DNA of 64,000 bases from Candidatus Bathyarchaeota archaeon (GCA_963806535.1 CAWDYC010000005.1:288001-352000); one strand, 5' to 3'. Numbered from the stretch's first letter, positions 1-64,000 are shown. Notes: a model not told the origin generated them from the sequence alone. Numbers and translations: made by a program.

Positions 1-1458
1 GCAGCCTTTTTGACGCCTCAAATAATCAGTAACGACTTGAAAAAAATAGAAACTAAAGATTTTGATTTAATCCTTGTTCCTGGACTGATTCGAGGTGACA
101 CTTCAATCATTTTCAAAGTCACCGGTATTTCAACATTTAAGGGTCCAAAATACGCCGCTGACTTGCCGACTATTCTTGATTCGCTAGGCGAAGTAACTCT
201 TTCAACGGATACTCCCGCAGATGAATTGCTCAAAGAAAAACTTGAAAAAAAGGCTCTTGAGGAAATAGCAAAAGTTGAAAAAAACAAAAATGCCCTTCTT
301 AAATGCCCAGGCAATATTTTGATTAAGAATTTGGCTATCGGCAAAGATTTTCCTATGCGGGTTTTGGGCGAAATAGTTGATGCCGCCCAAATGAGCGATT
401 TGGAGATTCAGCGTTTGGCTAAGCACTATGTCCAAGCTGGCGCAGACGTTATTGATGTTGGCATGGTTGTTGGCGAGACCAGACCAAAAGATGCGAAGCG
501 AATTGTTGCCGCAGTCAAAGCAGCCGTAAACGCTCCTGTGAGCATTGATTCGCTCGATTCCGAAGAAATCAAAGCTGCAGTTTCTGCTGGCGCTGATTTG
601 GTGCTGAGTGCTGATGCAGGAAATATCACTTCAATAGCATCTTTCATAAGAAATGTTGCCGTTGTAGTTATTCCGACAAACCAAAAAGAAGGGTACTTCC
701 CCAAGAAGGCCCTGGATCGCGTACATCTACTCGAAGAAATAATTGATGAAGCTAACCGATTAGGCGTAACAAGAGTTTTAGCCGATCTAATTTTGGATCC
801 GACAGAAATTCTAGAATCATTTGATGCATTCCGTCAATTTGAAAAGAAAAATCCAGAAATCCCCCTCTTTATAGGCATTTCAAACGTTACCGAGTTGATA
901 GATGCAGATTCAATAGGGGTAAATGCTCTGCTTACCAAATTATCCTCGGAGATAAGTGCAAGTATGCTGTTAGCAACAGAAAAAAGCGACAAAACAAAAG
1001 GAACAATTAAAGAAGAAGCCATCGCTGCCAAAATGATGTTCTTAGCTAAAAAAAGAGGCTCAGTGCCCAAGGATCTCGGAATAGACCTTCTAGTATTCAA
1101 AAATAAGCGAAATCGAGAGTCGCCATACGACAAAAGGGTTGAACAAAAAAGCCGCGTTTTGCTTGCAACCCAAAAAGAGCAACCAGTTAAGCTTGATAAA
1201 GAGGGATCGTTCAGGATTTTTGTGGATCGAGATGGACAAAACATCGTTGCACAGCATTTCATATTGACTGATGAGTTAGCGCCGAGCCTGATAATTAAGG
1301 GGAAAACGGCTGAGCAGGTTTACGGTCTGATTATTGAATCTGGTTTGGTTACAAGGCTTGAACACGCGGCTTACTTGGGAGGTGAGTTGCAGAAAGCAGA
1401 AATCGGGTTAAGGACGGGTAAAGAATACCTTCAAGATAAAAGGATGTTTAAAGAATAA
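1..1458 (+). CDS. Dihydropteroate synthase-like protein (methanopterin pathway, MJ0107-like) with C-terminal DUF4346-like domain; probably 5'-truncated by the window edge
   Basis: Pterin-binding barrel motifs GADVIDVG, VSIDS, GISNVTELIDADSIGVNALL; C-terminal HAAYLGGELQKAE. Confidence 0.8.
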   Translation, partial: AAFLTPQIISNDLKKIETKDFDLILVPGLIRGDTSIIFKVTGISTFKGPKYAADLPTILDSLGEVTLSTDTPADELLKEKLEKKALEEIAKVEKNKNALLKCPGNILIKNLAIGKDFPMRVLGEIVDAAQMSDLEIQRLAKHYVQAGADVIDVGMVVGETRPKDAKRIVAAVKAAVNAPVSIDSLDSEEIKAAVSAGADLVLSADAGNITSIASFIRNVAVVVIPTNQKEGYFPKKALDRVHLLEEIIDEANRLGVTRVLADLILDPTEILESFDAFRQFEKKNPEIPLFIGISNVTELIDADSIGVNALLTKLSSEISASMLLATEKSDKTKGTIKEEAIAAKMMFLAKKRGSVPKDLGIDLLVFKNKRNRESPYDKRVEQKSRVLLATQKEQPVKLDKEGSFRIFVDRDGQNIVAQHFILTDELAPSLIIKGKTAEQVYGLIIESGLVTRLEHAAYLGGELQKAEIGLRTGKEYLQDKRMFKE

Positions 1459-2610
1459 TTAGAGTTTTTTGAATATTTTTAGTTTTTCACTCATGCCTTT
1501 GCCGAGGTAAATGTTACTGAATACGGACCCTTCGCTTTCTTGGAGTCTCATTGTGTCAATGAGTTGTTTATATTTTCCTCCAGCTAATCCATTAGCAAAT
1601 ACTGCTGCGCCTTCCGCTGCTTGTTTGGTTATCGCCGCTTTGCTCTGAAGCACCGATATGCCTATTTTCAAACCTGTTGTTGCAAAGAAATCTGAAAGTT
1701 TCCTCTTCAAATCAACTGTAAATTCTGGTATTCTCGTAAATCTTCCGCTAAGGACTATTTCCTTTGGCTTAACAGATGGGAGAAGCGATGCAACATCTTT
1801 CATAATAGATTCGAGCATTAGGCTATACCCGTCTTTTACTTGCGGGATTGTTTTTGCGTTTTTTACGAATTCTTCTAGCGGCTTCGAGGTGTCAATTCCT
1901 GAAAATGAAGATACTCCTCCAGCGAAAAGGAGTTGTTTTGAAAAGTCTTCTGTGACGTTGGCTACGGCGTAAGCTACTTCTGAATCAAGAAAACCCATTC
2001 CGAGAAATGATGGGAAGCCTGCTGTTCCTGCCATGGCATCAATTACTTGCCCGTTTTGGACTGCCACTGCTGATGTGTATCCAAATCCAACTTCGAGAAG
2101 AATAAATGATGTTTCGTTGTATGAGATTTTTAGCCTTTCAGCCTGATCTTTTTCCGCTAAAATGACACTTAGAAGTTTGTCTGATGTTCCCATGTCTATT
2201 TTGTTAACTTTTCTATATTTTGGCACAGTTTTTAGTTGAATGATTCCCTGAGTAAAGAACGTGTTTAAGTCGTTTGCGTCCCGCAGAAGCAACATAAGCT
2301 CTCGTAAACCAATTATTCTGAGTCGCTTTTTGACATCGGCTTCTGTCACAAAAGTCGCCTCTGCAATTTCCTCATCTGTTGCATCATGAGCTTTTTTTAG
2401 TTGGATCCCATAACCAGACGGCCCAACAATTGCATCGATTTTTCCTACTCGAATTTGTGCTTCTCTTAGTTTTTCGACAACCAGTTTGGCGCTTTTTGTT
2501 ATTTCATCTCTTGGAATTGCAACGTCAATTATAGTGCTCCCGTCTTTGTCATCGAACCCGAAAATATCCATTGTTTTTGTTCCAGAGTCAATTCCAATGG
2601 CTTTTACCAA
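1459..2610 (-). CDS. DUF1464 family ASKHA-fold (butyrate-kinase-like) protein
   Basis: IGIDSGTKTMD, GPSGYG, NKIDMGTSDK, LLEVGFGY, KQAAEGAA. Confidence 0.75.
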   Translation of the reverse strand: MVKAIGIDSGTKTMDIFGFDDKDGSTIIDVAIPRDEITKSAKLVVEKLREAQIRVGKIDAIVGPSGYGIQLKKAHDATDEEIAEATFVTEADVKKRLRIIGLRELMLLLRDANDLNTFFTQGIIQLKTVPKYRKVNKIDMGTSDKLLSVILAEKDQAERLKISYNETSFILLEVGFGYTSAVAVQNGQVIDAMAGTAGFPSFLGMGFLDSEVAYAVANVTEDFSKQLLFAGGVSSFSGIDTSKPLEEFVKNAKTIPQVKDGYSLMLESIMKDVASLLPSVKPKEIVLSGRFTRIPEFTVDLKRKLSDFFATTGLKIGISVLQSKAAITKQAAEGAAVFANGLAGGKYKQLIDTMRLQESEGSVFSNIYLGKGMSEKLKIFKKL

Positions 2611-2616
2611 AGAATA

Positions 2617-3576
2617 TTACTCCTTAATAGATGCTCCACTGTTAGCTGCTTTAGTGTAGAAAACTTCTCCTCCGCCGTTTCTTGACAGGTAATCTTTAAG
2701 TTCTTTTGTCAAGAGTTCAGCTTGGCTTTGCCTGTCGACTATACCATAGATTGTTGGTCCCCATGAGGTTTGGCAAGCACATGTGCTCCTTTTCAAAATG
2801 ATTTTTATTGCTTCTTCGACTACAGGATGGCAATAAGTTCTGCCACATTGATATTCATTCCAGAACTTACCCAGCTCCGAATTAAAAGCAGTTAATCCTT
2901 CGCCAAAAGATTTAAGGTCAATCTCAACGATAGAAGGGATAATTTTAACTAACACAATTCTTGAGAGCTTATCTGAGGTTTCTTTGGGCATCAATTTGAG
3001 GTTCCTAAGGATGTGGTCTTCGTTTTCCCGCATTTTCACGATTTTCTCCTGCGGTTCATTTGCTATGGCGATAACGAAAAGCCAGTTGTTTGGCACTGCT
3101 TGGTGGAAAATTAGTGGCGGAATCATTTTTTCTCGCTGATCGACTCTAAAACCACCTTCAACAATGAAACCGCCGACTTTGAATGCGTGAACTCCCAAGC
3201 TTGTTATGGCGCCTCTCTGCATAGTCAATGCGATTTGCTCAGTGGTTAATTGCAGTCCATACAATTTTGCTAAAGCAGAACCTATCGACAACGCCAAAGT
3301 TGTATGGTACCCCATTCCCACAAACTTTGGAATACTCTTCTTAACCTTAACTTCAGCCCCAGCAATGTCAAATGCGTCAACAAAACGGCTGGCAAATAGG
3401 TAAGCCGCTTCATCTTCAGACTTAACGTCGACGGCTTTTGCGACTTCAACCTCAAGAAGACGGTCAACTGCGAAACCAACTGTTCCGTAGAGTCTTCCAA
3501 GGTCTCCAGTCATGTCGAAATTGCCAGTGTGCAAGTGAGCTGGAGCGGTTACTGTAACTTTGTTAGTTTTTTGCAT
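2617..3576 (-). CDS. Beta-RFAP synthase family GHMP-fold protein (divergent paralog)
   Basis: TAPAHLHTG..DLGRLYGTVG, GGFIVEGG, QTSWGPTIYG. Confidence 0.75.
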   Translation of the reverse strand: MQKTNKVTVTAPAHLHTGNFDMTGDLGRLYGTVGFAVDRLLEVEVAKAVDVKSEDEAAYLFASRFVDAFDIAGAEVKVKKSIPKFVGMGYHTTLALSIGSALAKLYGLQLTTEQIALTMQRGAITSLGVHAFKVGGFIVEGGFRVDQREKMIPPLIFHQAVPNNWLFVIAIANEPQEKIVKMRENEDHILRNLKLMPKETSDKLSRIVLVKIIPSIVEIDLKSFGEGLTAFNSELGKFWNEYQCGRTYCHPVVEEAIKIILKRSTCACQTSWGPTIYGIVDRQSQAELLTKELKDYLSRNGGGEVFYTKAANSGASIKE

Positions 3577-3632
3577 TCTGTCCACTGCACGGTGATGCAC
3601 CAGAGCAGAATTATAAGTTTTTCGTTCGCCTG

Positions 3633-4590
3633 CTATCTGATAACTTTGATAATTGCTCCTCGATTATTTCCTTTAGCCACAAAAACCTCTCCGCCCACAC
3701 TCTTTAAAAGGAAAGCCTTAACTTTTGCAAGAGTTTCCTGTGCCTCGCCGCTTCTAATTACGCCATAAACGGTTGGTCCCCAAGAACTCTGTCCTGCACC
3801 ATAAACACCGTTTTCAAGCATGAACTCTATGCATTTTGCCGATGGAGAGCTTGAGTATCTGCCGCCTTGAGCTTGCGCAAAACTGTCGCCGACAATGCAT
3901 TGGATCTGTGTCATGGCTTCTCCAAAGCTTTTGATGTCTTTTTCAGCGACCGCTGGAAGAAGCTTCATCATGGTTAGCCGACAGATTTTGCCGACATCTT
4001 CCGCTGTCATAGGTGGAAGCTTCTCAAAAGCTGAAGCCTCAGCCTCATTTGCAAAACCCTTTTTTACATTCGGGATTGCAACAACAAAGCGCCATTCCTT
4101 AGGTAAGGGTTGCCGGCAAATAAGTGGAATAGTTTGTCGAGAAGGGTCTTTCGTGTTTCTTCCAGCATCCACAACCAATCCTCCTTCCTCGAATATTGCT
4201 GTGCCCACACCTGACTGAGCTGTCCTACCCATCGCAACGGCAAATTCATGAATAGAACCTTCCACATCAAACAAACGCGAAATTGAGGCGGCAACTGCCA
4301 AAGCTAACTGCGTTCCCGAGCCAAGCCCAATGTGTTGAGGAATCACCTGCTTAACATCTACTGCAACCTTTTCATTTATTTCATAGGCGAATAAAAACTG
4401 CTTAGCCAGCTTTTGGGTTAATTTAGCCATTTCGCCGTTGACCTTCAACGCTTGGGCTTTTTCGAGCTTCTAGAACCACATTTGGTTGGTCGATTGCTAC
4501 ACCTAACCCTCCGAAAATTCTGCCCAAGTCGCCATTCAAATCTACGAGTCCCAAATGCAATCGTGCAGGGGTTTTAACGTAAATCTTCAT
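3633..4590 (-). CDS. mptG: Beta-ribofuranosylaminobenzene 5'-phosphate synthase (one frameshift near 4450-4470)
   Basis: N-terminus MKIYVKTPARLHLGLVDLNGDLGRIFGG read from 4590; HIGLGSGTQLALA, GQSSWGPTVYG. Confidence 0.8.
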
Positions 4591-5087
4591 TTCTTGCCGT
4601 CCGCCGAATCTTCACGTTTGATTTCTGACTTGTCATAATCCAATTGGGCAAGAAGTTCAGACACGGTTTTGCGGGTGATAGGGTGCACGAAGTCGGCTGC
4701 GATTTCGGCTAAGGGAACAAGCACAAACGCTCTTTCAATCATTTTTGGGTGCGGCACATGAAGGTCCCTTTCATCGATAATTTTTTTTCCATAAAAAAGG
4801 ATGTCCAAATCAATTATGCGTGGTCCATTCCTCTCGACTGATTTTCTACCCGATTTTTGCTCAATATCCTTTAGAAACAAAAGCAACTGCATAGGCGCCA
4901 ATTTCGTTTCGACTTTGGCAACGCCGTTAAGAAACCAATCCTGCTCTTCAATGTACATAGGCTTAGTTTCATATAGAGCAGACCGTTTGAGTATCTTCAT
5001 TTTTTGCTTAAGGGCTTCAAAAGCATTGTTGATGTTAGCTTCCCGGTCTCCAATGTTTGAGCCAAAAGCAATGTAAACTTCAACCAT
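4587..5087 (-). CDS. folK: 6-hydroxymethyl-7,8-dihydropterin pyrophosphokinase (HPPK)
   Basis: YIAFGSNIGDR, FLNGV, RNGPRIIDLDIL, PHPKMIERAFVLVPL. Confidence 0.95.
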   Translation of the reverse strand: MVEVYIAFGSNIGDREANINNAFEALKQKMKILKRSALYETKPMYIEEQDWFLNGVAKVETKLAPMQLLLFLKDIEQKSGRKSVERNGPRIIDLDILFYGKKIIDERDLHVPHPKMIERAFVLVPLAEIAADFVHPITRKTVSELLAQLDYDKSEIKREDSADGKK

Positions 5088-5436
5088 GACGGTCCCTGGA
5101 AATTTCAATTCCCATCATAGGTTGTATTGCATACTTTTCCTTCTTAACTGCAATAACAACTCTTGACGCAAGAGAATTCTCCAAAATTAATGAAGCCACA
5201 CCTTCTGCAATGCGCTCCAAAAGTTTGAACTCACCGGTTGTGACAAAATCAGTTACTTTCTCTTGAATGCCAGAGTAGCTTATGCTTTTGCTTAGAATAT
5301 CTGTATTTCCTGCTGTACTGAGATCGCAAAAAACCTCAATGTCGACCACAACATTCTGCTTTTTTGCCCGCTCTTCTTTGGTCACTCCGACTTTGCAAGA
5401 TATAACTAAGTTCTTAACAAAAATCTTGTCCATCAA
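5080..5436 (-). CDS. folB: Dihydroneopterin aldolase
   Basis: DKIFVKNL..VGVTKEER..Q, SISYS, FKLLERIAE. Confidence 0.9.
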   Translation of the reverse strand: MMDKIFVKNLVISCKVGVTKEERAKKQNVVVDIEVFCDLSTAGNTDILSKSISYSGIQEKVTDFVTTGEFKLLERIAEGVASLILENSLASRVVIAVKKEKYAIQPMMGIEISRDRHG

Positions 5437-5455
5437 TGATGCTTCCTAAGCGAAC

Positions 5456-5818
5456 TCAGCTTTCAAAATATTCGCACCAGCTCTTGGACGTTTCCCAAAT
5501 TCTTACCTTTTCCAAAGACACTCCAGTCCGCAAATTATCTTTTAAGCTTTGAAAAATGTAGCGGGAAATATTTTCTGTTGACGGATTACCTATTTCTTTC
5601 AAGTCATTAAGATAGCTATGATCAAACTTTTCGGTTATTTTGAGTAATTGCTCTTTTAGGGCTCTGAGGTCAACTGAAACGCCGATTGAATCTAGTTGTT
5701 TTGTTAGGAAAAAAGCTTCGACTTTGTAGGTGTGGCCATGTAGGTTGGAACATTTGCCCTTGTAACCATCCAGTTTATGCGCCGCGTCAAATTCAGACTT
5801 CACTCTTAATCTGAACAT
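5456..5818 (-). CDS. queD: 6-carboxy-5,6,7,8-tetrahydropterin synthase (PTPS family)
   Basis: FDAAHKL..YKGKCSNLHGHTY, DHSYLND, NPSTENI, IWET. Confidence 0.9.
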   Translation of the reverse strand: MFRLRVKSEFDAAHKLDGYKGKCSNLHGHTYKVEAFFLTKQLDSIGVSVDLRALKEQLLKITEKFDHSYLNDLKEIGNPSTENISRYIFQSLKDNLRTGVSLEKVRIWETSKSWCEYFES

Positions 5819-5834
5819 TTAGCTTATATCCGTC

Positions 5835-6599
5835 CTAAAGTGTTCCTCGCCATTCTGAATAGGCATTGTGGTCATGGATAGATTCGTAACTGGAACATCT
5901 GACAACACAGGGCCTTTGGGGGTACTTTTCTCTTAGCGACTGGACACATTTCCTAACAACGTCTTCAACGAATCTTGCGTTTTCATGCATTTGCTCAACT
6001 AGCCTCTTTTCTTCAGGTCTCTTCAAAATCGAAAATGTGGGTGAACTGAAACTTTCGTTGCAAACATGGATAATGTCAGATAATTCGATTTTTCCTTTTG
6101 AAACGTCAATATCTATGCTTAAGTTTCCCCGTTGGTTATGGGTTAAACCGTTGCACATTTCTTTTGAACATGGACAAGCAAGTGCGCCGTTAACTGAAAC
6201 ACCCAAAGTCTTCCTCCTGGTTTGGGTCGAGTATCTTGCAGACATTTGGGCTATCCCATTTTCTATTTCACCATTTGGCCTTGTTCGTTCAAATGGAAAT
6301 TCACAAAAAACTTTTGTGCAGCAGTCAAAACGATGTTTTGCCAAGGAGGTTTCAGAGATTTTTTCAGCTAAGTCCTCGATTGAAGTTGTTTCTTCAGGGA
6401 TTTCGTCAATGGATTCAGCGAACCTGCTCATGTGTACTCCGCGGAGGTTTGAAGGCAATTTTATGTAGCTGTTGATTGTAACAATTGTGTGATAGTTTTT
6501 TGTTGGGCTTTTAACCACAACGTATTTTCTTAGCCCTTCAACTCCAACTTTGTTTAGTTCAATCTCATTTTCCGGCTTTTCATTCTGGACGTCTTTCAA
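5835..6599 (-). CDS. mptA: GTP cyclohydrolase IB / MptA (FolE2 family)
   Basis: DVQN, RGVHMSRF, ACPCS, HNQRG, LKRPEE, FVEDVVR, ESIHDHNA. Confidence 0.85.
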   Translation of the reverse strand: MKDVQNEKPENEIELNKVGVEGLRKYVVVKSPTKNYHTIVTINSYIKLPSNLRGVHMSRFAESIDEIPEETTSIEDLAEKISETSLAKHRFDCCTKVFCEFPFERTRPNGEIENGIAQMSARYSTQTRRKTLGVSVNGALACPCSKEMCNGLTHNQRGNLSIDIDVSKGKIELSDIIHVCNESFSSPTFSILKRPEEKRLVEQMHENARFVEDVVRKCVQSLREKYPQRPCVVRCSSYESIHDHNAYSEWRGTL

Positions 6600-7237
6600 T
6601 ACTTATGCCTCGATTGTCCGAAGGTTTTCGATGCCCTTTACAGACAGAAAATGTGTCTTTGACAAAACTTGTTATATGTTGCTCACCTTAACTCTGTTCT
6701 ATTGGGTTTTGTCAACTGCTCATTCAAATGCTTCATTAACTGTCTGAATATTTTTTCAAAGCTGTGTAATTTTTTACATCGCTCGGCTATAAAAGACTTT
6801 CCAGTGTCTGAAAAGCAAGCCATTGGTATTGACACATAAATGTTAAATTCTGACCAACTAAAAAGCATGGTAAAAAGCCAAAATTATTCGCCTATTTTCA
6901 GAGGTTATTTAGCTTATAGCGTCAGTTTTTGAGCTATTTTAGCGACTTGCGACAGAACATTTACTCTTTGGCAAATTTTAAATACAAATTGAAGGCAATT
7001 GTAGCTTTGAGGTTAATAGAGTGGCTAAAGCTCCAAAAAAGGTAGAGAAAAAGGTTAAAAAGAAAAAATAAGCATTCTCTAAGTCTATCTAAATCCTCAT
7101 TTTTCTTTTCTAATTCAATATCACTGAACAGCCTAAAAGTAAACATTAAAAGCAAGAAGCAAGCTAAAATTAAATGGCTTTTAGCCTCAGATTTTGGTCT
7201 AAAAGAAACTTTATCTCTTTAAACTAAATTAACTAGA

Positions 7238-8185
7238 TTGAACGGTGAGAACAAAATTTGGAAAGCAACTCTGTTAAGTACAAACATAGCTGGTCTGCAG
7301 CTGGAAAACCCAACCATTTTAGCTTCTGGAATTTTGGGTTACTCAGCAGAATCCTTAAACCGCGTTGCAAAAGGTGGCGCAGGAGCAGTGGTCACAAAAT
7401 CCATAGGAATAGAACCCCGAGTCGGCTACCCAAACCCAACAGTGGTCCAAGCAGAGGCTGGATTAATTAACGCTATGGGCTTACCGAACCCAGGCATCGA
7501 CACTTTACAGTCAAGAGATTAAATATTGTAAAACAATTCTGCGTGTACCACTTATTGTAAGTGTGTTTGGTTATTCAGCAGACGAATATGCTACGGTTGC
7601 CAAAAAAGCAGTTGATGCAGGCGCTGATGCGGTGGAACTGAACGTTTCCTGTCCACATGTACAGTTTACGGGCGCAGAAATTGGTCAAAACCCGAAGCTT
7701 CTTGCTGAAGTGGTTGAAAAAGTGAAGGCAGCAGTCGGCAAACCCATACTGGTGAAACTTTCGCCAAACGTTGCAAATATAGCTGTGATCAGCTAGAGCT
7801 GCTGTTGAGGCTGGAGCAGACGCCTTGACGGCTGTAAATACGCTTAAAGCAATGGCGATTGATTCCGAAACGATGCGTCCAATCTTAAGCAATCTTAAAG
7901 GCGGATTATCTGGTCCAGCAGTAAAGCCCGTGGCGCTTGCGATGTGTTTATGACATCCGCGAAGAACTGCCTGACGTGCCAATAATAGGTTGCGGCGGAA
8001 TAACAGATTGGCGAGATGCCGTTGAGTTTTTGTTGGCTGGTGCTTCAGCCGTTCAAGTTGGCACAGCCATCGCGTTGGAGAACACAGAGGTTTTCCAAGC
8101 AATAACTAAGGGCATGGAAGTTTATTTGAGAAAGAAACATTATGGGAGTGTAAAAGAAATTGTCAACCTCGCTCACCGCAGTTAA
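7238..8185 (+). CDS. pyrD: Dihydroorotate dehydrogenase 1B catalytic subunit (split by about three frameshifts)
   Basis: [53 protein letters not shown] across fragments. Confidence 0.9.
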
Positions 8186-8980
8186 TACACTTAGAACAAG
8201 CGAAATAGTGCAAATTAGAACTGAGAGTCCAACAGTTAAAACCTTCATCCTGACTGACAAATTATGTACAAAAGCTAAGCCAGGACAGTTCTTGATGCTT
8301 TGGATTCCAGGCATAGATGAAATCCCCTTGAGCATAATGGACACGAGCAATGGATTAGTTTCTGTTTCCGTGAAAGCAGTTGGCGACGCAACACGACATC
8401 TGCACAGCATGGAAGCAGGCCAAACTGTTGGCGTACGTGGACCTTTCGGAAACAGTTTCACTGAAAGCCGAGGCAGAGTTCTGCTGGTAAGCGGTGGAAC
8501 AGGAACGGCGCCTTTGCTGTTTCTTGGCTAAGCAGCTTTCAGCTAAAACTGAACGGTTGTCCTTTGTTGAAGGTGCCAAAACCAAAGATGAGCTTCTCTT
8601 TATTCGAGAACTTAACGGTGTCTGCAACGAGAAAAACTTAATCACAACAACTGAAGATGGCACTTATGGTTTGCAATGCATGGTAACTGAACCACTTGCC
8701 AAACTCTTGGACAGAGAAAAATTCGATATGATCTACACATGTGGTCCAGAAGTTATGGTAAAAAAAATCTTTGAACTAACAGAACAACGCAAACTACCCA
8801 TTGAAGCAAGCCTTGAGAGGCTGATGCGCTGCGGAATTGGCTTATGCGGAAGCTGTGTGATTGGCAAATACCGTGTTTGCAGAGATGGACCAGTTTTTAC
8901 ATGCTGCTCAGCTGCGTGAAGTCAAAGATGAGTTAGGAATTTCAAAGATTGGCTTTGACGGTTCAAGAATTCCTTTCTAA
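8160..8980 (+). CDS. pyrK: Dihydroorotate dehydrogenase electron transfer subunit (frameshifted)
   Basis: PGQFLMLW, VRGPFGN, GGTGTAP, TCGPEVM, ERLMRCGIGLCGSC..CRDGPVF. Confidence 0.9.
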
Positions 8981-8991
8981 AGGTTCTTAAG

Positions 8992-9285
8992 ATGTCGCTT
9001 TCTCAGTCAGAACTCGAAGAGCTTGTTCGCAAAGCATTGCACTTATACAACAGGGTTAGGAGCCCCGAAGTCACAGCCAAACTCATATTTGTTTCACCAG
9101 CCATCATCACTATTTCTTTTTCTGGAGGCTTCTGCTATGGCTGCGGCATATTTGACATTGTTGAAGGTTTCGCTAATCAATTCAAAACATTCAGCGGCAA
9201 AGCAGAACTTAAAGTAGGCAAGACAAGACAAATTAATCCAAGAACCTTCGAAGCAGACTACACCCTAAAAATAAAATCAAATTAA
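8992..9285 (+). CDS. Small hypothetical protein with FSGGFCxxCG motif (NifU-C-like metal-binding)
   Basis: 97-aa ORF directly after pyrK; CYGC motif. Confidence 0.55.
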   Translation: MSLSQSELEELVRKALHLYNRVRSPEVTAKLIFVSPAIITISFSGGFCYGCGIFDIVEGFANQFKTFSGKAELKVGKTRQINPRTFEADYTLKIKSN

Positions 9286-9297
9286 CTTTCAGGTTTT

Positions 9298-9815
9298 TTA
9301 GCGTTTTAACCTGCGGTAAACGTTGATTATTTTTGTTTTGGCGAAGCCTACAATTGTCGGGGTAAAGATTGAAAGTGAAGCCAGAAGGAAATTAAGCGGA
9401 TAAACCATAGGGTATTCAAAGATGTTGCCGCCCCATGGACCTGCTATGTTTTGCATATTGCCCCAAAACTGAAAAAGTGACCAAGCAGTCGTCCAGAGCA
9501 ATGCGCCTCCAAGCCGAGCCAAATATTTCTGTCTTCTACTAAAAGTTGGAACCATGCATATTTGAGTAAAGTGAGTTCTCCTGCAATAGCTCCTGCGGCT
9601 CCCGGAAAAAAAGCGTTAACCAAAATTTTCTCCACTAAGTTGCCCGGAATAAAATGGCCAATCCAAGGAACCTCAAACAAACCTAAGACCGGTAAGTAAA
9701 CGCTGCCAGTGGCAAGTCGTATTGCAGCAGGCATTGCATAAATTATAATGCCTCCTAATTGCCAAATCCAAAACCGCCTGCTCCGAATAGTCCTTGCAAT
9801 AGCACTCAAATACAT
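9298..9815 (-). CDS. Hypothetical membrane protein (two overlapping ORFs, likely one frameshifted gene)
   Basis: Hydrophobic Trp-rich segments in ORFs 9444-9815 and 9298-9555. Confidence 0.55.
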
Positions 9816-9975
9816 AGCTTCTAAACTAACTGTTCAGGTTTAAAAAAGTCTTTCCAAAAAATGCCATCGGACTAAAAAAGTGGATGGTTCAGTAAGGCAT
9901 TCAATTTAGCGTCAGAATTGTCTTACAAAATTGAAGGAAGAGACGAGGGGTAGGCTATTTGCTTAGCCTTTTAAG

Positions 9976-11183
9976 TCAGCAAAAAGAGAAAAGAATTATT
10001 ATGTCTTCTTCTTGAGGTAATCCAATCTTGCGCAAGTAATCTTTTGCAAACTTTGGATTATATGATAGTAGCTCTTTGCTTCTTAGCAGTCTGCGCTCAA
10101 GTCTATCTAATGCAACTCTAAAAGTTGGTTCAACGCCCCAACCTTCACTCGCGCTAAAGAATGTTCCTCTTGCCGTTCGGAACTGCAAGCGACAATGAAC
10201 CAGCGGTGTACCTCTTAGGCTTGTGTTTCGGTGGCTTTTCATGTAAACAAAGAGCGTTCCCAACTGGAAAGCATCTTGGTATTTACGTGTGAAAGCGTCG
10301 AATTCTTCCATCATAAAGCCTTGCTGGTCAGGACTTATTTCTACGTCTTTAACACCGAACTGCACTGACAACTTCTTCTCAGCAACTTCTAATTGCGAAA
10401 TCAACTCAAGAAAGTCAAGCTTCGTTACAATGCCAACTAATCGTTCGTTTGAAACAATGGCTAAACAGGAAACATCACGATCATGCATTATCTTCTCTGC
10501 ATCTCGCAAACTCGTTTGAGATTCAACCGTAATAGCTGGCCTTGCCATTATGCCTTTAGCTGGGACACTTAAGGTTTCAATTTTTTCTCCAACAATATCG
10601 CCCCTTGTCTGGTGTCTTTGCGGCCAATAGATGTTCTTCAAAATATCTTCAATAGTAATCATTCCAACAAGTTTTCCGTTTTCCATAATTGGAACATGTG
10701 AGATACCATATTCTCTCATTAAACTTAGAACTGCTCCTACGGACCGGTTTGATTCAATGGTGTGTGGTGCTCTTGTCATTATTTTCTCAATAGCAGTTTT
10801 ACCCCACTCGTTAAGTACAGCTGCATGGATAATGTCTTCGTCAGTGACAAAACCAACTATCTTATTCTTTTCAAAAACGGGCAACTGCCTCATTTCACTT
10901 TCAATCATCAGCTTAGCCATTTTACTGACGGAAAAATCAAAAGCAACTGGAGGTGCAACCTTCATCAAAGTTCTGACTTTTGTCGTAGTGGGATCAAGTC
11001 TTGACCTTAAAATGGTGCGCCTTGATAATCATGCCTAGATATTTGCTTTTGTCATCTAAAACGGCTAAAACAGGAGGCTTACCTTTTTCGAACGCTTCTA
11101 AACATCGAGATAAGCGTATCGTTTTCTTGTACAGCGTTATAATCTTTTGAATAAACATCTTTTGCAAGAATTGCGGTTGACAT
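9976..11183 (-). CDS. CBS-domain protein with C-terminal HPF/RaiA-like domain (Hib-type ribosome hibernation factor); N-terminal frameshifts
   Basis: CBS repeats (LPVFEKNKIVGFVT, ISHVPIMENGKLVGMIT, LVGIVTKLD); C-terminal ..FFSASEGWGVEPTFRVALDRLERRLLR. Confidence 0.75.
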
Positions 11184-11439
11184 AATAATCCTTCTTAATT
11201 TTAGGTTAAAGTAGAATTTAAACGTTGCAAAGCTTAGTTGAAAGTAATAGTAACTCTTATTAGAAAAATCCTTCGGGGATTGCATATTTTTTCTGTTGAA
11301 AAATGAGTGTTTCTTAATTGAATTCACCCGGGTGTATTACTTTTCTTCTGTGTTTGATTGCATTTGAGATTTAATGGCAATTTCCAAAGCCTATATGAAC
11401 CAGATAATTCTATATTGGAAAAAGAATTAGGTAGATTCA

Positions 11440-13125
11440 ATGGGTAAAGCGTTAGACATGGGCAAGACTTCCGCTACTGGAAGTTTCCACCTGCTAATCG
11501 GCGTAGCTGGGTCTACCATAATAATGTTCATTGGCACATTCATTCTGGCTACCCTATTACCTGTTGCTGACGTGGGCCTATATGGTATAGCCTTCATTCC
11601 ATCCTCCATCATAAGTTTCTTCAGAGATTGGGGCGTAAACTTCGCAATGACTCAGCAAATTGCCAATTTTAGGGCATGTGGAAAGGAATCAGAAATCCAC
11701 GATGTCATTGTTTCTGGAATAATTTTTGAAATTATCACTGGAGCCATATTATCCGTCATTTGTTTCTCGGCGGCTCAGCCTTTAGCCTTGATTCTTAGCT
11801 CAAAGAACTCAGCCAATCTTTCAGTCTATATTTCAATAATGTCGCTTTCGATTTTTGCAGGAGCCATTTTTTCTGCCGCCTCTGCCATCTTCACTGGGTT
11901 TGAAAGGATGAAGCTCAACAGTTTTACTCAAATTATGCAAGCAATTGTTAAGACAGCTCTTGGTCCATTACTAGTCATTGTTGGTTTTGGCGTTTTAGGA
12001 GCAGTTTATGCAAGTATTGCTTCTGTTGTAACAGGCGGTGTTATTGGAATTTTTATTGTTTATTTTGCTGTATTTAGACCCTTACACAAATCTATAATTG
12101 GCAAAATTAACATAAAGCAAACCTTGAAGCCGATGCTAATGTATGGCTTGCCTCTTACTGTTTCAAACATTGTAATTGGAGTGTTGCCACAGATTTTCGC
12201 TTTTGTAATGGCAGCCTCCGCTGGGGCTCCAATGATGGGTAACTATTATGCTGCATCTTACTTCGCTGTTCTTTTAACATTCATTTCTATTCCAGTTTCG
12301 ACAGCTTTGTTTCCAGCTTTCTCTAAACTCAATGTAAAGAAAGATCCTGAACTTGTGAGAACCGTTTTTGCTTCTTCAGTTAAGTACACATCGATAATTC
12401 TTGTTCCGGCAACAATGATTTTGATGACTCTTTCTGTGCCCCTTATTGGCTTTCTTTTTCCAAAGGATGGGATATTTCATTCTTTTTTTGTCGTAAATGC
12501 GGCACTAAAGTTTCCTGATGCACCGTTGTTTTTGACGGTAACATCTATGGCTAATTTGCTTGTTCTATTTGGAAACATCAGCGTTGGGACTTTCCAGACG
12601 GGAATTGGGAAAACAAACCAGATTATGAAACAAAGCATCGCATCTCTAATTGTTGGTTTGGCGCTTGCGACCTTGTTATTTTTTATCTTAAATCCAATCG
12701 TTGGACCCTTGTTAGCAGTAATTGGCGGTATTATTGGGATACTTATTGCAACTCTTCCTAATCTTGTGTGGGCACTTTATTGGAGTTGGAAAAATTATGG
12801 GGTTAAAACTGACTTTCGCAACTCAGTTAAGATTTTTGCTGCAGCAGTGCTTGCTTCAATTGTAACTTATTTGTTCATTAGCGTTTTGAGTTTACCCTAT
12901 TTTGTCATTCTGCTAAGTGGTTTTGTAGTTTTCACGGTCGTTTACTTGGCTGTTGCTCCGCTTATGGGTGCCGTTAACCAAACAGATATTGATAACTTCA
13001 AAAAAATGTTTTCAAGTATGGGTTTGCTAGCAAAGATTTTGAGTTTTCCTTTGTTTTTCATGCAAAGAATGATTGAAATCAAAAACTCTAAGAAACCTTC
13101 GCAAGAGCAATTGACATCATCATAG
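11440..13125 (+). CDS. Oligosaccharide flippase / MOP (Wzx-RfbX) family protein
   Basis: About 14 hydrophobic helices; DWGVN, GNYYAA, ALFPAFSK. Confidence 0.85.
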   Translation: MGKALDMGKTSATGSFHLLIGVAGSTIIMFIGTFILATLLPVADVGLYGIAFIPSSIISFFRDWGVNFAMTQQIANFRACGKESEIHDVIVSGIIFEIITGAILSVICFSAAQPLALILSSKNSANLSVYISIMSLSIFAGAIFSAASAIFTGFERMKLNSFTQIMQAIVKTALGPLLVIVGFGVLGAVYASIASVVTGGVIGIFIVYFAVFRPLHKSIIGKINIKQTLKPMLMYGLPLTVSNIVIGVLPQIFAFVMAASAGAPMMGNYYAASYFAVLLTFISIPVSTALFPAFSKLNVKKDPELVRTVFASSVKYTSIILVPATMILMTLSVPLIGFLFPKDGIFHSFFVVNAALKFPDAPLFLTVTSMANLLVLFGNISVGTFQTGIGKTNQIMKQSIASLIVGLALATLLFFILNPIVGPLLAVIGGIIGILIATLPNLVWALYWSWKNYGVKTDFRNSVKIFAAAVLASIVTYLFISVLSLPYFVILLSGFVVFTVVYLAVAPLMGAVNQTDIDNFKKMFSSMGLLAKILSFPLFFMQRMIEIKNSKKPSQEQLTSS

Positions 13126-13240
13126 CCGTTCGGTCTCTGTCAAGCTGCACTTGAGTTCACCTAACTGTTGGTTGTGAACCTTGAACCCAATACACTTAAT
13201 AGCAAAATAAACTGAAATCTTCGGGTCTAAGGAGGAAACC

Positions 13241-14049
13241 GTTTCGTTCGCAGTCGGTCACATGTCAATCGCTTACCTTTTAGGTAAAGGTTCCTCAAAG
13301 CCGCTGCGTTACAAACCCAACATTCCATTGCTGTTGGTTCTTTCAATAATTCCTGACGTAGACATAATTTTTGATTTCTTAACAGGAAGCCAACTGCATA
13401 GAGGCCCAACACATTCAATCGTAGTGGCAATTATAGCTTTTATTCCATTCTTTATCATTTACCGCAAAAAAGCGATACCCTATTTTTTGGCGTTAATTTC
13501 TCACCCGCTTATAGGCGACTTCTTCATAGGAGGCAAACTTGAATTGTTGTGGCCTTTTTCAAACTCCCAGTTTGGTCTTCACGAGTTAGGCGGTCCATAC
13601 ATTAGCATTTACATGCCTATAGACGGGCTCATCGAAGTTGATCTTGTTTATTATTGCAATGGTTTTGTTAATTAAAAGTAACGACTGGAAAGTTTTCTTC
13701 ACAGCTCACAAATCAAACCTGCTTCTGATTATCCCATTGTTTACTGTTTTGTTGCCGACAACGATTGGCTTATCCTTTTACTGAATCATTATTTTTGTTT
13801 AGCCCCATTTTAGCGGTAGCACATGTGATTTTAGTAGTGCTTTTTAGCATAGCAGTTTTGAAAACTCTTCAATCAATGTACCAAAATAGAAAAGCTCGAA
13901 GAAAACCTGGCGAGCTTAGTTGTGAGTGGAAATCAGGAAGGTTTTGCCTCCAGAAGGATTGCTTTAGAGATAAGGCTATTCGTATGTTTTCTTTGATTTT
14001 ACTCATTTTTGCCGATTTTTCACGTTGGAACTACAGTTTTCTCAAGTAA
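13241..14049 (+). CDS. Membrane-bound metal-dependent hydrolase (YdjM-like), frameshifted; 3' end uncertain
   Basis: GH..AY, IIPDVD, HRGPTHS, SHPLIGD, LLWP. Confidence 0.7.
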
Positions 14050-14147
14050 TATTTATATCAAAAGCACTGCATTCACCGTTTAACAACCTTCGGACTTTGA
14101 ACCATGATTTGTCTCGCCCAAGTAAAAACCTCTTGGTGAAAGAATAA

Positions 14148-15093
14148 ATGCCGTTAAAAACTATCAAAAAAGATACGGCAGACGCCCTAGACTTTAGAAT
14201 GGGTCTTGCAAGTTAAAAATTACAAGCTAACTATTGATAAAAAACGCTGTGTCGGGTGCCAAATATGCAGTTTAGCCTGCCCAAAAGAAGCCATAAAAAC
14301 ACAAAAGCAAGCTAAAATTCAAGGAGAAAAGGCTAAAAAAGCCAAAGTTGACGTTGACTTGGCAAAATGCAACTTCTGCGGAATATGCGACGTCACCTGC
14401 CCATATGGAGCAATAAAAGTAACCTTAAACGGTGCACACGACCTTTCTATCTTATCCAAAGAAAGTTATCCGCAACTGGTTCGCGACATAAAAGTCGATT
14501 CTCACCAATGCCCGAAAGAATGTGTAGAATGCGAAACGGCTTGCCCGCTAAACCTCATTAAAATTTCTAAAATCGGTTTTGACGGCAAACCAGTCGAAAA
14601 TGTAGAAGCCCTATCACCCACAGCTAAAAATCGTGTTCAAGTTAACCTTGACATCCAAAAAGATTATTGTCCAACTTGCAAAGTATGCGAGTTCAAATGT
14701 GGTCCGGGCGCAATAAAAGTCGCCAAGACATTTGAAGGAATAATCGGCATTAATCAAGAGAAATGTCCTGAAGGCTGCACGGACTGCCTTGATGTATGCC
14801 CTATCCCAGGCGCATTGGTGCTTGGTGAAGACAAAAAAGTTCATGTTAACGAGGTATTTTGCACTTATTGTGGCGCATGCAAAAACGTTTGCCCAGTAGA
14901 CGAAGCATTAGTTGTTAAACGTACAAAGATTCATCATACCCCTATTCATTCAGGAACGTGGAATAAAGCGTTAGAAAGATTAACTTCCCCAGTCGATGCA
15001 GTTAAAGAATTAAAAACTCAAGCTGACGAGAACAGACGCAAAGCAGTTAGTAAAAGATTTGTTGCATATGAAATTGGAAAGGAGGCAACTTAA
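14148..15093 (+). CDS. Polyferredoxin (FwdF/MvhB-like, multiple 4Fe-4S); frameshift near the N-terminus
   Basis: About six CxxCxxCxxxC(P) motifs. Confidence 0.85.
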
Positions 15094-17547
15094 TGAGTTG
15101 TCCAACTTGTAACCAACCAGAAACTGCTAAACCTGAAGAATTACGCGTCGGCGTTTTCGTTTGTCACTGCGGATTAAACATCGCAGGTACTGTAGACGTA
15201 AAGGCAGTTGCTGAATACGCAAGAACAATTCCAGACGTAGTTTTCGTTAAAGAAAACCGTTACACCTGCGCTGACCCTGGACAAGAAGAAATACGAAAAG
15301 CCATCCGTGAACAAAAACTAAACCGTGTAGTCATCGCTGCTTGCTCACCAAGAATGCATGAACCCACTTTCAGACGCACCGTTTCAGAAGCTGGCTTAAA
15401 CCCGTTCCTTTTCGAAATGGCTAACATCCGTGAGTTCGCTTCATGGTGCCACCAAAACGATCCCGCAGCTGCAACGGAGCGAGCCAAAGATTCAGTTCGC
15501 ATGGCTGTAGCAAAAGTACGTTTAATGCAGCAACTTCAAACCATTGAAGTGCCAGTTACCAACAAAGCCCTAATCATCGGCGGCGGAATCGCAGGAATGA
15601 ACGCAGCCTTAGACCTGGCTGAAATGGGCTACAAAGTCTACATGCTTGAGAACTCACAGAGCATCGGCGGACACATGGCGGCGCTTGACAAAACCTTCCC
15701 TACGTTGGACTGCAGTATCTGCATTGAAGGACCAAAAATGGTCGATTGCGGACGCCACCCAAACATAACAATTTTCGCTAACTCAGAACTTGTTAAAGTG
15801 GACGGTTACATCGGCAACTTTAAAGTGAAAATTCGCAAAAACCCCCGCTATGTCATACCTGAGAAATGTACAGGATGCGGTGAATGCAAAGATGCTTGCC
15901 CAATCGAGTACCCCAATGAATGGGACATGAACTTGGGGACACGCAAAGCAATTTCAGTGCCCTTTGACCAGACTGTACCGCTGATTTACTCTATCAACAA
16001 AGATTATTGTATTGAATGTTTCAAATGCACTGATGTTTGCGGTGAACGGCAAGCCATAGATTTTAATCAGAAACCTGAAGAAGTCGAATTTGACGTTGGC
16101 GCAATCATTGTTTCAACAGGTTTCGACGTTTACTTACCATACGACATGCCATTGCTTGGCTACGGGAAATACCCCAACGTTATTACAAGCATGGAGTTTG
16201 AACGACTCATTTTGGCTGCTGGTCCAACAGGCGGCAAAGTGATTCGGCAATCAGACGGGCAAAAACCTCATAGAATCGCTTTCATCCAATGCGTCGGCAG
16301 CCGAGACAAAAACAAGTACCCATACTGCAGCAACTTCTGCTGCATGTACACGCTAAAACATGTGGTTCAACTCAAAGAGAAGTACAAGGAAGACATTGAA
16401 GTCTACGTTTTCTACATGGATATTCGCAGCCCAGGCAAAGGCTACGAAGAATTCTATGACCGCGCACGGGAACGAGGCGTAAACTTCATTCGTGGACGCG
16501 TAAGCCGCATCGACGAAGACCCTAAAACTCACAATTTAACCGTTCACTCCGAAGATTCACTTCTTGGAGTCCCAATCGAAGTTGAAGCAGACATGGTAGT
16601 GCTTGCAACCGCAGCCATACCCAAAAAAGGCTCAGAGGACATTGCACGAATACTTAACCTGTCACGCGGTGCAGACGGCTTCTTCATGGAGTCTCATCCC
16701 GAAACTTAAACCGATGGATGCTCCAACAGACGGTGTCTTCTATGCAGGCGCTTGCCAAGGCTTAAAAGACATTCCCTACAGCGTTTCGCAGGGAAGCGGT
16801 GCAGCGTCAAGGGCAGCCACAGTCATCAGCAAGCAAAAGTGGAAGATTGAACCAATCATCTCAATAGTTGACGAAACCAAATGCCGAAACAAAACTGCCA
16901 AATGCGGTGTCTGCGTTGACAAATGCCCATACGGCGCTATCAAAGCTGAACCAGGCAAAGCAGCACACATCACTACAGCCAACTGCCACGGATGCGGAAC
17001 ATGTGTTGCCGAATGCCCACAACACGCAATTACCCAGATGCACTTTACTGATGCCCAAATTATAGCTCAAATCCGAGCCGCACTTGAAGATAAACCTGAA
17101 GACAAAATCCTAGCCATCCTCTGCAACTGGTGCAGCTATGCAGGCGCAGACCTAGCAGGCATCAGCCGATTCGACTACCCCGCCAGCGTTAGAGCTATCC
17201 GTGTTATGTGCAGCGGCAGAGTAGCCAGAGAATTCGTTCTTGAGGCACTTCGGCTTGGCGCAGGAATGGTTTTGGTTGGCGCATGCCACTTACCCTACGA
17301 CTGCCACTACATCAACGGCAACTACAAAATGAAAGCACGAACCGACGCTCTCAAAGGAATGCTGACAAAACTGGGCATGAGTCCAGAACGGTTCCGAGTA
17401 GAATACGTTTCAGCGGCAGAAGGCATACACTACGCAGAAGTCATCAAAGAAATAGATGAACAAAGAAAAGCACTTGGCAAAGAAAAGATTCAAGCCGAAA
17501 ACGCAAAACTTAAACCTATTCTAGAAAACATGCTAAAACGAAAATAA
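15093..17547 (+). CDS. hdrA: Heterodisulfide reductase subunit A fused to MvhD (frameshift near 16700)
   Basis: GVFVCHCG, AACSP..HEPTF, ANIRE, IGGGIAG, DKTFPTLDC, QCVGSRD, CSNFCC; C-terminal MvhD CNWCSYAGAD, RVMCSGRV, DCHY. Confidence 0.92.
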
Positions 17548-17734
17548 TAGCTATTTTCAAGTTTTCTCCGTTTTTAGCTTATCTCCAAAACTTAACTGCT
17601 CAACTCCAATCTTTTGCCAGCAAGTTAGTTCAAGCATTTTGAATTGCAGCTGAGCGCGCTTACGCTTGGTTATGCTAAGAGAATTTACTATATGTGCCTA
17701 GAAAAAAACTAGCCAGCTAAAAGCATCACTAAAT

Positions 17735-17911
17735 CTATCTAGCAGTTGTTTTTTTGAACCAGGCAATTCCTATTACTGCTACGGTTATTGCTGCTATGAC
17801 GGCTATTGGGTTTATGGCTTGAAGTGTCATGTACGTTTCCCCGAGCAGGGTTATGAAAGTTATTATTGAAACTATGATAACTGCGCTGATGGCGATGTTT
17901 TTGCTGCTCAC
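17735..17911 (-). CDS. Small two-TM membrane protein, 58 aa (MSSKNIAISAVIIVSIITFITLLGETYMTLQAINPIAVIAAITVAVIGIAWFKKTTAR), not in the ORF track
   Basis: GTG start after GGAGGTGA RBS; two hydrophobic stretches. Confidence 0.55.
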   Translation of the reverse strand: MSSKNIAISAVIIVSIITFITLLGETYMTLQAINPIAVIAAITVAVIGIAWFKKTTAR

Positions 17912-18047
17912 CTGTCTTCACCTCCTGCTTAGGCTAGAGTTAGCGGTTTTTTGATTTAATGCTAAGCGTTGGAACAGGCTGTTCAGAGATTAGACAGCAA
18001 ATTAACATTGCAAAAAATAAAATTAACTAAAATTTAGGGAAAAAGAA

Positions 18048-18335
18048 TTAATCTTCTTCTTCGTCGAGTTTTCGCTCTTTAACTTTTAGAGCTTCTGCAT
18101 CACCGATAACTTTGAAGGTTTCTGTCAGCTCGTGCTTGTGCAAGAATTTTTTGATGATTATGCGCACGTATTTCTTTGAGAGTGCTTCGCCTTCACCCTT
18201 CACTGTTACGATTTTTCCGTCGTTGGTTACGTCTCCGCCTGTTTTCTCTTTTAGGAAATCTGCTAGTTTCTCGACTAGTTTGCTTTCGTCGCCTTTAAGT
18301 TCTGAAGCATCGACTTTCATTTCAACCATTTTCAT
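18048..18335 (-). CDS. rpl22e: Ribosomal protein eL22 (L22e)-like
   Basis: LSKKYVRIIIKKFLHKHELTETFKVIG resembles eL22 [27 protein letters not shown]; acidic tail; GAGGTGA RBS. Confidence 0.75.
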   Translation of the reverse strand: MKMVEMKVDASELKGDESKLVEKLADFLKEKTGGDVTNDGKIVTVKGEGEALSKKYVRIIIKKFLHKHELTETFKVIGDAEALKVKERKLDEEED

Positions 18336-18589
18336 ATTCACCTCGATTCACATTACGCCTATTTGTTTGCATTTAGCTTAGTTTTTCATGGCTACTATAC
18401 TGATAAGTTTTCCGATTGGAAGTGTCAGTTCGCCCGTCGAGTCCTTCTCACTGCTTAAGCTCAGACTCTAGTGCTCATCATCCAAAACAGTATTCAGCAA
18501 CAAAACTTAAGACTCTTATGGAAAAAGATCACTTATGCCAAAGAAATTCTTTTAAACTATCAAGCGATTGTTTACTTGGAGAAATAACA

Positions 18590-19111
18590 ATGGAACTTTT
18601 CGATGTTATTACAAAGCGAAGAAGCATCAGAACCTTCAAAAAACAAGAGCTACCTCAAGCCACAATTGAAAAGCTGCTTGAAGCTGCAAGATGGGCGCCT
18701 TCAGCTGGAAACGTTCAACCATGGGCTTTTGTAGTTGCAAGTTCACAAAAAACTAAGCAGGACCTTTCTATGGCAGCTTACGGGCAAAAAGACCTTGAGG
18801 AAGCTTCTATTGTTATTGTGGTTTGCGCTGATGAGAAACGAGCGGCAGAAAGTTATGGTGTTCGTGGTAAAACGTTGTATTGCATTCAGGATACTGCCGC
18901 TGCAATTCAAAACATCCTGTTAACTGCTTATTCACTTGGGTTAGGTTCATGCTGGATTGGAGCATTCAAAGAAGATGAGATAAGACTAGTTATTGGGGCT
19001 CCTAAAGAAATGCGTCCAATAGCTTTGATTCCAATAGGCTATCCAAACGAGTCACCGTCAGCTAGAAACCGAAGACCAATAAGCGAAATAATGCATAAAG
19101 AAACTTTTTGA
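18590..19111 (+). CDS. Nitroreductase family protein
   Basis: KRRSIR, APSAGNVQPW, GLGSCWIG. Confidence 0.92.
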   Translation: MELFDVITKRRSIRTFKKQELPQATIEKLLEAARWAPSAGNVQPWAFVVASSQKTKQDLSMAAYGQKDLEEASIVIVVCADEKRAAESYGVRGKTLYCIQDTAAAIQNILLTAYSLGLGSCWIGAFKEDEIRLVIGAPKEMRPIALIPIGYPNESPSARNRRPISEIMHKETF

Positions 19112-19315
19112 TTTCGCAAAACTGTCTCGTTTTGGAATTTTTGAGCGTAATGATGGGTATCTTGATAAATACGATACGTTTAAAAGCAACCGATTCATTT
19201 CTATTCAGCTTTATCTGATGCATAAAGCACATGTGCGAATCGGTAGTATGCCAGTTCAGCAAACATGCGCTGTTGCCAGATTAAAAAATCATAATAATAA
19301 ACAGGAGGAAAAGAA

Positions 19316-19441
19316 ATGTTATCAAGAGATTGTGACGGATGCTCCCAAATGAAGCCGTGCAATAGACGTTACCTTGTCGTTGGAAAAGGTAATTGTGTCT
19401 ACTGCCCAGACGGAACAGCCCATCTAGTAGATGGACTATAA
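19316..19441 (+). CDS. 41-aa Cys/His-rich microprotein MLSRDCDGCSQMKPCNRRYLVVGKGNCVYCPDGTAHLVDGL
   Basis: AGGAGG RBS; paralog at 47321; followed by an AT hairpin and T-tracts. Confidence 0.7.
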   Translation: MLSRDCDGCSQMKPCNRRYLVVGKGNCVYCPDGTAHLVDGL

Positions 19442-19569
19442 AAAATAGAAATCTAAAAAATTAAGAAATTTTTAGACAGATTTTGTTTTTAACCCTTTTT
19501 TATTTTTGTTTTATTTTTTGAGCGGAAGCTATATTGGCAATGTACTTGCGGGTGCTTTTCGTGGTACAT

Positions 19570-20392
19570 CTATTTTTTGAAGAACTCCAAAAGGTCAGCG
19601 TTGACTTGATCCTTAAGTGTCGTGCACATGCCATGGGGTGCTCCTTTGTAGACTTTAAACGTCGCGCCCTTAACAATCTTGGATGAAAGCAGAGCCGAAG
19701 CGGCGATTGGCACGATCTGATCGTCGTCGCCGTGCAGAATTAATGTTGGCACATCGATTTTTTTGAGATCCTCCGTAAAGTCAGTTTCAGAAAATGCTTT
19801 AATGCAAAAGTATGCACCTGGAAATCCACACATCATTCCCTGATGCCAGAACGATTCGCGAACGCCGTTCGAAATCTTTGCGTCTGGACGATTGTAACCG
19901 TAGAATGGCAGGCTTAGGTCTTTGAAAAACTGCGAGCGGTCAGCAACAACGTTGGCGCGAAGCTGGTCAAATACCTCGATTGGTAAGCCGGCTGGATTTG
20001 AAGGGGTTTTAACCATCAATGGTGGAACAGCGCTGATTAGCACGGCTTTAGCTACGCGTTTTGTTCCGTGACGACCAATATAGCGTGCAACTTCTCCGCC
20101 ACCCGTGGAGTGACCTACAAGAAATGCGTTTTTGAGGTCAAGTTTTTCGATTAGTTCTGCAAGGTCGTCGGCGTAGGTGTCCATTTCGTTTCCATTCCAG
20201 GGTTGGCTTGAACGCCCATGTCCACGTCGGTCAGGCCCTATGCAGCGGTAGCCGCGAGACACCAAATAAAACATTTGATCTTCAAAAGCATCCGAGCTAA
20301 GCGGCCAGTCCGTGGCTGAAAACCACCGGTTTTCCACTTCCCCAATCCTTATAGTAAATTTGTGTACCATCTTTGGTTGTAATCATATTCAT
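19570..20392 (-). CDS. Alpha/beta hydrolase, non-heme chloroperoxidase family (frameshift near 20310)
   Basis: [48 protein letters not shown]. Confidence 0.9.
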
Positions 20393-21315
20393 GTTTTCAC
20401 CTCCTTAGCTGAAGCAGCTGCCTGTTTTTCAAGCCAACTCTTCACTGTATCCGAAACTTGTTTCTTCTGCTCTAAGGTGTATTTTGAACTCATTTTTGGA
20501 ATAATGCTTTGATAGAACCAGTGATCTGCAACTTGAAACATCTGCAGAGTTTTGTCGTTTGAGGCAAGCTTTTCCATGATTTTATTTGCACTTTCCGGAA
20601 GTGCAACGATGTCTGCATCGCCGTGGATCAAAAGTACAGGTTTTTCGATTTTTGAGGCATAGTGAAGCATTTTGTTTGCCAATTTGGTTGAAAGCTCGAA
20701 CAAGAAAGCCCAAGCCAAAAACTTTCGTGCAAAGTTCATCCTCTGAAATCAATTTGTACTCTTCACTTTCTCTGAAGGCTTGTGGCCATCTGATCAATCA
20801 AGTCGTACATTGAATGATGGTGAACAACAGGCGAATAAAACCAGCTTGAACTGTGTCTTGAGTCGGCACTTTGAATCCAGATTCAAAGGGGAGTTCGAAG
20901 CAAGAATTAAACCATCAATTTGCTGGGGGTAATGGGCTGCGTACCAAAGTGCATAAGCGCATCCGCTGCTGTGACCGAAAAGGTATAATGTTTTTCCAGG
21001 ATGATTCTTATGAACTTTTTCCACTACCTCGTTTAGGTCTTCTAGGTGACGTTCAAAATCGTGAGTGTCTCCTCGGGGCAGATTTGGTTCTTTAGAATTT
21101 CCAAAGCCTCTTCGGTCAAAAGCGTAAACTTCACAGTTAGCATTTGCCAGCTCAGGTCCCATAAACCTGAATGCTCCAGAATGTACTTCGATGCCATGAA
21201 GGAAAATTACAGCCCTTTCAGGCTCCGTTGCAGAAGACCAATACCTGCAAAACAGGTTAAAGCCATCGCTCATCTTGAGGTACTGTTCAGTTCCTCCAAA
21301 AGTTTGAGTTTGCAT
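20389..21315 (-). CDS. Alpha/beta hydrolase, lysophospholipase-like (frameshifted)
   Basis: [27 protein letters not shown]. Confidence 0.8.
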
Positions 21316-21547
21316 ACTAAAACACTATCTATCAAAAGGTCACAGAGCTGATTATTTATGGATTTGTGGTTTCATACGGTTACAACGGCTAGGTAATAAT
21401 CATGAAAAGAGCAATGACTCAAGATTTTAAAATAAATTAGTCTGAACCAAAAAAAGATTAACAAAAATGAAAAATAGGCTTTAGCTGGAACTGGTTTAGC
21501 TCAATCTCTTCAGAGTTCCTACTTCAAAGCCATCTCATCGATTTTCG

Positions 21548-22502
21548 CTACATTTGTTTGCTGTTTTTCTGTTGTTGCGCTGGCTGTGCTACTGGAATAA
21601 TGGTTGCTTTTGAAAGATTTTCCTGCTCATTAAGGATTAGTGAAATTGCTTTGCCTTCAGGAACAATAATCTTTGTGTTGTTCTGCAAAGATGTTGCAAT
21701 TGTGTCCAGTTGCTTGAAGACAATGGCGCTATCCTTGAAGTAAGTTGTCAAAGCCTCATTTCTCAGTCTGGTTGCTTGAGCGTCTCCTTCAGCTATGGCG
21801 ATGGTTGCAGTTTTCTGACCTTCAGCTTGAAGGATGGCAGCTTGCTTTTGTCCTTCTGCAACGTTGAATTGCGGCGTTTTTCTCTCCGCTTGCCAAAGTG
21901 GCTTCGGCGATGGCTGTTTTCTCAGCGGCTTGACGTTCATTGTCAGCTTTCAGAACGGACTCCATGGATATGATAAGTTCTCGGGGAGGCTCTAAATCTT
22001 TGATTTCTGCCCTCACAATTTCAATGCCCCACTTCTCCGTCTGCTCGTCTAAGGCTGTTTTGAGGCTGACGTTGATTACGGGTCTGGAAGTGTTGGCTAT
22101 AGCCATGTCCATGCCGCCTATAATATCCCTGAGTACTGTTCTTGCTAATGTGTCAATTTGAGTGGTGAAACTTGCCACCGCATATTGTGACGCTTTAACT
22201 GATTGTTCGTCAGGTTTGATTCTGTAGAATACTACAGCATCGACGCCCATGAAGACTTTGTCTTTTGTAATTACGTCTTGTCGCTGAACGGGTGTCATGC
22301 GCTCGGTGACGTTAACTCTGATGATTTTATCTGCGAAGGGAACAAGAAAAGTTATGCCTCCTTCAACAAACCTATGGTATTTGCCAAATCGTTCCACTAA
22401 GCCTTTTTCTGTTGGTCTAACAATTCGAAGAGACGAAAGAAGTGCCCATACGATTACAATTAATGGTATTACTATTGCAAAGATTTCAATTATGTCTACC
22501 AT
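21548..22502 (-). CDS. SPFH/band 7 (stomatin/QmcA-like) protein (frameshifted)
   Basis: N-terminal TM, GLVERFGKY, QDVITKD, KWGIEIVRAEI, AEG repeats. Confidence 0.88.
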
Positions 22503-22583
22503 ACTGCCCTTTCCCTCATGCTTCTTAGGGGTAGGTAGACAGATTTAAGATTTGCTCAAAGACTTAAAATCCGTCAATGATTC

Positions 22584-23198
22584 TTAATCGAAGTATCTTC
22601 CAGCAAAAACAATATAGAAAGCAGTTACAAAAGCGAATAATCCTAAGCTGATTTCGGTTGCTATAAACGAAAAAATTACCGCTAAAGTGTAGACTAAAGG
22701 TCCAACAAGGACTATTTTGCTTCTTTTTGCTATTATTTCTGGATTAGGTTCCTCATGAGTCAAATGTTGTGTTCTAGGGTAAAACCAGAGAATGTTAAAT
22801 AGGATTGAAATTGCCAGGGTGTTAATACCGTAGGCAAGAACTGATATGGATTGAAGAGGGTATCTTCCAAGCAAAGCAGTCGAGAAAGGTGCAAGTCCCA
22901 CGCTGAGAAGTAAGATAAGGTTAACCCAAACAGTTTTAAGATCAATATTTTCAATGTGGCTAAACATGTTTTGATGACTTATCCAAAGAACGCCTAAAAA
23001 AATAAAAGTGATAATGTAGGCGAATAAATCTGGAATAAGCCCGGAGAGATCGGCTTGTAGTGTTGTTGAAGCATTTGGTCCGGTAATAGTTGGCACCACC
23101 AAACTAAGCACTAAAATAGTCATTACTGTTGCAAATATGCCGTCGGTTAACCCTTCTGTTCTGTCCTTTCTAAACCATGATGGAACTTTGTTGCTCAT
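22584..23198 (-). CDS. TMEM175 (DUF1211) family potassium channel
   Basis: RTEGLTDGIFATVMTILV, LWISHQ, PFSTALLG. Confidence 0.85.
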   Translation of the reverse strand: MSNKVPSWFRKDRTEGLTDGIFATVMTILVLSLVVPTITGPNASTTLQADLSGLIPDLFAYIITFIFLGVLWISHQNMFSHIENIDLKTVWVNLILLLSVGLAPFSTALLGRYPLQSISVLAYGINTLAISILFNILWFYPRTQHLTHEEPNPEIIAKRSKIVLVGPLVYTLAVIFSFIATEISLGLFAFVTAFYIVFAGRYFD

Positions 23199-23368
23199 GT
23201 TGGAAAATGCCTCGAAATCTTGGAATTTCCACAAAATTTTTCCTGCGTTCTTTTGATAGCTAACTTGTCAGCAAAATGCAAGGAGTATTTTCGTCTATTT
23301 AATGGGTTGTGACTACCCCAGAACAACCACAGTTCAACCGATCTTAATTTAGATGGCGCTTTTCAGGT

Positions 23369-23947
23369 TCAAAGCGGCAAATCATATGGAGTACCGTGAG
23401 CTGGATAGATTCTGGTTACATTCATTGCATGTATTCTCTGCCAATTCTTGAAAGCTTCTGATCCTACTGGAGAGGCGTTCTCAAGTGGGAGGTCTCCTGT
23501 AAAAGCTTCACCTGTGTCAAGAACAAGGGTAACATGGTCTTGACTATGCCCAGTAGTGGGAATTGTTTCGCCGTCTATATCCAGGGCTTTGAGAAAAAGT
23601 CTGCTTTCACTAAAAGTCAGCAGTATATTACCCTCATTTTTTATTTCATGAAAAACCAATGGAGGCTTGATGAACTGCTTCTGCTCGTTTAGATGTTCCC
23701 TCTGGTTTTCCATAACGATGAGTTTTGCGCCTTTGTCCTTCATTTCTTGAGCAATGGCGCCGTGATCAATATGATAATGCGTGACTAGAATGTGAGTAAC
23801 ATTCTTTGTGGAGTACCCCTCGCTTGCTAGGTTCCATTTGAGTTCTGGCATTCGGCCTGGCCAACCAACGTCTATTAGCAGTTTTGCTTTCTCCGTGATT
23901 AATAGGTAACAGTTGACCGATCTATACCCTACATTAAGTATCTTCAA
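23369..23947 (-). CDS. MBL-fold metallo-hydrolase
   Basis: THYHIDH, GHS, FTGD, YPAHG. Confidence 0.88.
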   Translation of the reverse strand: MKILNVGYRSVNCYLLITEKAKLLIDVGWPGRMPELKWNLASEGYSTKNVTHILVTHYHIDHGAIAQEMKDKGAKLIVMENQREHLNEQKQFIKPPLVFHEIKNEGNILLTFSESRLFLKALDIDGETIPTTGHSQDHVTLVLDTGEAFTGDLPLENASPVGSEAFKNWQRIHAMNVTRIYPAHGTPYDLPL

Positions 23948-24145
23948 TGGATCACCGCAAAAGATCAGATGGTAGTGGAATAATAATCATTGTTTAAGAA
24001 TGGTAATCAATGCTGATTAAATTAAGTTAAGGAAAAATGAAAAAGATTGGATAAACAAAAAATCGTTTGGATCAGCAAACACTTAGACTTGACAACCTAT
24101 TACTCACATCGTTTAATTGGGGAGATCTCAATTCGACCACCTAAT

Positions 24146-26183
24146 TCAAGTGTTTCTCGAATAGATGTCCAATTTTTTTGAACTTTCGGATTTCTTCAGT
24201 TTTTTACGTCCGGTGATTTCTCTTGCTGCAGCGAAAACGCCTTGTATCTCACCTTCTGGGTCACGGTAAATTGATGCGTTATACAAAACATCTGTTACAT
24301 CTCCAGATTTGTGTCTAATTACTAACGGGTAATCTTTAATGAACCCTTCAGTGAAGACTTGTTGGTATCCTGCGATAGCTTTTTCTGGTTCAGTAAAATA
24401 ATCCGAAAAATCACTTCCAACCAATTCTGCGTGAGAGCAACCTGTGGCAATCTCTGTAGCCTTATTAACGTCGGTAATTTTGCCTTCTTTGCTGATTGTG
24501 ACCAAAGGGTCCAAACTCGCTTCAATTAGACTTCTGCAATACAAAGAAGCTGCAAGCAACTCTTCTTTCGCTTTCTTACGACTTGTTATAATTGTTAGGG
24601 TGAACAGCATTTGTGTAGCTTTGCCTTGCTCATCATGCTTTATGGTAGTCGCTCGGCTTTGAACCCATTCCCAGACTCCAGTTTTGCTTATCAATCGATA
24701 TTCAATTGGACTTTGTTCATCTGTGGTTCCACTTACCATTTGTTTCCAACATGATTTTACCAATTCGACGTCGTCTGGATGCACCAATGGCAATATTGAT
24801 TTTGAAGCTTCTAACTCTGCGCAAGAATATCCCAAAAACTCATTACGGTTAAGGAACTCCGCTTTACCCGAAGCAAGGTCCAACAAATGTTATAGAATCG
24901 GGAGACAATAACGTGAGTTGGTGAAAACGCTCCTCACTAAGACGCAAAGACTCCTCAGCTTTTTTGCGTTCAGTAATATCTATGACTAACCCTCTGAGAC
25001 CAGTTACTTTGTTTTCGGAAATAATAGGAGTTGTTCTAACGAAAGCGGGGTATGTTGTGTTGTCTTTCTTGAAAAGAGTGTATTCATTATTCTTGCCAGC
25101 TTTTCCAGATATTGATTTCTCAATGTTTTCTTTAGCTCGATCTCTCTCTTCTGGAATAACGAATGACAATATGTTCATGCCTTTTTCGAGTTCTTCAGGC
25201 GTAAAGCCAGTTATCTCGAAAGCTCTTTGACTAAAAAAAGTAATTTTCCCATTTACATCAGCCTCAAAGACTATCTCTGGTAAGAAATTTGCCAATTCTC
25301 GATACCTTGCCTCGCTTTTTCTAACACCTTCCTCAAACGCCTTCCTTTCGGTAATATCAAAAAATAAACCTTGAATAGCTTGCTGCCCCTCGTACTCAAC
25401 TCGATTTGTTAGGGCATCCAACCAAATTATCGAACCATCTTTTCGGACCGCACGAAACTCAAAGCATGATGTCTGTCGTTCACCTTGTAACTGCTTTTCT
25501 AATCGACTAAAATAAGTCGTCCTATCTTCATAATACACCAATTCGATAATTTCTTTGGGTGAAAATGACATTAACTCTCTAAGAGAGAAACCAAGAATTT
25601 TTTCTATAGCTGCATTTCCAAAAACTAGCCTAAGTGGAGCTACCTCCAAAATTAGCATTCCTTGAAGTGAATTCTCAACTAACGTGCGATACTTTGATTC
25701 TGAAGCCGCAAGTAGTTTCGATGATTTTTTTTGTTCCACAGTTTTCTCTATAACATGGGCCAATTCACAATAAATTGTCTCAGGCGAATCGTTTTTGTTG
25801 ATATAACTGTCAGCGCCTAAATTCAAAGCCCTTACTGCAACATCCTCTCGCCCTTTTCCAGTAAATAAGATAAAAGGAATTTGATCATCTCCTGCTCTGA
25901 TTTCTTTTAAGAAATCTAACCCGTTTTTCGGAGGCATTTCATAATCGGATACAACTGCATCATACATTTGCTGTTTCATTTTCTTGAATGCTTCGTCAAC
26001 GGATGTGACACTGTCGATATCAAAGTTGTTTTCCATCGAAAGAATCTGTTTTGAAATTTGCAAAAAACAAAGATCATCGTCAACATGCAAAATCCGAATG
26101 GGGGTCTTTCGATTAGAAGATGGCAAATCAAGTATTTTTACAGCCATTTCATTCTGATCGAAATGTTGCATTATTTGTGTCAC
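24146..26183 (-). CDS. Receiver (REC) plus multi-PAS signalling protein, frameshift near 24880; no histidine kinase domain seen
   Basis: ILHVDDD, VVSDYEMP, FILFTGKG; PAS ends DITERK, VHPDD, EASLDPLVTI. Confidence 0.8.
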
Positions 26184-26539
26184 AAGTCAAATACTCAATG
26201 GATTGATAATAAATCAATTATGAATTGAGTAACTTGAGTGCAGAGTGCTCGAATTTGGAATATACTCTTTTGCACTGATAAATTGAGAGAAATGGAACTC
26301 TTTGCATGATTGGTTAAAGTCAATTTTTGCATCCTAATGGCATGTGAAAAAATTAATGAAAAGTGAAATCTCCAAGAATTGATCAAAATTTTTTTATCAG
26401 AGTTGCGGAACAGAATCCAGCTTAGCCTGCTCTATTTCTAACTGAACGCTTTCAATTCGGTTTCATGGTTGCAGTTGGTTAATTATTGTCGAGATAATCA
26501 TTTTTTACTTTATTTGATAGTTTCATCATTCTTGCATTC

Positions 26540-28468
26540 TTAGATGATAGTGACTATTGCGAGAATCGCATCTTTTCCTTCGTATTTTATCAATTTTGAA
26601 TTAAGAATTGCTTGAATTACCTTACCTTCTTTTGTTACAAGTGAAAATTCAAAAGGAGAAACCTCTTGGTTAATCAAATGATTGTTGAAGCTTGAGGCAA
26701 ACCTTTCTTTGTATTCTGAAGCAATCAATTTATGGAAACTGAAATCAGCACTGTAAAACTCTCCTCTCGTGTAGCCCGTTTCTTGTTCACATTTATTGTT
26801 TGCATAAACAACTCTATCGTTCACATTTATGAAAATCATACTTGGAGATTCTTCGACTAAAGTCCTAAACTTTTCTTCAGATTCTTCAAGCATCTGCTCT
26901 GCTTTTTTTCGCTCAGTTATATCCACAAAAGTAGTTACTACTACCTGTGCACTTTTTGTCTTTATGTCGATAATGGGTTCCGAGTTAATTAAGATCCATC
27001 TGTATTTACTGGCAATCGGATTAAACACACCCATGACTACGTTCCGAACTGGCTTTGCGGTCTTCAATGTAATCATAGATGGATGCTGATCAACTAAGAA
27101 AGGCGAATTATCCTCATGAATTGCTTGCCATTTTGGATCTGCTGAGGTTCGACCTTTAATTTGATCAAGAGACAACCCAAGAATTTCGCAAGCCATTTCG
27201 TTTGCTTCAATGATTAAACCATTTTTGTCTTGAACGACGATTCCACTTGCAATTACTTCAAACAAACTTCGATATCGCTGATCACTTAAGCGAATTGCTT
27301 CTTCAGAACGCTTTCGTTCAGTTACATCTTCAAATATTGTTGCAAAGTATCCTTTTTCAGGGCTGAAAGCAAGTACGGAAATCCATTTTTCTAAAGTTTG
27401 AAAATAATGCAAAAAGGAGACAGAACTACCGGTTGCAACCGTTTCTCCGTATGTATTAAGCAACTCTGCTAGCGATTGCGATGTATTAGGCCAAAATTTA
27501 GTTGCGTTTTTGCCAAACTCGGTTCTTGTTATCCCAGTAAGCTCTTGGAACGCAGAATTTGCTTCTATTATAACAAAATCAATTAGCTTACCTTCATTAT
27601 CATAGATTAATTTGTTGTAAGCGAAACCGTTACTCATGTTTGCAAACAAATAGTCAAATTGGCGTCTATCTCTCTTGAACTCTCTTTCTTGAGGTTCGAT
27701 GGCTGAAAACCAAGCAGAATTAAAAAAGCTTTGAGCCAATTCAATTAGACCATGATTATTTGACAAAACTGCAAAATCTGTATCAACTGAAGATTTTGTA
27801 TTAAGTACAATTTCATTGTCATCTTTAATCCTTAACCAAACAGAAGGTGGCCCAACAATATACCTAATTTCAAAATTTGGATACTTTTCAAGTGCGGTAA
27901 TATCTTTTGACTTATTTGAATTGATTTGTTGTTCCGTAATTACTCTTATATTCACTTTCTTTTCCAAGGCTTTTCTAATGATTTTATGGTTGATTACAAT
28001 CCACTGAGAAATTATTTGCCAAGGAACCATAATACATAGACTGTTTTGAGAGGTTTCAACCAGCTTTCGCAACTTAAGCTCAATAGCATCTCCTTGGTGA
28101 ACTAAGACAAATTGCTCCTCTTCATTATGTATCTTGAAGTTCAACTTTTCAACATGCCTTACTAATTCATTTACCCTTTTGTTCAATTCTATGTTCGCTT
28201 TAGTTTTCTTTAAAACCAAAATGCCAACGGCATCCAAAATGGCTAAAGGCTTATACTTTGTAGGTACCGTTATTATTTTTTCGACTATTCCTTCATCTTG
28301 TAGGGTTATAATTGCTCTATAAGTATCGGGACGGGCTATTTTTGAAATATTAGCGATTTCTCTAATAGATGCAGTGCCTATTTGAAGAAGAGCGAGATAA
28401 GTTTTTGATTCTGCACTATTTAGACCAAGGTCAACCAGTGTTCTGATGGCTTCGTCATTGCTGCTGAT
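26540..28468 (-). CDS. TrmB-family HTH regulator fused to an effector domain and three PAS domains
   Basis: In-frame upstream extension ISSNDEAIRTLVDLGLNSAESKTYLALL..IARPDTYRAIITLQDEGIVEKI; PAS domains ending DVTERK/DITERK. Confidence 0.78.
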   Translation of the reverse strand: MSSNDEAIRTLVDLGLNSAESKTYLALLQIGTASIREIANISKIARPDTYRAIITLQDEGIVEKIITVPTKYKPLAILDAVGILVLKKTKANIELNKRVNELVRHVEKLNFKIHNEEEQFVLVHQGDAIELKLRKLVETSQNSLCIMVPWQIISQWIVINHKIIRKALEKKVNIRVITEQQINSNKSKDITALEKYPNFEIRYIVGPPSVWLRIKDDNEIVLNTKSSVDTDFAVLSNNHGLIELAQSFFNSAWFSAIEPQEREFKRDRRQFDYLFANMSNGFAYNKLIYDNEGKLIDFVIIEANSAFQELTGITRTEFGKNATKFWPNTSQSLAELLNTYGETVATGSSVSFLHYFQTLEKWISVLAFSPEKGYFATIFEDVTERKRSEEAIRLSDQRYRSLFEVIASGIVVQDKNGLIIEANEMACEILGLSLDQIKGRTSADPKWQAIHEDNSPFLVDQHPSMITLKTAKPVRNVVMGVFNPIASKYRWILINSEPIIDIKTKSAQVVVTTFVDITERKKAEQMLEESEEKFRTLVEESPSMIFINVNDRVVYANNKCEQETGYTRGEFYSADFSFHKLIASEYKERFASSFNNHLINQEVSPFEFSLVTKEGKVIQAILNSKLIKYEGKDAILAIVTII

Positions 28469-28657
28469 TTAATGCCTTCCCCTTCTTCTCTTGATTATTG
28501 ACTTTACCGATTGTGGTACTTTTTTCACTATTTAAATTTTTGTTACTTCCACCAAATGCGATAGGTATTTTTTAAAAAGTTGTCTGTTGGTGGAACATAC
28601 ACCAACTACATCTAATATACTAAATATGCTCATAAGTATATTGAAGGAGGATGTATT

Positions 28658-29179
28658 TTGGCTCTAGATGAGCTAGATAGAAAAATAGTCCAATGTCTGA
28701 GTCTTGGAACAAGCTCTTATGAAGAACTTGCTCAAACATGCAGCGTAACACGAAACACCATTTATCGAAGAATAGCCGCACTTGAAAATGAGGGTATAAT
28801 TGAGAATACTCTTCGCTGTATAATAAACTTTAAACAGATGGATATAACCCCAGTAATTATTGGCGCGAGGGTCCTCGAAAATAATCATGAAAAAGCGGTC
28901 TATCTGCTTACAAACAATAAGAATGTTAAATTTCTTTGGCAAACCTACGGAGACCACAACATATCTCTAGTGGCCTTTTGCACCAAAGGCAAGGAGGGTG
29001 CAATAATCCAAGATATACGATCAATCCTTGAAGGATTAGGCGCCGAACACATATGTTCATCTATAGGTTTCACATGGGAAAAAATGAGCTTTTCACCCTT
29101 TGAAGACCAATTGGAAAGTAAAAAGAAAATAGAGCAAATAATAGAAGTGAGAAATCTGTCAGCAATCGGTTGTCCTTAA
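28658..29179 (+). CDS. Lrp/AsnC family transcriptional regulator
   Basis: LDELDRKI..SYEELA..TIYRRIAALENEGII. Confidence 0.85.
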   Translation: MALDELDRKIVQCLSLGTSSYEELAQTCSVTRNTIYRRIAALENEGIIENTLRCIINFKQMDITPVIIGARVLENNHEKAVYLLTNNKNVKFLWQTYGDHNISLVAFCTKGKEGAIIQDIRSILEGLGAEHICSSIGFTWEKMSFSPFEDQLESKKKIEQIIEVRNLSAIGCP

Positions 29180-29478
29180 ATACGGAGCGCTTCATCTAGG
29201 ATTCAAATAATAAAATCTCAAAGTTTTTTGGTTTGGTATGGATCTTATTGGTTTCTTCATTTTATTTACGCTCCTCTTTCATTTATTAAGATTTCAGGAA
29301 AAAGGAAGGCAAAATCAAGAGATATCAAAACTAAATACTTTTCTGAATTTCAGACAGGGCAATCTGACCAATTGATTCTTCTCAAGATATGAGACTATTT
29401 GCATTACATGGTACATTATCAAGAGAAATTTGCTAAAAATGGAGTTTTTGCGTAGTACGATAATGATATCACTGTTGT

Positions 29479-29925
29479 ATGCGACTTACTTCTAAATTGA
29501 CATTTGAAGTGTTAAAAATGAATATACTAGAACGTATCCCTTTAGCAAAGGTTTCGAGTTCAGCACACCTTGTTTGGCTCGATAATTCAATTGCTGATAT
29601 GATTGCTTTAGAGACTATTCAGCTAATTAATGAGAGTTATTATCGGAATTTTTTGTTCTTTAATGGCGTAAGCTCTAAACGAATTATTGCCGGCTTATTC
29701 TATCTCTTAGGATACAGATACAAAGTTATTAAAAGTCAGAACGAAATTGCAGATAAATTGAATACTTCAGATGCTACTATTCGCAAATCTTATCAAAAAT
29801 GGCTACATACCTTCCCTGAATCATTTTTAGACATAAAAAGCAATTTTGAAACAAATAAAGAATTGAAGAACTCTCAAACCTCATTAATTGAAACGATAAT
29901 GAAAATAAAAAAAAAGGGACTATAG
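29479..29925 (+). CDS. Stand-alone TFB (TFIIB) C-terminal cyclin/HTH-like protein
   Basis: GVSSKRIIAGLFY..SQNEIADKLNTSDATIRKSY resembles the second TFB repeat. Confidence 0.6.
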   Translation: MRLTSKLTFEVLKMNILERIPLAKVSSSAHLVWLDNSIADMIALETIQLINESYYRNFLFFNGVSSKRIIAGLFYLLGYRYKVIKSQNEIADKLNTSDATIRKSYQKWLHTFPESFLDIKSNFETNKELKNSQTSLIETIMKIKKKGL

Positions 29926-30315
29926 TTGATTCAGAACAGCAAGGCAAACTCTATGCCGAAAATACTTACGGTTTTTGAGAAAACAGATCCCGAATTCTCA
30001 AACAGTACATTGATCGAGGAGAAAATCATCAAAAACTTCACCGACTTGCTAATATTGAAATACCTTCAAAAGTACCCTCTCGAAAGTGGATATAAAATTC
30101 TTAATTACTTGCGCCAAAAATTCGATATCCCTTTTAGCCCTGGAACAATATACAATGTAATATACTCTTTGGAGAGGAACGGCTTAATTAAAGGAAAGGG
30201 CAATGAATTGGGACGGAAATACCAATTAACAGAAGAAGGCGGAAAAGCGATGCACCGTGTAGTTAGAGCCCGAAAAAGGTTCCAGAGATTGCTGATGGAT
30301 ATTGTAGAAGAATAA
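29926..30315 (+). CDS. PadR family regulator
   Basis: SGYKI, FSPGTIYNVIYSLERNGLI, RKYQLTEEG. Confidence 0.88.
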   Translation: MIQNSKANSMPKILTVFEKTDPEFSNSTLIEEKIIKNFTDLLILKYLQKYPLESGYKILNYLRQKFDIPFSPGTIYNVIYSLERNGLIKGKGNELGRKYQLTEEGGKAMHRVVRARKRFQRLLMDIVEE

Positions 30316-30409
30316 ACATTCAGTGAGAGTTTATTGAAATTCTTGTTTCCGCAAAAATTTCAGAATGAATTAATGTTTAAGAATGATTTAAGATTCTCAG
30401 AGAAACTAT

Positions 30410-31156
30410 CTAAGCCTGATTTTCAGTTATCCTCTTTTTTAGTTTAATTTCAAGAATTCCATTGTGGTAACTCGATTCAACTATCTCTTTCTCCACTATA
30501 GTTGGAAGATCTATTTTCTTGCAGTATGCTTTTGTTAGGGTGCTAAGATTTATTTTCAGACTCTTGCCTTCTGCCCTTAATTCTATTTCGTTCTCTTTAA
30601 CACATGGCAATTCAGTCGTTACGCGCAGGTAGTCCCCTTCTTCGAAGATGTCAACTATGGGGTCTCTTTCCTTTATTGTTCCTACTGACTGAGGCAAAAT
30701 TATATTTGCTCTCGGAGATTGTTTAAGTGGTTTTCTGATTTTTATTCCATTATTCGAAGGTTGTGTAGTGGAGCTTGCCTTTATCGGACGAGAACTTAAT
30801 CGGAAATCCACTGCTCCACCTTTTCCAAAGCTAATTGTTTTCTGCATTGTGTATTTCCCTTTGGATTTTTCTGCCAACGTGCCTAAATCGTTCACCAAAC
30901 TAAGTAAACCATTTCCCTTTTTGTCATTCGTCATAATCGATCCATTTAATATCTCAAAACCAAAACTGAGAATTCCGTCTAAAGCCTTGTTTTGATCTTT
31001 GATCTTAACATTTTTCTCTTTTTCGGGAGTTTTGGTTGTCTCCGCTTCGGATTTTTTTGGAGGCTGAATTTCTTTTTCGCTGAACGCAATATCCTTCTCT
31101 AGCTTTTTATTTTTCTTTTTTTCGCTCTTATTATTGATTTTTGGTTTTTTCATCAA
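30410..31156 (-). CDS. Hsp20/alpha-crystallin domain protein with long Lys-rich N-terminus (GvpH-like)
   Basis: PIVDIFEE, TELPCV, YHNGILEIKL. Confidence 0.8.
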   Translation of the reverse strand: MMKKPKINNKSEKKKNKKLEKDIAFSEKEIQPPKKSEAETTKTPEKEKNVKIKDQNKALDGILSFGFEILNGSIMTNDKKGNGLLSLVNDLGTLAEKSKGKYTMQKTISFGKGGAVDFRLSSRPIKASSTTQPSNNGIKIRKPLKQSPRANIILPQSVGTIKERDPIVDIFEEGDYLRVTTELPCVKENEIELRAEGKSLKINLSTLTKAYCKKIDLPTIVEKEIVESSYHNGILEIKLKKRITENQA

Positions 31157-32156
31157 AATCCTCTTTCTTCATTTGTTCTGGATAACTTATTTCTAGTAAT
31201 TCAAGATATGAGTCTGGATTTGCAAAATACTTAGCTTCAAGAGGTAGATTTCTTTGCACTGCCAAATGTATTCCGTTAATACCATATTTTTCTAAGATTT
31301 TTCTTGCCAGCGGATACCCCAAGTAATATGAAGCACCTTTGATTATCTGGGCGTGCTTCAGAACTTCTTCTAATATTTTTTGTGAGTTTGATTCTTCAAG
31401 CCCGGTCTGGAATGTTTTTTCAGATACTATATTTTTTCGTCTGGTCTCGATGCTCGATAATAGCCCAATGCATTTCAGATAGCCTGTCTGAAGTTCCTTA
31501 TCGGAAAGAGCTGCTTCTTCAGCGTAATTCATGTTTTTTAGAGTTTGAAGGGCTATAGCTTCGCAACTTCCTTCTTTAAAGACAGTTTTGAAAATAGCTT
31601 CAAAATACAGATCTAATATTTGCTGCAAACGTATAGGTTCAAAGTTTCCTTTGGCTTCGAAATACAGTCTCACAGCATTCTCTGTTGAGGTCTTTTGTGT
31701 CGTTGATTTGAGAGACGCAAGAAGTTTTTCTGCCAGTTCATGAGCGCATACTAAGACAACTTTTTCGGGAAAATTAATTGTCATTTCCTCGTTCAAATAC
31801 AATGTTTCGTTTTGAGGATTATAGAAAGCAAAATGGTTAGATAATCCTGCGGTTTGATCGCAAGTAAGAGCCTTTGAAATTTGTATCCATTGAATATTGT
31901 TTTTTGTTATGCCACTACTTCTAAGGTCGCTTCTTATGCGTCGCGTTAGGTGTTTTTTAAATTCGGATTGTTGGAGTATTAGAACATCTCTAAAAAAAGG
32001 AAAATTCACATTGAAGAATTTGATCATCTGAGAATGAATCTCTCTGAGCCGATGGCAAATTTCTTCTTGGTTTATTTTGGAATCGCTTTCTTGGAATGCT
32101 GACGCTTGATATTCTGGGGATATTGTTTTTTTCATCAAAGGTTTTCTCCAGAGCAT
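31131..32156 (-). CDS. Hypothetical zincin-like protein (HELAE...EGSCE)
   Basis: [42 protein letters not shown]. Confidence 0.5.
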
Positions 32157-34306
32157 TGGACCAATTTTTTGCGTTCTTTCATCTTATTGATGGCAGCTTG
32201 CATGTCTTCCATGGATATTTCAAGTTTGGTTTTTATTTCGGATGCCTTCACTTTTTCGCTTAGAAAACGGCGAATAGCGAACATCGTAGCTTCTCGACAT
32301 ACTCCGTCTATGTCCGCTCCGGTACAACCTTCGGTTTCTTCAACGAGTTTTTCAAATGAAACATTTTTTGCAAGTGGGTTCTTTGCGGTGTGTATTTTGA
32401 AAATTTCAAGCCTAGCCTCAGTTTCTGGAGTTGGAACTTGAAGAATAAGGTCGAATCGCCCAGTTCTCAGCAAAGCGGGATCAATTATGTCGATTCGATT
32501 TGTAGCTGCTAGAACCATGACACCGTGAAGTTCTTCTAAGCCGTCAATTTCAGTGAGGAATTGGCTAATTACTCTCTCCGACGTGTGAGCATCCGATATT
32601 CCGCTTCCACGTTTAGGAACCAATGCGTCTATCTCATCAAAGAAAACGATGCATGGAGCTGATTGTTTTGCTTTCCGAAAGATTTCTCTTACGCCTTTTT
32701 CGGATTCTCCCACAAATTTGTTCATAAGGGCTGGACCTTTTACATGGATAAAGTTAGCTTCGCTCTCTTTGGCAACTGCTTTCGCCAAAAGTGTCTTTCC
32801 CGTTCCGGGGGGGCCAAAAAGGATTATGCCCTTAGGAGGTTTGGCCCCGGCTTCTTTATAGATATCTGCGTATTTCAAAGGCCATTCTATAGCTTCCATA
32901 AGCTCTTGTTTCAATTCGTGAAGACCGCCGATATTTTCCCAAGAAACATTAGGTGTTTCAATTAGAACCTCTCTTAGAGCTGAGGGTTCAACAAAGCGCA
33001 ACGCGTCCTGAAAATCATCCATTCTTACTACTAGTTTGTTGAGCACTTCAGCCGCAATTAATTCGGCTTCAAAGTCAATCTCCGGCAAAATTCTTCGTAG
33101 TGCCTTCATGGCAGCTTCTTTGCAGAGCTCTGTTAAATCTGCGCCAGTGAAGCCATGAGTCAGATTCGACAGAATCATAAGGTCAACTTCTGGTGTAAGA
33201 GGCATACCTCGAGTGTGGATTTGGAGGATTTCAAAACGACCCTCTCTTGTTGGCATTCCTATCTCCACCTCTCGGTCAAATCTACCACCCCTTCGTAGGG
33301 CAGGATCGATTGCATTGGGTCTATTTGTTGCTCCGATGACCACCACTTGTCCGCGTGGTTCTAGCCCGTCCATCAAAGACAGCAGCTGAGATACTACCCT
33401 CTTTTCAACTTCTCCAGTAACTTCTTCTCTTTTCGGAGCTATTGCATCAATCTCATCAATGAATATGATGCAGGGTTTATTCTGTGCAGCTTGGGTGAAT
33501 ATCTCCCTTAAACGACCCTCTGATTCACCGTAGAATTTGCCATGAATTTCTCCGCCGCTAATGCTAATAAAAGTAGCAAAGGTTTCGTTCGCAACTGCCT
33601 TCGCAATAAGCGTTTTTCCAGTTCCAGGTGGACCATGTAGCAAAACTCCTTTGGGTGGTTCTATGCCAAGTCGGTCAAACACTTCTGGGTGACGAAGTGG
33701 CAACTCAATCATCTCTCTGGTCCTTTGAATTTGTTCGGACAGCCCGCCAACATCATCATAAGTGGAACCGAATCGTCTTCCCGTTTCGGCTGTTTTTTCT
33801 CGAATAACGATTTCCGTTGTCGAATGTAATATGGCAGCTGCGCCGTTAGGCTTAATGCGGACAACAATGAAGGAGACGCTTGAGCCTAAAAGTGTAAGCC
33901 GAATCTGGTCTCCTTCAACTAATGGTAAGCCATCCAAGAGGTTACGCACATGTTCTAATGGTTTTTCTCCCCCCCGCCAAGATTGGTCTTGCTCAAGTGG
34001 TGCAAGTGTAACTTTTTCTGCATCCACAACATCGATTTTCCTCACAGAAACGCAGTCGCCAATTCCAACAAAAGAATTGTTCCGTATTATTCCGTCTATT
34101 TGGATTAGATTCTTTCCCCGGTTTTCAGGGTAGGACGGCATGATTTTTGCAACAGTCCTTTTCTTGCCCATTATCTGAATGATGTCACCTGTCTGCGCCT
34201 GAATTTCTTTCATAATTTGAGGATCTATTCTTGCTATTCCTCGACCGAAGTCTCTAAGCGATGCTTCGTCAACGCGCAATGTTGAATTTGGGATGGTTTC
34301 TGACAT
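32135..34306 (-). CDS. cdc48: CDC48/VAT family AAA+ ATPase
   Basis: N-domain GRGIARID; two GPPGTGKT Walker A; IDEID/FDEID; [13 protein letters not shown]. Confidence 0.95.
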
Positions 34307-34410
34307 TAGTTTTTACCTTCGCAAATTAGACTACTACTTTACTTTTAGTTAATAACTAAATGTATATATACCTTTTGTTGTATTCTCATTGTCGAGGAAG
34401 AAGGCAAGAT

Positions 34411-35018
34411 ATGGAGCCAACAGGCAAATTTCTCCAAATAGTCGGAAACGAAACCCGCAGAAAAATACTCACCCTACTTTCTCAAAAACCACACTACATT
34501 TCCGAAATAGCCAAAAAATTGGAAATCACCCAACCAGCAATACTCAAGCACCTAAGCATCCTTCAAGAAGCAGGACTTATTGAAAGCTTTCGAGAAGAAA
34601 GCCCCTTAGGAGCAGCAAGGAAATATTATAGAATCTGCCACACAGTAGGCGTAGAAGTAGCCATCAATCCCAAAAGCTTCAGCGTGAACAAACAACTTGA
34701 AACAAAAAGTTGCCCAACATATTTGGAAATAGAAAAGACAATAAAAAAATTGACGGAACAAATAAACCGAAATCAAAGATCTGGTTACAAAAGCGAGTAA
34801 AGCAAGAGTATTAATAAAAAACGCTGAGACACTTTTAGCGTGCAAGGACTTTGAAAAAGGGAAACTGGATTTGCGAAACATGCCGTCAAATGGCTATATT
34901 AAGGAAAAAAACTTCGCAAATAATATTGCATGTTTCAAACGGTGATATCGATTCAGGTTTGCGCCAGCTTATGGATGCAATAAACCTCATTTCACCAAAA
35001 TTTGCAGCCAAATCCTAA
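34411..35018 (+). CDS. ArsR/SmtB family regulator (frameshifted C-terminus)
   Basis: GNETRRKIL, YISEIA..TQPAILKHLSILQEAGLI, ARKYY. Confidence 0.8.
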
Positions 35019-35098
35019 ATTATAGATGAATCAAATTTGACAAGCAAATTTCAGATTGCTATATCTAAAAATATGGTTATGTTCAAAGCAGCTTCTAA

Positions 35099-35671
35099 CT
35101 AATTCAACTGTCGTTTTTTTAGCCTTGCTTGCAAGATATTATTCTTGTAAATAAATTTCACAGGATCTTCCGTAATTGATGCTGGAAGCTTTATCTTCTC
35201 TAAATATTTCCTAATATCGTTCTCCGCAGTAATAGTAACGAAGTCTTCTCCCACGTTCATATTGACGTCTTTTTCGTTCATACCAGGCAATTCTGCTAAA
35301 ACTATTACGTATTCATCCTCTTCAAAAACATCCACAATCGGCTGTTTTTCTTCTCTAAAACCCAATAACGAAGGATATTGCTTTTTTGTTGCAGACTTTC
35401 TAAAACCACACCTTTTTGCTGGAGCCTTTATAAAGTGTAAACTAGCCGGATGCCTGTGAGCAAAAATCACCTTTTTGGTTTGTGTTTGAGAAAAAGTGTT
35501 GTTTTCGAAACGAACAAAATGTGCGCATTTATTACAACATTGCACCAGCACTTTGTCGTTCTTTATGTTTCTTACCATCGGACAAAAAACCCATTCAGCA
35601 TCCTGAATACCTCGGACCAGCAATTTGGTTTTGCCTTTCCTGAAAGCTACCCGACAGATCATCCACATCAA
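35099..35671 (-). CDS. Hsp20-fold protein with Cys-rich N-terminus
   Basis: CP..CCNKC; PIVDVFEE, AELPG, YKNNILQ. Confidence 0.75.
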   Translation of the reverse strand: MMWMICRVAFRKGKTKLLVRGIQDAEWVFCPMVRNIKNDKVLVQCCNKCAHFVRFENNTFSQTQTKKVIFAHRHPASLHFIKAPAKRCGFRKSATKKQYPSLLGFREEKQPIVDVFEEDEYVIVLAELPGMNEKDVNMNVGEDFVTITAENDIRKYLEKIKLPASITEDPVKFIYKNNILQARLKKRQLN

Positions 35672-35816
35672 ATTGGGCCTCTATTATATCACATCAAAGA
35701 AACGGCAGGTATTATCTTTTCGAAACTTGATTGCATTCAATTTCATTATGTTTAAACCCGCTCTTAAGCGTTAATTGTTGTCATAGTTGTATAGGTTTTA
35801 CTCCGTAATTAGAATA

Positions 35817-35854
35817 TTTCGAAAAACGAAACAAGTCAATATCGGATCTCGATA
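35817..35854. promoter_or_regulatory. Two TWTCG-N5-CGAWA palindromes upstream of gvpA
   Basis: TTTCG-AAAAA-CGAAA at 35817-35831 and TATCG-GATCT-CGATA at 35840-35854. Confidence 0.5.
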
Positions 35855-35947
35855 CGAACGCCGTTTTACCCCCCTGAATATTACTTAAATAGTAATATAT
35901 CGTACTCGAGAAGCATAACAAAGCTTCCATAAAGAGGTGAACTAAAA

Positions 35948-36175
35948 ATGGTGCAACAAAGTCCAGATTCAGGTAGTTTGGCAGAAGTAATCGATCGCAT
36001 AATGGACAAAGGTATAGTCGTCGATGCTTGGGCAAGAGCTTCACTGGTTGGAATCGAAATTCTCACCATCGAGGCACGTGTCGTAGTCGCTTCAGTCGAT
36101 ACATTCCTACATTACGCAGAAGAAATCACAAAGGTCGAACAAGCAGCAATAGCTACTCCTGTTCCAGCGTCCTAA
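35948..36175 (+). CDS. gvpA: Gas vesicle major structural protein GvpA (copy 1)
   Basis: [51 protein letters not shown]. Confidence 0.97.
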
Positions 36176-36254
36176 ATCTGTAAAAAAAATAATACAAGTT
36201 TGAGATGAAAAAAATGTCTAAACAAAAAACGAAAAATCGAGAGGTGAACTAAAA

Positions 36255-36482
36255 ATGGTGCAACAAAGTCCAGATTCAGGTAGTTTGGCAGAAGTAATCG
36301 ATCGCATAATGGACAAAGGTATAGTCGTCGATGCTTGGGCAAGAGCTTCACTGGTTGGAATCGAAATTCTCACCATCGAGGCACGTGTCGTAGTCGCTTC
36401 AGTCGATACATTCCTACATTACGCAGAAGAAATCACAAAGGTCGAACAAGCAGCAATAGCTACTCCTGTTCCAGCGTCCTAA
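36255..36482 (+). CDS. gvpA: Gas vesicle major structural protein GvpA (identical copy 2)
   Basis: Identical to copy 1. Confidence 0.95.
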
Positions 36483-36511
36483 ATCTGTAAAAAAAATAAT
36501 ACAAGTTTGAG

Positions 36512-36892
36512 ATGAAAAAAATGTCTAAACAAAAAACAAAAAATCAAAAAGGGACAGCAACTGAAACAACGAAGAAAACTACTCCAAATCCAAATTCCGT
36601 AAATGGCAAGAAAAAACTTTACCAGCAAACCGCCATCAATTTCCAGCAAGCCGCAAACGAAATGCTCGCAGAAGGTATCTGTAACCTTCAAACGGGCGTT
36701 TCCAGTATGCAGAAAAGCATCAATCAAACCACAATCAATTTCCAAAAAGCTGCCAACAAAATGCATGCAGACGGTGCAAACAACCTAAGATCGGGCGTCG
36801 CTGAAATGATGACTGGTATCGCTGCCATGCAAGCTAGCATAGCCAATCAAGCAAAAGCCCAGCAAGAATACATTAAACAGTTCTACGGATGA
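36512..36892 (+). CDS. Putative GvpC-like helical repeat protein
   Basis: Lies between gvpA and gvpN; two 33-aa repeats QTxINFQxAANxMxAxG..NL..GV; followed by a T-tract. Confidence 0.6.
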   Translation: MKKMSKQKTKNQKGTATETTKKTTPNPNSVNGKKKLYQQTAINFQQAANEMLAEGICNLQTGVSSMQKSINQTTINFQKAANKMHADGANNLRSGVAEMMTGIAAMQASIANQAKAQQEYIKQFYG

Positions 36893-36999
36893 TCCCCTCA
36901 CCCGTTGGAACAAAGCTGCTCCCAATCCCCAATTTTTTTTCAATTAGTCAGATCAATCGATGAAGTAAATGGCTAAGTAATCAAAGAGAGGTGAATTGA

Positions 37000-37161
37000 A
37001 TGTCAAAAATGCCAAAAAGTGCAGTTAACGCACAAGAAAGAGATAAAAAAATAAAATGGTTAAGAAAGCACAGAGAAATGGTACAATATTGTTCAGTAGT
37101 TCCTCGTCCGCAGAGAGTTCGCATGCTCTGGGTAAATGATCTCAAAAAAGAAAGGTCTTAA
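37000..37161 (+). CDS. 53-aa basic microprotein MSKMPKSAVNAQERDKKIKWLRKHREMVQYCSVVPRPQRVRMLWVNDLKKERS
   Basis: GAGGTGA RBS like that of gvpA; not in the ORF track. Confidence 0.6.
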   Translation: MSKMPKSAVNAQERDKKIKWLRKHREMVQYCSVVPRPQRVRMLWVNDLKKERS

Positions 37162-37273
37162 TTATTCAAGGACCACTTTTTCTCTTTTCAAAAACTAAGT
37201 ATTCAAAATCGAATTTGAATGAGCACCTTAAAAGAACCCATATTTCAATCTTGGGAAAGTTTTTGCCAATAGT

Positions 37274-37288
37274 TTTCGATTCTCGAAA
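37274..37288. promoter_or_regulatory. TTTCG-N5-CGAAA palindrome upstream of gvpN
   Basis: TTTCG-ATTCT-CGAAA, same form as the gvpA upstream sites. Confidence 0.45.
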
Positions 37289-37375
37289 CAGTTCTCGTAA
37301 CGTGTATCTGAATATTCCTTAAAAGGTTTGCTGTAAGTCTCGCATGTATAAGGAAAAAAAAGAGGACTTTAAAAA

Positions 37376-38437
37376 ATGAAATACATGCCAACTCATCAGA
37401 GAGTTGTTCGCGGAAAACGAGTTCATGAAACCTTGGAAGAAAGGCAAACTAAAGTTTCCGATGAAACAAAACATCCGGAACTCTCAATCGATAAAATAGA
37501 AACAGAGTTCCTAACTCCCTCAATCGAAAGTTTTATTGAAACCGTACAAGTCAGAAAGTTAAAAGACAGAATTAGACTCTGGGTTAAAGCTTCATGTCAC
37601 CCCCATATTGTCGGCCCCACTGGTTGCGGAAAAACAACAATGGCAATGCAAGTAGCAAAAGAATTGGGCAGACCAACAGTATGGATAAACGGCGATGATC
37701 AAATAACAACAACAGACTTAATCGGTGGATACTCAGAAATGGAAGCTGAAAGTCTGGTAGACAAATACATCCATAACGTCAGGGTAACTAAGGACAAGAC
37801 AAAATACAGATGGGTTGACAATCCGTTAACACTCGCTTGTAAACATGGCTACACATTAGTCTATAATGAATTCTCGAGATCAAAGCCAGAAGCCAACAAC
37901 GTTCTGCTATCAGTATTAGAAGAACACGTTTTAGAACTCCCAACTATGTTTGGAGAAGAAAGATACGTCAAGGTTCATCCAGATTTCAAAGTGATATTCA
38001 CAAGTAACTCTGTGGAGTATGCAGGAGTACACAGACCACAAGATGCCCTATTGGACAGAATGATAGATCTTCACATGGATTATTACGACTTTGATACTGA
38101 AGTAAAAATTGTTAGAGCGCATTCCCACATCTCAATGGTCGAGGCGAAAAATATTGTCAAAATCGTTCGGACATTAAGAGAAGAACTGCCTGCCCCTCAT
38201 AAACCTGGCACACGGGCTGAAATCATGATTTCTAAAGGCCTCAAAGCTATGGGCAAGTATTCAAAAGAAGACTTTGAACAAATTTGCTTAGATGTGCTCG
38301 CAACAAAAATAGGCAATCCAACGGAAATTCCTAAAAAAATTGATTTCATAAAGGAAATGCTAAGTGATGCTCACTCAAACATACAGAAAAACCGGTCCGA
38401 TTTTATAGTACCAGAAATCGGGGTTTGCACGACTTAG
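37376..38437 (+). CDS. gvpN: Gas vesicle AAA+ ATPase GvpN
   Basis: GPTGCGKTT, WVDNPLTLAC, YNEFSRSKPEANNVLLSVLEE, FTSNSVEYAGVH..QDALLDR. Confidence 0.95.
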   Translation: MKYMPTHQRVVRGKRVHETLEERQTKVSDETKHPELSIDKIETEFLTPSIESFIETVQVRKLKDRIRLWVKASCHPHIVGPTGCGKTTMAMQVAKELGRPTVWINGDDQITTTDLIGGYSEMEAESLVDKYIHNVRVTKDKTKYRWVDNPLTLACKHGYTLVYNEFSRSKPEANNVLLSVLEEHVLELPTMFGEERYVKVHPDFKVIFTSNSVEYAGVHRPQDALLDRMIDLHMDYYDFDTEVKIVRAHSHISMVEAKNIVKIVRTLREELPAPHKPGTRAEIMISKGLKAMGKYSKEDFEQICLDVLATKIGNPTEIPKKIDFIKEMLSDAHSNIQKNRSDFIVPEIGVCTT

Positions 38438-38459
38438 GATCTCATTGAAAGGAGACTAA

Positions 38460-38750
38460 ATGAAAATGGCGTTAGAGAAGATCTCTCTTTTCAAAGTCAC
38501 GGAAGTAGCATTTGATGCAGCAAAAAGATTTCTTTCCAAAAATCCAGAGACTATCATAGATATAAAAGAAAAAAAAGACGAATGGGCTGTCACTATTGAA
38601 GTACTGCAGAGAAAGTCAATACCTGACACACAAGATCTTCTCGCAAGATATGTAATAAGAATAGGCAAAGATGGACAAGTAATAGGCTGGACCCAGAAAA
38701 TGGTCAGAAAGCGAAGCGATCGAATTTCACCTGAAACAACAGAGGAATAG
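38460..38750 (+). CDS. gvpO: Gas vesicle protein GvpO
   Basis: WAVTIEVLQRKSIPDTQDLLARY. Confidence 0.88.
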   Translation: MKMALEKISLFKVTEVAFDAAKRFLSKNPETIIDIKEKKDEWAVTIEVLQRKSIPDTQDLLARYVIRIGKDGQVIGWTQKMVRKRSDRISPETTEE

Positions 38751-38775
38751 GAAGATAACTAAGGAATGAAAACAC

Positions 38776-39597
38776 ATGGAAACTGCAACACTCTCTCAAC
38801 AGCTTCTGAATATGGACACTATTAATCCTAAACATGCTCTTCACTTGTATGCCCCAAATGTCGATAAGTATTCGATTCAAAATGCCTTCTTGATTTCCTC
38901 TCGACTCGGCCAAAAAATAATTTATGTTACTGCTGACAGCAGCGCCTTGCTAATAAAAGAGTTTAATCATGTAGGAGGAAAATTAAGAGTTGTTTCCCCA
39001 AGTGAACTATACGAACTCAAAAAAGAAGATTTTGAACAACAACTTATTGTCGATGCAGGTTCGTTAATCAATCAAGAATATGCGGAAATTGAAAGAAGGG
39101 AAAGCTTTCTAAATGAGTTATGCCTAAAGCGCAACTTAAACTGCTTATGTACGTACGACGTTACGAAATTCAACTTTGAAAAGATCAAGCAATTAGCTTC
39201 ACTCCATAAAGAACTTTGCTTAACAACAAATGATCTCACAATATTATCTGGTGATTTCTTTGATGAATCAACATTGTCAGCCGAATCGGTTGAAAAAATA
39301 GTAAAAGACAACTTAGAAAACGTGATTTTAGCGATTCTTCAGAAGAACATGATGTGCGGAACAGAAATAATCGGAACTATACACTTGAAGTTTAACGTGT
39401 TGCTTAGTCCGGGAACAATATATCCGATGCTTCATTCGTTGAAACAGAAAGGATTATTGACGTTTAAGAAATCAGGCAAAGAAATAGTTTATGGACCAGT
39501 CGAAGATGCTAAACCCAGAATAAGAAATCTGGTTAATGAGCATATTCAAGCTCACTCAGTTCTAAACCATTACCTGCAACAAGAACTAAAAATCTAG
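38776..39597 (+). CDS. MEDS-like sensor domain fused to a PadR wHTH
   Basis: HALHLY, IIYVT, ESFLN, CLCTYD, LH; C-terminal LSPGTIYPMLHSLKQKGLL. Confidence 0.65.
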   Translation: METATLSQQLLNMDTINPKHALHLYAPNVDKYSIQNAFLISSRLGQKIIYVTADSSALLIKEFNHVGGKLRVVSPSELYELKKEDFEQQLIVDAGSLINQEYAEIERRESFLNELCLKRNLNCLCTYDVTKFNFEKIKQLASLHKELCLTTNDLTILSGDFFDESTLSAESVEKIVKDNLENVILAILQKNMMCGTEIIGTIHLKFNVLLSPGTIYPMLHSLKQKGLLTFKKSGKEIVYGPVEDAKPRIRNLVNEHIQAHSVLNHYLQQELKI

Positions 39598-39608
39598 AGG
39601 GTTGACGA

Positions 39609-40268
39609 ATGAAAAGAGAAGAAGGAAAATACTTTTACTGCGCAATAAAAAGCAACGAAGTGAAAAACTTTGGCAAAATAGGTCTCGGCAACGAAGAAGT
39701 CTACACCATTCCATGTGGAGACATAGCTGCAGTTGTCAGTGACTCTCCAATGACTGATTACGAATTGACCGAAGATAACACAAAGAAACATGAGAACGTA
39801 ATTAAAGAAATAATGAATCAATACTCAGTTGTACCAACGGAATTTGGGACCACAATAAAAAATGAAATAATCCTAAAACGCTTGCTAAAGAAAGCCTACA
39901 ACCCTACAGCAGAATCCCTAAAACTCGTTGAAAACATGGTTGAACTCGGAGTGAAAATTGTGCAAACCGATAAAACCGTTTTCGTAGACGATCAACAGAA
40001 AAAAACATTGGCCTCTGAAATTACTGAGTCTTTAAAATCAAAATCAAAAGAAACAGTTACGTGTGACTTATTTAGCGAGAGACTTGTTTTAAATGCCTCT
40101 TTTTTGGTTAACAAAGAACGGATAGATGCTTTCTCGGATGAAATTGAAATCTTGCAGATTAAATATCCAAAACTAAAGTTTCTCTATAGTGGACCCTGGG
40201 CACCGCATAACTTTGTATATATAAAAATTGGCACCGAAGGCGTGGAAATAAAGAAAAAGCAGGAGTAA
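39609..40268 (+). CDS. gvpF: GvpF/L family gas vesicle protein
   Basis: GKYFYCAI, IAAVVSD, HENVI, VVPTEFGT, SGPWAPHNF. Confidence 0.9.
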   Translation: MKREEGKYFYCAIKSNEVKNFGKIGLGNEEVYTIPCGDIAAVVSDSPMTDYELTEDNTKKHENVIKEIMNQYSVVPTEFGTTIKNEIILKRLLKKAYNPTAESLKLVENMVELGVKIVQTDKTVFVDDQQKKTLASEITESLKSKSKETVTCDLFSERLVLNASFLVNKERIDAFSDEIEILQIKYPKLKFLYSGPWAPHNFVYIKIGTEGVEIKKKQE

Positions 40269-40272
40269 TAAG

Positions 40273-40563
40273 ATGCCATTTTTCATAGACGATATATTTC
40301 TAGAAATGCTTGGCCTCTCTGTGCCGCCATTTGATATGATCTGGCTTATGGAGACAATCATGGATTATGGTGACGAAGGAAGAGTTAAAGAAAATCAACG
40401 AAGAATCAACAATGAATTAAGAGAAAATAGGCTACTCTATGAACTTGGCGAAATAACCAAGGAAGAATATGAAAAAAACAATAGTGAACTTTGCCATCAA
40501 CGCCTAATGAACAAACGATTAAACATTGTGCGTCCCAGTCAGAGAATAAACATTCTAGGATAA
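40273..40563 (+). CDS. gvpG: Gas vesicle protein GvpG
   Basis: FFIDDIF, LRENRLLYELGEITKEEYE. Confidence 0.85.
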   Translation: MPFFIDDIFLEMLGLSVPPFDMIWLMETIMDYGDEGRVKENQRRINNELRENRLLYELGEITKEEYEKNNSELCHQRLMNKRLNIVRPSQRINILG

Positions 40564-40583
40564 TTTTGTAGGAAGAGAAAAAC

Positions 40584-40748
40584 ATGATAGAAACACAAAA
40601 AAAATTAGTTAATCCAAAACGTTCAGAAAATCGAAGTGAAAAGGCGAATTCAGGATTAGAATTAGCCTTATTCTCAGAAAAAATAGGTATCTGTTCAATC
40701 AATAGGAGAAATGTCATTTGTCCAATAGATCACGAGATACCACCCTAG
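40584..40748 (+). CDS. Possible 54-aa ORF filling the gvpG-gvpJ gap (GvpI position)
   Basis: Open frame MIETQKKLVNPKRSENRSEK..; overlaps the next gene by 31 nt; weak RBS. Confidence 0.3.
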   Translation: MIETQKKLVNPKRSENRSEKANSGLELALFSEKIGICSINRRNVICPIDHEIPP

Positions 40749-41041
40749 TCAGCCTATTAGACGTAATACTAGACAAGGGCGTCACAGTAGATGCAAGGGC
40801 AAAGATTCGCTTTAGTAACATCGATCTTTTGGACACTAAAACTCGTATAATCCTTTCATCTTTTGAGACAGCTAAAAGAATTGGTTTGAAGTTTCCCGAA
40901 AATACTAATTTGAACACCCAATCATGGCAATCCTTAGCAACAATGCAGTCGTGCCTTAACTGTGGCAAAGAAATCAACCAAGAGGAACTTCATAGCGAGT
41001 GCCCATGGTGTGGATGGGTCAACAAACAAAATTGGAGGTAG
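40718..41041 (+). CDS. GvpJ/GvpA-family protein with C-terminal Zn ribbon
   Basis: LVSLLDVILDKGVTVDA..SSFETA; CLNC..CPWCG. Confidence 0.8.
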   Translation: MSNRSRDTTLVSLLDVILDKGVTVDARAKIRFSNIDLLDTKTRIILSSFETAKRIGLKFPENTNLNTQSWQSLATMQSCLNCGKEINQEELHSECPWCGWVNKQNWR

Positions 41042-41046
41042 AAAAC

Positions 41047-41430
41047 ATGGAGAACATGACTTTAACGCCTGAAAAAGAACATTCTGGATTAGCTGACGCA
41101 ATCGATAGAATACTAGATAAGGGATTAGTGATTAACGCAGACATCGCTATCAGTGTTGCTGGAGTGGAACTGCTCGGAATAAAAATCAGAGCTGCTCTTG
41201 CTTCTTTTGAGACTGCAGCGAAATATGGACTAGAATTTCCATCAGGAACCAATCTAGATACAGCCGCCTGGAAAAACGCCGCAATAGAAAAAGAAGATTG
41301 CCCGCAATGCAGCAAAGAAGTTAACAGAGAAGAACTGCTGAACTTCGCATGTCCCTGGTGCGGATGGGAAAGCGCCAGAGCCAAGAAACTAAAACCAATG
41401 AAAGTTGGAGTGAAGGTGGGTGTAAATTGA
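41047..41430 (+). CDS. gvpJ: Gas vesicle protein GvpJ with C-terminal Zn ribbon
   Basis: LADAIDRILDKGLVINADIAISVAGVELLGIKIRAALASFETAAKYGLEFP; CPQC..CPWCG. Confidence 0.9.
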   Translation: MENMTLTPEKEHSGLADAIDRILDKGLVINADIAISVAGVELLGIKIRAALASFETAAKYGLEFPSGTNLDTAAWKNAAIEKEDCPQCSKEVNREELLNFACPWCGWESARAKKLKPMKVGVKVGVN

Positions 41431-41969
41431 GTTCATTAAAGAATCTTGATGATCTTCTTGACGCTTTGGACGAAAAAAGCAAGCAGATGACGGTATATCT
41501 CTTGAACGAGCGCCATGCAGAGTTAAGAGAGTTGGCTAACCTGATTTGTGCCGCTTCAGATATGGAAGTCCTCATGATAATTAGAGAAATCATTAACCCT
41601 AAAGCTAAAGAAATCGTGGGTAAACCCATCGTTTCTTTTCAACGGTCAAAAATGGATTCGTTGACCGGCGAAATGATCATGTTTAGTTGGTGGGTTGATG
41701 AATATCTCGCAAGCAGTGTTCGTACTGAGGAACTATTAGATATTATAGATGAAGAAGATATCATAAGAATTGTTGCGGAGTTGCCTTCAACAGAGAAACA
41801 AATCCAAGTAAAATTAGCAGAGTCTCATCTAATAATATCTGGACGACAATACTACAAAGAACTCTCACTCCCTTGCCTCGTCAAAGATAAAATTGAAAAA
41901 ACCATCAACAACGGCGTTTTAGAAGTAAAATTAAACAAAAAGGCGGTATTACATTGCCAATTGAAATAA
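41427..41969 (+). CDS. GvpH-like protein (wHTH-like N-terminus plus Hsp20-fold C-terminus)
   Basis: IVAELP, INNGVLEVKL; located inside the gvp operon. Confidence 0.65.
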   Translation: MSSLKNLDDLLDALDEKSKQMTVYLLNERHAELRELANLICAASDMEVLMIIREIINPKAKEIVGKPIVSFQRSKMDSLTGEMIMFSWWVDEYLASSVRTEELLDIIDEEDIIRIVAELPSTEKQIQVKLAESHLIISGRQYYKELSLPCLVKDKIEKTINNGVLEVKLNKKAVLHCQLK

Positions 41970-42271
41970 ATGAGAGCGATCTGAAATCAGGGCTTCTTGG
42001 AGTAATTGTTACTCTAGTTGAAGTTATACAAGATGTTCTTGAAAGAGAAGCTATACGGAGAATGGAGTCAGGCAGGCTAAACGCTGAAGAAATAGAAAGA
42101 TTAGGAAAGGGATTGATGGAGCTTGATGAAGCACTTGAAAACATCAAAGAAGAAAATTCTCTCCAATCTATAGTTAGATCTTTACGAACAGACATGGACC
42201 GATTAGTGGAAGACACTATTGATCTCATGGCTAATCCAGAAAATATGGCTATTAAGAGTGACTCCAAATGA
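41954..42271 (+). CDS. gvpK: Gas vesicle protein GvpK
   Basis: LVEVIQDVLEREAIRRMESGRLNAEEIERLG. Confidence 0.92.
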   Translation: MPIEINESDLKSGLLGVIVTLVEVIQDVLEREAIRRMESGRLNAEEIERLGKGLMELDEALENIKEENSLQSIVRSLRTDMDRLVEDTIDLMANPENMAIKSDSK

Positions 42272-43074
42272 CTCAAACATGCGTTAGTGAAGAAGGAAGA
42301 TACCTCTATTGTGTCATCAATAGTGGAATCGAAAAGAATTTTGGGCAAGTAGGCGTTGAAGATAGCACCGTTAGTGTAGTTGCTTTCAAAGACATTGGTG
42401 TAGTTGTCCACTCATGTAAAGCAAAGCCCTATGAAACAAAGTCAAAAGAAGAAGCGGGCGAGTGGATTTTAGCTCACCAATACGTTATTGATCTTGCAAC
42501 AGTTGAATACGGAACCGTTATTCCGTTAACCTTCGATACAATTTTCAAGGGAAACGACAAAACTCTCACGGATTGGCTCAATGAGGAGTACGCTTATCTT
42601 AAAGCTATGCTAGCAAAACTCGAAGGAAAAGCTGAATACGGAGTTCAGGTTTTCATTAAAAACGAAACTTTTGAAAAATCACTGAGTAACAATGAAGAAA
42701 TCATTGGTTTAGAAAAAAAACTTGAAAACACAAGCAGCGGTGCAAGTTACCTAATTAGAAAGAAGCTGGAACAAAAAATGCAGCTTGAAAAACAGCTTAT
42801 AATAGGCAACTACACAAAAAATCTTTGTTGCCAAATCGAGAAAGTTGTCGACGATATAAAGTTTAGTTCAACAAGCAAAGAAGTTCCCAAGCAATGGCAA
42901 GACCAACAAATGATTCTAAACATAACTTGCCTAGCAAAAAAAGAGAAAATCGGAACCTTAGGAAGTGTGCTAGGGCTTCTTAAGAATGAAGGGTTTGCTG
43001 TTAGATTTACTGGACCTTGGCCGCCTTACTCTTTTGTTGGGCAAATGAGTAAATCAAAAATAAGGGGAAACTAA
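42268..43074 (+). CDS. gvpL: GvpL/F family gas vesicle protein
   Basis: GRYLYCVI, WILAHQYVID, TVIPLTFDTIF, EYGV, RFTGPWPPYSF. Confidence 0.9.
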   Translation: MTQTCVSEEGRYLYCVINSGIEKNFGQVGVEDSTVSVVAFKDIGVVVHSCKAKPYETKSKEEAGEWILAHQYVIDLATVEYGTVIPLTFDTIFKGNDKTLTDWLNEEYAYLKAMLAKLEGKAEYGVQVFIKNETFEKSLSNNEEIIGLEKKLENTSSGASYLIRKKLEQKMQLEKQLIIGNYTKNLCCQIEKVVDDIKFSSTSKEVPKQWQDQQMILNITCLAKKEKIGTLGSVLGLLKNEGFAVRFTGPWPPYSFVGQMSKSKIRGN

Positions 43075-43076
43075 AA

Positions 43077-44057
43077 ATGGCAAAATACATTTATGGAATC
43101 ATAAACTCAGATGACAAAAAAAACTTTGGAAACATTGGAATGGATAACGGCGAAACTTACAGTGTCCAATTCGAAGATATATGCGCTGTTGTGAGTGATG
43201 TGTTTGAAGACTGCAGAATTGGCGTCGAAGAAGCGAGAATTCATGATAAAGTTTTACGAAAGATTATGGATCCTTATTCCGTGATTCCAATGGGTTTCGG
43301 ATCAATAGCGAAGAATGACGCAGAGATAAAGAACATTCTAAAACGGGGTAAAATGAAACTTAAGAACACCTTGGAAAAAGTTGATAATAAATTGCAAATT
43401 GACATAAAGATTTCTTGGGATAAAACAATCCTTGCAATCATCTTAAAGGAAAATACCAAAATCCAAGAGCTAATCAATGCAGCTAAGGAAAACACGGATC
43501 AATCAAGCAGAATTGAGTTAGGCAGAAAAGTTAAATCAGCGCTTGATGAAAAGAAAGCTAAATATTTAGCCCACATAGAAAATTCACTGAAGAGCTTTTC
43601 AATGGATTTTGAAGAGAACAAAAACGTAGACCAAGACACTATTTTGAATGCTGCTTTCTTGATTGATAAAAACCAAGAGCAAGAATTCTACGCTAAATTG
43701 ACTGATTTAGAGAAAAAATATGATGGTAAACTTAAGTTTCTCTCCGTTGGTCCGTTGCCAGCTTATAATTTTACAAAAATCGTTGTTGGAAGAATAGATT
43801 ATGAAGCCTTAGAGGAAGCAAGGAGAACATTGGGTTTAAGTCAAGAAGTTAGCATATCTGAGATTAACTCAGCATATAGCAGTTTGGCACGAAAATATCA
43901 TCCTGATCTCCATCCAAACGATCCATCAAGTGAGAAAAAATTCAAGAAAATAATAGAAGCCAAATCTTTAATGGAAAGATATTGTGAACATTACCTTTGC
44001 TCGATTGAGAAAACAAAAGTTGAAGAAAACATCATTGTCGAGGAAAAAACTAGCTAA
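43077..44057 (+). CDS. GvpF/L family protein fused to a C-terminal J-domain
   Basis: KYIYGII, VIPMGFG, GPLPAYNF; then ARRTLGL..SISEINSAYSSLARKYHPDLHP..EKKFKKIIEA. Confidence 0.88.
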   Translation: MAKYIYGIINSDDKKNFGNIGMDNGETYSVQFEDICAVVSDVFEDCRIGVEEARIHDKVLRKIMDPYSVIPMGFGSIAKNDAEIKNILKRGKMKLKNTLEKVDNKLQIDIKISWDKTILAIILKENTKIQELINAAKENTDQSSRIELGRKVKSALDEKKAKYLAHIENSLKSFSMDFEENKNVDQDTILNAAFLIDKNQEQEFYAKLTDLEKKYDGKLKFLSVGPLPAYNFTKIVVGRIDYEALEEARRTLGLSQEVSISEINSAYSSLARKYHPDLHPNDPSSEKKFKKIIEAKSLMERYCEHYLCSIEKTKVEENIIVEEKTS

Positions 44058-44073
44058 ACTGTTCAGGTGTATA

Positions 44074-46002
44074 ATGATGATTCGAACAATCGGGATTGAT
44101 CTTGGGACTTCTAATTCTGCGGCTGCCGTTATGAAAGATGGAAAAATAAGACTTGTTCCGGCCGTCGAAGGACAAAATGTTTATGGGAAAATGTTTCCTT
44201 CAATTGTCGCTTTCAAAGTAGATGGGGAAATACTTGTTGGCAAAGATGCCAAAAAATACTCTTACGAACACCCTGAACGAACCGTTAGATGGATTAAGAG
44301 AAAAATAGGAACAGATTACACTGAGAACATCGATGGCCAATCATATAGCCCCCAAGAAATATCGGCTATGATTCTCAAAAAGATAAAAAAAGATGCTGAA
44401 AACTACATAGGCGAAAAAATAGAAAAGGCAGTAATTTCTGCGCCAGCCTACTTTAATAATAATCAAAGGAATGCAACTAAAGAAGCTGGGGAAATAGCCG
44501 GTTTTGAAGTTTTAAGAATAGTGAGTGAACCCACCGCAGCTTCATTAGCTTATGGTCTAGATAAGGTGGGTAAAAATCTGAAAGTAGCAGTGCTAGATTT
44601 GGGCGCTGGAACTTTCGATGTGACCATACTGGAGATGAACAAAGGGCTATTTCAGGTTCTGTCTACCAGCGGAGATATTCATCTTGGAGGCAAGGACATG
44701 GATGATTCGATTCTAGAGTACCTTCTGGAAGAAGTTGAAGAGAAACATGGCGTTTGCTTAGAGAACAATTCTAAAAACCTAAACTTGCTAAGAGATGCTG
44801 GAGAAATCGCCAAGATTCAACTTTCAACCAAACACTCAACCTCGATAGATACTGGAATCAAACTTAACCATTCCAAAAAAAGAATTAGCATAAGTTTGAC
44901 TCGAAAAAAGCTTGAACAGTTAATTAATCCACAACTTGAGAGATTACTAAATCCAATAGAAAACTCTCTTAAAGACTCCGGCTTAAGTTCTCAGAATATA
45001 GATAAATTAATTTTAGTAGGAGGACCAACCAGGATGCCCATAGTTAGAAAATACTTTGGAACTTATTTTAAAACAAAACCTGAAGTAGGCATAGACCCCA
45101 TGGGAATAGTTGCTACAGGTGCCAGCGTTCAAGCAAGTGTCTTGAATGGCGAAATAAAAGAAATGCTATTGCTAGACGTTACTCCCCTATCTTTGGGAGT
45201 TGAGACATCAGGCGGACTCTTTACAAGGCTAATCAAACGAAACAGTACGATTCCAACAGAGGAAAACATGACTTTTGCCACCCAAGAAGATTACCAAACA
45301 TCAATGATGATCCATGTCTTACAAGGTGAACGCGAAATGGCTAAAGATAATACTTCCGTAGGGTTGTTTAAAATCGACTGTATCCCAAAGGCACCCAAAT
45401 ACGAACAAAAAGTGGAAGTAACATTCAAAATAGATACAAACGGCATTTTGATTGTCTCCGCTGAAATCTTGGAAACAGGAAAAATTGAAGCTATCAAGAT
45501 TTCAGAGACAAGCAATCTTTCGCAGGATGAAATTATCAAGAGAATTATTGAAGCAACTAAGTTCAACGAGACGGACGAGAAAGAAAAAGAGTGCATCGAA
45601 ATTCAAAATCAAGCTGCAGCCACGATCCAATCTACAAAGAGATTTATTGAAGAGGCAGGAGGAAAAATCTCTCCTGAAGATAAGAAAAAACTTGAAACGG
45701 GTTTGCACCACTTACAAACAGCCATGAAAGCACATGAACCTCCGAGAGTTAAGTTATCTACTAGTAAACTTCTCGAACTTAAGGACGGTCTAATTGCAAA
45801 AACGAAAAAGGTAGGCCAAGCAAAGGTGTTACTTTCCGCTGCGGAAAAAAGATTAGGTAGCAAAGTATCTGAAAAGAAAAAGAAAGAGCTCAAGGCATCA
45901 ATAAGAAAGATTGAGCAAGCGTCACAGGAATGCGTAACTCAAGAGTTCATTAATTTAAGAGAAATGCTTGTTTTGTTAGAGGCGGATTGCGGAGAGGATT
46001 AA
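44074..46002 (+). CDS. dnaK: Hsp70/DnaK family chaperone (gvp-operon paralog)
   Basis: IGIDLGTSNS, PAYFNNNQR, EPTAA, DLGAGTFDV, LVGGPTRMP, LLLDVTPLSLGVET, VLQGERE. Confidence 0.9.
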   Translation: MMIRTIGIDLGTSNSAAAVMKDGKIRLVPAVEGQNVYGKMFPSIVAFKVDGEILVGKDAKKYSYEHPERTVRWIKRKIGTDYTENIDGQSYSPQEISAMILKKIKKDAENYIGEKIEKAVISAPAYFNNNQRNATKEAGEIAGFEVLRIVSEPTAASLAYGLDKVGKNLKVAVLDLGAGTFDVTILEMNKGLFQVLSTSGDIHLGGKDMDDSILEYLLEEVEEKHGVCLENNSKNLNLLRDAGEIAKIQLSTKHSTSIDTGIKLNHSKKRISISLTRKKLEQLINPQLERLLNPIENSLKDSGLSSQNIDKLILVGGPTRMPIVRKYFGTYFKTKPEVGIDPMGIVATGASVQASVLNGEIKEMLLLDVTPLSLGVETSGGLFTRLIKRNSTIPTEENMTFATQEDYQTSMMIHVLQGEREMAKDNTSVGLFKIDCIPKAPKYEQKVEVTFKIDTNGILIVSAEILETGKIEAIKISETSNLSQDEIIKRIIEATKFNETDEKEKECIEIQNQAAATIQSTKRFIEEAGGKISPEDKKKLETGLHHLQTAMKAHEPPRVKLSTSKLLELKDGLIAKTKKVGQAKVLLSAAEKRLGSKVSEKKKKELKASIRKIEQASQECVTQEFINLREMLVLLEADCGED

Positions 46003-46003
46003 T

Positions 46004-46606
46004 TTGCAACCTTCAAGGGATGGAGCTCTTGTCGATCTTATTGATAGAATTTTAGTCAAAGGCGTAATTCTTCATGCAGATGTAATAATTTCAGTTTCCG
46101 GTGTCCCACTAATTGGGATTAACCTGAAAGCTGCAATTGCTGGTTTGACTACTATGGTCGACTATGGGATGATGGGAACATGGGATGAACAAATCAGAAA
46201 AACCGTTCTAACTGAAAGCATCGAGGAAGCCCCATTAATTAAGGATGAGGAAATTATTCTAAAGACTTTTGGCTCATATTTTTGTCATAACAGATCTGTT
46301 TCTGGGGTATGGAGACCAGGCTTTCTTTATGTTACAAACAAAAGATTGTTCCTTTTCAAGAAGAACCCGAGTGAATTTTTGTTTGAGACCCCTATAGACA
46401 ACATAAAAGGATTGTCTGTCGATATGACCAGAAACTTGGAAGAAGAAAACAAGGCTCTTCAAGTTTTGGTTAAAAAAGATCTTACAACCACAGAGATAGT
46501 GTTAATTCGTACCGCAAAAAAAGATGTTCTAAAAAGTAAACTTGAAGAAATATTGGCAGAAACTAGGCAATCAGAAAAAGTTTTAGTTCCCGTTAATTTA
46601 ATCTAG
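46004..46606 (+). CDS. gvpM: GvpM/J-family protein with C-terminal PH/GRAM-like domain
   Basis: LVDLIDRILVKGVILHADVIISVSGVPLIGINLKAAIAG; WRPGFLYVTNKRLFLF. Confidence 0.78.
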   Translation: MQPSRDGALVDLIDRILVKGVILHADVIISVSGVPLIGINLKAAIAGLTTMVDYGMMGTWDEQIRKTVLTESIEEAPLIKDEEIILKTFGSYFCHNRSVSGVWRPGFLYVTNKRLFLFKKNPSEFLFETPIDNIKGLSVDMTRNLEEENKALQVLVKKDLTTTEIVLIRTAKKDVLKSKLEEILAETRQSEKVLVPVNLI

Positions 46607-46620
46607 TTTTTTTGGTTATC

Positions 46621-47001
46621 CTATTTGGATCCACATTTTTTGATAAAGTTGGACAATATATTAGTGGACAAGTTAAAAGCAACTATTTTTTTTCTGAATA
46701 TCTCTTTTCCTTTTAACGTTAATTGGTAAAAAGTTTTTCCATCGTCTGAAACTGATTTTATCAACTGCTCATTTTCTAAACTGTGAAGCAAAGGATATAG
46801 TGTAGCTGGACTCAACAGAATACCAAACTCTTTATGGATTATAGCTATGATTTTATAGCCATAGGTTGATCTTCCATTCAACATTGACAGAATTACTATG
46901 TCCAAGAAAGTTTTGACGTGTTTCTCGATTGTTTGATCTTCAGGCATTAAATTATCTAAAAATGAAAACTCGAATTCGTTAGCATTTCTTGTTTCCAACA
47001 T
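46621..47001 (-). CDS. PadR family regulator
   Basis: YGYKII, LLSPATLYPLLHSLE, YQLTLKG. Confidence 0.88.
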   Translation of the reverse strand: MLETRNANEFEFSFLDNLMPEDQTIEKHVKTFLDIVILSMLNGRSTYGYKIIAIIHKEFGILLSPATLYPLLHSLENEQLIKSVSDDGKTFYQLTLKGKEIFRKKIVAFNLSTNILSNFIKKCGSK

Positions 47002-47320
47002 TTCTTATTCTTCTCCTTTATCTTCAATTAAATTAGTTTCCAGATCATTTCGAAGCTAGGAAACCTTAGTCCTGATTGATCCTATGTATTTAAAAAGAAT
47101 TATGAACAGCTATCATTCTCTATTCGGAATGTGAATATTCAAGTTAAATTACTAGAGTCTTAATCAGCAAAATGCCAAAGCATTTTTAGAAACCTTCACT
47201 GCTTGAACTCCAACAAAGTTAACAGAACGAATAATCCACAAGCACAACTAGAAGTTAATACTTGAAATTCATAAATATTATTAATATTTTAGGCATTTTC
47301 AGCAATGGTGAGGTGTTAAA

Positions 47321-47449
47321 TTGTTATCTCGTGATTGTGACGGTTGCGAAAGACAACTTTTCGAATGTAAACGCCGCTTTTTCAGAGTTTGCATCGGCGA
47401 AAAAGTTTTTTGTCCAGATGGCACAGCCCATCTAGTCGACAGCGAATAG
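47321..47449 (+). CDS. 42-aa Cys/His microprotein MLSRDCDGCERQLFECKRRFFRVCIGEKVFCPDGTAHLVDSE (paralog of 19316)
   Basis: TTG start after GAGGTG; shares LSRDCDGC and CPDGTAHLVD with the 19316 ORF. Confidence 0.7.
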   Translation: MLSRDCDGCERQLFECKRRFFRVCIGEKVFCPDGTAHLVDSE

Positions 47450-47609
47450 TTAAAATGAACGATTGAAGACCCATCGCCAACGCTATCGTATACTCTTCAG
47501 AAATTTGTCTCAAAGTGCTTCGAATATTTAGTCTCTTGAACCATTTTTCATTTTGCTAGAAAAATTTCAGACATGAAACATATAAACTGGCTTTTTTTAG
47601 GGATGGAAG

Positions 47610-47685
47610 CGGGCCCGGTGGGATTTGAACCCACGATCTCCGGCTCCGAAGGCCGACACCTTAATCCGTGCTAGGCTACGAGCCC
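47610..47685 (-). tRNA. tRNA-Arg(TCG)
   Basis: GGGCTCG..TCGGC-CTTCGGA-GCCGG..GTGGG-TTCAAAT-CCCAC-CGGGCCC-G cloverleaf. Confidence 0.92.
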
Positions 47686-47758
47686 TTTTCCATCAAAAAC
47701 CTCTAGCATACGGTGCTAAAGGTGATACCACGGTTTTATTTAGCCTTTGCATCTCTTT

Positions 47759-48050
47759 TTAGTCAGTTTTGGGTTTACGATACCACGAAACACCATCACC
47801 GTCCCTCTCGATAAACTCATAACTTTTCTGTATTGCCTGGCGTCTTTCCTGGCTGCTTCTAGCCTCAACTATCGTATATTCTTGGTCGCCAAAACATTGT
47901 TCTGCCAGTCGCGCGTAGATTTGAACATACGCTAAAGAACTGTGCCCCAGCAAATATTGAACCGAGTCAGAATTGCCCTTTGCGTGACGTTATTTTGTTG
48001 CACTCAATATCTGCAGCTATAAAAGCTAATCTTTTTCTGCTCTGAATTGT
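47759..48050 (-). pseudogene. Tyrosine recombinase/integrase C-terminal remnant
   Basis: VQYLLGHSSLAYVQIYARL; degenerate upstream RKRLAF..KIT; adjacent to the tRNA. Confidence 0.65.
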
Positions 48051-48300
48051 TGAACCATAACGCTAGTATACGGTGCTATCGTGGCACGCTGATTTTGGCG
48101 TCGGAAGAGACCTGGACTCTTTCGGGATCAAATGTATAATTGCAGAGGGAAAACAGTATAAATGGCGGTTGCTCGTCATCGGTTCCCGTCGGACAGCCTT
48201 TGTTTGCTTCTCTTTGTTACAAAAGCTTTTGAGGAATTTCTTTAGCTTAATTTACCGAAACATTTGCCTTGCTTTTCTTCGTGAGCCGCTAAAGCAATCG

Positions 48301-48355
48301 AAAGCGTCCCTTAGTTGGCGCTGCCATGGCTGACTATATACATCGCCATTGGAAT
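48301..48355. repeat. Imperfect direct repeat of about 55 bp, copy 1 (copy 2 at 59477-59531)
   Basis: AAAGCGTCCCTTAGTTGGCGCTGCCATGG..CCATTGGAAT vs AAAGCGTCCTTTAGTTGGCGCTACCATGG..CCATTGGAAT. Confidence 0.75.
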
Positions 48356-48541
48356 CATTAGATCCACAGAAAATATCTAGAAAAGCGGTGGGATAGAAAA
48401 CGCTTTTTTATAATTTGATGTCTCGGTTGAGAGTCACATCCGTTGTTGCCATTGAATAGTTTATGGTTGTTGACTGGAAAGTGGCGGTTTCTTGCATTGA
48501 GCATTCGATTTTTTCTCGATTCGTCAAAAGATTTATTAGCA

Positions 48542-48575
48542 ATATCGATTAGTCGATACATCGATTAAACGATAT
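48542..48575. promoter_or_regulatory. Tandem ATATCG-N6-CGATAT-like operators (PadR-type) upstream of the ABC operon
   Basis: ATATCG-ATTAGT-CGATAC and ACATCG-ATTAAA-CGATAT; near-identical promoter at 50580-50628. Confidence 0.65.
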
Positions 48576-48592
48576 CGAATAGGCGATAATAA

Positions 48593-49633
48593 ATGTCTAA
48601 GCAAACTGAAACTCAGGTTGAAAACCTAAAGAAACTATCTACAACAAAAAGACAAAGTGCTCTAGCCGTAGAAGCAAAAGGGCTCGTCAAAATTTTTGGC
48701 GATAATCGTGCAGTTGATGGCGTGGATTTAGCCATACCGACAGGCTATATATATGGTTTACTTGGACCAAACGGTGCAGGTAAGACAACAATCATCAATA
48801 TGCTTGCAACACTACTAAAGCCAGACGGCGGCACCGCTAAAATATTTGGCCATGACGTACAGCGTGAAGCGCAAATCGTCCGTCAGCTAATCAGTGTAAC
48901 TGACCAAGATGCTGCTCTTGACGAGAAACTATCCGCAGCCGAGAACTTGAGAATCTTTGGAATGTTACTTGGATTAAGTATATCTGAAGCACGCAAGAGA
49001 ACCACAGAGCTGCTAGAAGAATTTGGGTTAACCGAAGCTGCCAACCGACCAGTCGAGAAGTTCTCTGGCGGTATGAGACACAAGCTCGATTTCGCGGCAA
49101 GCCTCATTGTGCAATCACCACTCATTTTTCTCGATGAACCCACAACAGGACTTGACCCGCGGACAAGAAATCAAATGTGGAAAATTATCCGACAAATTGC
49201 TTCGTCTGGGTCAACAATTCTCTTAACGACTCAGTATCTCGATGAAGCTGACCAGCTTGCTGACCGAATTGTCGTTATCGACCATGGACGTGTAGTGGCT
49301 GAAGGTACACCTAACGAGTTAAAAGCCAAAGTCGGAAGCGCAACGTTGCATCTACGACTCGAAAATGAGAAAGATAACGCCAAGGCAATGAGCATCGTTC
49401 AAACAGTACTAAAGACAAAAGCATCGACAAACGAGCCCACACTAATCACTGCCCCCATGGCAGATCCTGAACGCGTAACCGATTTACTCCTCGCTCTGCG
49501 CAAAGAAAACATTCGCCCTTCTAGAGTGAACGTGCAAGAACCAACTCTAGACGAAGTTTTCTTCATTCTTACCGGTGAAAGCAAACATGAACATGAAAGC
49601 AAGCAAACACAAAAAGGAGCGAGCAAGCAATGA
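48593..49633 (+). CDS. DrrA-like ABC transporter ATP-binding protein
   Basis: GPNGAGKTT, FSGGM, FLDEPTTGLDP, LTTQYLDEAD. Confidence 0.93.
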   Translation: MSKQTETQVENLKKLSTTKRQSALAVEAKGLVKIFGDNRAVDGVDLAIPTGYIYGLLGPNGAGKTTIINMLATLLKPDGGTAKIFGHDVQREAQIVRQLISVTDQDAALDEKLSAAENLRIFGMLLGLSISEARKRTTELLEEFGLTEAANRPVEKFSGGMRHKLDFAASLIVQSPLIFLDEPTTGLDPRTRNQMWKIIRQIASSGSTILLTTQYLDEADQLADRIVVIDHGRVVAEGTPNELKAKVGSATLHLRLENEKDNAKAMSIVQTVLKTKASTNEPTLITAPMADPERVTDLLLALRKENIRPSRVNVQEPTLDEVFFILTGESKHEHESKQTQKGASKQ

Positions 49634-50448
49634 CAACAAAAATTGTTCCAGGCGTTGAACGCAAACTAAAGAACCGCACAAGCATTCCTATGACTATCCG
49701 GAACTCATTAACCATGGCTTATCGTCATTTGCTTCTGATTCGTCGAGACCCAGGGCAACTTTTTGACGTTATCGTACAACCCATTTTATTCACGCTCTTG
49801 TTTACCTTCCTCTTTGGAGGCGCAGTCTCGGGCAACATCACTAGTTATCTGCCAATAATTATACCAGGCATCATGGTCCAGACTGCGTTGACTGCTACCA
49901 GCGCTATGGGCGTGAAACTCCGCGAGGATATGGAGAAGGGCGTGTTCAATCGTTTCAAATCCCTTCCAATCTCACACGAAGCCCCCTTAACCGGGGCAGC
50001 GATAGCAGACTTGCTACGCTACAGCATCGCCACCTCTCTGGTAATAGTCATGGGTTATATCCTTGGTTTCCGATTGGCTAGTATTGGGGGCGTTGTTGCT
50101 GGCGGTCTTCTGGTTATTCTGGCTGCCTGGTGTATCAGCTGGATATTTGCTTTAATGGGCGTCATCGGTAATTCGGCAACCAGTGTGCAGGGCATCTCTT
50201 TTGCCATCCTGTTTCCGCTAACTTTCCTATCCAATGCCTTTGTACCTACCAACACACTGCCCAACTGGCTGCAAACATTTGTCAAGTTAAATCCAGTAAC
50301 CTATCTTGTTGATGCAATTCGACAGCTTTTCAATCAAGGCACTATCGGTAATGACTTCTGGCTATCACTCATCGGAATAGGAGTAATTGTGGCTATATTC
50401 GTGCCCCTCACTATAGCAGCCTACATGCGAAAAATACAATCAGAATAG
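49630..50448 (+). CDS. DrrB-like ABC-2 permease
   Basis: Six TM segments; FLSNAFVP, WLQ..NPV. Confidence 0.9.
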   Translation: MTTKIVPGVERKLKNRTSIPMTIRNSLTMAYRHLLLIRRDPGQLFDVIVQPILFTLLFTFLFGGAVSGNITSYLPIIIPGIMVQTALTATSAMGVKLREDMEKGVFNRFKSLPISHEAPLTGAAIADLLRYSIATSLVIVMGYILGFRLASIGGVVAGGLLVILAAWCISWIFALMGVIGNSATSVQGISFAILFPLTFLSNAFVPTNTLPNWLQTFVKLNPVTYLVDAIRQLFNQGTIGNDFWLSLIGIGVIVAIFVPLTIAAYMRKIQSE

Positions 50449-50594
50449 AATAAGTGAATCGTAATCTCTGTCTCCACTATTTTTTTCTAAGAATTTTTTT
50501 TATCTTTTTCTTCTGAATAATCATTTACAAGAAAGTGACTCTTTAGCAAAGATGATTTGCGTTACCACTAATTTTTAAAAAGATTTATTAGCAT

Positions 50595-50628
50595 ACTTCG
50601 ATTATTCGATATATCGATTAAACGATAT
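50595..50628. promoter_or_regulatory. Tandem PadR-type operators overlapping the start of the padR gene
   Basis: ACTTCG-ATTATT-CGATAT and perfect ATATCG-ATTAAA-CGATAT. Confidence 0.65.
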
Positions 50629-51131
50629 TGGATCAAATGATGAAAATGTCTAGAGAAGATAAACGTCAAGAACATTATGAGCATCACCATCTAGGACGGG
50701 GGCTTCATCTGGGCAGGTGGGATAATCCCCACAGACGAGGAATCCTCCGGACATGGGTGTTCGTATTGCTTCAACAGGAACCAAGAAACGGCGCTGAAAT
50801 AATGAACCAAATAGAGTTAATCAGCCAAGGAAACTGGCGACCTTCACCAGGCTCAATTTACCCTCTGCTAGATCAACTCTGCAAAGAAGAAAGCATCAGC
50901 AAACGTGAAGACGGAAAATATGAAATCACCGAAAAAGGCAAAAAAGAATTCGAATGGCCTTACAGAATGCACACAAAACAACCACGTTCTGCAGATGGTG
51001 CAATAGAAGAAATGAACAGCTACATCTCTTATCTTGAAGACTTAAAACGCATGGACCCCTCCAAAATTGTCCCCAGCATAGATAAACTCAAAAATGTCAG
51101 AGACCGACTAACAACCTTACTTGACACATAG
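50628..51131 (+). CDS. PadR family regulator (His-rich N-terminus)
   Basis: NGAEIM, WRPSPGSIYPLL, YEITEKG. Confidence 0.9.
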   Translation: MDQMMKMSREDKRQEHYEHHHLGRGLHLGRWDNPHRRGILRTWVFVLLQQEPRNGAEIMNQIELISQGNWRPSPGSIYPLLDQLCKEESISKREDGKYEITEKGKKEFEWPYRMHTKQPRSADGAIEEMNSYISYLEDLKRMDPSKIVPSIDKLKNVRDRLTTLLDT

Positions 51132-51244
51132 GTGTATTGCTCGCTATCGCGGGAGGAAACAAGAAGAAAAAGTTGCGCGTGCGCTCTGAATAGAAAGTTT
51201 TGAACTCACGGGTATGAGACGAGTAGCCCCGCCACAACTTTTTG

Positions 51245-52039
51245 TCAAACGTTTGTTGTTCCCTTATTTCCTTCAACGATGTCTTTTGCCCTAATGTTGG
51301 GGTTATGATATCTTCCGCGTTTGGCTGTTTTCTTCCCATACTGTATGGCTTCAACGGGGCACCATTGGATGCAGGCTAGGCATCTTTCGCAGTGATGCTG
51401 CCAAGAGGGCTTTTTGTTTACGATCTTTATGTTTTGAGTTGGACAAATCTCGCTGCAAAGACCGCAGATAGTGCACTTCTCATTCACCGTGAATTTCTCG
51501 TCAAATTTAGCGGCGCTCCTGTAGAAAAGTCGGCTGCCAATTTTGCTTATGTAAATGCCTGAACTTGTGAGGGGTCGAATTTCCTTTTTTGCGATTGCGT
51601 TGGCTGCTTTCTCTATGATGCCGTCGGCTTCTTCCAATATTTTGTGTGTTTCTTCAGTTGGTGGCGCGTCGAATTTGAGGATGTAGTTGCCAGGCAACTT
51701 TATTCCCTCTGTGTAAGATAACTGTGCGCCTTTGGATTGTAGAACTTCATTAAGTACGGCTAATGTGCCTTGTTTGGACCCGCCGTAATTTGCTACTGCG
51801 AAACAGTATGTTCCGGGGCGTATGTTGAGTTTTTCAGTGAATTGTTTGACTATTCTTGGTAATCCCCGGTAATAGACGGGGAAAACGAAACCCAAGTTTT
51901 CCTCTGAGCCGCCGACTGGTTGGATTGGTGGCGGTCTAGCTATGGATTTGATTTGGCAGTTTCCGATTTTTGTCGCCAGTTGGCGTGTGAGGTATAGTGA
52001 GTTGCCTGTTCCTGAGAAATAGTAAATTGTGGTTGCCAT
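51245..52039 (-). CDS. EFR1-family flavodoxin-ferredoxin fusion
   Basis: YYFSGTGNS, FPVY, CTICGLCSEICP, CERCLACIQWCP. Confidence 0.88.
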   Translation of the reverse strand: MATTIYYFSGTGNSLYLTRQLATKIGNCQIKSIARPPPIQPVGGSEENLGFVFPVYYRGLPRIVKQFTEKLNIRPGTYCFAVANYGGSKQGTLAVLNEVLQSKGAQLSYTEGIKLPGNYILKFDAPPTEETHKILEEADGIIEKAANAIAKKEIRPLTSSGIYISKIGSRLFYRSAAKFDEKFTVNEKCTICGLCSEICPTQNIKIVNKKPSWQHHCERCLACIQWCPVEAIQYGKKTAKRGRYHNPNIRAKDIVEGNKGTTNV

Positions 52040-52109
52040 GTTTGGTTCTCCATGCTTTTGTTTGTATTGGTTTTGAGATATTGGTTATGCGATACAGTGG
52101 CTATTAAGT

Positions 52110-52127
52110 ATATCGTAAAACCGATAT
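52110..52127. promoter_or_regulatory. ATATCG-N6-CGATAT operator in the divergent EFR1/padR intergenic region
   Basis: ATATCG-TAAAAC-CGATAT. Confidence 0.6.
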
Positions 52128-52170
52128 CACGTCAGTAACCTTTAATATCAATTAACTCAAACGACTAGCT

Positions 52171-52491
52171 ATGGCTGAATGTGGCTCCAAAGGCTTCCTC
52201 TCATTTCTGATCGTGTGGCTAGTACGAAAAACGCCGATGACTGGAGCTGAAATAGCCGAAGAATTAGAAAGAAGGCGCGGCAAAAGACCCAGCCCCGGAA
52301 CAATATATCCAGTACTGAAAAACCTAAATAAAAATGAAATTCTCGCAGTAGACCAAAACAAACGATATTCTCTCACGGAAAAAGGGCAGAAAAACCTGGA
52401 AGCAGGCATCGATGAATTCATAAATACCTTTTATGATGTTGATGAAATGAGATTTTGTTTTCAGAAAAAGAAAGAAACAAAGAGTGAGTAA
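52171..52491 (+). CDS. PadR family regulator
   Basis: TGAEIA, PSPGTIYPVLK, YSLTEKG. Confidence 0.88.
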   Translation: MAECGSKGFLSFLIVWLVRKTPMTGAEIAEELERRRGKRPSPGTIYPVLKNLNKNEILAVDQNKRYSLTEKGQKNLEAGIDEFINTFYDVDEMRFCFQKKKETKSE

Positions 52492-52515
52492 CAGGTTAAC
52501 ATCCGGATGGAATCA

Positions 52516-53791
52516 TTAGAGTTCGGTTTCTTTATACCGCAGAGTATCCATCGTATCTTTAATGAAGGTTTTACCTTTACTCGTCAGCGAGTAAGCACTG
52601 TTTGTTTCGACAATGTATGCTTCGTCGATTAAGGGCTTGATAAGGTCAGAAAAATCGGCATCGAAATCAACGTCTGTTCCAACACTGAATTCATTGAACG
52701 CTGCAGGTATGTAGCTTGGTCGGAAAGTTTTTTCCAGCGAATCCACAAGCTCCTGTTTAGTGCTTAATTTGCCTTTGTATAGGGAGTACAATATCCAGTT
52801 TCGGAAGTTGTCCAAGCGGCGCTGCTCAAGTCGTTTTTCGATTGGCAGACTTGAACTTTGAAAACTCGGGCTGTTGCCCGTTCATCGATTTGGCAACTTC
52901 TCGGGTTAAACTTATTCCATCGATGCTGATTCTAACAGCTATGAATGCTCCAACTATCGCATCTACCCAGTATATGCCAAATATAGAGAAAATTACGCCC
53001 ACAATAACAGCTGCCGAGGAATATACGCTGTTTTTGGAGTCGATAGATTGAGATATTAGCGCCAGGCTCTGGTTTCTGTTTCCCACAATCCGCTGATACA
53101 GCGAAAGAACATACATCGATAGCATAGCTATGAGTTCAATGACAATTACCATTATAGGCATGTATATTGGAGGGAATATGCCCTGAACATTCTTAATTAT
53201 AGAACTTGCTGAATCATAGAACAGAATAGCCGCTGTTAGAAACATCAACCCAAGTATGATAAGCGTGCCCAAGGTGTCTTTTTTGAATTTTATGCCCGCC
53301 CAAACAATTGCTGAAGATGCTGTATCGACTGTTGTGTCTGCGCCATCAGCGATCAAACCGACGCTACCACTAAAAAACCCAGCCAACATTTTCAGTATAG
53401 CTAACGCAAAGTAACCGGCTGTCGCGTTCCTCGCAGCAGCAGAGGGACTTAAAATCTGGGTTTTAATCCTGTGGACCAAACTTTCCATGTCATTGGCGAT
53501 TTCTTCCGCTTGCACCCTGCCTTCAGCCGTTAACTCGTACGTAGCATTATCTGTAAGTTTTATCCATTTTTTGCGAGCCAGGTCATCGCATGTTGATACT
53601 ACACTCAACGTTTCGGAACGTGCACGCCGTCCTCCAGTCTGATTGTGGAAACCTGAGGTTTGCAGGGCAGTTTTTTCTTGGAGTTGCAGCAGGGTTTGGG
53701 CACCTTCTTTGCGAAGAATCAGAAGTATGCATTGAGCTAAATCGCCACTTATCCTTCGTTTCCTGTTTCGTGCCATGCAAATCACAGTCAA
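52516..53791 (-). CDS. Cation diffusion facilitator with N- and C-terminal wHTH-like domains (frameshift near 52840)
   Basis: GSVGLIADGADTTVD, DSKNSV, WVDAIVG; YELTAEG / YSLTSKG wing motifs. Confidence 0.7.
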
Positions 53792-53830
53792 TGTCTATGG
53801 TTTGCGCGCTATTGCCCTCAATAAGCTCAA

Positions 53831-54586
53831 CTATTGTTCGTTTAACAGGTCAGCGAGTAACCGACGTTCCGCTCTTCTTAAATGAACAGCTAAAGTAGAA
53901 CTCGCAAGCCCAAGCTTTGCTGCAAGTTCATCCGCGCTTACTTTTCTAGGCGTATCAAAGTAGCCAAGCCTAAAAGCCAAAATGACAGCGTCCCGCTGTT
54001 TTTCAGTTAGGCGACTAAATGGTGAGCTAGGCAAGAATTTTGCATCCATAAGTGAAACCACCTTAAAATTTCCTGCTTTTTCGAAAAATTCAAGCGCCTC
54101 TTTCACTTGGTCATTATCTCCAAGCAAAGTAACTCTAACTTTTCCATCGCGATAACTAACAGGCATAGATGGGTACATAATTAGTTTTATGCTGCTCGTT
54201 TGAGAACTTGAATGAGGCGGCTTTCCCTTCATGAAGTAAATATAGATTCCTTCTTTTTCTTTCTCTAACAGTTGCAGTTCGACCTTGGCACCATGAGTCA
54301 TCTCTTTGTTATTAAATAGGTCTTCAATGTTGAAAGAAGGATCTTTGATTTCCACCTTAAGTATAGCTGCGAATTCGTCCTGATCAAATCTGAGAACATG
54401 CAGCATCTCAAATGACTTTATCTTTTGCAACATTTCCAATAATTTTAGACTCGATTCAATGTCAGGCGACTTTATGTTTTGATTCGGAAATTCTGGCTCA
54501 GGTTTGTCGACATCCTTTAGGTTTTCTAGATCTTTTAGTTTTTTAATTTGGTCTTTTATCGACAACTCTAAAACTAGTCTGCGCAC
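53831..54586 (-). CDS. HTH_10 (bacterio-opsin activator-like) regulator
   Basis: LTEKQR..AFRLGYFDTPRKVSADELA..STLAVHLRRAE. Confidence 0.88.
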   Translation of the reverse strand: MRRLVLELSIKDQIKKLKDLENLKDVDKPEPEFPNQNIKSPDIESSLKLLEMLQKIKSFEMLHVLRFDQDEFAAILKVEIKDPSFNIEDLFNNKEMTHGAKVELQLLEKEKEGIYIYFMKGKPPHSSSQTSSIKLIMYPSMPVSYRDGKVRVTLLGDNDQVKEALEFFEKAGNFKVVSLMDAKFLPSSPFSRLTEKQRDAVILAFRLGYFDTPRKVSADELAAKLGLASSTLAVHLRRAERRLLADLLNEQ

Positions 54587-54628
54587 AGATAGGGATTGGC
54601 GTGGTACCCTAAATACTTTTTGAAAAGA

Positions 54629-54656
54629 CGAGTGTATTCGCTACAAGCTTAATCCG
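54629..54656 (+). promoter_or_regulatory. 28-bp conserved promoter element, copy 1 (copy 2 at 56268-56295)
   Basis: CGAGTGTATTCGCTACAA(G/A)CTTAATCCG upstream of both the MFS and the ABC genes. Confidence 0.7.
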
Positions 54657-54696
54657 CATGCCTTGACATGTGTAGGGAAAAACGAAGCGAAAAAAC

Positions 54697-56197
54697 ATGA
54701 CAGCTTTAAACCCAAAAGATAATTCGTTACCAACCGGTAAGACAAAAGCCGACAAATACCCCATTCGGGCACTTGTAATCTTAACTGCATCTCTTCTACT
54801 CATCAGTTATGTAGAAACCATGGTTCTTCCAGGCATCCCGACAATTGTGAAAGACTTGTCTACAACAACAACCATTGGATCTTGGATCACATCCATAGTT
54901 CTCCTAGTTGGTGCCGTGGTTTCATCAATTTTCGGCAAACTAGGTGACCTTTATGGAAAGAAAAAAATGATGCTTGTAGCTCTTGCTTTCTATACCATGG
55001 GCGTCGGCATCGCGGGATTCTCAACTAGCATTTACTTCCTGATATTTGCCCGAGCCATCCAAGGCGTAGGCTTAGCCATGCTTCCACTGGCACTAGCGTT
55101 TTTAACAGATATATTTCCCAAAGAACGATTAGCCAGTGCAATGGGCGTCATTGTAGGCTCAGCAGCCATCAGCACTTCGCTGGGATTAGTGCTTGGATCA
55201 TACGTTATTCAAAACTTAGGTTGGCGTGATGCTTTCCACATTGCGGCGATATTAAGCGTGATAGTTTTTGTCGCTGTCGTAGTGGTCATAAAACGAGACG
55301 CCTCCTGTACAAAGTGTAAAATAGACTACGTCGGTGCCCTACTGCTTTCACTAGGAATAGCACTTGTACTGATATACACAACGGAAGGATCAGCGCTAGG
55401 CTGGTTTTCACTTGAAGAATTGGCATTCTTGATTCCTGGGCTTTCATTGATAATTTCATTCTTCTACGCGGAAACTGTAGTGCCTGAACCGTTAATTCGG
55501 CTTGATCTTCTTAAAATAAGAAATGTTTTTATCGCTAATTTAGTTGTTCTCATATCAGGCATCACGAACTTTCTGCTCTTCTTTGTCGCCATCGAGTACC
55601 TTGAAGTGCCTGCGCCATATGGGCTGGGTTTTGATGTCATCCACACTGGTCTAACAATAGTGCCAGGTACAATAGTCATGCTTATAATGGGGCCGCTTGT
55701 TGGAAGGCTGGTGAGTAGAGTTGGACCCAAGCCAACACTCGTTGCAGGTGCAGGCGTCGAAATCGTGAGCTTTTTGCTGTTCATAGTCAACCGAGGAACC
55801 GCCATAGGCGTCACAGTAGACATAATTTTCGGTTTTATAGGACTTGTCACTCTGCTGGTACCTATCTCAAACATGATATCCCTATCTCTGCCCAAAGAAA
55901 GCATCTCTGTTGGTCAAGGATTCAACCAAACTCTCAAGAATCTTGGAAGTCGCAGTTGGGCCAGTTCTTACAACGTCAATCTTGGCTTCATTCACCGTTG
56001 CAGTAACTAAAGTCGTAGGTGGAAAAAGCGTTATTGTCGCAACTCTGCCCTCAGCAACAGCGTTCAACGTTATCTTCGGAATAGGTATCGCATTAGCCGT
56101 TTTAATCATCGCTTTGAGTCTGACAATCAAGAACGATGTTTTCAAAAAACCGAAGCAGGATGTGTCGAGAACCCTTGAAAAGAAGACTGTACCTTAG
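54697..56197 (+). CDS. MFS drug:H+ antiporter (DHA2-like), frameshift near 55950
   Basis: FGKLGDLYGKKK, ARAIQG; about 14 TM segments. Confidence 0.88.
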
Positions 56198-56267
56198 AAT
56201 GGAAGCCAGTGCCCGCTCGTTAAATTACTTGCTGGGCTGACGTTGCATCCTAATATTTTATAAAAAG

Positions 56268-56295
56268 CGAGTGTATTCGCTACAAACTTAATCCG
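56268..56295 (+). promoter_or_regulatory. 28-bp conserved promoter element, copy 2
   Basis: 27/28 match to 54629-54656. Confidence 0.7.
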
Positions 56296-56339
56296 AAACA
56301 GCAACCATGTATTAGGAAATTACGTGAAGTGAAAAATAA

Positions 56340-57341
56340 ATGGATCCATCAGATATTATTTCGGTCGAAAACCTCGTAGAGGTCTATGCTGACGGTACAA
56401 GAGCACTTGAAGGGATCTCTTTTAATGTGAAAAAGGGCGAGTTTTTCGGGTTTCTGGGGCCAAATGGCGCAGGAAAAAGCACCACAATCAAAATCCTCAC
56501 CACGCTCCTCAAAAAGACTTCAGGGCACGTGCAAGTAGCTGGTTACGATTTAGAAAAATCGCCAAAAGAAATCCGAAAAGTTATCGGAGTCCTCACACAA
56601 GAAACCATAATAGACGTTGACCTAACAGGCAAAGAAAACCTCCGTCTTCAAGGTCGACTCCAACAAATGCATGGTAGCGCCTTAGACCAACGAGTGGACG
56701 AGCTACTAAAAACTGTGCAGCTTGAAGAATTCGCAAACAAACCTGCTGGCCGATATTCAGGCGGCATGAAAAAACGGCTTGACCTCGCCTCTGCCCTAAT
56801 TCATAAGCCTAAATTACTTTTCCTTGATGAGCCGACAACTGGGCTTGATCCTCAAGCCCGTGCGTCAATATGGGACTACCTGGATGAGCTAAACAGGGAA
56901 GAAGGCATTACAATATTTTTGACGACTCAGTACTTGGAGGAGGCAGACAAACTCTGCCGGCGACTCTCAATAATTGATCACGGGAAAATTGTTGCTGGTG
57001 GTTCGCCAACAGAACTCAAGCAGGCAATCGGACATGACACCATAACTCTTTCTCTTAAGGACCCAAAAGATTCCCTGTTGAGATCCGAAACAAAAAGGAT
57101 TTTGCAAGAAATTCCTGGCGTAGTGGATGTTACTGATTCAGACGGCGGTATTGCTGCTCATGCGAAGAACGCGGATGAAATAATAGCTGATGTAGTTACA
57201 GCGTTGGACCGCAATAACATTCGCCCGACTTCTTTGAACATGTCCTCTCCAACACTTGATGATGTTTTCCTGCACCACACAGGCAGAAGAATAAGACCCG
57301 AAGAACTCGGCAGAAAAATCAACGAACAAATCTTAATGTGA
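56340..57341 (+). CDS. DrrA-like ABC transporter ATP-binding protein
   Basis: GPNGAGKST, YSGGMKKR, FLDEPTTGLDP. Confidence 0.93.
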   Translation: MDPSDIISVENLVEVYADGTRALEGISFNVKKGEFFGFLGPNGAGKSTTIKILTTLLKKTSGHVQVAGYDLEKSPKEIRKVIGVLTQETIIDVDLTGKENLRLQGRLQQMHGSALDQRVDELLKTVQLEEFANKPAGRYSGGMKKRLDLASALIHKPKLLFLDEPTTGLDPQARASIWDYLDELNREEGITIFLTTQYLEEADKLCRRLSIIDHGKIVAGGSPTELKQAIGHDTITLSLKDPKDSLLRSETKRILQEIPGVVDVTDSDGGIAAHAKNADEIIADVVTALDRNNIRPTSLNMSSPTLDDVFLHHTGRRIRPEELGRKINEQILM

Positions 57342-57353
57342 GGTAAAACAAAA

Positions 57354-58116
57354 ATGACACTATTTTATGACATTCAATCCTTGTTCCAAAGAGCTTTAAT
57401 AAAACTACGGAGAAACCCTACTCTACTGTTTGTCCACCTCTTCACGCCATTGCTGTTTCTGATCCTTTTCTCCCAGTTACTTCAACAACTCGGCATTTTT
57501 CTAGGACCAACTGGAAGTTACCTTGCTTACCTTACGCCGGGGATATTGGTGCTGAATTTAGTAATTGGTATGCCGACGGGCCAGTCGAGTCGTGAGTGAT
57601 CTTAACTCGGGGTTTCTTCAGAAAGTGCTTTTAACTCCTGCCAGCAGATCGGCAATTTTGCTTGGTCGCTTGGTGAGCGACATACTCGTGCTGATGGCCC
57701 AGTCAGCCATAATAATTGGAGTGGCAATGCTGCTGGGTCTTAGAATCGCAACCGGGGTCGGTGGACTCTTACTCATTTTCGTGACTTTTGCCTTCTTCGG
57801 ACTTGCTTGGTTTGGGCTTTCACTTGCCTTGGGCTTGAAGACAAAGAACGCAGAAACTCTATCAGCAGTTTCCAATATTATAGCCTTACCACTTATGTTC
57901 ATTAGCAGTGGCCTCTTTCCCACATCAATCATGCCTCTTTGGGCGCGAACCGTTGCTGACTACAACCCATTGAGTTATGTTTCTAACGTAACAAGAGGCT
58001 TAATCGAGGGAGGGTTGACTTGGAGTACGTTTGTTTCTGCTTACGCTGTAATCGGAGTGATTGCGATTGTGACTTTCGGCGCTACTTTGTACCTATTCAG
58101 GAAAGTGGTCAGTTAA
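57354..58116 (+). CDS. ABC-2 permease (frameshifted near 57570-57600)
   Basis: YLTPGI, DLNSGFL, FISSGLFP, YNPLSY. Confidence 0.85.
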
Positions 58117-58395
58117 AAGGACCTAAAAATGACAACAGATAAACTGATTACAATGCCAGTGCTGGATAACAATTCCTCATTTTTTTTATTTTTCTAAAAA
58201 ACTTTCTGTATTTTGTTGAACTCAATATACCCGCAAAGTTTTTTTCTAAAGCCTTATTTATCGGTCGGATTGGTTGCTGGATTTTTTTTGCGGATAGAGG
58301 CTTAATTGCGTTAGCGGTGGCTTTGTTGATTGCCGCTTGGTATTTTACCCTTTTTTTGATGAATGCTCCCGTTTGCCTAGGTTTATTTGCCATAT

Positions 58396-58421
58396 TGGTG
58401 CATGGGGTGGGAGTTGAACCC
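58396..58421 (-). other. Degenerate tRNA 3'-end fragment (T-arm + acceptor strand + CCA)
   Basis: GGGTTCAACTCCCACCCCATGCACCA with no matching 5' half. Confidence 0.45.
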
Positions 58422-58500
58422 GAGTGCACTCCGAAAGTACACATAGCTAAGCACCGTGTGCAGCTAGGTTAAATATAATTTCACGTGTGAAGTAATAACG

Positions 58501-59304
58501 ATGGCAAGGGTAATTTGTGTGGATGAAGAAAACGAACAAAAAAGCAAACTCAAAGACGACGCTACAGATCCAAAATGGTTACTGCGCTTAGGAGTACTTG
58601 AATCACTCAACGAAAAAGCAATGTCCTGCTCAGAATTAATTGATGAAATCCACAAGAACACCGGCGGAACATGGAAACCCAGTCTAGACGTAATCTACCC
58701 ATTACTTACCAAACTCCAAGATAACGCATATGTAAAAGAATTGCCCAACGGAAAAGGGTTTAAACGCTATGAGTTAACACAAAATGGCAAAAACTTGCTT
58801 GTGGACCAAACCAAAATTAAAGAGAAGTTTATTCAAGACACCATAAGAGAGGCACATTTGAAAAAAGGATTTCATGTTTTGGATTTTGGCTGTGGACCAG
58901 GACGTTATGTACTTGCTGTTTCAAAAGCAATAGGGGTGACAGGTAAACTGTATGCGTTGGATACTGCGCCGCTTGCCCTTGAAATGGTAAGACAAATCGT
59001 CGATAAAAATAAGCTAGCGAATGTAAAAACTATTGAATCCGATTGCGATACAGGTCTACCTGACGAAGAATTAGACGTTGCCTTCTTATATGATGCGTTT
59101 CACGGCTTCGATGACCCAAATGCCATATTGTCTGAAGTGCATAGAGTGCTAAAACCGACGGGTATCTTATCATTTAGCGACATCCATATAGAGGATAACG
59201 AGATAATCTCAAGCGTCACCCGCCGTAGATTATTTAAGCTAAAAAGCAAAAACCAATTAACCTATACATTCATGAAGACAGTAAAAGTGCTCATCGACAA
59301 ATAG
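58501..59304 (+). CDS. PadR wHTH fused to a class I SAM methyltransferase
   Basis: WKPSLDVIYPLL..YELTQNG; VLDFGCGPG, EVHRVLKPTG. Confidence 0.8.
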   Translation: MARVICVDEENEQKSKLKDDATDPKWLLRLGVLESLNEKAMSCSELIDEIHKNTGGTWKPSLDVIYPLLTKLQDNAYVKELPNGKGFKRYELTQNGKNLLVDQTKIKEKFIQDTIREAHLKKGFHVLDFGCGPGRYVLAVSKAIGVTGKLYALDTAPLALEMVRQIVDKNKLANVKTIESDCDTGLPDEELDVAFLYDAFHGFDDPNAILSEVHRVLKPTGILSFSDIHIEDNEIISSVTRRRLFKLKSKNQLTYTFMKTVKVLIDK

Positions 59305-59397
59305 AGCCTTATCGTTTGTAGAGGATTTCTATGATCAAGGAATTTAAAAAACGTCAGGATAATCGTCAGGACAAAAACCATGTATTTTATTTATAAG

Positions 59398-59456
59398 TGG
59401 TGCCGGGGGGTGGGACTTGAACCCACTAAGGCCTGCGCCATAGGATCTTAAATCCT
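59398..59456 (-). mobile_element. tRNA-Leu(TAA) 3' fragment (anticodon arm to CCA), probable att-site remnant
   Basis: AGGA-TTTAAGA-TCCT, long variable arm, GTGGG-TTCAAGT-CCCAC, ..CGGCACCA; no D-arm or 5' acceptor strand. Confidence 0.7.
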
Positions 59457-59476
59457 TCTCTATATCTAAGGTAATC

Positions 59477-59531
59477 AAAGCGTCCTTTAGTTGGCGCTAC
59501 CATGGATGAATATATACGTCACCATTGGAAT
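59477..59531. repeat. Imperfect direct repeat of about 55 bp, copy 2
   Basis: Matches 48301-48355. Confidence 0.75.
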
Positions 59532-59620
59532 AGCCCTTTAGCTTTTTTAAAAACTGAAAGCCCATTAGGTCCCTTTGGTCAAGTATGAACTTTTTCTCTT
59601 CTAAATTTACTTAATGGGAA

Positions 59621-60103
59621 TTATGAGTTTGAACGGTTTATTGTTGCCTCGCGAATTCCTTCTTGGGATATTGCGTTTTTGAGTTTTTTTAATAGTAATA
59701 ACAATTCAGTTGTTTCTTGCGGTGTCAGAGCACTGACTGATTTCTGGAGAAACTCTGTAATTTGCTCTCTTGTTTTTTCGTAAAATTTCTTCCCTTCGGG
59801 GGTAAGTTGAATTTCTATTTTTCTTCGGTCTTTGCAGTCTTCCCGTTTCACTAGCCCCTTTTTTTCCATTCGGTCAATTAGGCTGGTTATAGTTGGTGAA
59901 CTAACCATAAGCTCATGGCTAAGTTCATTCATTTGCATCGGTTTTTTTGAGATAATTTTGAGCACAGCCCATTGTTGATCAGTTATATTATTCTGTTTTC
60001 CGATAACATCTATTAGCACTTTGGAGAAAAGTCTCTGGATGTCTCTTATTTCAGCGGAAATTTCCTCTCGCTGTGTTTTCGTTGCTTCTTCAAGTTCATT
60101 CAT
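59621..60103 (-). CDS. MarR family regulator
   Basis: ITDQQWAVL, TITSLIDRMEKKGLVKR..DRR..LTPEG. Confidence 0.92.
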   Translation of the reverse strand: MNELEEATKTQREEISAEIRDIQRLFSKVLIDVIGKQNNITDQQWAVLKIISKKPMQMNELSHELMVSSPTITSLIDRMEKKGLVKREDCKDRRKIEIQLTPEGKKFYEKTREQITEFLQKSVSALTPQETTELLLLLKKLKNAISQEGIREATINRSNS

Positions 60104-60121
60104 ATCATTCTACCCAAACAT

Positions 60122-60226
60122 TTAGCCATACCAATTATTAGTGTGACTAACTATAAATACCTGTTTGATATTATTTAGTCACACTAATGTTCAGTCCACC
60201 TAAGTTATTCGGTGAATAAAATGGTA
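60122..60226. promoter_or_regulatory. MarR-type promoter/operator with TTAG-N5-CTAA boxes (duplicated at 61066-61172)
   Basis: TTAGTGTGACTAA and TTAGTCACACTAA flank TATAAATA. Confidence 0.7.
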
Positions 60227-60373
60227 AGCACGAACTCTAATAAAGAATTAAAAAATTTCCAGCCTGAAAACAAACCCGTCGCCCTGGTCACCGGGGCTAA
60301 TCAAGGAATCGGTCTTCAGATCGCAAAGGGTCTTGCGGCACACGGATTCAAATTGGGGAGTAACCATGTTTAG
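60221..60373 (+). pseudogene. Truncated SDR oxidoreductase N-terminus (50 aa)
   Basis: VALVTGANQGIGLQIAKGLAAHG followed by a stop. Confidence 0.7.
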
Positions 60374-61085
60374 AAAAAGCAAAGCTAAGGAAATTGAACA
60401 GTTTTCCACTCTACCGCTTGCAAAGAAAGAACTTGCCGTTTTCTATTTAGGAAAATCAGGTTTTCTTGCGCGAACAACAAATTCAACAGTCATAATTGAT
60501 CCTGCAGGATTCCTCAAGAAAGAGGAGGTAACCAACCTAAAGGCAGTTAATTTGCTGCTCTTTACTCACAGTCACGGGGACCATTTTAATTCAGGCGCAA
60601 CTCAAGCCATCTTCAAGGCAACAGCTGCTCCGATACTGGCTGAGTCTAAAGTAATCAAAAAACTAAGTGGAAAAATACCCGCAGGTAAACTTACAAGTGC
60701 CGAGTCTGGAAAAACCTACACTTTCGGCGATATTACGGTTACAGCTATTAAGGGTACCCATCTTGGTCCAATCATGTTATACCAAGTAAGAACTGGTGAT
60801 CTCATTGTTTTCCATGGCGGTGACTCTGGATACGTAACATTGAATGCATATCCGTCTGACATCGCGTTTCTTCCAACTGGAAGACCCACGGCTTCCCCTG
60901 AAAAAGCATACAAAATGGCGTCTGACCTTACACCCAGCTGGGCGGTTCCGATACATGGGTCCGCTAAACAGAAGCTACAGTTTGAAAGCAAAATAAAAGT
61001 AGGCATGCCCCAAACTCACGTTCTAATTCTTGAACCCTACACAAGTGCAACCATTACGCCTAACATTAGCTGTACTAATTGTTAG
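60366..61085 (+). CDS. MBL-fold metallo-hydrolase (UlaG-like)
   Basis: IIDP, THSHGDH, FHGGDSG, VPIHG. Confidence 0.85.
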   Translation: MFRKSKAKEIEQFSTLPLAKKELAVFYLGKSGFLARTTNSTVIIDPAGFLKKEEVTNLKAVNLLLFTHSHGDHFNSGATQAIFKATAAPILAESKVIKKLSGKIPAGKLTSAESGKTYTFGDITVTAIKGTHLGPIMLYQVRTGDLIVFHGGDSGYVTLNAYPSDIAFLPTGRPTASPEKAYKMASDLTPSWAVPIHGSAKQKLQFESKIKVGMPQTHVLILEPYTSATITPNISCTNC

Positions 61086-61172
61086 TGTAACTAAGTATAA
61101 ATATCTGTTTTGATATTAGTTAGTGAGACTAATGTTTAGTTCATCTAAGTGCTTTGGTGAAATAAAATGGTA
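61066..61172. promoter_or_regulatory. Second copy of the MarR-type promoter, with four TTAG-N5-CTAA boxes
   Basis: TTAGCTGTACTAA, TTAGTGTAACTAA, TTAGTGAGACTAA, TTAGTTCATCTAA around TATAAATA. Confidence 0.7.
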
Positions 61173-62681
61173 CAATACAAATGGACTGCATTAACAAACA
61201 CATGCATGCGGGCGCGCAAACCAAAAGATATGTCAGCACAAACTGTTAGCGGGAAAGTTGACAAGTACCCGCTTCGAGCGCTCGTTGTGTTAACAGCAGC
61301 TACACTTCTTGTTACCTATGTGGAGACAATGGTTCTTCCAGGGATTCCTACAATCGAAAATGATCTTTCAACATCAATCACAATCGGCGCGTGGATCACA
61401 TCCATAGTCCTATTGATTGGCGCAACAGTTTCACCCATCTTTGGCAAACTAGGCGACCTCTACGGTAAAAAGAAACTAATCATCGTAGCCTTGGTCTTCT
61501 ACACGGTCGGCGTTAGTATCGCTGGCTTTTCACCAAACATTTACTTCCTCATATTTGCCCGAGCAATTCAGGGCATTGGTTTAGCTGTGATCCCACTGGC
61601 GCTCGCACTGCTCACAGATATATTTCCAAAAGAGAAATTAGCCACAGCCCAAGGCGCTATAGCTGGCTCAGCTGCCATTAGTATGGCATTGGGATTAGTG
61701 TTGGGCGCTTATATTATTCAGAACCTTGGCTGGCAATTTTCTTTTCACACAGCAGCTATTGTAAGCGTGATTTTATTCATAGCAGTTGTGGCGGTTCTAA
61801 AACCAGATGTTTCACGCATTAAATGTAAAATTGATTACATAGGTGCTTTTCTTCTTGCAGTTGGAGTAGCGCTTGTTTTGCTTTATACGACAGAAGGATC
61901 GGCGTTAGGCTGGTTTTCGATTGAAGAACTCGTTTTCTTGATCTCTGGGCTAGCATTGACTATCTCTTTCTTCTACTTTGAAAGCATAGTAGATGAGCCG
62001 TTAATCTCGCTGGATCTTCTTAAAATAAGAAACGTTCTCATTGCTAACATAATAACTATTATTGCAGGGATCCTCAATTTTCTGCTCTTCTTTGTCGTAA
62101 TCGAATACTTGGAACTTCCCCCTCCTTATGGATTGGGCCTTGACATAAGTGCAACGGGCTTAGTATTGGTGCCTGGCACAATAGTAATGCTCATCCTCGG
62201 TCCAGTAATTGGGCGTATCCTAACAAAAACGGGACCAAAACCAATATTTGCCGCAGGCGCATCCATAGCGATCCTAAGCTTCGTGCTTTTAATAGCGAAC
62301 CGAGGAACCAGTACTGATGTTACTATTGGCGTCATATTTGGATTTGCAATGTTGGTCACTTTGCTCGTGCCTATCGTCAACACGATCTCTGTTTCCCTAC
62401 CAAAAGAAGCCATCTCAGTTGGTCAAGGATTCAACCAAACTCTCAAGAATATTGGGAACGCATTCGGACCAGTACTAACAACGGCAATCTTGGCGACTTA
62501 CACTGAGCCGATAACTAAAATTATAGGTGGGAAATCAGTCGTTGTAGCCTCTGTTCCTTCAGCCACAGCGTTCAACATCGTCTTTGCCATAGGTATAGCA
62601 TTAGCAGTAATTGTCATCGCTCTAAGTTTAGCAATCAAAAACGGCGCTTTCAAAAAACCCTCACAGGCTGAGAAATCTTGA
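61167..62681 (+). CDS. MFS drug:H+ antiporter, paralog of 54697
   Basis: YVETMVLPGIPTI, FGKLGDLYGKKK, ESI/EAISVGQGFNQTLKN shared with the first MFS. Confidence 0.9.
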   Translation: MVQYKWTALTNTCMRARKPKDMSAQTVSGKVDKYPLRALVVLTAATLLVTYVETMVLPGIPTIENDLSTSITIGAWITSIVLLIGATVSPIFGKLGDLYGKKKLIIVALVFYTVGVSIAGFSPNIYFLIFARAIQGIGLAVIPLALALLTDIFPKEKLATAQGAIAGSAAISMALGLVLGAYIIQNLGWQFSFHTAAIVSVILFIAVVAVLKPDVSRIKCKIDYIGAFLLAVGVALVLLYTTEGSALGWFSIEELVFLISGLALTISFFYFESIVDEPLISLDLLKIRNVLIANIITIIAGILNFLLFFVVIEYLELPPPYGLGLDISATGLVLVPGTIVMLILGPVIGRILTKTGPKPIFAAGASIAILSFVLLIANRGTSTDVTIGVIFGFAMLVTLLVPIVNTISVSLPKEAISVGQGFNQTLKNIGNAFGPVLTTAILATYTEPITKIIGGKSVVVASVPSATAFNIVFAIGIALAVIVIALSLAIKNGAFKKPSQAEKS

Positions 62682-62908
62682 AAAAAGGACGTATCGTTTT
62701 TCGCGGCTGGAACATTCCTCTTTGTTCGGAGTGAGAGAAACCGATGGTCAGTGACACAAATGCGCAAAAGCAAGAAAAAGGAATTGACGAGATTCCCTCT
62801 TTCCCTTTTTTATCAAATATTATCGGTATAAGCTGTTGCAGTTATTTCGGTAACTCTTACACCAAGTTTACTCCAACCAAAAGAGCGTTACCCAAGGAGA
62901 TTGGATCT

Positions 62909-64000
62909 ATGGCAGAAAAAGAATTTTCAGGATACAAAGTTGTTTTGACAGCTGATAGGACATTGATGAGTGAATACTCTGGAGAAATATTCTTGGGATT
63001 CAGCGCCTGTATACCCAAAGGACTCATCCCTGACAAATTGTACTTCTCATTATTCTGTCCTTCAGTTCCTATAAATAAGGATGGTTCAGTCAGGTTTGCC
63101 CCTTGCGGAACCAGAAAAATAGAAGCTACCTTACTCAACAGTGGCATCAGCAAAGAAGACATAATTGTGGCTCACCCCGACCGTCTCGACCAAGTCGTTG
63201 GCTCAAACACAAAAATCCTATGTATAACAGAAAATGACCCTTTGGGCATGGGACCCGCCACATCTACATTCACTCAAATATTTGGTGGCGAAGCGTACAT
63301 GGCGCTTAAATTTAAAGAAATACTCAACCACCCCGCCGTCAAAAAATATAGACCCCAAATAATCGTGGGCGGACCGGGCGCTTGGCAGTTGGAAGACGAC
63401 GAGGCACGCAGAAGCCTTGGAGTGGATTGTGTTGTCATAGGTGAAGGCGAAAAAGTAGTAAACAAATTAGTGGATGAAGCTATTCAGGGCAATCACTTGC
63501 CAGAAGTGGTTCACGGTCCAGTTGTTGAAGAAAAAGATATAGCCCTAATCCAAAACGCAACCGTTGATGGAATAATCGAGATTGCACGTGGATGCGGACG
63601 AGGCTGTGCCTTCTGTGTACCGACGCTTCAACTCTATCGATGCCGCTCAATCGGACACATACTAAAAGAAGTTGAAGTTAACCTACAAGCAGGAAGACAA
63701 CCCCTACTACATGCCGAAGACGTCCTAAGATACAAGGCTAAAGGCTTCGAGATAAACAAACCAGCCGTAAAAGAACTCTTTAGCACAGTTTACAACTACC
63801 CCGGAGTCAAGTCAGTCGGTATCAGCCACTTCGCCCTTTCCTCAGTTGCGAGCGCACCAGACTTGATTAAGGATTTATCGGAAATTTTAGAAGTAGAAAA
63901 AGCAGACGAGTGGATGAGTGGACAATGTGGAATCGAAACCGGTAGCCCTAGACTTATCAAGGAGTTGATGGTGGGCAAAGCTAAGCCGTTTGAGCCTGAG
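62909..64000 (+). CDS. Radical SAM protein with B12-binding-like N-terminus (runs off the window end)
   Basis: VLTADRTLMSEY, GTRKIEA, IVGGPGAWQ, EIARGCGRGCAFC (CxxxCxxC). Confidence 0.85.
   Translation, partial: MAEKEFSGYKVVLTADRTLMSEYSGEIFLGFSACIPKGLIPDKLYFSLFCPSVPINKDGSVRFAPCGTRKIEATLLNSGISKEDIIVAHPDRLDQVVGSNTKILCITENDPLGMGPATSTFTQIFGGEAYMALKFKEILNHPAVKKYRPQIIVGGPGAWQLEDDEARRSLGVDCVVIGEGEKVVNKLVDEAIQGNHLPEVVHGPVVEEKDIALIQNATVDGIIEIARGCGRGCAFCVPTLQLYRCRSIGHILKEVEVNLQAGRQPLLHAEDVLRYKAKGFEINKPAVKELFSTVYNYPGVKSVGISHFALSSVASAPDLIKDLSEILEVEKADEWMSGQCGIETGSPRLIKELMVGKAKPFEPE

Follow-up and report, generated by a model that had tools for sequence, protein, structure and literature searches.

It has long been asked how the very hydrophobic protein GvpA stays soluble and enters a gas vesicle as it grows. 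GvpA, GvpJ and GvpM aggregate without chaperones, GvpF binds GvpA, GvpL binds GvpJ and GvpM, and GvpF/L-type binders and GvpN, an AAA+ protein, are the only such helpers described in the studied systems (Pfeifer 2022, PMC9501494). In the 64,000-nucleotide stretch of Candidatus Bathyarchaeota DNA analyzed here (the window), a gas-vesicle cluster encodes a GvpF-like domain fused to a J-domain, and the gene that follows encodes an Hsp70. The question raised by this locus is whether the two genes constitute a chaperone system dedicated to gas vesicles. We find that the fusion is a genuine J-domain protein and that the Hsp70 is a divergent DnaK paralog, not the housekeeping copy. We favor, with some reserve, the reading in which the gas-vesicle cluster has a private chaperone system made of two parts, a client-specific (class C) J-protein, namely the fusion, and the specialized Hsp70.

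The host assembly, apparently a Bathyarchaeia MAG, consists of 2.95 Mb in 12 contigs and is 91.75% complete. The features of the locus are collected in Table 1. Both gvpA copies, gvpN, gvpO, gvpF, gvpG, the two gvpJ-like genes, gvpK, gvpL and the fusion are on one strand, and from gvpF through the GvpM-like gene all genes run in one direction, overlapping or only a few bases apart. The fusion is a third paralog in this cluster, which also has gvpF and gvpL in their plain forms. The product encoded at the GvpH position scores 54.1 bits against the NCBIfam archaeal Hsp20 model, under the cut-off of 140, and has no Pfam match, while the GvpM-like protein scores 91.5 bits against NCBIfam GvpM, under the cut-off of 109. 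The divergent neighbors upstream of gvpA may belong to the gas-vesicle locus as well. The CDC48-like protein among them is 58% identical to one encoded within a Nitrospirota gas-vesicle cluster.

Table 1. Features of the gas-vesicle locus and its surroundings, with positions counted from the first nucleotide of the window
Feature	Position	Strand	Evidence or remark
Hsp20-domain protein	30410-31156	-	Pfam; divergent neighbor
CDC48-like AAA+ ATPase	32135-34306	-	Pfam; divergent neighbor
341-aa protein, no assignment	within 30410..35671	-	divergent neighbor
ArsR gene	34360-34800	+	Pfam
Hsp20-like protein	35099-35671	-	Pfam; divergent neighbor
gvpA, two identical copies	35948-36175, 36255-36482	+	translations, Pfam
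repeat protein, 126 aa, gvpC position	within 35948..36892	+	translations, Pfam
gvpN (AAA_5), gvpO, PadR/MEDS-type regulator	37376..39597	+	Pfam
gvpF	39609-40268	+	Pfam
gvpG	40273-40563	+	Pfam
two GvpJ/M-like genes	40718-41041, 41047-41430	+	Pfam Gas_vesicle
small heat-shock-like protein, GvpH position	41349..41969	+	alpha-crystallin domain 125-199
gvpK	41954..42271	+	Pfam GvpK, E 5.4e-20
gvpL-like GvpL/GvpF paralog without J-domain	42268..43074	+	Pfam, E 1.7e-55
GvpF-like/J-domain fusion, 326 aa	43077..44057	+	Pfam, AlphaFold2 model, Foldseek, alignment
cluster Hsp70, 642 aa: NBD, linker, SBD, lid, Lys-rich tail	44074..46002	+	PF00012
GvpM-like protein	46004..46606	+	Pfam Gas_vesicle (N-terminal), E 1.1e-12
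PadR-type regulators in or beside the cluster	38776-39597, 46621-47001, 29926-30315

The translated product of the fusion ORF includes ...SSLARKYHPDLHPNDP... and was proposed in the preliminary description to consist of a GvpF/L domain followed in frame by a J-domain with an intact HPD motif. A Pfam scan confirms both domains, GvpL_GvpF at residues 3–233 (E 2.8e-51; 175.3 bits, cut-off 23.6) and DnaJ (PF00226) at residues 251–298 (E 1.2e-12; 48.2 bits, gathering score 27.8). The J-domain as a whole occupies approximately residues 242–303, with the HPD at H275-P276-D277, and it is followed by a conserved tail (304–326). In the AlphaFold2 model of the protein (mean pLDDT 96.1, pTM 0.88) the J-domain helices span residues 242–252, 260–274 and 283–303, and the HPD lies between helices II and III. 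Foldseek matches the fusion to the GvpF structures 6L5D_B (E 1.4e-15, TM 0.83) and 4QSG (TM 0.78; both TM scores are target-normalized), and J-domains are matched too, with an rmsd of approximately 1.0 Å across 50–51 residues. The HPD is identical in all 78 aligned fusions, which share 25–58% identity with that of the window, and is also intact in the fusion of genome G258 (33% identical). This invariance, together with a J-domain match at E ≤ 1e-3 for 132 of the family's 147 representatives (50% identity) from many bacterial phyla, argues that the fusion is not a product of chance.

NCBIfam scores place the fusion nearer to GvpF (83.3 bits) than to GvpL (44.5 bits; both under their cut-offs), and BLAST comparisons with the paralogs of genome G029 give E-values of 6.6e-29 for GvpF and 4.1e-12 for GvpL. 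It shares both its fold and its gene-cluster context with these proteins (PF06386). However, it carries approximately 90 additional C-terminal residues, the J-domain and conserved tail, which are absent from the GvpF and GvpL proteins of Halobacterium, cyanobacteria, Bacillus and Serratia as these are described in PMC9501494.

The Hsp70 ORF as listed starts from a GTG at 43984, and its homologs start at the ATG at 44074 (MMIRTIGIDLG...). This ATG is preceded by AGGTG and lies exactly 16 nt past the TAA of the fusion (44055–44057), which is the spacing given in the preliminary description. The linker DVTPLSLG noted there is also present (LLLDVTPLSLG). The protein matches PF00012 with an E-value of 7.6e-175 and aligns end to end with the DnaK structures 2V7Y and 2KHO. 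Its catalytic residues are retained, among them the Lys of the IKR motif, which we take to be the equivalent of DnaK K70, the 'EP' in EPTAA (E171) and T199. G197 is replaced by Ala.

Neither grpE nor a stand-alone dnaJ is found in the 64-kb window, as had been reported from the sequence. In the whole assembly a profile search finds PF00226 in only two places, namely in the fusion and, on contig C12, in a dnaJ; GrpE (PF01025) is found once, also on C12. The latter two belong to a housekeeping grpE-dnaK-dnaJ operon apart from the gas-vesicle cluster. The cluster Hsp70 and the host DnaK share 47% identity, and the two are distinct, as had been supposed. The housekeeping DnaK passes both NCBIfam DnaK cut-offs (856.1 and 851.2 bits), whereas the cluster Hsp70 misses both (NF001413, 646.2 versus 648; TIGR02350, 644.3 versus 822.55).

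Residue states in the cluster Hsp70 were mapped on E. coli DnaK numbering (2KHO), with the roles of the residues taken from Mayer 2021 (PMC8215388). The residues that contact the HPD (R167, Q378, L391 and P419) are retained. Derived states are found at D148N, N170S, G197A, V436M, A429Q/E, M404S/A and D477K, and the same states occur in the deep-branching copy of G258. The GrpE-signature loop (E. coli 290–295, ATGPKH) is retained in 29 of 29 canonical DnaKs and lost in the cluster Hsp70s, both archaeal (14/14) and bacterial (7/7). All 14 Bathyarchaeia copies have a two-residue deletion, and GPKH is absent. Because D148 of DnaK has been implicated in substrate-stimulated ATP hydrolysis (Mayer 2021, PMC8215388), the D148N state suggests that ATPase coupling may differ from that of DnaK.

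The two proteins also depart from canonical partners where they would meet. In DnaJ the basic residues R22, K26, R27, K48 and K51 place the J-domain on Hsp70 (Mayer 2021, PMC8215388). Among 150 Bathyarchaeia-type fusions the positions equivalent to K48 and K51 are basic in 95% and 93% of cases. The equivalents of R22, K26 and R27, in helix II of the J-domain, are basic in only 3%, 1% and 28% of these sequences, and in 75%, 60% and 46% of 112 other fusions. Since the basic residues of helix II are missing and the Hsp70 carries D477K, the interface appears to differ from the solved one. Judging from sequence, the Bathyarchaeia-type interface could be weaker than that of DnaJ and DnaK.

The fusion and a gvp-type Hsp70 co-occur in 4 of 61 relatives, and neither is found alone in any of the 61. 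The gvp-type Hsp70s of these four genomes are 66–67% identical and aligned to the C-terminus, while other Hsp70s of the 61 relatives are 45–49% identical to the cluster Hsp70. In a class-wide sample the fusion was identified in 6 of 301 genomes, and in all five besides that of the window an Hsp70 lies directly 3' of the fusion, with fusion identity down to 33–34%. The order fusion, Hsp70, GvpM-like gene is found in nine of nine fusion-bearing Bathyarchaeia genomes examined. The constant neighbor of the cluster Hsp70 is the GvpM-like gene, not gvpA. An Hsp70 match (E ≤ 1e-30) is absent from 19 of the 61 relatives, so a general Hsp70 is seemingly not required in this lineage.

The minimal case is G119 (100% complete), which has the whole collinear cluster. 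The fusion is the sole J-domain and the cluster Hsp70 the sole Hsp70 found in this genome, and a search for GrpE in it found none. G044 (91% complete) retains a trio of truncated fusion, Hsp70 and GvpM-like gene, and no further Gas_vesicle-domain gene was found in it. The trio may therefore not be strictly tied to gas vesicles, or it may be decaying in G044. The cluster Hsp70 of G029 is broken into two reading frames.

The preliminary description had paired the fusion with a dedicated Hsp70. This pairing stands for the Bathyarchaeia genomes examined, but most bacterial clusters examined have no Hsp70 on the contig. Of 50 fusion-bearing genomes from other phyla, only about 7 have an Hsp70 within the gas-vesicle cluster, and in one bacterial cluster type it is located 8–10 kb 3' of the fusion. 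In 41 of the 50, no Hsp70 was found on the fusion contig and no cluster-type Hsp70 on any other, which indicates that a dedicated Hsp70 is not needed for the fusion to be retained. All 50 genomes encode at least one Hsp70, and since most bacterial clusters examined have none on the same contig, the fusion there presumably uses the cell's DnaK. When the proteins of the window were compared by BLAST with ORFs in flanks of up to 6 kb, none of 80 loci showed an Hsp70 near the fusion; these loci were collected with a 16-row fusion alignment sharing FRCVGPLPP, and the sample is biased to fusions with this motif. The notion that a dedicated Hsp70 occurs only in Bathyarchaeia was overturned by the whole-genome searches.

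In the Hsp70 phylogeny the cluster Hsp70 groups with archaeal-type DnaKs. Quick maximum likelihood trees recover a clade of Bathyarchaeia cluster Hsp70s (support 100, stem 0.81) and a clade of bacterial ones (support 99), which the best trees separate. A single clade of both groups is not rejected by the AU test (p 0.141). A second tree was calculated without eight long or odd rows (G065_C48, G064_C62, x_G103_C39, x_G103_C161, x_G111_C115, x_G105_C6, x_G090_C79 and x_G081_C49).

The analogy with HscB/HscA drawn in the preliminary description gains support from the Hsp70. In HscA, Met occupies the V436 position of the substrate pocket, and both HscA and HscC have lost the GrpE signature (Mayer 2021, PMC8215388); the cluster Hsp70 shares the Met and the loss of the loop with HscA. 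As a class C J-protein with a predicted client-binding non-J part, encoded next to a specialized Hsp70, the fusion would also resemble HscB. However, the fusion has no HSCB_C domain (no Pfam match), its predicted client-binding part is a GvpF fold, and its J-domain is C-terminal whereas that of HscB is N-terminal. The cluster Hsp70 misses the HscA cut-off (TIGR01991, 491.8 versus 708.55 bits) and has the archaeal-type affinity described above, and the pathway is gas-vesicle biogenesis rather than iron-sulfur cluster assembly.

The pair has in common with DnaK/DnaJ/GrpE the NBD-linker-SBD-lid architecture, the catalytic and HPD-contact residues and the HPD-bearing J-domain. It differs in that the Hsp70 falls under the DnaK equivalog cut-offs, lacks the GrpE signature and has changed arch and pocket residues as well as D148N, in that the fusion lacks the G/F region, zinc-finger domain and C-terminal domains of DnaJ, and in its location outside the grpE-dnaK-dnaJ operon. 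The likeness to auxilin/Hsc70, a J-domain fused to a shell-recognizing domain that recruits Hsp70, would be functional only. There is no homology beyond the J-domain, auxilin drives disassembly, and the Hsp70 of the fusion is a private paralog.

We infer that the J-domain and the cluster Hsp70 pair physically, that the client is a protein of the GvpA family, that the pair works independently of GrpE and that it acts in the direction of assembly. In the proposed mechanism the GvpF-like domain would hold a very hydrophobic GvpA-family protein, which could be GvpA or the GvpM-like product of the gene adjacent to the Hsp70 gene. Using its HPD, the J-domain would bind the cluster Hsp70 in the ATP form and trigger hydrolysis, and the altered pocket of the Hsp70 would clamp a specific segment of the client. 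Nucleotide exchange without GrpE, as in HscA, would then free the client, which would be inserted into a shell that is nascent or growing. Complex prediction for the fusion with GvpA gave a median score of 0.46, and one unrelated control scored 0.49, a result that weighs on neither side of the question of binding. A more specific proposal, which we offer only tentatively, is that the GvpM-like protein joins the fusion and the cluster Hsp70 in a self-contained machine that is driven by ATP, works independently of GrpE and either nucleates vesicles or feeds shell subunits into them.

The pair could instead serve disassembly or quality control, although we regard this as unlikely. The fusion would mark misassembled GvpA aggregates or collapsed shells and recruit Hsp70, perhaps with the CDC48-like unfoldase and small heat-shock proteins, and subunits would be extracted and recycled, as by auxilin/Hsc70 on clathrin. 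The CDC48-like AAA+ ATPase and three Hsp20-domain genes are found beside the cluster, and in bacterial Hsp70-bearing clusters a CDC48-like gene lies directly 5' of the fusion. The usual disaggregation kit consists of a small heat-shock protein, a J-protein, an Hsp70 and an AAA+ unfoldase. However, the tight packing of the genes from gvpF to the GvpM-like gene in a single direction points to co-expression with shell synthesis, and GvpF and GvpL homologs are essential assembly factors in the studied systems (Pfeifer 2022, PMC9501494).

It is improbable that the pair acts on a gas-vesicle regulator or assembly factor, governing its activity or stability as DnaK/DnaJ does with sigma-32, and so ties vesicle output to the folding state of the cell. 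PadR-type genes are present in and beside the cluster, and the one after the GvpM-like gene is kept in G119. However, the J-domain sits on a GvpF fold, the known partners of which are shell-family proteins according to PMC9501494, and the gene that constantly neighbors the Hsp70 is a structural gene, not a regulator. Least probable is that the Hsp70 is a spare general chaperone riding with the cluster while the J-domain taps the general Hsp70 pool; this would suit the majority of the fusion-bearing bacterial genomes examined, in which a cluster Hsp70 was not found, as well as G119 and G044, where no Hsp70 other than the cluster copy was found and this copy might act generally, but it is countered by derived pocket and allosteric-network states kept over deep divergence, by the lost GrpE signature, by the gene order shared by the nine Bathyarchaeia genomes examined and by the 19 relatives without an Hsp70 match at E ≤ 1e-30.

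A literature search found no paper on a GvpF/L–J-domain fusion or on an Hsp70 in a gas-vesicle cluster. The main text of a J-protein census (PMC10410713) contains neither 'Gvp' nor 'vesicle', and its supplements, which cover 2,712 class C architectures, may list the fusion. The main text of PMC12874294, on DnaK-DnaJ-GrpE in archaea, has no match for 'Bathyarchae'. If the private chaperone system that we favor is real, it would represent a third kind of specialized prokaryotic Hsp70, with HscA-like traits (altered pocket, no GrpE signature). Should the tentative, more specific proposal of an ATP-driven machine hold, this would be the first Hsp70 system found to serve the construction of a protein-shelled organelle, and in some archaea (G119) the cell would have no other Hsp70 system. 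Gas-vesicle assembly in many uncultured anaerobes would then be actively chaperone-powered, as opposed to self-assembly with passive helpers. A J-protein and an Hsp70 encoded in the cluster provide a two-protein handle for ATPase, binding and knockout tests of GvpA handling. Aggregation of GvpA2 is proteotoxic in E. coli, and GvpA aggregation, with the proteotoxic stress that is also seen, limits the heterologous expression of gas vesicles for use as ultrasound reporters (PMC12848028). For this purpose, natural clusters with chaperones of their own are an obvious source of parts.

In a scan of the locus for promoters and terminators, using models of bacterial signals, sites were no more common than in shuffled sequences. 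Both GvpJ/M-like proteins have a Cys-rich, zinc-ribbon-like C-terminal tail, which matches zinc-ribbon families under their cut-offs. The C-terminal extension of the GvpM-like protein shows a weak match to a bacterial PH domain (bPH_3, 18.2 bits, under the cut-off).

The 326-amino-acid fusion encoded near the 3' end of the gas-vesicle (gvp) cluster consists of a GvpL/GvpF body joined in frame to a J-domain. Pfam recovers both GvpL_GvpF (residues 3–233, E 2.8e-51) and DnaJ (residues 251–298, E 1.2e-12, 48.2 bits against a cut-off of 27.8), and residues H275, P276 and D277 are invariant in a 78-row alignment. The AlphaFold2 model (mean pLDDT 96.1, pTM 0.88, from an alignment of 78 family members) has a GvpF-like body, J-domain helices at residues 242–252, 260–274 and 283–303, and a short structured tail. 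The top Foldseek matches to the model are the GvpF crystal structures 6L5D and 4QSG (TM 0.78–0.83 on target), followed by many J-domains including chain B of 5NRO, and a PDB sequence search agrees with this result. The J-domain is real, and the in-frame fusion with an intact HPD motif stands as proposed in the preliminary description. So does the reported start of an Hsp70 16 nt downstream; the spacer between the fusion stop codon and the Hsp70 ATG contains AGGTG.

The cluster begins with two identical gvpA genes, a gene for a 126-aa repeat protein, gvpN (AAA_5), gvpO and a PadR/MEDS regulator. It continues with gvpF, gvpG, two GvpJ/M-like genes with Cys-rich tails, an Hsp20-like gene, gvpK and a gvpL-like gene, and ends with the fusion, the Hsp70 and a GvpM-like gene with a C-terminal extension. 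From gvpF onwards neighbouring genes either overlap or lie only a few bases apart, and the part from gvpF to the GvpM-like gene therefore looks like one operon.

Features of the gas-vesicle region of the window and of two related loci
Feature	Position	Strand	Remarks
PadR-type regulator	29926–30315	+	
Hsp20/alpha-crystallin-domain genes in or around the cluster	30410–31156, 35099–35671	−	
CDC48-like AAA+ ATPase	32135–34306	−	723-aa ORF; CDC48_N and two AAA domains (Pfam); adjoins gvp cluster
gvp cluster	~35.9–46.6 kb	+	translations, Pfam
126-aa protein	36512–36892	+	directly 3' of gvpA; two internal repeats visible in translation
PadR-type regulator inside operon	38776–39597	+	MEDS sensory domain weak (22.6 bits, below cut-off)
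GvpJ-like proteins	40718–41041, 41047–41430	+	Cys-rich zinc-ribbon-like tails (Pfam, translations)
Hsp20/alpha-crystallin-domain gene	41349–41969	+	GvpH position; counterparts in bacterial clusters
Fusion	43077–44057	+	326 aa
Cluster Hsp70	44074–46002	+	642 aa
GvpM-like protein	46004–46606	+	C-terminal extension weakly resembles bacterial PH domain (18.2 bits, below cut-off)
PadR-type regulator	46621–47001	−	
PadR-type regulator	50628–51131	+	
Split Hsp70 of genome G029	L020 (G029:C9:388000-406000), 7658–9623	−	
Trio of genome G044	L022 (G044:C4:1-14000), 4880–8105	−	

The cluster Hsp70 had been described as a dedicated copy, and the assembly as a whole (2.95 Mb, 91.75% complete) shows that it is not the sole Hsp70 of its host. 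Two Hsp70 genes, two J-domains and a single GrpE are present, no more. The second Hsp70 is the dnaK of a canonical grpE-dnaK-dnaJ operon on contig C12, whose DnaJ is a complete class A protein. The two Hsp70s are 47% identical over 565 residues. The cluster copy falls below the cut-offs of two NCBIfam DnaK models (646.2 against 648 and 644.3 against 822.55), on which the housekeeping DnaK scores 856.1 and 851.2.

Residues were placed on E. coli DnaK via alignment to 2KHO and compared among 14 Bathyarchaeia cluster Hsp70s, 7 bacterial cluster Hsp70s and 29 canonical DnaKs. The HPD-contact residues R167, Q378, L391 and P419 are retained in the cluster Hsp70. The changes D148N, N170S, G197A, V436M, G468Y, P470Q and D490I are fixed in the Bathyarchaeia clade, and the window's protein carries M404S and A429Q at the arch. 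The GrpE-signature loop (ATGPKH, 290–295), retained in all 29 canonical DnaKs, is absent from all 14 Bathyarchaeia and all 7 bacterial cluster Hsp70s. These derived states are old, since they are common to the 50%-identical copy in the distant genome G258. In the portions of Mayer (2021, PMC8215388) used here, D148 is part of the path coupling substrate binding to ATP hydrolysis, M404 and A429 form an arch over the substrate, Met in place of V436 gives HscA a shallow, selective pocket, and HscA and HscC, which do not have the GrpE signature, are believed to function without GrpE. The cluster Hsp70 shares with HscA both the V436M pocket change and the loss of the signature. Given the residue changes and these assigned roles, it looks like a client-restricted, GrpE-independent Hsp70. 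Quick maximum-likelihood trees separate the archaeal and bacterial cluster Hsp70s and place the archaeal group, on a long stem, close to archaeal-type DnaKs; a single clade of both groups is not rejected by the AU test (p 0.141).

The contact between the J-domain and the Hsp70 also appears altered. The same portions of Mayer (2021, PMC8215388) describe DnaJ as positioned on DnaK by R22, K26, R27, K48 and K51 opposite E206, D211, E217 and D477. The equivalents of R22, K26 and R27 are basic in 3%, 1% and 28% of 150 Bathyarchaeia-type fusions versus 75%, 60% and 46% of 112 other fusions, and are K, R and K in the housekeeping DnaJ of the window's genome. Those of K48 and K51 are basic in 95% and 93% of the Bathyarchaeia-type fusions, the variable loop lengths of the others making them not comparable. 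On the Hsp70 side the D477 position is non-acidic in the Bathyarchaeia clade (Lys in the window's protein, G031, G119 and G258; Gln in G044). From the sequences, this fits an interface that has diverged and is possibly private, and equally allows a weaker one.

We identified the full or partial fusion in four of 61 genomes comprising the window's own (G000) and its relatives, namely G000, G029, G031 and G044; the remaining matches are the J-domain of housekeeping DnaJ. Hsp70 matches in the same four genomes are 66–67% identical and align to the very C-terminus, and those in the rest are 45–49% identical and align only to about residue 570; 19 of the 61 genomes give no Hsp70 match at E<=1e-30. 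In a sample from across the class, six of 301 genomes carry the fusion at E<=1e-40, three of them with only 33–34% identity. In all five besides G000 an Hsp70 directly follows the fusion and is itself followed by a Gas_vesicle-domain gene, and the gvp clusters of G029, G031, G119 and G258 are collinear with that of the window.

The strongest comparative evidence that the fusion and cluster Hsp70 work together without GrpE comes from G119 (100% complete, 1% contamination). This genome has a complete gvp cluster (L151, G119:C66:7000-26000). In the genome as a whole the fusion is the sole J-domain found and the cluster Hsp70 the sole Hsp70 found, and a search for GrpE found none. The pair would thus make up a minimal Hsp70 system of an archaeon. 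However, two genomes point the other way. In G029 the cluster Hsp70 is broken into two reading frames of 230 and 426 aa, and a TGA lies within the matching region, the result of either a frameshift or an assembly error. G044 (91% complete) keeps only a leftover trio: a fusion of 223 aa that is truncated at its N-terminus, an intact Hsp70 of 642 aa and the GvpM-like gene. Searches of that genome found no further gene with a Gas_vesicle domain, no housekeeping DnaK and no GrpE.

In a protein collection, the best 120 matches to the fusion all contain both Pfam domains, and the best 120 to the cluster Hsp70 are 63–100% identical. More than 30 fusion/Hsp70 pairs agree in longest-contig size (e.g. 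181241, 2229620, 1096759), a pattern that co-location on one contig would give.

The fusion is a large family that reaches beyond archaea. A full HMMER scan of 50%-identity cluster representatives gave 155 matches at E<=1e-30. Pfam scanning of 147 representatives from the best 150 found GvpL_GvpF and DnaJ at E<=1e-3 in 132, of which 129 exceed the gathering score. A one-genome-per-species scan gave 136 relatives. The 80 best loci come without exception from metagenome-assembled or single-cell genomes, of Ignavibacteria, Zixibacteria, Chloroflexota, Actinomycetota, Omnitrophota, Nitrospirota, Planctomycetota, Acidobacteria, NC10, Gemmatimonadota, Bacteroidetes, Elusimicrobiota, a Methanoperedens archaeon and others. 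By a motif test the fusion is present in 77 of these 80, and in 34 the labelled gene just 5' of it is Hsp20-like, allowing for intervening unlabelled genes. A whole-genome Hsp70 search, covering 50 of the 80 genomes, found at least one Hsp70 in every genome searched. In six of the 50 (G063, G070, G071, G073, G075 and G079) an Hsp70 lies on the contig of the fusion, 8–10 kb downstream; in a seventh case, G069, the gvp cluster with its Hsp70 is spread over two contigs. G072 and G077 contribute two further Hsp70s inside the bacterial cluster-Hsp70 clade of the tree.

The bacterial Hsp70-bearing clusters run from gvpN through genes for a TPR protein, Hsp20, a CDC48-like AAA+ ATPase, the fusion and two GvpF/L proteins to gvpO, an ArsA/Get3-like ATPase, gvpG and a DnaJ-type CxxCxGxG zinc-finger protein, then a GvpJ-like gene (74–80% identical to the window's), an Hsp20-like gene, gvpK, gvpL, a long GvpM-like gene and Hsp70. 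By both gene orders, the GvpM-like gene directly adjoins the Hsp70 in the archaeal and bacterial types, as it does in every cluster examined. In G258 and G354 its product has 80–88 aa and lacks the extension; in the bacterial clusters it has 349–371 aa.

The best-supported reading is that the fusion and cluster Hsp70 act together as a client-specific J-protein and Hsp70, in the manner of HscB and HscA. In this scheme a GvpA-family protein would be captured by the GvpF-like domain and passed by the J-domain to the specialised Hsp70, from which it would be released with no need for GrpE. Support on the client side comes from a review, the relevant parts of which state that GvpF binds GvpA, that GvpL binds GvpJ and GvpM, and that GvpA/J/M proteins aggregate without helpers (Pfeifer 2022, PMC9501494). 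GvpM ranks no lower than GvpA as a candidate client, because the GvpM-like gene is the constant neighbour of the cluster Hsp70. The CDC48-like ATPase and Hsp20 genes adjoining the cluster would suit a role of the pair in disassembly or quality control, which we consider less likely, the computed results fitting assembly and disassembly alike. A regulatory role and a purely general chaperone function of the cluster Hsp70 are both considerably less probable still.

Full-text literature searches, which did not extend to the supplements of the J-protein census PMC10410713, turned up no account of the fusion, nor of any Hsp70 encoded within a gvp cluster. Public annotation uses the names 'GvpL/GvpF family gas vesicle protein', 'DnaJ-domain-containing protein 1' and 'molecular chaperone DnaK'. 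The window contributes the archaeal form, with the Hsp70 immediately beside the fusion, and residue-level evidence suggesting an HscA-like, GrpE-independent Hsp70; the comparison adds the G119 case and the constant GvpM-like neighbour.

The 126-aa repeat protein matched no Pfam or NCBIfam family. It is kept in G029 (72% identity) and G031 (43%) and may be a GvpC analogue. The bacterial Hsp70-bearing clusters encode a free 130-aa DnaJ-type CxxCxGxG-repeat protein (L126:12374-12766, in a Nitrospirota cluster), whereas in the window Cys-rich tails are attached to the GvpJ-like pair. Further products of these bacterial clusters are a tandem ArsA/Get3-like ATPase (654 aa, L126:9703-11667) and a TPR protein (L126:1515-2249); neither type of gene was found among the scanned ORFs of the window's cluster. 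The CDC48-like ATPase of the window is 58% identical to that of the same Nitrospirota gvp cluster (L126:4033-6174), and its own genome encodes two more paralogues on contig C3, to which it is 56% identical.
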